From Monosiga brevicollis MX1 (Eukaryota), in the NCBI RefSeq assembly GCF_000002865.3, contig NW_001865085.1, positions 68,256 through 132,255 of the forward strand: 64,000 nucleotides of DNA, written 5' to 3'. This document shows, one piece after another, positions 1 to 64,000 of this stretch (within the stretch, counting starts at the first letter, position 1; each line of letters starts with the position of its first letter). The translations under genes and the position numbers were made by a program. The notes beneath the pieces are model-generated. The model saw nothing but the letters and a program-made list of their open reading frames with translations, was not told the DNA's origin and ran no database searches.

Positions 1-3000
1 GCGTCTCGTAATCAAGGCTTGCATTCACGCGCAGTCGACCCGTGGTGGCATCAATGGAAAAAGCTGTCAAGTTGTCGGGCAGCAAGCTGTATGACACGGT
101 GCCATTGGCGCCCGCGTCAGGATCAAACGCCACCAGCTGCTCGATGGTTTCTCCAATCGCCTCATTCTCGGGCACAGCCACGTCGTAGAAGGACGCTTCA
201 AAGCTAGGGATACGATCGTTTATATCCAAGACTTCGATCTGAATGGTTGAGGTGCTCGATAGAATCTTGCCATCAGTCGAGGGCACCGTGTTTTGGGCGG
301 TCACAACCAAGGTATGATTTGCTGTTGCCTCGCGATCTAGCCCTTGTGCCAGCAGCAGGCCTGTGCTTGCATTCAGGGCGAAGAGTTTGCTTGCGGGGCT
401 CGCCGTCAGGCTGAAGGTGGTCGCCTGGAATGCCGGAGAGACATCGGCGTCGGTGGCGACCACGTACCCAACGGGCTGCCAGTCAGTGCCCCCGCGCTCA
501 AGGATTTGCCACGCGTACTCTTGTTGAGTAAAGATGGGGCTTGCATCGTTCGCATCTTGGATCAGAATGGTCAGCATGACATCCACATAACTGGTGGATA
601 GGCTTAGCTCTGTGGCGCGCACGAGAAGTTGCACCACGTTGGGCCCAAGCTCAAAATCCAAAGCAGCGCGGATGAAAATGCGCCCACTCTCGGGATCAAT
701 CGCAAAGCGAGGGTCTGTGCTATTGCGGAGGCTAAAGCGTAGTGTGCCCGCTGGGCCGACGTCAGCGTCAATCACGGGCACGGTGGTGACCGTGTCATTG
801 ACGCTCAACGACTCCGAAACGTTGGCAGTGCTTGAAAACCCGGCAGCCAAGACCGGTGCATTATCGTTCACGTCCTTGACAAAAATTCGTACTTGCAGGG
901 CTGGCCCAAACAGCAAGGTTCCATTCTGTGCCCGCTCTGCCGCCACAATCCAGAGGCCGAGATATTGTCCGGCCTCTGCATCCAGGGGCGCCAGAAGGTC
1001 CAACGAGCCGGACGTTGCATTGAGAGTGATGTTCTCCGTGCCTGGGGTGGCCTGAAGAATGGCGTACACAATCTCGCCTTTGCCATCCGGGTCATAAGCT
1101 TGCACCTGGCTCAGGTGTACGGGTGCAAGATTCTCCGATACGTTGACTTGAATCACGCTGGGCGCAAAGTAGGGGCGAACATCATTCAGATCCTCAATCT
1201 CAATATGGACCATGAGGCGTGACTCGTGGAATGGCGTTGCATTGTCTCGCGCTATGATTTCCAAGGTATAGCTCGAGACGTTAAGGCGCTCAAAGTCCAG
1301 ATCATCACGGACAACTAGCGTCGCCGTCGTCGCGGAGAATGCAAAGTGCTGAGCCGCCACATCCATGCCCTCGATTGCATACGTGATGCGACCTGCAGCA
1401 CCCGCATCGGGATCCACTGCGGTAGCGTTGATCAGCACCTGCCCCACAGCAACGGATTCGTTCAAGCGCAGGCTGACTGAGCCAAGGCCCCCAGCCGGCG
1501 CGTCAAGAAAGTGCAAAAACCGAGGGGCATTGTCGTTGACATCCTGGACAGTGATGACGACGCTCGTGGTGGTGATGCGCGGGGGGCTGGCCCCGTCTTG
1601 CGCCAGTACGGAGACGGAATATTGCGCGACACGTTCACGATCCAGGCCCCTGGTCGGCCGGAGCACCCCAGTCTCGTCGATGACCCAGTCAACGACAGTG
1701 TCGGGCTGTATCTTGTAGCTCACCCGTCCGTGGGGGCCTGGGTCCGCATCGGTCGCGGCGACGGCCAAGGCAACCTGCGTCGGATCGGCGGCCTCGTTCA
1801 CCTGAAAGTCGTAAAGAGATTGCGCAAAGACGGGCGCGAAATCATTTCGGCACCACAAGTACGGGGTTGTGGCCTCGCCGACGAGGGCGGGGTTGAAGCC
1901 GTTGACAAAGTGCGTCAAATTGATGCCAGCCGCAGCATCACGGAGGGGTAGGTTGATAGGGTTGGGAAACATGAGGGGGGAAGAGCGCAAGCCCACCCGC
2001 GCGTGCGTTCGCACCCCGTTGTAAGCTGCATTGTAAGTCTGCAAGACGGAGACACCAAAGGTGGCACGGAAATCTGCTCTTAGGGCCACGCGAGCCACTG
2101 TGGTGTTGCTGGGTACGACAATAGGAAACACGCCGCCAAAGGGGTGCATCGTGGGGGTCAAGGCCTGATCACCAACTCGCGCAAGACCAGCTACATCGTT
2201 GTCATCATCCCCACCCATCGAGTTCACAACATATGCATTGCTCAGCGCATTGGTGAAGTTGGGCCACGAGGCAGAAAAGGCGAGGAAGAGATGGCGGTCC
2301 GCAAAGGGCTTGTCTCCTTCCAGCCGCACGGTGAGTTCGCAATCGTTATCCAGGTAGTGGGGCGCCTCCAGCTCCAGAGTTGAAAAGTAGACGGGTGGCT
2401 GCACAGCCAGGTCTCGGAGCGCGTTGAGGTCCGCGAGTGTGACGCGACCATCGCGGTCAACGTCCAGCTCTGGCTCGTAGACGCTTGCCAAGACAGCCGG
2501 CGACTCGGGCAGGCGAAAATTGTAACTGGCGTGCTCCAGGTATAGGGCCAGCAAGTCCACGTCTGCGTCACTTTTGCGACAGTCCCCGTTGACGTCCCCA
2601 CGCTCGCGCGCACCACCTGTGCAGTTGGTACATGGCAGCGTAGCATTTGCAGCACACACTGGCCGGCCCTGATCCATATCCGTGGCATTGGCCGAGGGCA
2701 CATCGGTTGTGGTCAAGCTGTCAGAGGTCACTGTGCCGGTACCGGTACGACGTCGGCGGGCGCCCGTCGTGTCCGAAACATCCGCAGTGAAAGCACCCGC
2801 CACGATGGTGCGCGGCGTTGGTGAGCCAAGAGGTGCACCTTCAGTTGAAGTCGCGCGCTGCACAGTGCCGCCAAAGGTTATGTCACGCGTGGACGTGGGA
2901 AAGACGGTGATTTCAGCCACGCGGAGCAACCCAGCGGCGGATGCGTCTACGTTCATAGGGTTGAGGACCTGGAGGTCAAGATCAAGGCGTCCGGTACTGG

Positions 3001-6000
3001 GCACTGCGATGGTTCCTTGGAAGCCAGGACCGATGGCGGTGCCAACGACCTGCATGCGCTGGCTGTTGTATGTCAAGGTTATTGTCAAGTTGCCCAAAGA
3101 TGCCCCACCAACGGCCACCCAAACAGGCACCACCTTGTTCTGTTGTTTGCGAAGGTTTTGGAGATAGTGTCCAGTCACGTCTCCAAGATCCACGTCGCCT
3201 TGTGCAGGCTGCAGATTGACACTTACGCGAAGGTCCCGTGACAAAGCCGCTGATGTCGGGCCGCCCGTGGGTACACCACGTGCTTGCAGCAGCACGGCAT
3301 TGGTGGGGTCCACATTGAACATTGGCGCACACGTGCCTGTACTGGAGTTGATGGCCAAGGCTGTGGGATTGGAGCTGAAGAATTCCAGCAGTCCAAGATA
3401 AGCGCCATCATTTGCGCGTGTCACGTCAACTAATTGCCACCCGTTGCCCAAGGTTACGTTGACGGATGCCAAGGCCGAAGAGCGCCCGCGCTGTCCAGCC
3501 ACGACGGCGCTACTGTCCCCAACCATAAAGGCGTCAATGCTAGTGAGTTGGGTTGAATCCTCACTCACTTCAAGCTGCGCGACATCGGCCGACTGCGACG
3601 TGGCCTCGGCAAAGGTGGCTGCAAAGCGCAAGCTGGAGGCAGCTCGGGGTGTGATGCGCCAGCGCTCGGTACCCAGCGGTTGCAACTCGACCGCCGTCGA
3701 AGCGTTGGTGCCGTTTGCAAAGGTAATGGAAAGATGCGTCTCTGGATTTCGCGTCACGTCAAGGAGCTGGCCATTGGACAACTTGAGCCAGATGCTGAGT
3801 TCGGCCTCGAGGTATCGGCCCAAAGGAGCCAGCCGTTGCAACACGCCCACCGGAAGGTTCGAGGACCCCGGGAAGGCCGGGTAAGGCCGAAGACGCACCT
3901 CCAGCGCGGTCGGAGTGACCACACTCAGCTGACTGGTGGCATTGCCAGCAAGATCCAAAAAGTCAACGCCAAGCGTAAAATTTCCTGCTGTTGCTTCCTG
4001 GATCACGTACAATTCAGCCTGTGCTTCCGTTTCGTTGAGACGCAGAGCCACACCCGAGGCAGGGTCGAGCGTGTACTGCGTCTGGCGATCCCAGGTCATT
4101 ATTTTTGCTGTTCCCGACGACGAATAATGGGCCCCCACCGAAACGGTAATGGATGTCGGCACCCCAGCACGGTTTGCAGCGGAATTGGGGTACGCCAGGG
4201 CAGCCCCAGAGAGATTCAGCACTGTTTCAAAAGGCTCCAAGTACACGTCCACGTCAGGGGCCGCCGTGAGTGAGATCTCACAGCGGGTTAGAGATGCGTT
4301 GACAAAGTTGCCGCTGCCCACGCTCCGGGGCAGGACCTTGGAGCCGTTGATCAGTTCAATGTAGTCGCGGCCCAGGTTGGCGTAGGCCAGGCCCGGGGCA
4401 TGCAGTGGCAAAATATCGGCGCTGCCATCAGCATAGACCAGCTCAGACTGTAAAAGGCCGGAACGATCGGCCAGGTCTTCCACGCGACGCTGGCGCAGGC
4501 TAGCCCGAACGGTCGTGGCCGTTGCTTCCACATCAAGGCCTGTGATCAGACGTGTCTTGAGAGCCACCGCCACAACCGGACCCTCACGCGTGACTTCCAA
4601 ACTGAGGCGACTGCCATGTACTGAGACATCGATCAAATGGCGTGCCAGCGTAGCCTTTTGCACAACCATGCGGCCATCAGGTTCCACCGCAAGGACTGAG
4701 GGTTGGCTCACGGTCAGGTGCGGTGCCACAAGATTTGTCACGTCCAGAAACACGGCCGACTCAGTGTTGCCACGATCAAAGCGGGCCACCGCCTCGAGCT
4801 GGCTGCTTTGATACAGCGTTTCATTGCAGCTGGGTGTCACCGTGCCCGCAACAGCCCGCAACTGGGTGCGAGAGGCACTGAGTTGCACCTGACTGGCTGC
4901 AAACACACTTACCGTGGCTGTGGATTGCACAGCTCCATAGATCACGAGAATGCTGGTGGCGGCACTGCCACCCACTTCCTGCCCGTCAAAATAGAGGGCA
5001 CTGCAGTTGGACGTCACCTGAATATAGTCAATGTCGCTGCTACAACTAGCTCCCACGGGCGCTCGAAGAGTTGTCAAGAGGCCAGATGAGCTGCGCAAGT
5101 GCAAGTTGAGTTCAACGCGTGGTGATGTGTTTGGTAGCAGAGTTTCGGTATTAGTGAGATCGTAGGTATCGGGCACGGCTGCCACAGCTATTGTGGCGTG
5201 CGCCTGCAGCCTGATCGCCGCTTGCGAGGCCTCAAAGTACGTATCAGTCACAAATCCCATGGGATCGGGCAGATCTTGTAGCAGCGCCTCATTGTCACTC
5301 ATGGTTCCAGAGCAGTTGAGACTGATGGTACTGCCCGCCAGTGCATCAAATTTGCCGGCCATGAGTTGTAAATCGGCAATTAGGAAGGGCGAGCCGGTGG
5401 GGGCCTCGTCGAAGAAGCCGTCAGTGTTAAGCGATGAGATGGCAAAGCCGTAGCCGTTATCGATGACGTTGGTGCTTGGCAAAATGTCTGCCGATGTCTC
5501 CGCAAAAACCAGAGGCCCGCTGGTCGGCAGGGCGCAAGACATGATCAGATTCTGCACATTGCGGTCTGTGGCCACGTACACCTGCACGCGCACCGTCTCG
5601 TCAGGACTGATGGCATGTGCAGGCAGCTGCACAAAGATACGATTGGTGGCAGCCGGAAGCGGGCGTGTGTGCAGCGTCACGTTGGTCACTTCTACAAGAG
5701 AACCAGACTCCGTCAGACCGCCGCGCACGGGAAGAGTCACGTCGGGCCCGCCTGCAGTCAGGCTGTCGAGCCAGGCGGAGGGTACCGTCGCAGCCATGAA
5801 ACACGAACCCGCGCTGCTGGTGGTTTGGCAGGCTACAAACAACGTTGAAGTTTGACCAGCAGCAGTCACCTCGAGCGAGACGTTGCGAGCGATGGCCACG
5901 TCGGAGTTCGTGTCCGTGCGAGTTACCTGGGCATGGACTCGGATCACCGGGCGCTCGGCCCAAATGTCGCTGTCCAACACCACAAAGCGCACGCCTGCCG

Positions 6001-9000
6001 ACCACAACGTCGTACTGACATTCTCAACACTGCTCGACGATGCTTCCAAAGTCAAAATTTCGCGCTCCTGAACGCCGCCATAGCTTGCATCGAGGGCGAC
6101 AGTCGTCGCGCGGTCCGATAGAGTCGAGGTGGAGAGCTGGCGCACAACGGCCGGGGGCGATCCGGGCGCCCATGTGGAGCCGTTGCGAAGTACCACACCA
6201 TCGACGCTTGCCAGGTGCGGCACGGGTGCAGCACCAGATACGACGGACAGGACGCGGCTCGCGGTGAGGTTTCCACCATCGCGCACAAGCACGCGAATTT
6301 GCGTCAACGGAAGGGGATTGCTCTGAATCTTGTCAACGATCAGCGCACCGCCCTTGGCATCAATGCGCAGCGGTGTGTCAAGCGCCCCCTCGAGGTCAAA
6401 AGTAAGCGCACTCTCGACCTCATCAGCATCGCTAGCCGTAATTTCTGCGACAACGGTGCCTACTGCATCAAACAAATCGAGCACCACGATTGAAGGGACC
6501 TGATCGAGCTGTGGGGCATTGTCGTTACGGTCCTGGACCAGGATGGTCAGGTTGAAAGGAAGTCCCGCTCGACCCCCACCGTCTCGACCGATCAGCATGA
6601 CCTCAAAGCGATGTGGATCAGTTTCATAGTCCAGGCCCTGGGTCACCACCACGCTGCCCGTGGCAGCATTGACCTCGATCGCAAGACCTGGCGGAGTCAC
6701 GCTTAGAAGTTCGTAAGCCACATCCCCTAGCTCGGCACTGTCTGCATCCGTGTAGTTGAGGAACCAAATCTCGCCGATTAGGGAAGACTCGACCACTTTC
6801 ACTTCGCCAACGTAGGTGTCTGCGCTTGGCACGTTGTCGTTAATGTCCAAGATTTCGAGTTCAAAGCTGGCGTTTGCTGTCGCCGCATTAAATGGCGGGA
6901 TTGTGTCAGTTGCCGTGACCGTGAGCTGCACGGACTTGTAGGCCTCGTAGTCAACAGCGGCCACAAGGTGTATCTCACCATCCAGGAGCACAAAACTATC
7001 GGCCAATGAGACAGGGCTAACGTGCAGCTCCAGGGACACGCGACCCCCAGCGGCGGGCGGATCAGCATCTGCAGCCTCCACTGTTGCAATCACGCCGCTA
7101 GAAATGTTCTCGGCCACTGTCGTCTGGTTCTGGTACGCACCAACTAGGCGCGGGGCTTCGTCGTTCACATTGGTCACGCGCACGGTCATGGATACAGGTC
7201 GAGTTTGCGGTGGTGTGCCCCGATCTGATAAGACAAGCTCGAGGTCATATTCTGTAATGTTTTCGTAGTCGAGTGCACCCGCAACGCGCAATTGTGTCCC
7301 GCTGACGACCTCAAAAGGCAAGGCCGAGTCAACAAGAGTAAAGAAATAGGCCGGCGCCCCGTTCACAGCCGGTGTGTCCCGGTCTGTGGCTGACAGAGCT
7401 AGGACCAGTGTGTCCAGGGCTGCATCTTCGGCTATTTGGGCCGTCTGGGGTGAGGATAGTTCTGGTGCGTTGTCATTGACATCGCGGACTTGCAAGACGA
7501 GTGGCTGCACCGTGCTTAGCGCTGGAAAACCGCTGTCCGTAACGCGTACTGTGAGGTTATGCCACGCTTCCACTTCAAAGTCCAGGACTTGGCGGGACAC
7601 TAGACGCATCTGCCAGTCATTTCCTGGAGCGGCTGGGGGCTCAAGATACGCGCTAAAATCGTTGACAGCAGCAGGACTTAGCAGCTCCACAGTCGGCTGA
7701 GCGAAAAAGTCTGGATCGCGCACAAGGACCGTGGTATTCAAGACTGAGTTCTCTCGAACTTCCAGCGTACTGTTGACTGGCAAGCCATCAAACTCAGGAG
7801 CCACGTCGTTCAAGTCGGTGACATTGACGATGATCGTTTGGATGTCATGGAGGCTGTCGTCGTGGGCATTGCTGATGCGCACAGTCAACTCACACGCGTG
7901 AGTGGTCTCAAAATCCAGGCTTGCAACACGGTGCACGCAAAAAGGCGAAAGGGTCAGGTTAAAGGCGTTTGCAGCTGCGCTGGGCAAGACCGAGGCGAGC
8001 GTGAAGATTAGCTCTGATGTAGGAGTGTCAGGATCTGTGACGTTAAAGCACGCAAGCTCTTGTGGCGCAGGCTGATTTTCGGGGACGACCACAGTCAGCG
8101 CGGACTGTGGTATGAGAATGGGAGGCTCGTCATCCACGTCTACGACGGTGACAAGCACCTCAACAAACGTGATGTGGTGACCGTCGCTGGCGCTAACGTT
8201 GAGACGCCATTCAGACTGTGCCTCGTAATCCAAGGCTCGGTCCACAGACAGAAGAAGCGAGGCTGTGAGCCCGGGCACAACCTCGCTGGAGAACGGCAGG
8301 CTGGCCTCGTCAATGAGAGTGAGAGTCAACGCCTCATTGGCAGCTCGATCCAGATCCGTCGCCCTAATCTCCAGGTCAGGTAAAGGGCCCACTTCGCCTT
8401 CGGCGATCACGACTGAGTATGAAGCAGCTGCAAAGCTGGGTGGGTTGTCATTAACGTCAGTGAGGCGCACCGAGATGCTGGCTTGTGTGGTGACTCCACC
8501 CGTGTCGCTGAGCAGAAGCAAGACATCGACACGGACGTCGTTGCTACTGGCGGTGATGATTGTTCGCTCGCGATCCAGGCGCCCATTGGCCACCAAAACC
8601 GCGACGCTAGCATTACTTTGTTCCAGACGGAACAAATTTGTGGGTGCATCAACACCTGCAAACGTAACGGAGGCGATGGCAACACTAACCACGCCAAAGG
8701 CGCCGGTGTCGGCATCAGACACAAGAACAGTTGCCAGACGCGTCCCAATCTCTACTTCTTCCAGCTCGTTTACAAGCTGTGTACTCGGTGATGCGACAGG
8801 CGCATGGTCGTTGACGGGTGTAACGTTTACAAAGTAGGAGAGGGGGGCACTGCGCATGGCGGTCTCATCCAGGACCACTACCACTAGCTCGCGAACGCCG
8901 AGCGTCGGTTCATCACGCTCAGCCACGAAGCGCAGCGTTGAGATGAACGCCGCAGCGTCGTCCAGTGTCCAGTTGCCGGTGACACGGAAGGTTATCACGA

Positions 9001-12000
9001 CGTTGTTGGTGCCGATCACGTCTACGGTGCGTGCGGCGGTGTTGCCGTCGGTGTTTGAGGCGACGACTCGGTCAGTGGTGGGATCTGCAGCCCCCATGAT
9101 GGTCACCTCAATGGCAGTTACGATGGAACTATCCTCATCCGTCACGACGATGTTTGCCTCCGACGCAAAGAGCCTCGCAGCGTAGGTATCCTCCGCCGTG
9201 GGAGCGGGGTCAGCTGCAGATAGTCCTTGGCTTGCATTTGTCACAAGTGCCGGTGCGTCGGGGACAATCGCAAAAGGCATCAAGACCGAAGCAGTATCCG
9301 TGCCTCCCTGGATGTCTGTGACCCGCAAGGTCAACACACGTGACGTGCCCGAGGGGTTGTCGGCGCGGTTGATGTACTGAATAGCTTGCAGGGCCGCTTC
9401 AAATTGTGCCAGGGTCGCAGGTCCCGTCAGATTGACCCGGTCACCATGCGTGGCCAGCAGGATGGGGTTCGTAGCAGCCAAGGGCAACGTGGTGAACTGC
9501 TCATACTGGGCCGTGTCGACAAAGGTAGTTGTCAGCTCCGCACCCGCCAACTCCGTGTCGTCCAGGTCCAGCAGCGATAAGCTACTCAGCACCGTGACGG
9601 CCGGGCCCTCCTCCGTGAATGTACCGGCAACCATCGCCACAATCTGGACGGGATTGTTGACGCCTTGAAATGTGATAAAAATCACGACTTGCGTTGAGGC
9701 ACCACCTTCGTCCGTGACGGTGAGGCGCAGCTTTTTCGAGGCTGCTGGCGGAACGGTGAAATTGGCATTGTAAGCCACGGCGCCCAACAAGGTTCTGTAA
9801 GTAGCTAACGACCCCAGTCCGTCCAGGAAGAGAGTCGTGCCATTGCTTTCCGACCGAAGAGTGATGCCAGATACTGCATCCACACCACCGTTCAAGCGCA
9901 CCGCCTCGTCCATAGCGGTATCCGGATTCAGCACATCTACCCTGAGCTGCGACAGGTGTGTGCTATCCACGTCGTGCAGCGATACATTGGCAGCCAGCAG
10001 TACGCCACCGCTCTGCTCTGTAAAGTTCAGATGCGTAGGGAGACTCCCCAGCACGGGCGGGTCGTTGACGCGAATCGTGTGGATCATCACTGAAACCGGC
10101 ATGCTGGCGCCCACCTGATTGTAGACTGTGAAAGCGCGACAAGAATGACATGCGTGCAGGAGCGCATGAGCGACAATCGCAGTCAGGTTTTACACAAGGT
10201 CACCGGCAAAGGCGTGACCATCACATGGGCACAGTGGCAACAAGAGCAACGGACGCAACCATCGCTTCAGAATTGGACAACAACAGAAGCTCATCTGACA
10301 CCCCTGCTTGTAAAACACGTACCGACAAGTGTCAGGTTGCGCTGGTTGTGCAACGGCTCTGTGGCATTGTTGATGTACGCGACGCTGGCCAGGATGTCGG
10401 CATACACAGCCAACGAAGCCGATCCACTAATATTCAAGCGGCCCGCGACTGGATTGTATGCACCTTCCAGGCCCGCGGGCAAGACAGCAGGCAGCCGGAG
10501 GCTCTCATCGCCAACGTTCGGCTCTCGGGCTGCGCTTAGCTGCACCGTGGCCCCTGCAATGCCAGCATTCAGTTGAAATGAGTTTGCTTACGCGCACGCC
10601 AAGAGGAAGGGGAACAACAAAAAACAAAAACAAATCAAAAACGAAAAGTGGTCGATCAACAAACGCCACACGACAAGCCTTACCTGTGGCATTGTAGGCC
10701 CTGTTCTCTGTCGACGAAAGAACAAGTCCTGCATCAAAAGGTAGCACGCCAGTCAAACTCCCCTCCAGAACGTCCACGGTCACGGCGCTAAGTGCAGCCT
10801 TTATTACTTGATCGTGCCGTGGCGCGATGAACAGCACCATCAAAGTCTCATTTGACCATTGCTCTCCATCAAACGCACGCCAGGCAATCGAGCGTGATAC
10901 GAGGCGAGGCTCATCAGTTGGATTGACGTAGGTCAGCTGAGACAGCACTGTGGCTGCCTCAACAAGGGAGAGGCCACGCGCATCGTTAATTGCTCTCAGA
11001 GAGAGATAGAGCTCCGTTGCCGTAGCCATGTACTGCACCCGAGCCTCGATCGCCGAGACAGCAGCAGGAGGCAACGTCAAGTTTTCACCCAAATCCAAGG
11101 CCAAGGAGTCCGCACTGGCCTCGGACAAGCGAAGAGTCACGTCAACTCGTGTCACCGTCTGAAAGGCTGCATCTGGATCCTGAAGGTGCACGTGGCTGAG
11201 AGTCAGAGGTGGCGATCCTTCTTCAAACGTATTGGAAGAGGTGTTGAGCACCACAACTGGAGGTCGATTGTTGGCATCAAGAACATGAATGATGATCTCT
11301 TGATCCGTCCAGTGGGGCCGTAGGCTGTCGTCCTGGGCACGCAGGCGAATAGAATATGCAGTCTGCACATCCACGTCGAGAACGTCGCTTGCCGTTAATA
11401 TGAGCTGATCCTCCATTACGTCAAAAAGACCAGCCTCGTCTTCCAATAAGTCAAACGTGACGGACTGCTGGCCGTCGGCGTCAGCGTCCTTTGCCCGCAG
11501 CGTGGCCACCACGGCACCTGCGTCGGCTGCCTCGCTCAGGTTGAACGATGCCATGTTGACGTCCCACACAGGGGCATTGTCATTGACGTCGGTGACGTGT
11601 AGAGTCAAATTAGAGACCGTTGCATGTACCCCATCGGATACCTCGAGGCCGCAAACGAAGACGCGCGCCCCAAGCTCATAGTCCAGTGCAGCAAAGGCTG
11701 AAATGTTGCCCGAAGCACTATCCAGAGCAAATGCCATGCTGGCGTTGCAGGCTTCGCCACCAACAAAGGCGAAGGTAAGGTCTGGTGAGTCGGGATCAAC
11801 GGCGGTGACGCGGCCCACCAGGCGCGGGCTTGACAGGTTTGCAGCACCCTCTGGTACGTACAAAGTGTTGGCAGACGTCCACACCGGAGCCTCATCGTTC
11901 ACGTCCAGCACCAAAACCTGAATGCTGTGGTTTGTCGTACGGGGTGGAGCACCCGCGTCGGTGGCCACAATGGTCAGATTGTAAGACGCCTGCGTTTCAA

Positions 12001-15000
12001 AGTCTAAGGCGCCTGCAGTGAGCAGATCGACTCCAGATGCATTGCTCGATGCTTGCACGCGGAAAGGCAGGTTGTCCGAGCCATTGATCGAGTAAGTCAG
12101 GGCGGCGTTCCGACCAGCATCTGCATCAGACACGAGTATCGATGAAATGAGCGAGCCTGCGGGCGCGTCTTCAGCCACCGTTACAGGTCGCGTGCTCTCA
12201 AAGACGGGGCTGTTGTCGTTGGCATCCAAGATATGCACCGTGACTGGCACGCGCGTGGTACTGTGCGAGTCTGTGACGAGTACGGTAAAGGACCACGATT
12301 TGTTCGTGCTCTCATAATCCAGACGCTCTTCAGCGACCGTGATGACTCCAGACGCGTTGATGGCAAACGGCACAGTCGGTGTAGAAAGTGCATAGCCGAG
12401 AGAATCCAGGCCATCAGGGTCGTTGGCGAGCACGCTGCCGAGGAGATGTCCCACCTCGGCTGTCTCAGAAACATTAAAGGTCAGCTCGACTGGGGCAATG
12501 GGAGATTCATCGGGCTCATTTCGGACGGTCAAAACATACACGGCCGGCGTGATCAAGCCGCCACCATCGATTGCGTTGACGCTCAAGCGATGCTCAACTG
12601 CTGATTCATAGTCCAGAGTGGTGATCAGTTGCAGCTGGCCTGTGGCAGACAGACGGAACCGCTTTAGCTCGACTGCAGGACCAAGCAGCTCAAAGCCGAC
12701 AGTGCCAAATGACCCACTATCAGCATCAGTGGCGAGTAGCTGCCCCAGTATGGTACCAGGCGACGTGAGCTCCGAAGCACTCGCGGCAAGCGCAGTGGTG
12801 TTCCACACGGGTGCGTTGTCGTTAACATCGGTGAGGCGGATGGTGGCGGTAGCGTTGACCACATGAACACCATCCGTTACCGCAAAGACGATGGACACCT
12901 GTTCGTAAGCCTCAAAGTCGAGGCCGTCACCCAGGTAGATCGTACCGTTGTCAGCATCCATGGAGACGAACGTGGCGGCTGCCACAGGACTCACAACCAA
13001 GATCGAAAATGCAAAATTCTCATCACCATCTGCATCGATCACCTGGACCCCGGCTAGCGAAGCCACGAGATGCTCGGCCACGGTCCAAGGGGGCGAGGTA
13101 ACTTGAGGCGGCTCATCATTGACATTGCGAATGACGATCAAAAGAGTTGCCCAGGCTGTGCCTAATATGGGTCGCTCTGTGTCGAAGGCACCGATAACCA
13201 GCGTCAGTTCTGGGGTCTGTTCGTAGTCAAACGTGCGTGGAAAGCTGACCAGCCCCGTGGCGCTAATGTTGACCAAGGAATGATCACCGGACAGCACGAC
13301 GAAAGAAGCGTGGCTATGGGCCGGGCTATCCAGGTCCATCACCACCAGCTGAACTGGCTGGGCCAGCGCATTCTCCGTGACAGTCAGGGTAATGTTATCG
13401 GTCCCCGCCACGAAAACCGGGGCATGATCATTCACATCACTTACGCGAACGGTCACCGGCAGACGCGCCGTACGTTGACCGCCATCAGATGCCAGGATAT
13501 GAAAGGAAAAGCTTGCTTGCTCGTGGTAGCGTACTTGCTGAACCAAAGTCAGCTCTCCGCTTGCGGCATCAAGAGAAAATGGCACGGTCGCATTCGGCGC
13601 CACTTCCATCGTGTAAGAGAGCTTGCCAAAAGCACCAGTGTCCTCATCACTGGCGCGCACTGTGGCCAAGCTGACCGGTGTAGCTTGGTCCTCCGACATG
13701 TTGAGGCTAAGATGACTGAGGGTGAAGATTGGTGCGTGTTCATTTACGTTTTCTACTTGGATTTGGAGGTGTAGGCTGTCAGTAAAGATACCATCATCAA
13801 CAGTCAAGTTGACCGCGTGCTCTGTTTTTGTTTCATAATCAAGCCTGCGCCCAGGCGCGAGCTCAATGCGCCGGCCGTTGAGGCGGAAGAGTCCGGGCGC
13901 ATCCTGGTCCAGCGTCAATGTGTAACCTAGATCATCTGGGTCGCTGACGTTGAACTCCACGATCGGTGATTGTGCTAGGAGCGTCTCGTTCATAGCAAGA
14001 ACAAGCAAGCCCGAGGGTGCCAAAATGACCGGGTTATCGTTGAGATTCTGAAGCGCCAGATCAATGGTAAGAAGAGCAACGCCTGCTGGCTCAAAATCGT
14101 CGCGGGCCGTGAATTGCAATTGAATGCGTTTGGTTGTCGTCATCTCAAAGTCCAAAGGGGCGAGAAGGACAATGGCCTGATCGACGAGAGCAAAGTTCGG
14201 CGCCCAGCCGGCTACCGTAAAAAAGTCGACCACGGTACCACCCAGACCCAGGTCTGCATCGGTCACTAGGTTGGACAAGTTGGCGATAACGGCGCCTGCA
14301 GTCAAATTTTCCAGAACCGCAATGACCCCGACATCTTGCCGCAGCGCTGGCACGGCATCATTTGCTGGCGCAATGGCGATCTTTGCCATTGCCGGTGTCC
14401 CGGCCAAATTGGCCGAATCGACAACCTGAACAGCAGCCATGCGCGTTTGAGGCTCGACGTGTATGCTCGGGTTGGTGTAGAACAGCAACGCCACCAATTC
14501 AGCGGCAGTGCTGTGGTTGATGGCGCCGCTTGTGCAAGTGAAGCGGGTGATCAGCGTCTGAGTGATCGGGTCGAAGGGCAAGATCTCGCGCGTCACGAAG
14601 CTCGGCTGATGCAGCATGTCAATTTCATCGCTGGCATCGGCGCCAGAGAGTGTGACCACAAAGCCCATCACCTCATCATTGTCCACGTCTTCCACGGTCA
14701 AGCTCAGGCCTAGCCCCGCGTACTCTAGATCACCATCTCCGCGCACCAGTGCAAGCGCGCCCGACTCGCATTCCGTGGTCATGCAAGAGGAGGGCACATT
14801 GAGATTGTGTCGAGAAACCAAGCGAAAATACTTTACGGCGGGCCGCTCGATTGGGTCGGAGGGACCCCAAGTCCCATCGGCCGTCACAGGCAGCGACTGG
14901 AAAAAGGTCAGTGGCCCGCCATCCCCCAAGTACACTTGTACGACATAGTCGTCGGCACTACGACGAGAGGTAAGTGTGCCACTCACCATCGCTGTAAAAA

Positions 15001-18000
15001 AGTACTCATAGCGCTGCTCAAGGGCCAACGTTAGAGAGTCGGCATTTGCAAGATACGCCCGCGCATCACCCTCAAGGTACGTCGTCTCACGGTTCAGACC
15101 GCCCGTCATCGGGTCTAAATCAACTGTGGCAGGATCATTGACGGCCTGTACGTTCAGCGACAGCTGCACGGCGTTACTGGCCGCGCCCTCTGCATCGTGA
15201 AGTCGGACCATGATTGTGCGCACGCCTGCCGTGGGTTCGTTCAAGATGTTTTGGTAGGTCGACGCAGCCAGTGCCGCTCGTAGGGCGTCGGCGGTCAGCG
15301 AAGCGTTACTTTCAAACATGCGCACCGTGTTGTTGGTTCCAACACCACTGGGGACCATGTTGAGGGCAGCATCAAAAACAAAACGTTCATCATCACCATC
15401 ACGCAGGCCACTCACGTGCACATGCACGTCGGTGAAGAGATCAGAATCAGGATCGGACACATCCAAGCCGTCTGGAAACAACGGCAACGCGGCGCCCTCC
15501 TCGAGAAAGTTGACAGTTTCGCTACCACTGGGCACAGCAATCACGGGCATGTTGTTGACGCCCAGGAAACGAATCTCAAGCGTGACCTCCATGCTCTGCG
15601 CCACACCATCCGATGCTGCAATCCGCAGCTGCGTGGAGACGGCAGGAGCAGCCGAAAAGTTGTTGCTGTACTCGATTGTCGCGAAGGCGGCCTTTAGTTG
15701 CGATGGTGAAGCCGGCCCTTGCAAAACAAGACCACCATCGGCGAGCGTATCAACCCGTACGCCGGGGGTTGCGTTGCGAACTACGAGTTGCTCGCCGAGT
15801 GCCGCAGGGGTCGGGTCAAAACGGACGGTCAGGTTGCTCAGCATGACGCTGTCGGCGTCGGTCAAGCGTAATTGGTGAACCAGTGCGGTCACAACACCGG
15901 GCAGTACGTCGACGCGCGCGTGTCCAATCAGGGGCAGCGTTCCCGATCCCTCCTGATAGCTGAGCGCAGCGACAGGGTACCCATCAAAGCTAACGACGGG
16001 CGGGTCATTAACAGGTACCACCGTCACGAAGGCACGGCTGGCTACCGAGCTGAGGTGTCCTTGTTGTACAACAAAGCGTACGGCACGCGTGACGTTGGGC
16101 AACGCGGGCTCAGGGACCGAAATCAAAAAAGCAACGGAGCGAAGGCAGGCCGTGTAGATGGCTGCGCTTGCTGCCCCGGAGAACAGCAAGTCTGTGCTGA
16201 CACTTGGGGCTACGGTGGGGCTGAGCCCACTGCAAGATGCGACATCGTACGCAAGTACATCTCCGGCAGCCGGGTTCTCAAGCGTGACCCGTGCCTGCAG
16301 AATTTGCACGGCTGTGTTAGAGTCCAGCAAGGTGACCCGACCCTGGTTTGGAGTTAAAAGGAGCGAGCCAGCAGCATCTCCCTCGATATATTCAACTGCA
16401 CGTTGGCGGCTGGCGGTAAGGTCAGCCTCGGAGGCAAAACCAGGTTGAGGTAAGGGTGTCAGCTGGATGATGGGCGCCCGATCAAGAACAAGCGCAGGAC
16501 GTAACACGCGCGTGCCCAGGTCAACCTGGCGATCATCGTCTTGCCAGGCTGTGAGGGTGAGCGCCAGGTCGGCAGGATTGGGCTCAACGTATGTCTGTGA
16601 CATTACCACCGATTGCAGCAAGGCCGTGTACTCGGCCAAGGAAGCGTGCCCCTCGATGTCTACAATTGCGCCGGAGGCTGAAAAGTTGAGCGTAAGGTTG
16701 GGAGGCAGTTGGGCCGGCACGTCGAGCTTTGGGCCACACTGGCTGGTACAAACAATGGTCCTCGAGGTTACGACAACGTCGACATAGCGCAGCAGAGCAG
16801 AAACACGGCCTGCGACCGTGCTGGACGGCGCAGCGGGGGACCCAAATCCACCCAATGTCAAACGCCCCATGCCTGAGAAGTCGGGCAGGCGCACAAGCCG
16901 GCCTACCTCGACTGCGGGCTGCGTTTGACCATTCAACACCTCGCGTTGCGTGATTTGAGTTGGTGCATACTCTGCCTCATTGATGAGAAGGGACGCCGAG
17001 CCGTCAGCATGAAGAGTCAGGGCAATGAAATCCCATCCATCGTCGACCAAGAGACTGGCGTCTGGGACAAAATGTACATCATATTGCAACCAGGCATCCG
17101 GCCGGCTGTCAAGAGATGGCACTTGGAACGTAACAATCACGAGGGCTGAGGTGGCCAAGTATATCTGAAGCTGAATGCGGCCATCGGCATCGCGTTGTGA
17201 CAAGAGCACGCCCGCACTCTCCGGAAGCAGGTCAGCCCAGAGAACAAGACTCAGAGCGGTGCTCGTGCCGGTCAGCGCCTCCAGAGCATTGGGTACGACA
17301 ACGAGATTGGAGGCATTGAATTCGACTGCAGCCGTCAGCAAGGACGTGCCGGCACGGGGGAGGCATTGATCGAAAAAGTCTACCAAGCCTGCGCTGGCAA
17401 CATCGGGTCCGGCGCTCGACTGAACTGTCTTACAAAGTTCGGCGGTGATGGGCGCGGCGTTCCACGCATCGTTGTCGCGCACTGGTAGCGTGAGGCGGAG
17501 AGCGCGCAGAGTACTTGGCAAGACGTCCAAGTCCGTGAGCGTGGAGTTGGCCAGTGGCCGGATCGCGCTGCCTTCTTCTGGCAGAGCGACAGTGCCAGTT
17601 GCAGGTGCAAGGGTCACATCCTCATCCGAGACGTCCAGCAGATTGACAGTCAGATTGTGCGTGACCCAGTTGGTTGGCGATCCCGTGTCACCAACGCGCA
17701 GCTGAATGAGGAGGGTGTCCCCAAGCGTTTCACGGTCAAGCGGTGCCGCGGCCTGGAGCGTTGCTGAGACCGCAGAGATGCGCGAGAACACAAAACCCAA
17801 AGGCGGCGCAATCACCAAAAACTGCATGTCTCCTTCAAAACTGTCCGCATCCGAGGCAGATACCGTGGCCACCAATCTCGGCACCAGAGAATTGTCCTCG
17901 GTGAGAGTGACATCATCTGGCGCCGAAATTACGGGTGGATTGTCATTGGCATCAAGCACCGTCAGTTCGAAGGAAACCGATGTGTTGCGGCCTCCGCCGT

Positions 18001-21000
18001 CGCGGACAAAAAGCTCGTAACGCTGGCGTTGACGATCAACGGTCTCGAAATCAAGAACCCGGCGAATAATCAACGCAGTGCCGTCGTCGTTCAGCGAAAG
18101 CGCCGGATCTGGGTTCGATGTGTGTAAAGCAAGCTCAAGTGCTCCAAAAATGCCGACATCCGCATCCGACGCAGTGACATTGGCGTAGATGGTCCCCACT
18201 GGCACCAGCTCTGACAGCTCGCGAGATGTGACCTCGTCCAGCACAGGAGAGTTATCGTTGAGATTCTCGACCCAGCAGGTGACGAGCACGCGCGTGCTTA
18301 CACGCACGGGGGATCCGAGGTCGTACGCCTCGACCCACACGGCTACTGCCGAGGTTAGCTCTGCATCCAAAGGGCGGCGCATGCGCACGAGACCGGTCAG
18401 AGCATCCACTTCGAAGGCGTCCAGGTCACCTGCAACAAGGCGAAAACGAACGACCGAGTTGTTGCCGGGGCCGTCGGAATCCCAGGCCACCAGCGTGACA
18501 CAAGCCAGAGGTGCACTGTTTTCTGGGACCGTGCATGATAGGTTTCCGTGTGTAAAGGCGGGCGGATTGTCGTTGACATCCGTGAGGGTGATGGTCAGGT
18601 TGGCACGAGAGGAAAGCGCAAGTGTGGGATCCACGGCGTCCCTGGCAACCACCTCTAAATGATAGACGTCGCGCACTTCACGGTCAAGCATGGCAAAGGT
18701 TACCACCTGGCCCGAGGGCAGCAGTGCAAAGTCATTTGCACCATCGCCTGTGAGTTCGAGCTGGATGTCGGCCAAGGCAGCTCCATCCACGTAGTCCGTG
18801 GCGGCAATGAGCAAATTGTCAAGAGGGGTTCCAGGAGCAACGTTTTCAGGGATTGCAGCCGCATATGCGGGCTGACTGAATGTCGGCGCTTCGGTGTTCA
18901 CATCGCGCACGACAAGGTAAACGGTTAGCGTCGCGTTTTGCGCTCCATCCGATGCAACGATGCCAAATGTGAGGACATTGCCTTCAATGCCGGCAGCACG
19001 GTCGTAAGTCAATTGGATGAGCGCACGGACGTGCCCTGACGCATCGACGCTAAAGAAGGCCGGCATGGAGGATGTATATCTGACGGGAAGGCCAGATATA
19101 TCGCCATCCACGGCCAGCACGGTTGCTAAGACACCCCCGGGGGCGGCACCCTCGTCCACGCTGATGGTAACGTTGGTGCCATTGAGAAAGCGCGGCGGTT
19201 CATCGTTGACGTCCGCTACGTTGACCACAAACTCAGCGCGAGCCTCGAGGAATGGGGTGCCTCCATCGCGAGCCACCACTTCCAAACGCCAGAGATTGGC
19301 TGATTCCGCATCTAGAGGCGCAACCAGGGACAGGGTGCCGTTGGCGCTGAGCGCAAAAGGCAGAGTCGAATCTGATTCCAGTGCCCACTCTGGACCCGAA
19401 AGCACGCTGAGATTGGCAAAGGTGACGAGCGCATTGGCGCCAATGTCTGCGTCGGTCGCAGAATACTGGTTGAGGATCACCGGGGGGGCGACCGATTCGA
19501 CAAGGCTGATGAAATTACGAGTGGCTACAAGCTGTGGAGCGTTATCGTTCGCGTCCAGCACGGTCAGATTTAGCTCCCGCGACCCGCGACGTCCGTTGGC
19601 ATATTCAACTTCAAGGCGGTATGCAAACTCGGCCGTGGTCTCTCGGTCCAGGGGCGCAACCACCATGAGCAAGTTGATGCCTTGGACCGATATCTTGGGT
19701 TGAACCAAATGACTGGGCCAGCTTGTCAGAGCCAGGTCAGGGTAGACGCGCACGAGGGCCACATCGCCGCGCAGGCGCAGCGAGCTGCCCGGGGAGGCGC
19801 CGACAACAAAGCGCTGGTTGGCGGGGTTGTCGTGCACAGGCCCGCGGAGTTGTAGGGCCGTGGCGATGGGCGTTTCGTCAATCCACAGGCTCAAGTCGGT
19901 CCCAGCAATGACCACGCGCAGGCGATGCCAGGTGCCATCTATCACGCTGGTGGCAACGGCGCGGTTTGTTTGGGCGTAGTCTCCGTTGGCGAGGCGGTAA
20001 ACATAGGAAAAGACAATGTTGTTGGTGGTGGCGCTGAGTGTATAGCTCACGCTGTCGATACTCGAGGTGAGTGAGTCGCGCGTCTTGCTGAGGATATAAC
20101 CCGAGGCATCGAGCCGGACCATAGCGACAATGGTAAGAACCCCACTGGCGCCGACCTGAGCCGCAACAGCTCGGTCGGTGGCCGCAACTGCGGAGTTGGA
20201 GGTACGCGTCAAGCCGCTAAATCGGGTAGTTGAGCGCCAGAACCCAAGGGTGAAGCTGTCATCGGCAGTTGTAGCGTCCACGGATACGCCGGCCACGCCC
20301 TCCTCTGGCAGTCGCAAGGCGCCGTCAAGAACGGAGACCTCGGCATTCGCCAAGCTCACAGGTGGCAGGGGTACAACGTCCCAGATGGGATCTTGGTCTA
20401 GAACCTCCTGACCGGAATTGGCTGGGGCGCGCGGAAGGCTGGTTGTACCGACAAAGCCCACGATGGTGGTGGTGAAAAGGTTTTCGCGTAGCATTAAATG
20501 CGTTGGGCTGGCCGTGACCAGAATGCACTCGTTGTCAGGACACGCGGTGCACAGGCCTGATGTGGCGTTGAAGGTGCGATGTGCGGGACAATGGCTCACG
20601 CAGACGTCGTCATTGCGAGCAAAGCGGCATGCGTCGCAGTCACTGCTTGACGAACCAGAGCAGGATTGCAGCGGGTCGCAGAGGGCATGGCAGGCGATGC
20701 AGCCTTGATCGTGCGCAGTCGAGAGATTGAAAAAGCCTGGGCGGCAAGTATCACAGGCCGCACCCAGGACGTTGTCCTTACAGAGACAACCTCCTTCATC
20801 TTGACCACAGAAAAAGGTATTGTTGTGTCGAGAGCCCGCCTCGTTGCATACGCAGGCCTGACAACCCTCGGGGTTGGCTGCTGACAAGTTAAAAAACCCT
20901 CGTGCGCAGACATCACAGGTGGAACCCTGTACGTGGGGTTTGCAAGAGCAGGCCCCGTCACCGTCCTGGCAAGTTGCGGTGGCACGGCCAGCCGCATTGC

Positions 21001-23204
21001 ATACGCAGGGGCGACAGGGATCGACCTCGGTGATGGATCGATTGCTGGGAAGGAAAAAGCCGTCAGCGCAGGCAGCACATTGGCGACCGGTTGTGTGGGC
21101 GGTGCAGTTGCACACACCACCATCCCCAACGGTCCAGCTGTCGGGGTGAGGATCATGTGCAGCGCTGTAAACGCAAGCATCCGCTTTGCCGTGACATGTG
21201 CAGGGCTGACAGGTAAAGGCTGCTGCCGGGCCCAAAGCCGGTCGGAAGGGTTTGGCGTTGTACAACGGCGCGCAAGCCTCGCACTGGGAGCCGATGGTGT
21301 TGCCACCACAGCTGCAGCTGAGGGTGCTGTTGTAGGGAGGGCTCGATCTGACCGGTTCAGGGCCGCACTCTAGTTCAAAGCCGTGACAAGCACAGCGAAT
21401 GCTCCCCGCGATAGTACCGATGGTGACGTAATGGCTTTGCGCTAGCTCGGGCACACCCAGGCCAACGAAGCTTAGGCGCAGCTGTGTTGCTGTGACGGCC
21501 GCTAGAGCAGCTGAGCTGGCCGTCACATTGGGAAAAGAAGTTTGAAAGGCGACGGTACCGGTGCTTACAGCGGCACCGTCAGCCGTTCGCGGGTAAGACT
21601 GGCATGGTGCAGTGCTGGCAAAGGCGCAATCAGCGCGGAGCACACCCAGCAGGGTCCAGGCCACCTCGGCTGGGTCGCTGGTCTGAGCGATTTCGAGACG
21701 AATTTCGTCAGGCAAGGCCGAGAGCACGTCTAGTTCGATTCGATCGAGGTAGTGAGGCCCACGAAGGTCGAGTGTGAGAGTTGCGTTTGAGCCCAAAGCC
21801 GACTGCCAGGCCGTCTGTTCATCGCCATCCAGCACAAAGCCTGGAGCGAAGGCAGCTCCTGTTTGTAAAACACGATCCTGCGTGTTGCGCGGCGCGGGCC
21901 GAGTGGGTATTTCAACACAGGTATTGGGAGTCGACAGCTCATCCAAGAGCACTGGGTGTGTTGGTGGACAGCGACAGGCGGGAGCGACGGCGGCCGGCAC
22001 AAAAGCAAAGTGCACGGGAAAATCTTCTGCCACGGCTAGCGCGTGTAGGACGTCAGATTGGGTGGCCATGCGTGATGCAAGTTGTGCTTGGTAAAAACGC
22101 CCGGTAAATGAAGCCACCGTGGCCGTGTCGCCACCCACCAACATCTGGTCAACCTGACAGCCAAAAGGACGGTCTGAACCACACTGGGAAGGATCGATGA
22201 AGGTTTGTGGGAAGCTGGCAGGGTCGTAGTACCAAGATGCCAGAACCCGACCCGCTGAGTCATATACGACGAGATCCCGACGGTAAAAGCTAATGGTCCA
22301 CTCGTAACGCGTGCCGGTTTCGAGGGGTGCACTCGAGAGGGATAGTTCCACTTGATGGGGTTGAAAGTAAGCATCGCGTTGCTGAACCAAAAGACGACCC
22401 GCCGAGGCGTTGAGGGCAACGGCACTGGAAATAGTGGAGCCCTGATTAATCAGAACGGCAAATAAATGCCTGATGGGGCGGAGTTTGATTTTTGGCCGCA
22501 GAGAGGCAAGGGTTGATGGGGGCACGGGTGGACAAGGCGGCGTAGACACGGGAGCGTGAGTGGTTTCAAGTTGCAACGTGCGGCGGGAAACGTCCAGCGG
22601 GGCAGGACGTACTGCACGTCGGGGGTGATCGTTTCAAGCTGAAATCCCAGGCGTAGGGCATAGCCATTGGCGCGGGTCAAATGGGGCTGCTGTGTAATGG
22701 GCACGGCCAGTGGGGGCGTGCTGGTGTTGAGTGGGACGCCGACGCTTTCCTGTGATCGCAAATGCGGATGAACGGGGGTGAACCCAGACGGAGATGGGTG
22801 GCGACCCAAACGCACGTGCACGTCAAAATGAGCGGAGTGTTTCGAAGCAACGCATAACTGCACAAGCACGGAAAGGCAAGGGCGCGCCGGTTGGAAGTGC
22901 ACAATTTAAACGCAAAGGGGGCGCGTACGTTGAAGCCAGGGCGAGCTGTGGTCAGAAGATTAATAAAGCTGGGAGCGGCACCCGAGTAGGTGCAGGGCTC
23001 GGCGCAGTTTACAGTGGTGAGGCAAGCTGGTTCTGGTGTCAAGGTATATCGACAATAGGCCTCATCCGCCGAGGTGCAGGTAGTCTCGCTGGAGGCCCGC
23101 ACATAGCTGGGTAGGGCGGCTGCTTGAGGCAGCTCGCTGAAACCCAGAGAAAGGATCAGAGCGGCGAGCAGCGGCGGCAGCCCTGGTAGTCGCCGCCGTG
23201 CCAT
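1..23204 (-). CDS. Giant lefftyrin-type cadherin (probably the M. brevicollis MBCDH21-type gene), 3'-truncated by the window edge; ~7,518 codons inside the window
   Basis: Predicted exons 23204-22929 (ATG, signal peptide MARRRLPGLPPLLAALILSLG), 22749-22613, 22469-10684, 10553-10323, 10125-<1; all introns GT..AG with consistent phases (0,2,1,1). No stop-terminated ORF in the track uses the last exon's frame, consistent with it staying open to base 1. Domains: LamG-like, laminin N-terminal, 4 laminin EGF, furin-like repeat (the LEF cassette of lefftyrins), about 30 cadherin repeats (xE/LDRE/DxNDNxP motifs), LamG, TMEM132-like block, cohesin-like, dockerin. The expected FN3-TM-PTP end lies outside the window and cannot be seen. 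Confidence 0.93.
2408..2599 (-). other. Dockerin (type I-like) domain inside the giant cadherin
   Basis: Hand translation gives two F-hand-like repeats, GDVNGDCRKSDADVDLLALYL and LDVDRDGRVTLADLNALRDL, matching the duplicated DxNxDGxVxxxDxxxL dockerin pattern. Confidence 0.85.
2790..3140 (-). other. Cohesin-like domain inside the giant cadherin
   Basis: KVVPVWVAVGGASLGNLTITLTYNSQRMQVVGTAIG...GRLDLDL...GLLRVAEITV...ITFGGTV resembles the cohesin strand pattern (VxVPV...lxYD..l.vv.v..G...G.l..l.F). Confidence 0.65.
4230..6110 (-). other. TMEM132-like ectodomain block (N-terminal domain, cohesin-like domain, Ig-like domains) inside the giant cadherin
   Basis: Colinear motifs DASYGG, VRFVVLDSDIWAERPVIRVHAQV, ACQTTSSAGSCFMAATVPSAWL, IFVQLPAHAISPDETVRVQVYV, TVSVFAASQVQLSASRTQLRAVAG..C..LYQSSQL, VALKTRLITGLDVE and SELVYADGSADILPL match recalled TMEM132 motifs in the same order. 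Confidence 0.75.
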
Positions 23205-23614
23205 GATAACGGCAACTCGAGGCCTGGCCTCGAAATGCCCGTGTTGTGTATCCGCGACTTGGCGCACACAATGGGTCAAAACAAAGGTCCTCGCGCCCGA
23301 GAGGGGCGAGATGGTCAAAACTACAAATCGACACCCCATACGGACAGGGGAGCGATGGAAAAATATAAGAAGAGAGGATCTAGCCCAGTGTGGGAAGAGC
23401 CAGACTGACGTCGTGTCTTTTTCTTCTTTTTTCGGGATGGCTTGATTGACGTGAAGCAGAGCGTGTGATGCCACGAAATTTGCATGCATGCAGGGTCAAA
23501 ACAATAACATCTCCAACTCCGAGGGGTCTTGTTCATTTTGTTCAAGAAAAGTCAGATAAGTTTCGATTACAGGGGTGTTTTAAGAAGAGCTGGGACGCTG
23601 CGTCTCTCGAGCTC

Positions 23615-23644
23615 TGTGTGTGTGTGTGTGTGTTTGTCTCTCTC

Positions 23645-23706
<62 letters not shown>

Positions 23707-23714
23707 GCTCGCTT

Positions 23715-23762
<48 letters not shown>

Positions 23763-23828
23763 ACAAAAACTCTACTCTTCTTGTTTATTTGCTCTCTCTC
23801 TCTCTGTCGATCCCTCTCTCTCTCTCTC
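23615..23828. repeat. (TG)n/(CT)n compound microsatellite between two divergent genes
   Basis: Directly visible dinucleotide runs. Confidence 0.97.
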
Positions 23829-24118
23829 CGGGGGGCTTTGGGGGCTAGAGGCTGTGCGTACGCGGGGGTGCCGAGGGCTTGTGTGGCGCTCGAGTCTTGA
23901 GCAGGGATGATGAGGATGAGGATGGGGATGGTAATGGGCTTTTGAAGGACGAGGCAACTGTTAGCCGTCGGTATTCTTGGCTTGCCATCGCGCCAGGTCC
24001 GTGCTTGTGGCAGACTCTTCTTGATCGGGCATTGTGACCCTGACTCTGCCAATGCTTTTTGGCTGGTGATGAGTGTGGCTTACATATGGTACGCCTGCAC
24101 AGCTGTACAAGTCCAAGC

Positions 24119-27100
24119 ATGTTGCCGGGGCCGCATGTTGGTCAGGTGGCATGGCGGAGTTTCGCCCTGTTGGTGGCGCTGGCCCTGCCACAGGCCATGC
24201 TGGTAAGACACCCACTTCGCTCGCCGTTTGACTTTTGGCTGCTTTGTGTTTTTTTTTCCACCTTGACACTTGCATTCTGACGGGTGCTCTTGGACAGATT
24301 CAGGCTCAGTTCGCATCGGATCCTGCTGCATCCAACAAGGACCTCGACTTTTGCAGCACTGTAACCACTTTTGCGGCTGTTGGCGATTGTACCAATTGCA
24401 CTTCTTGCGAACTTAAAGAAGACACAACCACCAAAGGTCTGCCTTTGGCTGATTGCTTCTGCTTCGCTGAGCCGCACAGACCCCATGCCACATGACCGCC
24501 AAACAACCTCACCTCCCCCTCCCCTGAACCTAGTCTATCTCTGTGCGCCAACATGCTGTCCGCAGGGCTACGGCATTTCCTCGATCAAGGACACGAAACG
24601 CGTCGACGTTTGCGCTCGTACGGGAGTTGAATGCCAGCCCCTTGACCTCTACCTCACTCTTCCTACCCCCAGTATCCCTCGCTCACGACCACGTTGTTGC
24701 CATCGCTTTGCCTGTTGCCAGTCTGTGGTCCCTCTGAGCTCACCTACTCGGACAATTACTGCTACGGTCTGTTCCTGTTCTTACCTTGTTCTGCCTGTCA
24801 AGGTTCTGTGGGCCTGTTTGTCGTTGGCTCATCCCGCTCATACCACGAAAAGCACCTCCTTGCGCCCACACTCGTCTACTCACTCTGAACCATCCTGAAC
24901 CCCCGAACCCCCACGCCGCACAGCTGCATGCAGCGCCGGGTTTGGTTTCAAACAAGAAAGCGGTGTCTGTGTGGCATGTAGCCACGGGCTCTGGACCGGC
25001 CCCGGACCGCATCTAGATGCATGCCGACCGTGGCAAATTTGTCACCCAGGCAAATACATGTCCACCATGGGCAGTACCAGCCAGGATCGCCTTTGCGCTG
25101 ATTGTTCCCCTCGTATGTTCTCTGCCTTGCTCCTTGTGTTCGGAGACATTATGACGCAGGATTGCACAGGGATGCTAACGACTGTGATGATCGCCACCGT
25201 TTACACACACACAACTCGCACACACACATCAGACACTTTTAGCGTCTCCCAGAACCAAGTCGGCTGCCAGGCACAGGGAGCTTGCGGTGCTGGTCAATAC
25301 TACAACGCACCGCCTAACCGCGACGCCGCGCGAACCTGTCCAAGTTGTCCTGGTTCGTTAATCATGCATCAGTTTTGATCCTGTCGCATCCTTCCTAGCG
25401 TGGTGCCTAGCTGCATCGCACATGCGTGCACTTACTCATGACTCCGCCGATCCCAATCCTGAACCCCCCACAGCCCGCACATACCAACCCGCAAGTAGCC
25501 ATTTTAATTCCACCTGCCTCCCCAAGGCCAACTCGTGCACCTACCACGAATTCGTCCCCAATCATGCTTCCACCATCGCCGATTTCACCTGCGCCCCGTG
25601 TCCGTCCGGTAAGGGGGGGTAAATAACAATGAAGAAGTCCGAGCTGTCGAAAGTGCGCGATCACTCAGGCAATGTGCCCTTGGTGTCGCTGCGCAGGTCG
25701 ATACCAAAATCAGCCGAGTCACACCCTGAGCTCGTGCAAGCCTATACCAAGTTGCTCTCCGGGCCAATACATCAAGGAAACCTATCCGTCTCCCGACTGG
25801 AGCTGCAGCAACTGCCCGACCAATACCTATGGATACCTTCCTCCAAAAAACACTTGTGGATCCGTGTCCAAGTGCCAATCGGGAGAGTATCTTTTAGTGG
25901 GAAGCACGGCCACCAGCGACACAGTCTGCTCACGATGTCCCAGCTCCACTTTTATCTCCGCCGTGAATCATACTCTGAACAGCTGCACCCCGTGGACAAC
26001 TTGCGAACCCGGTACTTATGTATCCGTTTCGCCCACGAGCAGCTCAGATCGGAGCTGTACCAGTTGTGTCAGCGGCAAATTTTCCACTAGTCAAAATCAA
26101 GCCACATGCGTGGCGCGCTCCGTCACCTGCTCGACCGGGCACTATGTTTCAAATCCCGACTCGCTGACCACAGATCGCCTTTGTGCCACGTGTGGTGCCG
26201 GTGTGTACCATCAACTGCCCTCGGCTGGCCTCTTTAGCCCAAGCCCCCGTCTTTGCCTTTGCTTTTCCTCACCATCTACCTTGCTGCCGATGGACTAGGC
26301 AAATACCAAGCCTCCAACTCTTACACGGGAGCCACTTGCACAAACAAGCTGTCCAGTTGTCCTGCAGGCACATACGCGGCCTTTGTGACGGATCCTACGC
26401 GCAACACAGCTTGCGTTGCCTGCCCCGGCGGTACGCATGCTTGACTTTAAATCGGATGCCAGTTTTCTCTTTTTCTCTTTTTTTTTTCCTTTTTTCGCTT
26501 TACATGTTAAGTGCTTTTTCTCTTTTTTTCTTCGCAATGGTCGGGAAGAAAAAGTACATGATCCTCTGTTTTGCGAGCTTGGACGACCCCTCGATTGACT
26601 TTTGCATTGGCTTGGCAGGCTCCTTCATGAATTTGGCCGCACACTTGCAAACACAATGTATTGCAAAGACTAATACCTGTGGGATTGGAGAATATGTTTC
26701 CAATCCCGATAGCAATACGGCCGACTACACGTGTGCCCTTTGCCCGTCTGGTACGTACGCTTGACCATTGATTTCGTCTGCACCAATCCCAAAGCAAGCT
26801 AATATCATTGTGGTTCGTGGGGGCAGGCACGTTCATGGGCGCCTCAGGCCACCTGAACCACGCCTGTACGAACAAGACGGCGATGTGCTCGCCCGGCACC
26901 TACGTCAGCAATGCAGCAAGCCGAAGTGCAGACTACATCTGCTTGCCTTGCGTTGGGGAGTCTTTCCAGCCGAGCTTTACACAAACTGCCACTGCATGCA
27001 CGCCTCGCGCCACTTGCTCGTATGGCCGTTACGTCGTCAACCCCTCCAGTAAAACAACCAATACCATCTGCGACATCTGTCCGACCGGTGCGTTTCTTGG

Positions 27101-30100
27101 TGTCACCCCGAATGTGACTTGCATTTTTGTTTCGCTGATTGGACATTTTTGCCTGTTTTTTTTAAAAAAATGATCTCGTTGCTTTGCTTGACAGGCACAT
27201 ATATTGACGTGAACGACCATCGCCTCAGTGCTTGCACTACCAAAAGCAGCCTGTGCGGTCCAGGCCAATTCTGCTCCAACCTGGGCGACCCAACCACAGA
27301 TACTACCTGTTCGGCTTGCCCGCCCGGTACGGGTTGTGCAGCCATGTCGTCAGCTTGATCGGCGTTTTTTTTTTTGATGAGATCACCTGCACTCCTCACC
27401 GTTTGCTGGTCACTTGGGCACTAGGGACTTTTCGAGGGGATGCAGCTCACAAACACACAGCATGTACTTTGAAATCTGGTTATTGCATGGCCGGACAGCG
27501 CGTGTCCAATTTCGACAGCACGACACAAAATTATCAGTGCGAAGCCTGTGACACGGACGAATTCAATGCGTTCAATTTCCACCGCAACGCCTCGTGCTTT
27601 ACACGCACCCCCAACTGTGGTCCCGGCTTTCGCATGGAAGTCGCCGCCTCGGCGGCAGAAGATAATACCTGCGTCGAGTGTCCTACCAGTGAGTTTTCGC
27701 CTCTGAAATTCTATGTGACCTTGCACAGACGCGCTAGTCCTTAGAACGTGTGTTTCACCACTTGTTTGATCCAGACACTTATCAACCGAGCACGACGACG
27801 AGCTCGCTTTCCTGTGTGACAAAGGGCACGTGTGAAATCGACGAGTATGCAACTTTTGTCGCCGATCGCACGCGTGACTTGGACTGCCCATCATGCCCAA
27901 GTGGTGCGACCCGATCTGTCATGCACAAGCGTTGATCCACCATGCTTTTTGTACCGCTCACAACTTCTGCTGCAATATCGTCTTCCTCTTTTTTTTTTTC
28001 CACATGGTTGTCGACTGGTTGTGTTATCAACAGGCACGCATTTGAACCTGTCCAATCACCGTGAGACGGCTTGCGTTTCATCTGAAAATGTCTGTCCTTC
28101 CGACCGCTACTATTCAGTGGATACACACGCCTGCGAGGCGTGTGCTACAGGTGGGGCCAGGCCATCACGGCATCTGTTCTGGCCGACTTCTGCTTTTTCT
28201 TTGCCGGATCAGCTCAGCCCGCTGTCTCCACGTATCTTGTAGATACATACCTATCCTACACGGGCTCTGTCCCCTCCTGCGTAACCCGGAGCCGATGCAG
28301 CGCGGGCCATTTTGCCAACAGTAGCAATGCGCGCGCCGATACCACGTGCATACCTTGTCCTGCCGGTATGCCCTGCGCAGACGGACTGAGCAAACGTCCT
28401 TTGACGATTGTACCCCCTCACTTGCTTGAGCATGCATGGCAGTGCTCACATGCCAGTGCTTTTATTTGCGTTGACCTAGGCACGTACATGAGCCATAGAA
28501 ACCATCTTTTCCCAGCTTGCTGGGAACGGGAGTCTTGCCTGGCCGGGCAGGAGGATGTTTTCATCGGCGATGTCACAAAGGCACCACTATGCGAGAATTG
28601 CAGCGCTGGGAGCTACTCCATCGAGGCCTTGGAATCGTGCAATGCATGCCCCGCTGGCACCTATCAAACCTTGCCCGGACAATCCGAGTGTGTTGCCTGC
28701 ACTGGCGCTGGCTTCTCGCCTGCTGGTGCCACCACCTGCTACCCTATTCAACTGCTGGTCGACGGTTCGCCCGTGCTCACGCGCGTTGAGGTTCAATCAT
28801 TGGCGGCCATCGAACTGGTACCCAAGGGCGTACGCTTTCAAACATTGTCCGACTCGGTCACGGGCGTTGAGGTGGTGACAACTACGACAATGACCCAGGC
28901 GTTTTCTCAAACATTGCTTGTCGAAGCCGTGGTCATTGCCACCGAGACTGTGTTGCTCAGTCGCACAGTGACCTTTGTGGTACCAGATACCACTCCACCC
29001 GAGTTGACGGGTGCAACGAGCGTCACGCTGATATCAGGCCAGCAGTGGACACCCTCGTACACGGCCTGGGACGCTCGGGATGGAAACGTGTCGGCCTCTG
29101 TGACCGTGCAAATCGTCTCCTCGCCGCCCGAAACCACCACGGGTAGCTGCACCGGGTCTTGGCTCAACACCAGCTGGTCGTCATACAATATTAGTGCAAC
29201 TGATTCACTGGTCGCGGACGCCTTATTCGGACCTGATGGCAGCACATATGTGGCTCTAGTATCGGCACGAGACAGTGCTGACAACGTGGCCACTCTCAAC
29301 GTCACCATCACCATGGCTGAAAATGAGGCGCCCCTCGTGCAGATGGCCTTGACGGAGCGTACAATTGAGTGGGGTGACGCCGTTCAGCTGCCCGAGATTC
29401 AGGTGCAGCTCAACACTGCGCCCATGCGCCTGCTTACCTCGTGCCTGGTCGTCGAGCGGTGGAAGCTTGCCGTACCTTCAAATGCGACCACAGGCATCTT
29501 GGACGTGGATTGGAATGCGTCAAGCCTGTGGGATCCTACGAGTCCGCAACGGGCGGCGCTGGTCTCGGGTGGACTCGCCATGCTGAGTACAAGTCAAACG
29601 GCACCTGGCATGTTGATTCGCCTGCGTTACCAATTTAGCGCGTTGGGCCGGCAGACTCTGCAAGACGTGTTGCTGCTAGTGCGTGACTCAAAGGTACCGC
29701 AGCTCAACGTAGTCTGGCCCAACGGCAACCAGAACAATGTCGTGTTGCCCTTTGGAATCATTCCCACGCCTCCTCAGTATGATTGCACAGACGACCCCGC
29801 TGGGTCACCCACGGTTGTGACTTGGAAGGCACCCCCATATCAGCGCTATATGCCTGGGGCGTATACTGTGACCGTAGCTTGTTATGACTCGAGCGGCCAC
29901 GCGGTGCAAGACTCTCGTACCTGGATTGTGGCACAACCGGAGCCACCAGTTAGTGCCCTCGAAATTTTAGCTCAAGCAGAGGAGTCTGCAGATGGCATCT
30001 CTGTCAATGTTATTTTGGAGACTCTCAAGCGCAAGCTGCAAACGCCATGGGTGTTTGTCATTGATATTGTAAACGGCGCAGATTTTGCCTTCAATCTATG

Positions 30101-33053
30101 GCCTCCAGCTGCCAACAGGACCGATTCGTTGGTTGGCCTACCTAGTGTGGCACTGCATGTGGCCGTCCGCGCCCCAGTCACATATGAGTGGCAATCCCCA
30201 AGCAGTCTGGTTGAAGTTTGTGAGCAGACGGATTGCATCGGGCAATCCGTTGCTCTTTCTGAGTTGGGAGTCTATAACTACACGGCAGAAGAGCTCGCAT
30301 CGGCAACCCGGTGGATTGGTTCCACCGCCACAAGTTCAACGACCCTACAACCAACGACAACGACAACCACGACAACGACAACGACCACAACCACAACCAC
30401 AACTGCAGCTAGCACGACACAACCCACGTCAGCTGGGCGGGTGGATGATACCACTCACCCAGGGGAAGGAGAGACAACAATAAGATTGGCCAGCACGAGC
30501 CGAACCAGTGAATGCTCGGGCTACGGCACGTTTGACGATGACACGGGGGAGTGCGTTTGCGACTTTTATTCGGGTCGTCAGGGCACCTTCTGCGAGATTC
30601 CTGGTTGCCCGACTATTACCGATGAAGACTGCTCCGGCCATGGTGAGTGCAACTCGGAGAATGCCGAGTGCACCTGTGACTCCGGCTGGGTTGGTGTGGC
30701 CTGCAGCGTTCCCGATTGTCTCAACAACTGCCACTTCCGTGGCACCTGCGATCCTGACACCTACGCACCTCTTGTCCGTTGCGTTAACTGCGATGAGGGC
30801 TGGATGGGTTTGGATTGCGGCACGCCCTGCACTCATGGTACCGAAACGCCCAAGGACTCTATCAACTGCGTTTGTGAGCTTGGATGGACCTCGGAGAGTT
30901 GCAATGTCCAATGCAGTGGCGCTGGCATCATCGAGGACGACCAGTGCATCTGCAACTACCTTCAAGGCTTCTGGGGTGATTTGTGCGACGAGCCTGGCTG
31001 CCCTGGCAACGGCGCGTGCCTTTTTAATACCAGTGCGCCGGGCATTTGTGATCTCTCTGGCGCCGAACGCATGGCTCACGGTGAGTCTTGCTCTGGCCGT
31101 GGTATTTGCAACTCGGAGCTGGCTGTCTGTGACTGCAACCCCGGGTGGCGTGGTCCTGGCTGTGAGAGTCCGGACTGCCCCGGCGAGCCTGACTGCTATG
31201 GCCGTGGCTTCTGTAACCACACGCTCGAGGAACCCATTTGTCAAAACTGCGATGCAGGTTGGATGGGACGTGACTGCAACACACCCTGTGTTCACGGCGT
31301 GGAAACACCCGTCAACTCAGGTTTCTGCTTGTGCGAAACGGGTTGGAGTGGCGAGAGCTGTGATGCTGAATGCTCGGGCAACGGTAAAATCCGCACGTCC
31401 GATCAGGGCGTCGTGTTTTGTGCCTGCGATTACGAGAAGGGATTCTGGGGCGAGCTGTGCGACGTGCCTGGTTGCCCTGGTAACGGCCCTTGCGCCGAGG
31501 GTGCATACGATGGCGTCTGTGGCTTCACCGATTACAGGCGCATGCAAGAGGGTCAGTCATGCAGTGGCAACGGCGAGTGCTCGGGCGGGGTTTGTGAGTG
31601 TTTCAGCGGCTGGCAGGGTGTCGGCTGTGAAACCCCCGACTGTCCTGGCGTACCCAACTGCAACAACCAGGGCACGTGCAAGTGGGAGAACGAAACGGAC
31701 CCCACCTGCGTTGACTGCATCGGTGTTTTCATGGGAGCTGCCTGCTCGGAACGATGCGTGCATGGAACGCAATCTCCGCCCAACTCGGGCATCTGCATCT
31801 GTGATCCGGGCTGGACCTCAGCCTCGTGCGACATCGAGTGCTCCGGCTTTGGAAGCATTGTCGATGGAGTTTGCGAGTGCACTTTTGAGAGTGGGCGCTC
31901 AGGCGCGAGCTGCGAGATTGAGGGCTGCCCGACCAAGGTCGCGGGTGCAGAGTGCTCGGGTCACGGTGACTGCAATGCCTTGGGTGAATGTGATTGCCTT
32001 CCCTCCTGGGTAGGCATTGGGTGCCACATTCCTGATTGCCCCGAAAACTGCTCGGGCAATGGCGTGTGCTACGGTGACTGGGAGGACGGTCAAGCCTATT
32101 GCGTTTGTGATGCCGGCTACTTGTACCCCTCTTGCTCGGTGCCTTGCGTGCACGGGGTTGAGACGCCCCTGCGATCAGGTCTGTGTGTCTGCGAGCCTCA
32201 ATACACGGGCGTGTCGTGTGACGTTGAGTGCAATGACCATGGTGTCATCGTCAATAGCGAGTGCGTCTGTCGCACCGCTGTTCCCGGTGACTCGTGGTCT
32301 GGTTCGGCCTGCAATGTCGCCTCCTGTCCTGGCTTCCCAACATGCAGTGACAACGGCGTGTGCAACAGCGCGACTGGCGCGTGCACATGTGATAACGGCT
32401 TTGCCGGAGCCAATTGCTCTGAGCCCGTGTTTCCGGACGATCCGCCAGGCAATAAGGAAAGTGAATCAAGCACACAACGCTCTGGCGTCAACCCAGCCCT
32501 GGTGGGTGGGGCAGCGGCTGGTCTCATCTTGCTCCTGATGGTCGTGGTCTTTGCTGTGCGCCGCTCTCGACGCAACCACCGCCCGCGACCGCATCTTGGC
32601 AGTGACCCCAAGGTCTTGAATAGTCCCCATGAGCCGTTCATGTTTGCCAATCCGACTTATCATCCACCCGAGGGTGGCTTCCCGACCCCGGCGCAACTGA
32701 ACAGCCACGTCCAAAACGGCTGGGACATGGCCACGTACGACCATGGTCGCCCTGCTGATAGCTCGCCATCTTTGACGACAGGCGAATATGCTGCTGTTCC
32801 AGTCACTTCATCACAGGAAACCGACTGGGTCAATTATGACACTGGAACGCCGCGCGCACAGGCCAGCACGTATTACTCAGCCCCCATTAACCACAACTAC
32901 TACTCGGCCGTGGGTCAAGCGCAAGAAACCACAGACATTTACGGCATGGCAAACTACGCCGAACCCGCCGCTCTCCCACCTCGCCCTCGTGCGCTCACTC
33001 TCTCCGGTTCCCATCCACCAGGCTCACATGCCGTTGATACTTCCGACACCTGA
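24119..33053 (+). CDS. Single-pass type I receptor (~2,320 aa): signal peptide, TNFR/GCC2-GCC3-like Cys-rich repeats, DUF5011/HYR-like Ig folds, Thr-rich stalk, tenascin-type EGF array, TM helix, Tyr-motif tail
   Basis: Predicted exons 24119-24202, 24298-24360, 24566-24617, 24722-24766, 25017-25112, 25233-25352, 25474-25608, 25697-26200, 26299-26430, 26619-26750, 26827-27087, 27195-27326, 27425-27688, 27775-27903, 28034-28150, 28243-28365, 28480-33053; they sum to 6,963 nt and stay in frame. Repeats CxxGxY...TxDxxCxxCPxG; EGF motifs CSGHGxC...CxCxxGWxGxxC; TM ALVGGAAAGLILLLMVVVFAV followed by RRSRR. The first 3-4 exons are tentative. Confidence 0.88.
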
Positions 33054-33599
33054 ATGCTCTGGCTGCGCCATCGCATTCATTTTATTGATTCTCATCATCT
33101 TTGCAAGTTTGAGCAAAGGCATCGATCTCCTCTTGTTTTGTTTTGTTTTTTTTTCGAAGAGATTGCAGAGTGTGCCCAGCCTTCTGAACTGGGATGCACC
33201 TCTTTTGCGTTTATCGTTCTCCACTGTGCCGTGTTGTAAGCGACTTTTCTGCAGGCGCTCTTGTCTCGCCTTTCATTTTTTTTTTTTTTTGCGAGTTTTG
33301 TGATGTTTTTTTCCGTATGTTAAGTATGTAATACAACGCGCTCTTCTGCTTCCCCCGCCTTGTTTGGCCACGTTCGGGGTTGATGTTATCGTCTCACCCA
33401 AGCAGCAGGAAGCGACTTGAACATAATAAATTGATGGCCACCCGCCAGTTAACTTCGTACATCTTCTTTAAATTTTTCCACAACATCTTTCATAAAACTT
33501 GCCTACAAAACTGCAATAACTCAATTATTTTCAACATGAATGTCATTTGGTGCGTGGCACATGTATTTTACTTCTTTTTTCTTCTTTGGGACCAACGAG

Positions 33600-35049
33600 A
33601 TGCGAGATGAGCTTCGACGGGCGGCGTACTTTGGTGCCGGGGCGGCGGCAACTTGGTTGCTGCTGCGAGCACTGACGCGGGGAGACGAGGATCCAATCGT
33701 GCACCGTGGGGTCGCTCGGGCAGGTGGGTGCTGTTTGTCTTGCATGCTTTTGCAGTGCCCGCTTGTTCGTTGTCGCTCATGGCCAATGCCCACACGTGCC
33801 AGACGGTGCGCCCGCGCCGACGCTTGATGGCGAGTCGGGCAAGAAGAACTCCTCGCTGTCGACCGAGTCACTCAAGTTGGTACGTGCACAGCTTGAGGCT
33901 GTGCCAGCTGATGCGCTACCAGACTTTGTGTCGCATTACTTGAGGCTGTCTAAGGCAACGCTGCTTCGCCTCGCGGCCGAGTCCATGACAGGCGGCGAAC
34001 TTTTGGAACATGCCGAACCAGATCGCTTTGGCTTTGATGTGTTTTCTAAACTGCGCTGGAGCGGTGTGGAAGGTGCAGACAATGAAACGTTGGGTCGCTG
34101 GCTCAAGGCCTTGGTCGCAGTCACCCCAGCTGCGTCGGCCGAGGCCGAGACACCCATGGATGACGACGCCGACGATGCCTCGCCTCAAAACGAACCGGGA
34201 CGGCGAGTGGCCTTGCTGGAAAGGCACCTGAAAGTGCTGCGCGAGGCCGCAGCTGCGACGGCTGAGAGACGCCAAGCGTCTGCGCAGGTTGTAGAGACGG
34301 ACAATGGCTTTGGTGTGATGCTTTCGCAGCCCAGCTCCACGATGCAGCGCTGGATGCGAGCCGCCGCCGCTGCAGATACTCAGGGCCCACACCTGGATAT
34401 TGGGGCCGCTTATGGAGTGGCTTCGGCGCCTGTACTTGCGGCTGGGGCCCGGGTAGTCGCATGCGATCTTTCATCCACTCAGCTCGACCTCATTGCTGAA
34501 CGCGCCAGTGCCCTTCTTCGGGATGCGCCAGCCTCGGATGCCGTCGTCCTCGTTCCCGAAGTTGAGCAGCGACTCGAGTGTTTGGTTGGGGCGGTTCCGG
34601 GAGTTCTGAGTCGTTTGTCTCCACCTGTGCACCATGTGCTCGCCTCCAACGTGCTACACTTTTTGCCGCCCCGCGCGTTGCGCCTCACGCTCCAACGCCT
34701 ATATGATGCCATGGCGCCTGGTGCATGCCTGTATGTGGAAGCTGATACGCCATACATGGCAGGGACCTGGCCCTTGTCATGGCTGTATGCTTGGCGACGC
34801 GTCTTGGGCAGTGCTTTCCCGGGTTATTTCTGGTTCCCAGCCAGCTTGCGAGCCTGGCTGCTGCCGCACCGCCTGCGGGCCGTGGACCACTATCACATGT
34901 TGGATACCCGCGTGTTGCTCCGCGAGCTCCGTGCCGTGGGCTTTGAGATCGATGAGCTTTTTTACGAGTCGCTGGCGCCAGAACAGGATGCCTTTGGCCT
35001 TGTACATGATGGTCGGGAGATTGTTGTGGCCATTGCCTGCCGGCGCTAA
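33600..35049 (+). CDS. Class I SAM-dependent methyltransferase with an N-terminal extension
   Basis: Exons 33600-33723 and 33803-35049 (phase-1 intron restores the frame). Motif I HLDIGAAYGVAS, post-I VVACDLS, VLASNVLHFL and MAPGACLYVE motifs. Confidence 0.85.
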
Positions 35050-35300
35050 AAGGTTGTAGCCTAAAGAAGGAGTTTATATTGGGCTCATGTCGACCTAATC
35101 AAGTCATTTACACCATACGACGCACACAAAATTCATCCAACACCCCACCACCGCCGCCGGCACTTTTGCCCTGACTTGATCTCAATGTCCAACAACCTGC
35201 ACATAGCTGTTCCCTGTCAAACCTGGGGAGACACCCCCCACATGCCCTCCCCACAAGCGCATTCCTTTCAAGTTGTTCCGTCAGTAAGAAGAAGATCGAT

Positions 35301-35303
<3 letters not shown>

Positions 35304-35389
<86 letters not shown>
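35304..35389. repeat. (CA)n microsatellite
   Basis: Pure CA run just upstream of the ATG at 35455. Confidence 0.97.
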
Positions 35390-35391
<2 letters not shown>

Positions 35392-35454
35392 TTCAAATTT
35401 TTAATTTTTTACACAAGCAGGCATCATCATCATCATTGCCGTAGTAGTATCAAG

Positions 35455-36782
35455 ATGGAAGAAGGATATTGGTCGCATGCTGTGAATGACCGGGAGCGGT
35501 TGGCAGAGGCCATGGCACTGCGACGGTCGAGGATTGAGGTGGGTGGGGTTGGATGCAGGAGAGGATGGATAGCGGGTGCAGTGGGTCAGCTGGTGTTGTA
35601 TGAATGTTTCGGGTGGAGACAAACTCATGGTGTTGCGCAGGCTGACGTGCGGGTGGGAGCTGGGCGGGCCACTGGCCAGGAGCTGATTATGGCGCACCCT
35701 CCCGCCACGACCAGCGATCTGAGCTTTTACGACTTTGTCGAGACGTTGCTTGCAGCCGAGGTACGATGGGTTTGTTGCGTTGTGGAACCGGGGGGCCGAT
35801 GCCCAACTGATGTGGGGTACTGCTCCCAGTTTACCATTAGCATTCTCAAGCTGGATTTCAAGGACACCGATGCCGTAGCACCAGCGCTGGCGTGGTTGCG
35901 TGGTGCGTGACCAGTCAATATGTGGCTCCGTTGAAGTGAGCACTCTGCAGCACGGATGTAGACTGGCGCCACGCTCATGTGGTCTCGGGATCTTCACAGC
36001 GCATGCGCAGGCCCGGCTGAAGGCGAGAAACATTCAACTCTGGCTGAATGCCGATATACTCCAGGGACCAGGTATGTCTCCACTTTGTGACCCCATGGCA
36101 GCCCGTGCTTGATCTTACGCCTCACTGGGCAACAATATAAACTCGGTTCAACACAGGCGGGGCTGCACCGGTTTTTGATGCAGCCGGCTTTGTGCGGCAA
36201 TGTCGCGCTGCATTTCCCGCTGCCACGTTGTCCCTGGGTTGGACAACCTCGAAGCTTTGCCTCAAAGGCTATACACGCCAGCACGAAGCCGAGGTACGTG
36301 CCTTTTTTTCATAGCAGCGTTGGAGTTTTTCTCAACTGCCCCTCCATCCCCTTGCAGCGATCCTTTGACTCGCATTTTTACCTGACACTTTCTATTGGTG
36401 CGCTGCTGCTGCGGGTGGCACTTTAGATGCTAGAGCTGATTCAGACGCAAGCGGGAGATATGCCCGTGACTTTTGCCGTTTCCCTGTTTCATGCTCTTTT
36501 ACGTCCAGATACGATTGATGCCCTGCTGTATGCGGCGCCTGACGCCTCGGTCACGCTCTGGGGCCATGAACCCTATGGGGTACGTCCAAGTCTGTGCTTT
36601 GCTAGGAGGGACACAATCTCGTGGGCACTCATTTCTTATCGTGTTGCTGGCACTTGCAGGCCGCAGCCCTGATCGACAAACTACAGCGCACGCACGGAGC
36701 AGCGCGCGTTCACGTAGACACTGCACCAGGACCCTGGCACGTACTACTGCTGCACGGTCTCCAACGCCTATACAATTGCTAA
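35455..36782 (+). CDS. FAM151B: FAM151/menorin family (DUF2181, PLC-like phosphodiesterase fold) protein, multi-exon, FAM151B-like
   Basis: Spliced motifs YWSHAVN, IE|ADV, IMAHPPATTSDLS, ILKLDFK, LWLNADILQGPG, FPAATLSLGW, VTFAV and VTLWG are typical of the family; stop TAA at 36780-36782. Confidence 0.85.
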
Positions 36783-37098
36783 TGAACCGTGTCCCTCGAC
36801 TTGACGTCGAGGAGAACATGCCACTGCGTGGCCCATGATCCAAGTGCTGCAAGGGTCTTGGCCCATGGCCTGCTATTAATTGATTCCTGAGGAGACATGT
36901 AGTACGAACGTTTTTTGACTGCTTGCGTCTCTTGCATAACCGGGACCCTTGATCGGACGACGCCCAAGGTCAACAGCTCCTCAACCAATACGATGTTCTG
37001 TTATGACATTGTTAGCACCACCTTGATCCTGTAATATCCAGACCGATGATCCATGATGCACACCCACAGACAGCCTGAGATCGCCACAGTCGGAGCTA

Positions 37099-37194
37099 GC
37101 CATGTCGCCATCTCGCCATCGGGCCATGTAGCCATGTATCCTGTAGCATGTTGTCCTGTAGTATTGTAGTCCTGTAATCTTGTAGCCATATAAT
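37099..37194. repeat. Degenerate 8-nt tandem repeat (about 12 units, GCCATGTA/CCTGTAGT-like)
   Basis: gccatgtc gccatctc gccatcgg gccatgta gccatgta ... cctgtagt attgtagt cctgtaat cttgtagc. Confidence 0.7.
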
Positions 37195-37270
37195 CATCGC
37201 CGCTACATTCTACAGCCACAGCCACCGCCATTGACCCTCCACGCCTCCCCTCCGCCATGCCCTTAGGCAG

Positions 37271-37272
<2 letters not shown>

Positions 37273-37323
<51 letters not shown>
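37273..37323. repeat. (CA)n microsatellite
   Basis: Direct observation. Confidence 0.97.
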
Positions 37324-37325
<2 letters not shown>

Positions 37326-37561
37326 AAGTTGCGACATCGAGAATGTCAGCAGCCACGAGGGTCAAGGTGCTAACATCATCAAGTGAATGCATCTCTGCAA
37401 TCAACGCTACATCATTTCTGTGCCTCTGTTTTAGACTCGAAAGTATACTCTTTCTCTGGGATCCCTTTATTTTTAACACTAGACTATTGTAGCTTTGGTT
37501 CATATCTCTGCCTATTGCACCTTCTGGCTTCGTCCCTCTAATCATCTTCTTTACCGCTCGA

Positions 37562-37563
<2 letters not shown>

Positions 37564-37636
<73 letters not shown>
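37564..37636. repeat. (CT)n microsatellite followed by a poly-T run
   Basis: Direct observation, about 200 nt upstream of the ABCF ATG. Confidence 0.97.
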
Positions 37637-37643
<7 letters not shown>

Positions 37644-37842
37644 TTTTTTCGTTTGTGGCGGAGGAGCTAAACGGCAGCCGGTGTAGACCTTGTGAGTCCG
37701 TTCCTCCGTTCTCATCCCTCACCCCTGCTTTGCGATCGTGCAGGGATAAGACAGACATATCACAAATGCACCCGGGGATGTGTACAAGCATTCAGATCGT
37801 AGTCTTACGTGTATGATGTGCGTGTCGCTTGTAGCTGGCATC

Positions 37843-40800
37843 ATGGCAGAACTCGACGAGGCCAGCTTGACCGAGGCCTTTGCAGCTGTTCTGCAACTGA
37901 GCGAGGATGATGACGCTTATGAAGTTGTCCCGTACATTGCCTCTATGGTTGCTGGAGACCAGGACATGCTCCTTGACGAGGAGACCTTTAATGAATCTCT
38001 GGGTGACATGCTGGTTCGTACGATCGCTCCCAGAGTTTTAAGACTTGCCCAAACGGACGAGCGACTTTCCACCGAGACAGCCATGCTCACCCAATCGCTG
38101 ACTCGACCCTCAGACTGGCTATGGTGTGTGTGAGGATGAAGATATGGTGCCCGCACTGTGCAACAAGCTCTTTCAGCGGGCTCGGACGATGGCTGGCGTG
38201 AATGGCGACAGCGCCAAACTCAAGGAAGACAAATCTGCCTCCGCCGGAGGAGTGCAGGTACTAAGCGCGCCCGTGGTCATGTCCCAGACGTCTGCTTCCA
38301 TCATCACCGAGGAAGAGGATGCCAGCGTCGTTGCCAAGCTGGGTCGGGCCCTGTACGCCAACAGCAAGGAGGGTCTGGCGCCCGACGTGGTGGTCAAGCA
38401 AACCGCCGCTCGCCGTAAGCTCGAGGCCAAGCGCCAGCGTGAGCTCGCAGCCATGCGTAATTGGCGTGATGATGCCGACGAAGAGAGTGCCCGCAAGGCC
38501 CTGGAAGTCTACCTCAAGGCCATTTCTACCCAGCCTCGCTTCACGGGTGACATTGTCATCAACGATGTCAACGTTAAGAAACCTTCCACGACCATCAACC
38601 TCCTCGAGGGTGGCCAGCTGCGCCTGATTCAGGGCCGCCGCTACGGTTTGATTGGTCGGAACGGTATCGGCAAGTCCACTCTTCTTCGTGCCATTGCCAG
38701 CTATGAGCTATCCGCCTTTCCCAAAACGCTCAAGGTTGTCCACGTCGCCCAGCACGTCAAGTCGAGCGACGAGCCGGTCATAAAGTACGTCATCCAAGCT
38801 GATCTCGAGCTCCAGTCTCTCCAACAAGAGGAGCAGGAGCTTCGGGCCAAGCTTGAACAAGCCGAGAGCTCGGGTGAGGACGGGCAGGTACTTCAAAACC
38901 GCATCCAGCAAATCTATGACCGGCTGAATGAAATGGAGTCCTTCTCAGCCGAAGGCCGTGCTGCCGAAATTCTCAAGGGTCTGCAAGTACGATCGCTCGG
39001 CTGCTTGAGCCCCCCCCCCCCCTTTTTTTTCTGGCTTGCTGATCTGTGTGGTCGTTTGGTCTCAAACCGCGCCCCCCTTGTCGCTCTCAAACGCCGGCTC
39101 ACCTCCGTTGTTGTACCTGCCCTGGCCCACGCTTGAAAATAGTTTACCGCCGACATGATGCAACAGCCCGTCTCTTCGCTCAGTGGTGGCTGGCGCCAAC
39201 GTGCCGGGCTAGCTGCGGCACTTTTTGTGGCCCCGGATCTGTTGGCACTGGACGAACCGACCAACCACTTGGATTTCACATCGGTGCTCTGGCTCCAGGA
39301 TTACTTGAAAAAGTACCCAAAGACCATCATCATCGTGTCGCACGATCGCATGTTCCTTAACGAGGTCGTGACCGATGTGGTCCTCTTTGCCAACAAGAAA
39401 CTGAGCTACTACAAGGGTGATTACGACTCTTTCGTCAAGGTTTGTTACGATTTTGCTTTTTTTTTTTTTTTTTTCTTTTTGCCATCCCAGGTCCCGCCTC
39501 GTGCTTCTCTGCGGCTCTGATCTAGCTAGCGTATTTTGGCAGGTTCGCCAAGAACAATACCTGGCCGCCAAGCGCGCGTACGAGGCCCAGCAGATGCAGC
39601 GTCAGCACATGCAAGAGTACATCGACAAGTTTTATAATGACAAGCGCTCCAGTGCCCAGGTTGGCATTTGCTCTTGCGCCAGCCCTTGCCGAGCGTCGTC
39701 CCATCATTCATGGGGCTGAACTCTGTCTGTAGGCTGCGCGTGTCAAGCAAGCCATGTCCAAGAAGAAGGCTCTCGAGAAGATGGAAGAGTTGCAGGATCC
39801 GGATGCGGACGTGGACGAGGACTCGCTCAAGCTTCGCTTCCCAGAACCCAGCCTTGTCAAAAAGAACCAACTCATTCAAGCCCAGGAGATTAGCTTTGGG
39901 TTCGTTTGCCTTTCGTTCTGCCGCAGTGGCTGCTCTTTGTTTTGGTGCCGTGCCAATGCAACAGACTTGCATTTAACGACGACGGCAAATTGCCTCCTTG
40001 CAGCTATGATGAGAACCGCCTCATTGTGCAAGATGTATCTTGCGCCATCGAGAAGGACAGCCGCATTGCCATTCTTGGTGTCAACGGCGCAGGTGCGGGA
40101 CATGCATCGGGCCTTTTTTAACCTACTGTTTGTCAAGCATGCCACGCAGACGTGAGTGACGGTCGCTAACCAACTGTACACCTTTAGGCAAATCCACGCT
40201 CCTGGGCCTTTTGTTGGAAGAGCTGGACCCAAGCAAGGGTACTGTCAGCGTTCTGGGTGGCATGCGTGTGGCCCTCTTTGCACAGCATCACGTGCAGCAG
40301 CTGCGTCTGGAAATCTCGCCCATTGAGCATCTCCGCGAGGAGTTTCCGGGCATGTCGGTTCAAGAATGTCGCAATTACCTTGGCTCTTTCGGTATTCGTG
40401 GCGAGACTGCAACCACTCAGGTACCCTTTGGCTCATGCCGCGATCCTTTGTGAGTTGACACGCGTTTTCTCATTCAGTTTGGTCGCATGCGCGAATTTTA
40501 GATTGGCTTTCTATCGGGTGGTCAGCGCTCTCGTGTTTCCTTGGCCACGCTCACTCAGCGCCAGCCCCATCTGATCGTTCTTGGTGCGTCGACACATTTG
40601 ATCTCCTTTGCACTCGGCTCTTTGCACTATCGCACCTTTGAGCGTGCCCACCCGATCGTTTTGGTTTTGCTCTTCTTGGCTTGGCCTCACCCTGACTTGC
40701 GACTGTGACGTTTATAGACGAGCCTACCAACCATCTGGACATGGAGACCATTGATGTGCTCATCGAGGCCATTGCCGTCTTCCCGGGTGCCGTGGTGGTC

Positions 40801-40920
40801 GTGAGCCACGACCAGTACTTTTTGACCCGAGTGGGCCGTGAATTCTGGAGTCTCTCCAAGGGCCACCTGAATGTTTTCCAAGAGTTGTCCGATGCCAAAA
40901 AGGCTTGCTACAAGCTTTGA
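37843..40920 (+). CDS. ABCF3: ABC-F family soluble ATPase, GCN20/ABCF3-like, about 9 exons
   Basis: Two nucleotide-binding domains and no TM segments: [37 protein letters not shown]; then [40 protein letters not shown]. Acidic helical N-terminus as in GCN20. Confidence 0.92.
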
Positions 40921-41102
40921 GCATCTCCATCGAAATTGATTAGACTGCCTCTTTTCTCGCGACATCTTCTGCACGCTCATCCCGGGTCATCAGAGCGCGC
41001 TTCTTTTGCCGAGAACTGTTCCGACGTCAGCACTCCATGTCAAAACTCTCTTGATGTGGTCGTTGTGCTATTTCTGTATCTCAGCTCAAACCAATTCATT
41101 TA

Positions 41103-41138
41103 ACACACACACACACTCTCTCTCTCTCTCTCTCTCTC
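41103..41138. repeat. (CA)n(CT)n microsatellite
   Basis: Direct observation. Confidence 0.9.
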
Positions 41139-41188
41139 ATTTTTTGGGTGAAATGTTGACTCAAAAACTCAAAAAAGCATCGTCAGTC

Positions 41189-41577
41189 ATGAACGATGTC
41201 ACGCCGATTGAGGTGGCGGTGGCCGAGGTGGAGCAGCTGCGGCTCTGGCTGGTGGCGGGCACGGGCTTGGTATTGGTGTTGTTTGGAAGCATCATGACTT
41301 GGATTCGCGTGGCGTTGGCCTTGACAGCCCTGTATTACCTTCGCCCCTTGCCCGGGTACGTGCGTCGTGGCGCTGCCCGGCCTTTGGCACCCAGACCTTG
41401 AGGCTCCGGCGCCCACTGCGATGCTGATCGATCATGCATCTGGCCTGTTTGTGGTGACTAGGGAGCTCTCACAGGCACGCGTCAAGAGCGATGTCACAGA
41501 TCTCACCATGCAGCATCAAGAAACCACAATGCCAATGCTGCAGGGCCGCTCATTCTTTCGACGTGCTCTGCGCGTAG
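41189..41577 (+). CDS. Possible small orphan membrane protein (exon structure uncertain)
   Basis: ATG 41189, hydrophobic stretch LWLVAGTGLVLVLFGSIMTWIRVALALTALYYL, GTACG donor at 41356 and a plausible CACAG acceptor at 41474. No family recognised. Confidence 0.3.
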
Positions 41578-42692
41578 TGGCTCGCGGCCTCGTCTCGGCA
41601 GGATTCTCCAGTACGTTGACAGACCTTGCCACAATGTCCCATTGGATTCCTCATTAAACTCATGCTGTTCCATCGGCAATGCTCGATCCGGGGGATGCCT
41701 GGCGTGCATCACTAGTTTCCAGCCTCAAGCTTCACTTTGTCGACTGCTTCATCTTCCACGTGCGTGCTGCAACCGCGCTAGCCTTGTCGCACACCCATCT
41801 GCTCGTCTAAATCCTCTGACCAAGAGCCGGTTGCCAATAGGTATGCCTGGTGTCCCTTCGTGACAGCGATGGCCAAAGAATGATGGTTACCCAGTACATT
41901 GGCATTATCAAGCACTGGTTCAACCCCCAAGTCTTGCTGGCAACTGATGTAGCGTCTCAAAACAGGCGCGCGAGTCAGCCAAGCTGAGTCGATCCTTACC
42001 CCTGTCTATACAACAAAGCAAGAAGTACGTTGCCCTACCCCCGCGTACCGCCCGCCTCAGTAAGGATTGCATCGGGACAAGCTCTGCCGCTGCCTCTTTC
42101 CGCGTGTTTCGCTCCGGTCAAGAAGTGCCAGTGTCCAAACGAAACTGCCTCCTCTGCACATTCAACGGCCACGTGTGCTTGGCACAATTGTGCCCTGACG
42201 TTAACGACGACTGTGTCGTTTAAAACTTGATTCACACGCAATAAAAGAGGAAACCCCGAAGGAAGAGAGAAAAACAAAAAAAAAAAAAAAAAGCTAATTG
42301 AAAGATCAAAAAGAGCAACAGCCTCCACACATCGCCCCCAGTGTCGTCCATAGCCACAAGGCTAGCAGAAAACGGCTTTTTTTTTGCACGTCGTTCGATC
42401 TGCAGTTCCAAGCCCCTGAGAGCGCTGGATAGGCTTTCGAGACACCGAATCGCAGAAGTGTCAGTGTACCACACAACTCAAAATCCAAATAATACAATAT
42501 CTGTGAGGACGGTGGAGTGTTTGCAAAGATGGTCTCACAACACCCCATCGCCCCCCTCTCGTGCACCCCTCAAGTAATGAAAGACGCGAGGCAGAAGAGC
42601 AACCCAAGACGAAAAGAAAAGAAAATTAGAAATAGAAAACTAACGAAAGAAAAGAAGAAAAAAAAGGGGGGGGGCAGTGTTGTCTAAGCTTC

Positions 42693-45600
42693 CTAAACTG
42701 GTCCGTCCAATAGCATGCCCAGCAGCGTCACGTAGGCCTTATACACAAACAAGTATTGTTCCTAAAACAAGCAACAAGCGCATCAGTGAACGACACCGCT
42801 ATGACATATGTTTCCAGTAAAAAGGCAAGGGACTGACCGAGGTTTGCACCACAGAGGGATGGCGCTGCTCACGCAACTTTTGCACAATTTCTTTCACGGG
42901 AATGCTCTATTCCACAGCAAGGTGAGCAAAAAAACACCAATGTTAGGGAGTTAAAACCAGGCACCATCCGCGCTGGAGCAGAAGCGCAAGATGCGTGCAA
43001 GCGTATAGGCAAGCTCGCACCGTGTACTCAAAGTGCTCGCGCGCTACCACGTCCAATGCACGGAGTGGGAGGGTCAGAGCCAGCAGGACGGTGTACAATG
43101 TAACAAACACGCCAGAGCGGCCAATGCCCGCACTACAGTGAACGGCCATGGGCCCCGCGTCGCTCGTCTAAAGGGAAAGAGGAAATTAAAGAATAAGATC
43201 GGAATGCAAATGACTGACGGCCGTCACCGTACCCGGGCCTCGCACTTACCTGGAACAAAGCCACCTCGCGCAACATTTGCACCATCTGAGCAGCGGAACT
43301 GGGCACGCCGTGATCTGGCCAGTCAATAAATTGAAAGTGCATCACCTCTCGCGATGCCCCCGAAGCACTGTCGTGCACTTGAAGGGTCGACACATTGAAG
43401 CCGCTTTTCTTCACCACACCCAAGTTCTCGATCGTAAAGTTGCGCGCAGTCACTTTCTTGCGCTTGCGCACGGGCCAGTAGCGATGGCATTTGATATGGC
43501 CCTTTTCTTTTTCCGAAGTCACCATGACAATGACGCGAGTATCCTGCTCCCACACCATCTGCCACATGTCTGCGCAAGTCTCAGGCAGCGGGCCTTGGCA
43601 CAAAATGGCTTGATGACGATTTTCTCCGGGCGCGACCGGTAGCTGCACCAGGTTGGCGTTGATGTAACCCTCAGCCCCCAGCTTGACGCGAGTCTCATCG
43701 CAAGGAAGAATGTCACGGTATCGGTTGGCTGCCATGTGTGACTGACCCACACGAGTGGTCAACTGCGGTCGCATGTTGTTCAGCTCCGTGTACTCGTCGG
43801 CTGGCTGTTGCTGCTGCATGGCGTCCAGCAGAGCAATTTTCAGCAACTCCCACTTGCGGGCCTGAGCACTAGAGTAGTCGACAGAGGCGAGAAGTCGCTG
43901 TCGCCGTGCCTCGTATGCTTCGTCAACTCCGTCTTCCACCTCGTCCTCCTGATCCGTTGCCTCATCGGCGCCGGCCGCACTGGGACTTGGTGCCTTATCC
44001 ACGGGAGGTGCTGCACTGGATGGGAGCTTTATGCCCGCACCATTCCGGCGAGGGGGGGTGTCGGGGCGCAGGCTGCCATTGAGATCCATCAGTACCCGGC
44101 GAACAAGACGCATACGCACCAGGCCGCTAGCAGAAGACAACGCGTCGATAATCTCGCGAGGCTTTTTACCCGCCAACGCTTGACCATTAACGCTGACCAA
44201 AATATCGCCTGCGCGCAACGTTCCGGCACGTTCAGCGGCCCCACCAGCGCAGACCTCTTTGATTGAGACCACCTGAGAACCGGTTGTGTCATCGCGTTGT
44301 GCTTGAAAGCGCAAGCCCAGTCCGCCGTCCTGGGTCTTGTCCAATACGACGTCAAACTCGTCGTCCTTGTCCACCGCGAGCGGTGCAGCAGGGGCCACGC
44401 TGGGCATCGCGCCTTTCACAACCTCTTGGCCTGGCGTTGGCGCTGGTCCCATGGGCATGGATCGTTCACTGCTGCCACCGTCGGATTCGGCCGACAAAGC
44501 TGGCGAAGCCGGACCAAATCGGGAGCCACCGCTGCCTTCGTGCAGCTCACTGGCAGAAGAACGTAATCTCAGGCGATGCCGAAGGTGCTCGCTTGCCTCA
44601 TTCATAACGGGGGACTGGCCCTCTTCGCGCGACACGTCGGGTCGAGAGCTGATTTGAGCCTTGGGCTTGGCGAGGTTAGAAGTGGCAGGGCGCAAAGCCA
44701 CGTCAGCCTGTTCGAGGGTGCCGGACGCACCTGAAGGCCCGACACCGTTCACAGCCGGGGCTGTGGTGCCTTTTGTCGAGTTGCTGTCACTGTCCCGCGT
44801 TTTCTTGAGCCGCGCCGCTGATGCAGCATCTGGGCGAATGAACCGGATGCGAAGTTGACCCTTGTGCTCCTTGATGACCTTGAGTAGATCTGGGCGGTCC
44901 ATTAAACGGACGTCGTGTCCGTTGACTTCGAGCAGCACATCGTGTCGTGACAAACCACCCAGGGCTGCAGGCGTCATGGGTGATACCTTTTTCACATAAA
45001 TGGGACGATCCCCGCCACCAGCGATGGAGAAGCCGAACGTGACTCCACTGCGCAACGTTGTCTCAAAGATGTTGCCGGAAATTTCCTCATATAGTGCCTC
45101 TCGATTTACTGGCTCGAGCTCAGACACGGATCCCGGGACGGGCTCGGGGACGGGCTCGGGGACGGGCTCGGTGGGAGGAACGGGCAGGCTTTCCGTCGGC
45201 GGACCATCCTCGCCCATGGACGTATCTGCTGCTGCAGGCTGAAGTGTTGCATTTGGCTGAGGCGCGGCTTCGGGCAACGCAGCAGCGGACGCTGCCATCC
45301 TGTCTGGAGCAGCTGATGCATCAAACGTGGCCTCCGTGGCTGTTGTGTCATCTGCACTGGAGGACGGAGGGGGCGGTAGGTGGACTACGGGACGAGTATC
45401 AGTTTTTGCTGCAATGTGACCATCTGTGGGCGGTGCTTGACTTGGCAGGCTGGGCAAGTCCATATCCATCTCTGCGTCATCGGAGTCCAAACCCTGCTCT
45501 GGTGCAGTCATTGTTGTACCGCGCGGCACAGCCGCGAACACGGGCTCGGCTTCAACTTTAAGCATTGGCTCCACACGGGGCACATCGTGGTGCGGCTCAG

Positions 45601-48600
45601 CTGCGCCACCAGCCTCTGGCAGGCGTTGCGTTTCCACCGGGCTATCTGCCCTGTCCTGGTCATTGGCATCCTCAACAGGCGCAACCACTGCCTGCTCCTC
45701 CTGCACTTGCACCTTTTGTTTGTTCTGTTCCTCTTGGTGCTCCTGTTCTTCTTGCTCATCGATGGTGGCCGACTGCTTGGAGAGCATGGGTCGCAAACGA
45801 GGGCGATCTTTGCCTGGCGCGGCTGACGGGGTGTCAGTGTTTTTGGTAGAAGTGCGCGTCCCAGATGTGAGAGCAGCTGATTTTGCTGTCCTGGACTCGG
45901 GGGAGGAGGCTGCGTGGTCAGCCGCTTGTCGGGCCTTGTCTGCTGCAGCTTTTGGCAAAACGCAAAAGGTAGATTCGTGGGGTAGACTGCGCAAAACGTT
46001 CAGGGCGTGTTCGTACGAGCTGCGATCCAAAGGTGTACGGTTGGCAGCCAGGATGACATCGCCCACTTGGATGGTGCCCTCGTGAAAAGCCGGACTATCC
46101 GTCACAATCTTTTCCACACGAATTGGCTGTGGCGGCGTCTTGTCTGCACCGCCACCAATGGTGATACCAAAGCCTCGAGACCGGCGAAGAGTGACATACA
46201 CGGCCTCGGCGGGCACGGCAAGGTTCATGGGCAGGCCAGGCGTAGGATCGCTGTCGGGGCGCGGGGGCAGCGTAGCGCGAGTCTTCCCCAATGCCCCCGA
46301 CTTGCCCGCTGCTGCCTTCAGACGAGTCCACTCGGCTGGCGCAACGCGTTGAGTGCGAAGCAGGATCGGATTGGAGGCTTGTTTCAGGGCCTCGAGGGCT
46401 TCAGCATGGGTCATCCCGGAAAAGTCCACATCACCAATCTGAAGAAGGCGGTCGCTTGGCTGCAAGCCTGCCTTGGCTGCCGGGGTTTGAGCACGAACCT
46501 CTTGCACGAAGATGCCACCCAAGCCAAGATCTACGCCTCCGGCCACGACCACTCCCAACCCGAGCCGACCACGGTGGAGAGAAACAATTCGGCACACACC
46601 TGTCGTCGAGTGCACGTCCCCGAATGAGGGATCCAGTGGCACGACAGCGGCCTCATCCTCTGAAACTCCCCGGGACAGAGTGGTGTGAGCAGCCGTGATG
46701 ACGGGTGAAGCCAGCAGTGACTTGCCAGAGGGCAAGATGGGCAGGCGCCGCGCCCCAGAGCCGGAGCCTTGCGAGACAGAGGCTGCCCGAGCGCTCAGAC
46801 TGGGCGTGTCCTGGACGTGACTTGGTGCTGGCAGCGTGCGGCGTCGTTCTATTGGCGATCCTGATGGGGAAGTGTTGTCCCTCTCACCTGCAGCATCGGT
46901 AGCCGAGTGCTCGTTGACGGCTGCCAGCTTGGGACTGGCACTTCTGCTTTCATGCTCGGGAATAGTTGCTGCCCCTGACGGGCGGCGGCTGGACGGACGC
47001 ACGGGCGTGGTGGGCATGCTCGAGCTCGCGTCCGAATCAAAGGACTGCAGACTGGACGTGGACTGTCGGGCGGCGCGTGGCCGAATATCCAGAGTGACCT
47101 GACTGCGAGTGTTGCTCAAAACCTGAAGCGCTTGCGTTGGCGTCAAGCCCTCAAGCGAACGACCATCTACGGCCACGATGTGATCGCCCACGGCCAAACC
47201 AGCTGCATCCGCCTTGGTTCCGGCGTGCACCTTGCCCACCAAAATTCGGCTTTTCGGATCCTTCTTCTTTGTGGTGATACTAAAACCGAGCCCTGTCTTG
47301 GTCGATTTGGCGATTTCAACTCGCTGCACGCCGGCCTCGGGTGGTTTGAGCTCGACCTTGGCCGCAGGTACCACCGCATCGGCTGTTTGCGGTGCCGTGT
47401 CTTCCTGCTGAGCCATGACGGCCGGGTCTAGGCGACTCGGCTGACCGGTAAGCTCACCCGTGCTTTGACGCCGCGAAGATCGATGGAGGCTGCGAGGAGA
47501 AATGGTGAGATTGACCACATCTTCCGTGTCTCGTAAGAGCTGGATGACCTCAGCGTGGGTCAAATCAGCCAGTGACTTGCCGTTGACAGCAAGGATGCGG
47601 TCTTTGCGTTTGATACGCCCATCGCGGGCTGCGGCACTGTCGGGACGCAAGTCGCTGACGACCCCACCACCACGAATGCTCAAGCCCAGTCCCTCGTTGG
47701 GTCGCTTCTCAAGGCGGATATTAAAGGCATGCAAGCTCTGGCGCTGCTCGTTGGGTGGCACGGCTGCCAAAGCACGTTCCCGAGCCGCCTTGGCCCGTTC
47801 ATACAAAGCTGCAGCCTCGAGTGGATCTTGCACGATGCGACCTGCTTCAGTCGCTGGCCCGCGCTGAGGTTGTGGGGTAGTATAAGGCATAGCCGGCACG
47901 CTCGACGCTGCTGATGCCTCCTGCTCTGTGCCGGAGATGGAGCCGTCGGGACTCTGAAGATCCACCAGCGTTGATTGAGTCCCATGCCGTGGGAGCTGTG
48001 CTTGCAATGCTGCCATCACTGCATCGGGTGAAACGCCTGCGGGCTCGGGCCGTGGCGGGCTGGAGTGATCCCCCAGAGCCGAAGCAAAACTCGTGCGCGG
48101 TGCTGCCACAGACGCAAAGCTCGTGCGCGGTGCTGCCAGGCCATCTGGAGCCAACAAAAGGTCGTCATACTCCTCATAACCCTGATCACGCGTGGCACGT
48201 TGTATGGCACGGCGCGACTTGGCTTGTTGTGTGTTCGTACGAGGTCGGGTTGGCTCTGTTATGGGCGCAGTTGTTGGCCTGAGATGCGAGGGGTTGGCGG
48301 ACTGCGCTTCGTCCCCAGCCAGCACGTCTGGCTCGTGGACGCTAACGTTTGTGCCCATTGCGGGCGCCGTGACTGCGTCAACACGCTCCTCATTCTCGTC
48401 CTCATACTCGCTCCCGGCGTCCTCGACGAATGCGGGCGAAGACGCGGCTTCCTCAGCCAGGGTGTGGCGCATGACTACTGCGGCATTATCCTTGGCCGGT
48501 TCGTCCTGGGAGTCCCAGGACGAGTGCAAGACGTCATTTGTGAGGGGGGTAACGTCCGTCTGCGCTGCTTGTTTTGAGGTCTGTGGTTGCAACTGCAAGA

Positions 48601-51600
48601 GCGCGGGCGCTGGATAGACAGCAGAACGGGCTTGCATCGCCGCGGGGGCCGTTGCGGTCCGCTCCTGGGCAACAACGTCGTGGTTGGCATCAGGTTGCTC
48701 ATCAAAGCCAAAGCGTTCCGCACGGTTTGCGTCCAGTTCGACGGGGGTGCGCGGCGCGTGCTGGTCTGGGCCGAAGGACAAGGGGGTCGGACGCTCAGTA
48801 GTCTTGCGGCGATGCTCCGAGACCGAACGCACCGAGTCGTCGACGCGAACGTTGGGATCAAGCATGCTAATGGGACGAGCACCGCTGCTGCTGCTGCTGC
48901 TGCCGACCGCTGCGGCATAGCGCTGACGCATCATAAAGTGGAACTTGTGATAAGCTTTGCACCGGTGCTGGAGGTAAGCGGCCTTCTCCTGGGTGTCCGC
49001 GGAGACGGTGTGGCGCTGTTTGCCCTCGCCCTTGAGCATGATGGTAAGCTTGCGATTGCGCAGGCTTAAACTCTCAATGTTGGACCACGCAAACTTGACC
49101 GGATTCTGTTTGCGGTCGTTGAGGTCTTCGTAGATGATGATGCCGCGTGAGTTTATACCAATGAGCAGGGGCATGCGACGGCGGTACCGAACACCCGCAA
49201 CCGCATAGTAGAGTACGCCATAGTCGTGCAGCTTTTGAGCAAGCTTGAGGTATTCCGTTTCTGCGCGAACGGGAGACATGTCTTTGAGCTTCCGGTGTTG
49301 GCCCGGCATCTCGCGTTCCAGGATGGCGACGGTCATGTTGACGACCGTTTGCTCGGGAAAAAAGTCGTAGACATGGAAGTAGCGACCGACATGAGTGGTG
49401 GGATCATAGTCACCATACTCGGCTTGCATGGCAAAAGCGCTTAATTGAACCGCCGCTTGGTCCGTGGTTGCAAGGGTGCCCTGAATTACGTCGCGCTTGA
49501 GCTGAAGGTAGTAGAGATGGCGCGTTTCGGCCAAGGAGAGGACCGAGACGTTTTCCACATAGAATTCAACGCGAAATTGCACGTCCAGGATGGTAGGCTC
49601 GGAGCTGCTGAGCGAGTAAAAGTTTTTGCTCTCGCGACGCTTGGGTGTTGTGGGAAAGTAAGACACAACGTAGCGTTCCATGTCGAGAAACTCGACTTCG
49701 CCTGCAGCAGGGGGCGAGAGAGGCATCACTCAACCACGGGTCAACACCATTCAAAGGTGAAAGAGCGCTAGGACGTACGTGTATGCATGAGAGCAAGGCC
49801 AAAGAAAGCAGTTTCGTGAAGGCCTATCTCGTTGACCACATGACGAAAGACATCGCGAACAAAGGTGTCGACGTGTACGGGGCGCATTAGAACCTCGCCG
49901 TTAAGAAGATGAACCTTGACAAAACGCGTGCTTTGTTCTGCAAAGCACAAGCGTCCAAAGCGAAGCAGAGTAGTGACCGGTGAGTCAGAGGCAAACCATG
50001 TAGGCTAGTGGAGACAGGGTGGCCGCACATCATACCCATGAGACGGTTTTGAGCGTGCTGGCGGTGAGCGTCACGGTGCATTTCATGACGCAGGTTTGAG
50101 GCCGTGCGCTGAATTGCAGCGTTGCTGTGCAAGGAGGCAGGGCTGCCGTAGGCACTGGGGCCACCATGGTGGTACAGCGTGCGTCGCGGGGAGATCCCGA
50201 CGGCCATGGGCGAGTTCCGCAAAGAGGTGGTGTGGCCCCCTGGGCCTGGATGCTGAGGAGTGGATGCGGCATGGTGCATTGATGCAGGGCTCACGGTATT
50301 GGACAGAATGGCACCGTTCAGACGATGCACTGTTCCAGCGCTTGCGGGGGCGTGTGGCTCGCCCATGTAGACTTTGTGTGGTGTGCTGCTCTCAAGGGTC
50401 GTCGGCAAGCGGCGGAGAGACAAAGAGGCAAACAACTGTGCCAGCGTTTCCGAGTAGGAACGAACATCCGGAGATATGCGGTGCAAACGCACGCGGCGTC
50501 GCATTGTATCAAACCTGACCCGAGTGCCAAGAAAAAGTTGAATCAGCATCAGGCGGGCAGGATAGCTGGAATGGATGACGGTGAGCACCATTTGATCAAA
50601 TCTTACGGAATGCGGTGACGAGGGTCGTCCTCTGTCATGGAAGTGACAAGTTCTTCCAAATTGGCAGACATCTTCGTGGTACGTCAAATACACCATTCGT
50701 ATTTCAAGTAAGCACATGGCCGTGGCGCAGCAAGGGCCCACGTTGGTGGCAGGTACGGATACATTGTGGAGACGGGCAGATGCACGGACCGAGGGTTCGG
50801 CGTTCATAGGAAGATTATGGTCGGCCATGAAGAAGAGCACCACGCCAAGCGAATAGGTGTGCGTCTATCCGCGTGACGGGGGCGAGAAACGCTGAGCAAA
50901 TCGTAGGCTATTGGACCCGTCGATGATGAACAAGGGTGACAAGAAAAACACGTACGTGAATGACGGCGCGGGAGCTAGCCGTGGGAGCCAGAGACCCGCG
51001 CTCGGGGGCCTCAAAGCTGGCTGCACCGGCATCTGTCACATAACCTTGCATGAGGTCGGTCATTGGTAAAGGGAGAGGGCGGAAGCGCCAAGCGAAGAAG
51101 CAAAACAAAAAGGAAAAAAGAAAAACAGGGTTTGAGTGTTCAGCAGTCTATGACGCACGTTGCTTTGACTCTGAGAAGCGAACTTCGCCAGTGTCACTCA
51201 GGCCTAAATGGTCAGGGAGGGGGCGAGGTAGAGTCGCAGAACCATGCGGAGGCGAAGAGTGAGCTCATGATAGCACGTGAGAAGGGAGTGTGTTGGTGGA
51301 TGTGCACAATTTGGGTTGAGAAAAATAGTTGCAGGAAGGAGGGGAAACATACATAAAGTAGAGAGGTTGATGTGCAAACGCAAGCGATCACGCTCGTCCA
51401 AATCTTGCAGGGCCACAAGGGCTTGTCCCAAGATGGCCCAGAGCTGCAATTTCACATCCAATGGGACACAGCCACAAACGGGGCATGTGAGTTGGGCACT
51501 GACTGGTGCGCAGCCAGCGCGGGAAGGTGGACCAGGTGGACGGGTAGGAACCAATCACAGAAGGATAAGGACCAGGGGAGGAGTGACCAGGCACCAGAGG

Positions 51601-51682
51601 TCGCTTGCTGGGGACAAACCTGAGCTTCCTCGAGGGGTGCTCCTCGCTGCTCCAGCAGCTCGTGGGCACTGATGTAGCTCAT
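42693..51682 (-). CDS. PTPN13: PTPN13/PTP-BAS-like non-receptor tyrosine phosphatase: KIND - FERM - 6 PDZ - PTP
   Basis: KIND-like start MSYISAHELLEQRGAPLEEAQ|LWAILGQAL, then FEAPE and YSLGVVLFFMAD. FERM (FRVEFYVEN...YYLQLKRDV...AMQAEYGDY). Six PDZ carboxylate-binding loops (GLGL, GLGF, GLGV, GFGI, TFGF, GLGL). PTP motifs NRYRDILP, YINAN, CQGPL, WPDHGVP, VHCSAGIGRSG, VQT|EQY; stop TAG at 42695-42693. Confidence 0.92.
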
Positions 51683-53772
51683 TGTGTACGGTGGGCGGAA
51701 GGAGGCAAAGCCACCCACCGTACGCCCAAACCTACTCAAACAACAGCGGCTTCAACTCTACCCGCTACACGCAGAGATCCGATTCCAAGCAGACCATGCA
51801 GGAAGGATGCGGAAGAAGGAGCATCACCGCCCCGCCGCTGCCATTTTGTTCGCCGCAACGGCTAAAAAATATAAAAAAATAAAAAAAAATAAAAAAGTGA
51901 AAAAAAACGACAAAAAAAAAAGATTTCAAAAAGCAAAGATACGATAGTGTGATCATTGTCACACATTACACTTTACACAGGTGTGAGTTAGCTTAGACTT
52001 TGTCAAAGCGCTGCGACAAGTTTAGGAAGTTCAAGAACGATGATTATATAAAGGAGCGTTACCGCGTACCTCTTGTATTTTAAGTCCTTGGACACTTCTG
52101 TTGTCGTGAACTGTTGTTGCGTTTGATGCAGGTTTATGCTTTTCCAAACACCCCGTTTCCAGGTCGCGAAGCTGGTGGCTGTCGCTATGGGCGTGGCTGA
52201 TGGGATACAACGCCCCGACGCCCAAGTGAGAGCGTGAGGTCACCTTCTTCTCGCGCGGATTGTTGTTCCATGTCCATTGTAGTCATTCTTCTCGCATTGC
52301 TCGGTCCCATGTGTCTGTTACAGCTGGTGTGTATGAATGAGAAGCCAATTGGTATGCTATGGGTCGCACGGACATGCTGTTGCTTATGCACATCGAATGG
52401 TGGTGGTGGGCATGGTCTAAAAACGTGGACCACCACGTTTTTTTGTGGTTGTGAATCTACCCATAGAACGGTTGGACACCACTTAAAGCTGGGCTGCTCG
52501 CGTTAACGGCCATCTGCATGTATCGGAGTTGCTATTGAAGCGCGATGCTGACTCTGAAGTAAAGTCATCATCTCCTCACCTTTCCTCTTGTGCGATGCCG
52601 ACTGCGTTGCGTTCTTTGTATCCGGCTTTTTCGCCGCCCCCTCTTTCTCCCTGTCCTCTTGTGTTAGTGTCAAATCCGTAACCGGCCTTCAGACGAGCTG
52701 GAGCCTGACATCTTGCTGTTTCTTCTGCTTCTTGAACTGTCGCTTGTCCCTCGTCAATTCACAAAAGCAACCATTGCCGGATAAACTCTGCTTGTTCTTG
52801 AAGACGCTCGTCGAGGAACCGTGTCGAACATTGTGGTTGCCCCTGCCACCGAGATTTAAGTACGGTCCCGTCGACCGGAAGGGAGGCATTTATTTTATTT
52901 TATCTATTTCTACTCTTTGTTCGCAATTGCCAGGACGAGTATTTTCGAGTGAGATCCAGCCCCTGCTAGTCACGACTATGGAGGTGGCGAATCTGCTGTT
53001 GGAATACCGTGCTGGTGACCCGCCCTGGTGTGCAAAGGGAATACAGACACTCACAATCTCACGATCTCCGGAATTCGCGACGACAACGCCCTCATGGCCT
53101 TGAAAACGGACATCTGCATTGACCCTCTGCTTTGCTGAATGCCTTGGTGTGCCAATTCTTTGCCTATGGCTTACCTCCGCTTGCATGCCTCTTATGTGTG
53201 GCCATGTCCCTCACACATCCATTGGCACCGTCGAGAAAAGAAATTCAACAATTTTATCTAAAAAAAAATCCGGAAGTTGATGCATAATGGCCATTGCGCT
53301 CCGTGTTCGTCAACAAGTAGCCCCCCGCCTCCTGATTTATGGACGTTCTGGAGTTCTAGACGATGTGCGTTATCGTGCCGCACACATCTGGCGTACAGGA
53401 GATGGTGGGCGGGACTGGGGAGGGGGTCCCGGCAGGGGCGTTGCGCGATGAAACGACTCGTTCTCAACAACTCATCCATAGTAAGGAATCCGCTTGGTTC
53501 TGATAATTTTTGAATCAACACAGATGGAAAAGTACCCCCCAAACATTAAGAATACATCACAGAACGATGCTCTCTTCCACACTACCACCACACGCGCATG
53601 CGCACTTTCTCCCTTATACACTAAGCCATTCCCACACACACAGATCTTTGCACACAACATGCTTCCAGCAGCCGCCCAACATCCAAACACCCAAGTACAA
53701 CACATAAACACAACAGTTTAAAACAACAGGCAAACCGAGCCCGCGAGCCGAACTTGAAAAAAAAAGTAAAAA

Positions 53773-55079
53773 ATGGCAGAGGAGGTGATCAAGGCGCAGG
53801 CACCGCCGGCAGCGCGTCAAACCCTGGATGAGGCGTATGCCGAGCCGGATAACTTTCTGGAGATTGATGTGACCAACCCTCAGACGCATGGCTTTGGTAA
53901 CAAGCGGTACACCGATTATGAAGTTCGTGTCAAGGTAGGCAAGAGATCGCAACGCTGCCGTCGTGTGGCGCTTCCTCGCATGCACGCGCTCTTGCACACC
54001 TACGCGCGCCTCCTCTCTTGCTCCTCGCTTTTTGCGCCTGCCTCCCCCCACCCCTGCTGCGATCGCTTGTGTTTGGTATCGAGCTGGTGAATGACCTCTT
54101 GCAGATTTTTACGGTTTGCTTGTGAAAGAGTTGTCCACGCTGTTGTTGTCCTGTTTCTTTTTCTTTTTTTTTTATTCCGAGTTGTGCAGGTTGGAAGGGC
54201 AAGGAAAATGGGCAGCCCCTGGCTGACGCATCCTGATCCACCCTGCCTGTGATTTGAGACGGAATCCTTGGTCTTTTTTTTGGCGGGGGGGGGGGGGGGA
54301 GGAAGAGGGCGGTTTCTTTTTTTTTTTTCCCTTTTTGTTTGACTCTACTACTACGGGCATCGTGCTCAATGCGCGGGATTGTCGCTGAAAAGAGTTCCCA
54401 GACGTTGTGGTGTCTGATCTCTCACCTGGTACACTTTGTCATGATCCTGTGTTTCAATGTAGACCAACCTGCCCATCTTCAAGCTGAAGGAGTCGCAGGT
54501 CCGCCGTCGCTACAGCGACTTTGACTGGCTGCGCGCAGAGCTTGAACGTGATAGCAAGGTTAGCACCCGATATCAGAGATGTTTTCTAGCTCTTCCATGT
54601 TACTTGACCGATCTCTCGCCTGATTGGTCTCATCACTTGCTTACAATCCGCCAATTTGTAGATCATGCTCCCCCCTCTGCCCCCCAAGGCGCTCTCCCGG
54701 CAGATGCCCTGGGTCAGCGAAGAAAAGGGTGCGGCATGGCGACTCTATCGCGTCCGGTCTCACGCCCAAAATTGATTTCTCACAGCACCTGATTCCTGTG
54801 TCTAGGCATTTTCGCGCAAGAGTTTATTGAGGAGCGCTGCACCGGCCTCGAATCCTTCATCAACAAGTCAGTGCCTTGCACCACTGTTTTCTTTACGGTT
54901 GGCCCGGGCGCATTGTGCCCCTTTTTTTTCCCATTTGTGGTTTCTGATGAGCCTGGTTCAATCGTAGAATCGCGGGACATCCTTTGGCACAGAATCAAAA
55001 GTGCCTTCACATGTTCTTGCAAGAGCCCCACATTGACAAGAGCTATGCGCCGGGCCTTGTCAAGGCTAAGCGAAAATAA
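53773..55079 (+). CDS. SNX3: Sorting nexin 3/12 (PX-only), 5 exons
   Basis: LDEAYAEPDNFLEIDVTNP...YTDYEVRVK|TNLPIFKLKESQVRRRYSDFDWLRAELERDSK|IMLPPLP...|FIEER..GLE.FINK|IAGHPLAQN..CLHMFLQE; stop TAA at 55077-55079. Confidence 0.96.
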
Positions 55080-55906
55080 GCTGCCTGTTTGCGACTGCAT
55101 CCTCTCTGCTCCGATCAGTTCCCTTCACACATGCGCCATCTGAAGACAGGCCCGCTTGGTGATGCGGCCCCTTGTCCATTTGCTTTTTCCTCTTCCCGTT
55201 TGTCCCCGTTTGTCCCCATTTGCCCGTGATTTTGCTTCTTTGTTACATTGGCGCGGGTCTGGCAAACAGTCAGGCCACGTCCGCCCGACACAAGTCGAGC
55301 TCATCGTCTTTTGATTCTGAATCTTGTGTGACCTGCCACATGTTGCATGTTGCATGTTGCATGCCGCCAATGGCGTGCGCGCTTGTTTCTTTCTTGGGAG
55401 TTTCCAGCAACGTTTTTCTTCTTGGTTTGAGGATGGACGATCTGGTCCAACGCTGCTCGTTGCCGCTCTCTCTCCTTGAACTCTGCTAGCACCTTTCATG
55501 TGTGTATGTGTGCTCTTCCCGCTACACAGTTCTCTCATCTGTCTCGTGAGTTTGATTATGAATTTTGTTTCTTTTTTATGTTTGTCAAAGCCCGAGCTGT
55601 CTAGGTCAGGTGTTCAAGCTTTGAGAAATTGAGAGACACGCACCCACCCTTTTTAAACCTGAAATGCAAAAAGGGAATCGCATCCGCCAGAATGGCTGAA
55701 GAAAGAACAAACAACACTCTAAAGACAGACTCAAATTCAGACGTCACATATTAACAACTCATCTGTATAACCTGGTCAAACAAACCAACTCCCGGGTAGA
55801 TATGATACTAGCAGAGGCTCCGCCCCTCAGCATTCACCTGCTACAGCCGCTGTGACAGTCAACGCCTGGAGATGGGCAAAGTCAGCCTGCAACAAGCAAC
55901 CGAGGG

Positions 55907-57931
55907 TCAGCTCAAAGTCTTGCTGCGAGGCGATCCTGGCGTGGAGATGGCGGGAAGAGGGGCCTTGATGGTATTGCCAAAGGGAGGCAAGGCTCGACTC
56001 GGCGAGGCACTGGGCATGCGGCTTGGGCTCCGACTGCTTCGCAGACTAGCACTGCCCCGCGCACCAGGCTGAGCCGAGGCCACGCGTTGTAGGGCTACTG
56101 GCCCCAAAGTTTTTAGGCTTTCCATCTGAGCAATGGGGTCTTGCTCGTGGGTCCGCTCATGAGGCCCAGGCTCGCGCACGTATACTGGGTTGCCAAGCTT
56201 GTCCAAGCGAAGCTGACCAAGTCCGCTTTGGGTCTCAGCCAAGGTGGCCGTGTGTTTCAGAGGGTCCAGGTGACCACTAGCGGGAACATGTGTGCCGCGT
56301 GCACCGTGCGAGCCATGTCGCGAGCCTTGTGGACTTCGGGTGAGCCGAGAAGGGCTGACATGAGCGGAGTCGCCCGAAGCACCCAAAGAGCGCTGCGGCC
56401 GAATGAGGCTGGAGAGACTATTGGTGATGCTTGGGTGCAGGTGCTCCATATTGAGCGAATCTGTGGCGGTGCGGCTAGATAAGCGGGACCAACTCCCGCT
56501 GAGGTTGAGAGGCTGGCCACCAGTCAGATGGTTTGGCTCTTGTCCTCTGCTGCTGCTATGAATATGCTCCTCGTCCTCGTCCTCGTTCTCGTCCTCACCC
56601 TCGCCTTCATCCTCATCCCCCTCATCGTCGTCAAAATGACCTTCAGCGGCGTCATCCTCGTCCTCATCCTCGTCCTCATCGTCGATATCAATCTGATATG
56701 TGTGGTGGCTGTGACGCTTGTACTGTTCCAAGCTTGAGAAGCGAGTATCAAGATCCCCCGGGCCTTGCAGACGGGCCAGCATGCGCAAATTTTCTTCTTC
56801 CAGCTGCAGACACGAAGCTTCAAGTTTATCACGTTCCGTGCTGTGAGTATCGAGCTCCCGCCGCAACCATACCCGATCCGCATGTTCTGCCTAACGTGTT
56901 TTTTTTTCGACCCAGACCATGAGAATGTGAGGCGAGGAAAAGGAGCGCACAGAGTGACCGTAACGCGAGTAAGAGCGCCGGGCCATGGGACAATTTGAGG
57001 CAGAGAGTGGTGCAGTGGTGCACTGCGGATGGTGTGGGTCAGATACCAGTCATCGTACCTTTTCGCGAGGGCCTTGACGTGCGATGGCATGCTCGGTGGC
57101 GCGGTGTTTGGTGCGCTGCATGCGGGCCGACAGGTTGTTGGTAAAGCGCTCTTTTGAGGCTTGAAAGTCGTCGTGAAATTCTTGCATGAGCTCGCTATGT
57201 TCCTGAGTCATGTCAGCAATGGTGGCACGCATCACCTCAATGTTTTTCTCCAGCTCGCTCTGACCCACGGCCGCGTACTCCTTCAGGCCTTGGAGCTCGT
57301 GGTTACGATGAACAACGTCCTGATCAATCTCGTCCAGCTTGATACGCAGGGCCTTGACCTCATTGTCCAATTCGCGCACCAATTGATTTTTCTCATGCAT
57401 GACAGCCTGAAGCTTTTGATCAAGCTGAAGCTCAAAGTCACTCATTTGGTCGGCCTGGCCCATGGATGACTGCCGCAGCTCCGAGTATTTCTGTTAGCCG
57501 CCAGAAGAATAGAGATGAAGCATGAGGTGCACGAACAGCAGCATTGAGAACGGTGAGGGGGGGAGAAAGGGGCGCGATGAAGATGGTGGATTTTGCTGTG
57601 TGACTATGTCTGACCTTGAGCTGATCATTGCGAAGAGTCTCGAGCTGGGCGTTGAGTTGTTTATCTTCGGCGCGCAACTCATCGCGGCGCTGTCGCAAGG
57701 CTGTGCAATGGTCAACTCGGGTTTGGATGCTAATGGATGAATGGATGCCCCCACGAAGCCAGGTGAGGACAATGTCTGGCGGCTGCACCGGCACCAGGTG
57801 AAAAGTCCATGGACCAACCTGAACTGAATGAAACGTTCCATCGAGGAGAGTTTGGGCTCGACCGCCTTCTTGGTGCCCTTGGACTTTGTGCCCTTCTTCT
57901 TGCCGCCCGTTTTGGTCTTTTTGGGCGCCAT
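55907..57931 (-). CDS. CCDC83: Coiled-coil protein, CCDC83-like, with an acidic tract and low-complexity C-terminus
   Basis: Lys-rich start MAPKKTKTGGKKKG, long heptad exons (LKEYAAVGQSELEKNIE...KHRATEHAI..|..DRVWLRRELDTHSTERDKLEASCLQLEEENL) resembling recalled CCDC83 motifs; poly-D/E at about 56570-56690. Confidence 0.65.
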
Positions 57932-58204
57932 TGCTGACAAGTGCTGAAGGAAAAAAGGGGGCGGGCGGGGCCGTGTGTGGGCACAGAGTAAATGGTCGGC
58001 CAAATTCAAGCGCGGTCACGCGCGTGCGGTCTACAAAAGCCGCTAACCAAAAGCTTTCGAGGTGGGTGCTGAAAGCGGATCCTGAGGCTGGCAAGAGGCA
58101 AGAGGCGGGCGCCCAACCCCAGTCAAATAATAATCAACCCAAGCAAGCAAGGGCTGGTAGATCTAGGGTCCAAACGCCACCACAACCAGTCCCGGTCATC
58201 TATC

Positions 58205-58254
58205 NNNNNNNNNNNNNNNNNNNNNNNNNNNNNNNNNNNNNNNNNNNNNNNNNN
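58205..58254. other. Assembly gap (50 N)
   Basis: Run of N characters. Confidence 1.
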
Positions 58255-58782
58255 ACGCGGTTCGTTCACTGTGAGGTGGAGGTCATATTCATGTGACAAC
58301 GTGCCCTTTGGAAATGTTGCTGGGTCGAGGTACTTGCAGTTGGTGACTTCAAGGGATGATGCTCACTCGCCTGGTTCTTTGTGTGTGTGTGTGTGTGTGG
58401 TGTTGAGACCTGGATGGTGACCTCTCTCGTGGGAGAGAGTCTGGCATGCAAGAGGTTTTTGATTTGAATTTTTCAAGGGTGTTGTTAACCATGTCAAGGC
58501 GCTTGCTAAGAGAGCCAACACCATTGGGGCAGTTGAGAGAAACACAAAGAGAAAGAGTGGTTGTGTATGCGGAAGAGGAAGGCATGTGACGGCACAGCAG
58601 CCACCGTGAAGCCCACCCAGGACAGGGCTAAGGGTCCAAACAAACAAGAGAGAAGGGGGCACGACCCCAGAAACCACGGGGTGGGCACAGAGTGGGAAGG
58701 AGAAGGTTATCTGGGCAAACACACGGGACGCCAGCGCCCGCCCGGGACCTCCTTACAGAGTGTCATTGAACTTTGATGAAGC

Positions 58783-59867
58783 TTAGTAGGCCGCGTTGGC
58801 CGAGGGAGGCGGGCCCAGGGGATCGGCGGGCATCTCTGCCAGCTCAGGAAGCTTGGGCTTGGCGGCATCTGCTTGGAATCGGTTAATGGCAATGGCCACA
58901 CCCTCGATCAGCGACAAGATAAAGGCCTATAGTCAGGGGTAATGAAACGCGCAGTGGGATGAGTTGTGCGTTGCTTCAAGATCTTGTTTGGCGGACAATG
59001 AGCCAAAGAAAGGCGCTTACACCACCCAGAGCAGCCTTGAAGGCAGTCTTGGGACCATAGCGGATGGAGAGGAGACCCGAGGTGAAGAAGCCCGAAGAGA
59101 TGGCATTCCAGGGATCCTCCTTGCCACGAAGAGCCACAAAGCTGCAGTCAAAGGTGGAGAAGAGCGCACCCCAAATGGCAAAGTTGCCTGCACATTGCCC
59201 CGACACAAAAGGGTTGCGTAAGTTGACTCGAGCAAAAGCCCTTCACGGCCTGGCAAAGGCACAAGGCGCGCATGAGGTCGGGACCATTCGAGATGAGAAA
59301 GCTTACCACCGACGGTGGGTGCCCTTAATTTGACGGCGCTGATCATTTCGCGGTATTTGAGGCCCTGTGCCAAGGGAGCGGCAAGTAAGCTTGATCAGTC
59401 ATGACTTGAAGCAGGGCAAACACAGAAAGAGAGGAAGAACGGAAAGGGGAAGGATATTTTGAAAAAAAAAAAAAAAAAAAAAAAGAGAGAGAGAAAACAA
59501 CCCCTCCTAGAGGCGGAGGAAGGGCAGGAGCAGACTTCAAATTTGGAGTGTTGCATGTTTCAGACGGGAAAGACAAGAGGACGCACAGTGGGGGCGTTGC
59601 GGTAGCCGCGAACGCCATGCCAGATGGTGCCACCGATGGCGCCCATGGCAAAGGCAGCACCGCAGTCGTCGAGAATGCGGTAAGGGCTGTGATTGGGTCA
59701 AGCAGGGAGTTGGTCAATCAAAAGGGAAGAGCAGATGGTGGTGAGCACAAGGCGATGCGGCTGCCACGACGGTGTTCAAGTCGGGCAAGTCGGCCGAGCA
59801 AAGCAGCGCCGCGGACGCACCAGGGCTCGCGCTGAAAGGACTGTTCTTCTTCCATGTTGGGCTCCAT
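58783..59867 (-). CDS. TIM17: Mitochondrial inner membrane translocase subunit Tim17, 5 exons
   Basis: [34 protein letters not shown]|...[25 protein letters not shown]...[16 protein letters not shown]...|[14 protein letters not shown] at 59867 or 59855, stop TAA at 58785-58783. Confidence 0.96.
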
Positions 59868-60233
59868 GGTAGCGGTGTGAATTTGGAGGTACTAAGCTTT
59901 AAGAATGGTCGGTCACAGACCGAACGGATCAACAAGAGTGCCGGCGCAAGACTGGACCAGGGAGCTGGATGGACAAGCAAGCAGGTGGTCGAGCAGCCAC
60001 CAAGCCAACGAAGGGTTCGAGCCATGCACGACAGTGTGAGCGTCAGCGGGCAATACCATCCCTGTCCCAGCCTCAGGTGCATGAACCATGGACCCGATAA
60101 CAGCCTGAAATGCAGAGGCATTGTACTGTTTTATGCAGCACGGACAGGGGTGCCAGTAGCGAGGCCATAGTCCGAGCACATGCTCTCAAGGCTGCCCTTT
60201 TTTTTTTTTTTTTTTTTCGTTTCGCGCACTTAC

Positions 60234-60234
60234 G

Positions 60235-60265
<31 letters not shown>

Positions 60266-60267
60266 GG
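60234..60267. repeat. (GA)n microsatellite (CT on the TIM17 sense strand)
   Basis: Direct observation. Confidence 0.9.
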
Positions 60268-61058
60268 AGCAAAGTGGAGAGGTGTGGATGAGGCGAAGAC
60301 AGTGGGAAGAGAGGTCACACGAGCACGACAAGCGTCAAGCTTGGAACTAAAGATAAAAGAAGAGAAGAGCTCGAGTGCAAGTGTGACGTCAGAGAGAGTG
60401 AGTCAACGGGGATACCAACGCAGAGGAAGGCAGTCGTGGAACAAAAGAAGCGCGGCTACACGTGTGCCGTGTGTGATACCACACCCAAGTTCAACGTTAT
60501 CACGGCTTACACCTTGACAGCATCACACTTGCCGGCAGACGGTGTCAGCAGCCGAAAGAAGGGCTACCAAGTGTGATACCGGTCGCGTTTCAGCTTTCTT
60601 ACAGCCGCCGGCAATTATCTGACAATATGCTATTGTCAGATGATTATCGGGGATGAGTCTATCAGATGGTAGCGCGCTCGGTGGTAAGCGGTAAAGTGTA
60701 ACAAATGTGTGACGCTTGACATCCAGCTCATCCAGCTCTGCTACCAACTGTCACAGCGGCGTAAGTCGAGCCGGCCTGGTGCGCGTAAGAGCCCTCTGCG
60801 GCGATGGCCCCCGATGGCCTTCGATCTAATCGACTTGCCTGTCGACAGGGCTGGGGCGAGCTCCAACAAGATGGAGAGACGAGGGAGCAAGCGATCGCAG
60901 TGGGGGGGGGGGGGGTTTGATTTATGGCCCAGTGCCTTTGATTTGCATCCCTCTCGCTCTCTATGAATACCATTCACTCTCTCTGCTTGTAGCATGAAAT
61001 TGCCTTTATCCATTTGCCCACACATCACCTCCTCCCTCACTTTTCTTTACACTTTGAC

Positions 61059-61191
61059 ACACTCTCTCTTCCCTCTCTGTCTCTGTCTCTCTCTCTCTCT
61101 CTCTCTCTGACGGCACACACACACACTCGCGCGTCTATTATTTTTTTCTCTCTCTCTCTCACTCTCTCTCACACACACTCTCTCACACTCA

Positions 61192-61228
<37 letters not shown>
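61059..61228. repeat. (CT)n/(CA)n compound microsatellite
   Basis: Direct observation, upstream of the SAM-PH gene. Confidence 0.93.
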
Positions 61229-61854
61229 GTGACGAGGTCAAGTTGGAGTCGGCGGGGGGAGGGAGCCTTGGCTAGTACGGTCGGGCTGCCTCTGCTCTTT
61301 ACTGAGGAGACTTGCGATTTTGGTCACAATATCGTCGTACGGCTTTGGAGGTGTGTATCATCATCATCATCGCCATCAGTATAGCAGCGCTTGTACACTG
61401 GAAAGGGGCGGGCGACGGGCTGGCTCCCGCGATGGCCAGTGGCGTCAGGTGGTGCTCATGGCTCTTGATCCTGCCTGCTACCGTTGTACACGATGGCCGT
61501 GGGGCCTTGCTTTGCTTAGGGGCTCAGTCTTGAGGTCTGGCCGCGTGTCTGCACAAACAGTGGCTGGCGCCGAGGCGCCACTTTTTTTCGCTCCATCGCC
61601 CCCTTGTAGCTCGACTGGCCGGTGGCGGCACAATGCAGCGCCCCGTGGCCCGCTAGCAGATCGACGCGACGTTCATCGCGTGGCTGGCACAGGCACACCC
61701 CTTTGAACAAAAGCCTTCTTTTGCAGTGAACCACCTCAGTAGAACTTTGAGCCAGCCAACAAGGGCCCTCGTGCCCCTGCCTTTTCTTCGCGCCTCCGAG
61801 CCAGCTAGCTAGGATCTATTTGCCATCATCTTCGCCATCATCAGCATCATCATC

Positions 61855-64000
61855 ATGGACCTCACAACTTGGCTCACCTCTCTCAAACTGGAGGAATATG
61901 GCGCTCTGCTCGAGCACCATGGCATCACCTCGATCCATCAGCTCTCCATCTTGACTGAGGAACAACTGATTACCATGGGCATGGATAAAATTGGCCATCG
62001 TCGTCGCCTCCTCAAAAATGCCAAAGAACTGATGGCCCCTTCGGTCCAGCCCGCTTCTACACAAGCTCAGCCCCCTGTCGTACCCACCAAAACCAAGGCT
62101 CCGCCACCCGTTCCCCCTAAATCCCGAGGTTGGCCATTCGTGCTGGCACTGTGCCCCTTGGCGCTGAACTACACATGATTTCACCCACCCCTCATCCTCT
62201 TTTCCCTCCTTCCTCCTCCTCCTCCACCACCACCACCACCTCCTGCTTATCCTTCTCCTGCTTATCCTTCTCCGCCCTGCTAGGCCCCTCAACGTCCACA
62301 GAGCAAAACGATAGCGATTGTATGTCCCACCCCCCTTCTGCCTTTGGTCCATGATGCCTTCTTCGCCCGTCATCCCCTCGGCTTGAGAGATTGTATCCCG
62401 CCGCAACCGCCGCAGCACCTCTTCTCAACCTGCTCACTCCTTGGCCGCGCCTTTTACCTTTGTAGCCGCCCCTCCCCCACTGCCCCGCAAAGCTGGATCC
62501 CTGCGCCCCACCCCAGCACTGGCGCAAGAGGAGAAAAAGCTTCAGCCCCGCTCCAAATCGCCCATCATGCCTCCGAGTCGCCCCCCACCCCCTCGCGACT
62601 CCGCCCCCGTGCCCGTGTCTGCAGCCGCCACCGCTCCACCGGCCGTGCCCCGAAAAACTCGACCCAGCGACTCTTCAACTCGAGGCCCTGCTCTCTTGCC
62701 GCCCTCAAATCGTGCTGCACCCCCCCCCTCACTTCACGCTACCCCAGTGCCCAAACCTTCGCGCCCACCCCCGCCGGCCGAGTCGGCCCCAGCACGCCCC
62801 TCCCCGCCTTCAGATCCCGCCCCAGCTCGGCCCCAGCGCGAGGACTCTACTCGCAGTACCACCAGCACTACCAGTGGCAACGCAAGCACCCCCGCAACCC
62901 CGCTTTCACCCAAGGCACCCCCGCCCTTGCGTATGTTGGTCGTAGACACCCCCGCGCCCCTGACTCACCCTTGATGCATCGTCCGCAGCCGTGATTTTGT
63001 CTCACGTTCGACATGCGCAACAGCCACACGGCCTAGCGATCCGATCTGGCAGCCTCTCCCCCACCCCCAGGCCGCCCCCAGCCCCCGAAGCTCCCGACTC
63101 GCACCTCGGGTCCTGATGTCCACCGCAACGAGTTTGCCGCTCCCTCGGACGATGATGAGGGCTCGTACATCATGTTGCCCCGCTTACCCTCCGATGCCTC
63201 GCAATTACGCCGGTTTGTTGACCGTGTTCCATCCGCGGGCCCTTCTTCCTCCCCATGCACTCACCATTCTATCCGTGCTCTGCGCGTGCTCCAATGAACG
63301 TGGACGACACAGGGTGTCGATTGGACAACGTCGAGAGAGCTCTCTATTGCCCTCCAGCATGACGCGAGAACAAGCCGCTATGCTCACCGAGCGCTCTGTA
63401 CGTGGTTCTTTGGCGCTGTGCTCGAATAAACAGCAGGGCGAGCCTTCTTAGCTCATCACTTGCCACCGATCTTGGTGACGGTTCTGAAAAATAGGCTGCC
63501 GCACCTCGCACGTTGCAAAAACGCTCCAAGGTGGACTCACACGCCACCAAGGAAGGCTGGCTCTTGAAGCGCGGTGGTGCCACTGGCCGCAAGGGTACAG
63601 AACCTTGGCAACCCGAGTCTGGTCGTCATGCCCACGGCTTGTGGGTTGGCTTCTCACTAACCTTTCTTCCCCTTGTCAATGTCACTCAGGCTGGGATCGA
63701 CGGTATTGCGTGTACAAAGAAGGCGTGCTGTCCTATTTTGTCGGAGACAAAGAGACTCGCCCTCAAGGGTGCATCGCCCTGACGGAAATGAAGGCCATTC
63801 GTCACGATACTGGCCACAAGAATCGTTTCGAACTCGATACCTACGAGCGCACCTTCATCTTCAAGTCTGTTTCTTCCTTCTGCCCGCTCACCTTCTCGGC
63901 TTCTCCCGTTGGCTTGACACTTGTCCTTTCCCCATTCTCACGCATCCCTCACCGCTGCCACAGGGCCGAATCTCCCGAGGAGATGACGTCATGGATGATG
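61855..64000 (+). CDS. SAM - Pro-rich - PH protein, ARAP/centaurin-delta-like, 3'-truncated by the window edge
   Basis: SAM domain MDLTTWLTSLKLEEY...LITMGMDKIGHRRRLL, many PPVPPK/PPRP motifs, and a PH domain KEGWLLKRGG..|WDRRYCVY....LSYF...FELDTYERTFIF|AESPEEMTSW. The GAP domains that would confirm ARAP lie outside the window. Confidence 0.75.

Follow-up and report, generated by a model that had tools for sequence, protein, structure and literature searches.

A giant cadherin of Monosiga brevicollis carries a candidate joint at which, in a reading that its sequence makes fairly probable, the chain is cut after RRRR by a furin- or kexin-type convertase and the two halves are held by a Ca2+-dependent cohesin-dockerin clasp. 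At the level of the family, comparison of homologous sequences supports this cleave-and-clasp interpretation, which had been put forward in the original prediction. The process would start from a cysteine-less cohesin fold (cohesin 2), a disordered linker with an exposed RRRR and a dockerin with two Ca loops.

The gene lies on the minus strand of the window (the whole 64,000-nucleotide stretch analysed) and encodes, in five inferred exons, at least 7,503 amino acids of a lefftyrin-like protein before running off the window edge. Exon 1 (22929..23204) provides the ATG and a hydrophobic start that looks, by eye, like a signal peptide; it is followed by exon 2 (22613..22749), exon 3 (10684..22424, with an F5/8-like domain, four laminin EGF domains, a furin-like Cys-rich repeat, LamG and cadherin repeats), exon 4 (10323..10553) and exon 5 (2..10125), which holds cadherin repeats, the TMEM132 cassette, the cohesin-RRRR-dockerin joint and more cadherin repeats, and leaves the window. 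GT-AG introns of 179, 188, 130 and 197 nt give a stop-free 7,503-aa model; matching contigs of another sample, which look like DNA, contained none of the splice joints, and there were no spliced reads. The joint, with RRRR in frame, is contained in a single stop-free frame from 10189 to 2, and two contigs of one other sample (X3, 2176-3074; X5, 1733-2969) span the RRRR site without a base difference.

Lefftyrins, as Nichols is said to have defined them in 2012, combine cadherin repeats and a TMEM132 cassette with four laminin EGF domains close to their N-terminus; reportedly, a laminin N-terminal domain and a furin-like repeat stand on either side of the EGFs, and FN3 repeats, a transmembrane helix and a cytoplasmic tyrosine phosphatase are also said to be present. 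The M. brevicollis protein shows the cadherin repeats, the TMEM132 cassette and, in its N-terminal region, the four laminin EGF domains. Its N-terminal cassette (20531..21847, minus strand, like all features below) comprises the four EGF_laminin domains and, flanking them, a weak F5/8-type match (E 0.02) and a GF_recep_IV-like repeat (E 0.0034), both below the cut-off. The TMEM132-type cassette (3215..6022, approximate limits) contains a conserved region, a cohesin-type domain (cohesin 1, about 5662-5195) and bacterial-Ig-like domains, with Ig_TMEM132_4th at 28.3 bits against a Pfam cut-off of 27 and Ig_TMEM132_5th under its cut-off. Cohesin 1 could be aligned over 46 modules, and a PDB sequence search with it gave no match. 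The joint module closes this cassette, so that a cohesin-type domain besides its own is found within the same cassette.

The predicted socket, cohesin 2 (2768..3205), contains no cysteine. It had been proposed as a cohesin-like domain at 3140-2790, limits which proved too narrow (about 3205-2768), and the question of whether this segment folds as a cohesin was answered by an alignment-based model (pLDDT mostly 88-95) in which it is a nine-stranded jelly-roll of the cohesin type: cohesin 2vo8 came first in the PDB (Z 14.7, rmsd 2.5 Å over 130 residues), and the best 29 matches were all cohesins. Folding of the single sequence gave a pLDDT of 31.8. The segment itself matched no Pfam family, missing the cut-off of Cohesin (PF00963), and had no PDB sequence match, and Pfam Cohesin was listed for 8 of 18 scanned homologues; of the two Pfam families named beforehand, only Dockerin (PF00404) was recovered in the M. 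brevicollis joint itself. The predicted plug, at 2402..2599, translates as anticipated for 2599-2408 into a type I dockerin, with two F-hand Ca loops, whose ligands are expected at positions 1, 3, 5, 9 and 12, followed by helices in the model. It passes the Dockerin_1 cut-off of 22.9 bits when excised alone (26.4 bits, as against 18.5 in the whole frame), and its best PDB sequence match is a C. thermocellum dockerin (E 0.0039).

A small Cys motif indeed stands between linker and dockerin (2621..2656), on the C-terminal side of the predicted cut. By alignment column over 95 modules, its last Cys and the Cys of dockerin Ca loop 1 are both present in 76, both absent in 12 and single in 7, so that the two likely form a disulfide, which would lie entirely C-terminal of the cut. 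A lone unpaired Cys occurs upstream (frame residue 2287), with which a disulfide across the cut would be possible; it is absent in one homologue checked. After the dockerin, cadherin repeats do resume (2..1813, running off the window, which shows no membrane anchor), but not at once as had been supposed: a conserved beta domain of about 185 aa with two Cys, also found in eukaryotic homologues, intervenes at 1850..2386.

The Thr/Ser/Gly-rich linker (2666..2761) corresponds to model residues 314-345, where pLDDT is below 50, and is accordingly predicted to be disordered; it is the stretch that had been noted between cohesin 2 and the Cys motif. RRRR, a proprotein-convertase consensus, is encoded in frame at 2747..2758, and a cut after it would leave 6,588 residues of the inferred model on the N-terminal side, in agreement with the distal arm of about 6,600 aa first estimated. 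PCSK proteases, with the consensus R-X-R/K-R, are encoded by choanoflagellates and sponges (PMC2770060, in part). The linker combines features of a convertase substrate, namely a conserved R-X-[KR]-R, a loop predicted to be exposed, and a secreted protein, the signal peptide being judged by eye. Nowhere else in the two long frames do three or more basic residues stand in a row, and by chance 0.018 occurrences of RRRR would be expected in the frame of the joint. For the looser R-x-[KR]-R, the whole 7,503 aa contain 3 instances where about 1 would be expected; our case therefore rests on conservation rather than on occurrence of the motif. The other two instances, at model residues 1485 and 6006, were rejected as cut sites: the first lies within a cadherin repeat, the second within an Ig-like domain, and 6006 is not kept in the one homologue aligned.

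Across the family, putative convertase motifs are concentrated in the eukaryotic linker, usually as a pair around a variable spacer. R-x-[KR]-R was present in 58 of 76 cohesin-dockerin linkers (60 proteins, about 30% identical; M. brevicollis included, three modules dropped for want of an anchor), against 0.43 expected from same-length windows drawn from the same proteins, an enrichment of more than 100-fold. Linkers hold 80 of the 99 such sites in 3,744 of 124,475 residues, and the control, eukaryotic cohesin-1 segments, had the strict site in 0 of 44. By an alternative definition, 78 modules divide into 60 with a strict site, 13 with a dibasic site only and 5 without a basic site; this set is spread over the family tree, which is quick and unrooted, with a median pair identity of 31%. 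The basic site that was to be looked for between cohesin and dockerin shows strong conservation among the eukaryotic homologues, and the bacterial ones lack it. At least two basic clusters occur in 59 of 77 linkers, a two-site pattern which the original prediction had missed and in which the spacer would be excised if both sites were cut. M. brevicollis retains only the first, RRRR; the second, just before the Cys motif, is lost, and as it is missing from the query, its frequency in the family is not a search bias. Some homologues carry three modules per chain, and the module also occurs in a GPS/REJ protein homologue (P0070) and a 7tm_2 homologue (P0047). Genome-contig searches matched only a Cys-rich tail, and an Atlas search returned bacterial clusters only.

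The bacterial relatives, TMEM132-like cohesin-dockerin cassettes (phylum of a Myxococcales record), have the same domain order and the same pairing of linker Cys and loop Cys. Unlike the eukaryotic linkers, theirs are 11-17 residues long, mostly acidic and without a basic site; even a dibasic site was found in 0 of 20, and a convertase cut is therefore not expected there. That these copies work without a site, and that 5 of the 78 modules above have none, is one of the points in favour of an M. brevicollis chain that stays whole, the site being shielded or rarely cut and the clasp acting as an intra-chain calcium-dependent latch whose loop provides slack under force. The loss of site 2 would also fit, as would the finding that cut and full-length Fat1 occur together on cells (PMC3953070, in part). 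The flanks of RRRR are rich in Thr and Ser, with a Thr at P1', which is seen in 1 of 76 family sites. O-glycans close by, for example on such Thr residues, can block convertases. We nevertheless regard an uncut latch as unlikely: RRRR was retained though the rest of the linker diverged, it stands alone as a basic run in the two long frames, the linker is predicted to be exposed, and the enrichment across the family exceeds 100-fold.

Which of the two cohesin-like domains is the partner of the dockerin was approached by covariation, with sets based on interface positions from PMC8063739 (in part) and front-face columns chosen from the alternation of residues along the strands and from position numbering. 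The front face of cohesin 2 and the helix-1 set of the dockerin gave a top-5 mean Z of 4.89 over 94 modules, which 0 of 3000 matched random sets reached, in statistics that are not phylogeny-corrected and on sets fixed post hoc, when the strongest pairs were already known. The 76 eukaryotic modules gave p 0.0003 for the same sets, whereas the back face and the helix-3 set gave p 0.47-0.82; when both cohesins were compared over one set of 45 modules, cohesin 2 stood out (0/3000) and cohesin 1 did not (p 0.64). A tree-aware independent-pair test had 1 usable pair on supported branches and hence no power. These sequence patterns point to pairing of the dockerin with the adjacent cohesin 2 rather than with the upstream cohesin 1, presumably in a single orientation, in which positions 11 and 18 of helix 1 and position 21 of helix 3 meet the 8-3-6-5 face, and the clasp would therefore form before the chain is cut. 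None of the three outcomes named in advance as fatal to the idea, a site that is not conserved or not cut, a segment that does not fold as a cohesin, or a dockerin that binds neither cohesin-like domain, emerged from the sequence and model analyses. The M. brevicollis pair, with a non-Gly beta-6 centre and a small residue at dockerin position 11, follows a co-varying state that 30 of 52 non-Gly modules display and that none of the 41 Gly modules does. A structure prediction for the cohesin 2-dockerin complex weighs neither way (score 0.00, alignment unused, partner fold uncertain). As to docking of the domains in the alignment-based model, its pTM of 0.59 is ambiguous between rough bounds of 0.49-0.58 undocked and 0.60-0.66 docked. 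Covariation is blind to whether pairing occurs within a chain or between identical chains.

This copy is divergent, the eighth most so of 78, with a branch length of 1.3 against a median of 0.48. At Ca loop 1 of the dockerin, position 8 is Lys (Phe in 67/77) and position 9 Ser (Asp in 60/77), and cohesin 2 has Ala where 70/77 have Asn and lacks a Gly-Gly; both loops retain their Ca-binding Asp/Asn at positions 1, 3, 5 and 12, and none of the four cysteines is lost. Such altered positions and the long branch could indicate a weak clasp, in which case the cut would be followed by shedding or by arms and stumps re-pairing across molecules or cells, the dockerin docking in trans. Covariation does not separate cis from trans, and homologues with three modules would give several exchangeable pieces. 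We judge this outcome rather improbable, though, given the intact Ca ligands and cysteines and a key pair that is altered on both sides along the co-varying direction of the family; the siteless bacterial domains, 11-17 residues apart, also fit an ancestral pairing within one chain. It is very unlikely, in our view, that the module is a degenerate relic which no longer binds or matters, its motif an ancestral leftover: the long branch, the missing Pfam cohesin match and the Lys at a hydrophobic position would agree with decay, but both folds are confident, the frame is open, Ca ligands, cysteines and RRRR are intact, and a cut without a clasp would lose 88% of the visible chain.

According to the cleave-and-clasp reading that we prefer, a cut in the late secretory pathway would replace a covalent link by a joint that is non-covalent, bears load and is sensitive to calcium, and calcium-dependent binding between cohesin and dockerin would be the main tie that keeps the 6,588-residue distal arm on the part nearer the membrane. 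In bacteria, the rupture force of such pairs is among the highest known, above 120 pN (as cited in PMC6030884). Release of the arm by force or calcium loss is conjectural. A wider and tentative possibility is that early holozoans and other amorpheans made general use of this pair, which bacteria share, as a plug-and-socket joint armed by a convertase. It would have existed beside SEA and GAIN and formed a release point gated by calcium and force, through which giant cadherins and adhesion-GPCR-like and polycystin-like receptors might shed, swap or re-dock arms between molecules and cells, in a modular adhesion assembly predating animals.

The protein shares with the lefftyrin, coherin and hedgling cadherins (PMC6030884) the cadherin repeats and, in the same order, the conserved region, cohesin and bacterial-Ig domains, as well as an N-terminal EGF/LamG cassette. 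The main text of that paper describes one cohesin, before the Ig domains, mentions no second cohesin-dockerin pair with a convertase site, and states that dockerins are not detectable in vertebrates. Cellulosomal type I pairs (PMC8063739, in part; PDB 1ohz, 2vn5, 6kgc) have the same folds and F-hand Ca loops, and the 8-3-6-5 face and specificity positions 10/11 in common with the M. brevicollis joint. The differences are that both partners are here in one chain, separated by a predicted cut; that the visible 7,503 aa hold no scaffoldin and no enzyme domain, as a cellulosome would; that the Cys motif and loop Cys fit a secreted eukaryotic protein; and that covariation favours one orientation rather than dual binding.

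SEA and GAIN/GPS domains are autoproteolytic joints that cleave and stay associated, with force release proposed, and they cut themselves within one fold; the joint described here would instead need an outside protease and calcium. No SEA or GPS domain was matched by Pfam in the M. brevicollis protein at E up to 1, and the fold at the joint is that of a cohesin. Receptor phosphatases and LRP1 are also furin-processed non-covalent heterodimers. We found no account in the literature searched of cleavage between a cohesin and a dockerin, although an earlier mention is possible. Cadherins, a 7TM receptor and a REJ/GPS protein share the module, which bacteria have in a siteless form; this bears on the pre-animal origin of mechanosensitive or sheddable receptors. 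The proposed joint also offers a testable role for the cohesins and dockerins in pre-animal cadherins, modules with a function that is unclear according to PMC6030884. Close parallels are the "classical processing" of Fat1 (PMC3953070, in part) and the S1 cut of Notch (PMC2770060, in part), where, as proposed here, a giant adhesion or receptor precursor is cut by a convertase into halves that stay associated non-covalently. Those proteins are cut inside native eukaryotic domains or between them, whereas here the cut would separate the two domains of a dedicated receptor-ligand pair that is known from bacteria, in this family often with a spacer between two sites. If true, the joint, fitted with a bacterial latch, would stand beside Notch S1, Fat, SEA and GAIN as a new class of joint whose parts remain associated after cleavage.

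The succession of cohesin, RRRR linker and dockerin in this giant cadherin-like protein is real and conserved. In the translated minus-strand frame RRRR occupies 2758-2747 and the dockerin 2599-2408, exactly where the original prediction had put them, and two contigs of another sample agree with the window letter for letter. Cut out alone, the dockerin segment scores 26.4 bits in Pfam against a cut-off of 22.9. The neighbouring domain, cohesin 2 (about 3205-2768), had also been called a cohesin; this holds for its fold, but its own sequence has no match in Pfam or in a PDB sequence search. Cohesins are the first structural matches (Z 14.7, rmsd 2.5 A, 130 residues) of a model of the module built on a 49-sequence alignment (mean pLDDT 74). 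The profile of that alignment retrieves both dockerins (E 2e-7) and cohesins (E 2e-4) from the PDB, and a language-model search returned cohesin-dockerin proteins (score 0.93). The linker is predicted to be the disordered part (pLDDT <50 at residues 314-345), with well-folded domains on either side. Cohesin 2 has no cysteine; six are found from the Cys motif up to the following cadherin repeat, all of them on the far side of RRRR. The linker Cys and that of calcium loop 1 are either both present or both absent in 88 of 95 modules and likely form a disulfide inside the C-terminal fragment.

A conserved basic site between the two domains, which the original prediction had proposed as a check, was found across the relatives (67 from one search and one from another), in most of which iterated profiles located cohesin-dockerin pairs. 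R-x-[KR]-R occurs in 58/76 linkers of 60 proteins, against 0.43 expected from segments of equal length taken from other parts of these proteins, although these are not 58 independent events because the modules are related; the count includes the window's own linker and excludes fragments without either domain and three modules without an anchor. A dibasic site is present in 71 of the 76 (5.3 expected on the same basis). Linkers make up 3% of the residues of the 60 proteins and hold 80 of their 99 strict sites. Under a second linker definition (n=78), 60 had a strict site, 13 had only a dibasic one and 5 had none; the median pair identity among the 78 modules is 31%. Hartaetosiga gracilis is a carrier with two strict sites. 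Two basic clusters, one directly after the cohesin (site 1), the other shortly ahead of the Cys motif (site 2), are seen in 59/77 modules; the spacer between them is 6-56 residues long and variable, and the linkers, basic sites aside, cannot be aligned among modules. As the window's own copy has site 1 only, the family's site 2 is free of search bias.

Of cohesin 1, the upstream TMEM132-type cohesin, 0/44 eukaryotic segments hold a strict site. The same cassette occurs in 16 of 401 genomes from the phylum of a Myxococcales record, and none of the 20 bacterial linkers read (11-17 residues; two further matches without an anchor left out) has a strict or dibasic site. The cleavable loop thus belongs to the eukaryotic versions of a module that both groups otherwise share. 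In these 16 bacterial genomes, huge open frames (L009-L030, up to 14,117 aa) hold a dockerin as well as a TMEM132-like Ig/cohesin cassette.

We propose that the cohesin 2-dockerin clasp would close during chain folding, that a PCSK-type protease would then cut the linker loop, and that the 6,588-residue distal arm would stay bound through the calcium-dependent pair. PCSK-type proteases with a common R-X-R/K-R consensus are described for choanoflagellates and sponges (PMC2770060; PMC6850559). Judged from sequence, this course of events is reasonably probable for this protein, and the case for the family is stronger. The window's copy has diverged more than most (branch 1.3 vs median 0.48) and departs from the family in calcium loop 1 and on the cohesin. 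In both of its loops the calcium ligands at positions 1, 3, 5 and 12 remain, as do all its cysteines, and the key interface pair is altered on both sides, in the family's manner. With both sets of features in view, we consider it very improbable that the joint is a relic. Threonines flank its RRRR and could bear glycans, blocking cleavage; set beside the recurrence of the site in the family, a latch that stays uncut is improbable, if less so than a relic.

Whether the dockerin pairs with cohesin 2 was judged by covariation. Across 95 modules, the strongest inter-domain signal links the centre of cohesin strand 6 to two dockerin sites (position 21 in repeat 2, position 11 in repeat 1) and strand 8 to position 18. 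According to PMC8063739, strands 8-3-6-5 form the cohesin binding face, dockerin positions 10 and 11 are specificity residues, and helix 1 acts together with the end of helix 3. With the window's row left out, the front face by helix-1 set exceeded each of 3000 matched random sets, and in eukaryotes alone p was 0.0003. The sets were fixed post hoc, once the top pairs of the 95-module scan were known, the face columns were assigned by strand alternation and published-style numbering, the null shares phylogeny without modelling it, and a tree-aware version was without power. Neither the back face nor the opposite orientation gave an excess over matched random sets. Among the 45 modules that have both cohesins, the signal was present for cohesin 2 and absent for cohesin 1. 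The covariation fits own-chain and neighbour-chain pairing alike and cannot separate them; that the arm is released or swapped after the cut is unlikely in our estimate, though the least so of the alternatives to a retained arm.

The host gene, on the minus strand, comprises two long frames (22633-10505 and 10189-2), for which we infer a five-exon model with GT-AG introns of 130-197 nt; it is stop-free over 7,503 aa and extends past the window edge, and no spliced reads were found for it. In Pfam its product matches a dockerin, TMEM132 Ig domains and LamG besides four laminin EGF domains and cadherin repeats, a layout that we take to fit the lefftyrins, a cadherin group of choanoflagellates and sponges. 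The TMEM132 cassette is present in lefftyrins, coherins and hedglings (PMC6030884). A GA/CT microsatellite (23600-23830) lies upstream of the start codon. Elsewhere in the window, domain matches mark a 2,198-aa minus-strand frame with FERM, six PDZ and a tyrosine phosphatase (43133-49729; a PTPN13-like layout) and a 1,655-aa plus-strand frame with many teneurin/tenascin-type EGF repeats (28086-33053), and a plus-strand Menorin family match (35065-35910, E 1.2e-9) has a methyltransferase (33676-35049) and an ABC transporter fragment (38102-39136) nearby.

The TMEM132-cohesin-dockerin module also occurs in a 7tm_2 receptor of Codosiga hollandica (P0047), with dibasic runs in the linker, and in a REJ/GPS polycystin-like protein of Diphylleia rotans (P0070), with one dibasic site; it is thus not confined to cadherins and can adjoin a GAIN-type cut site. 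In P0059 and P0069, two related proteins that are 41% identical, the cohesin is shortened, the linker is short and has no basic site, and a SEA-like GSIV/GSVI motif is visible by eye near the C-terminus, where Pfam calls no SEA domain. Seven giants of about 5,800-6,250 aa (P0004-P0007, P0009, P0010, P0016) hold three cohesin-dockerin modules apiece. Most of these modules have basic sites, and cleavage would divide each chain into four clasped pieces.

Cohesin and dockerin domains in such cadherins were already known; the literature searched held no description of a conserved convertase site between them. The cadherin joint is not a cellulosome. It would work like SEA or GAIN joints, and it is a member of neither. 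It would also work like the processing of Fat1 and of Notch at S1 (PMC3953070), yet belongs to neither of these systems.
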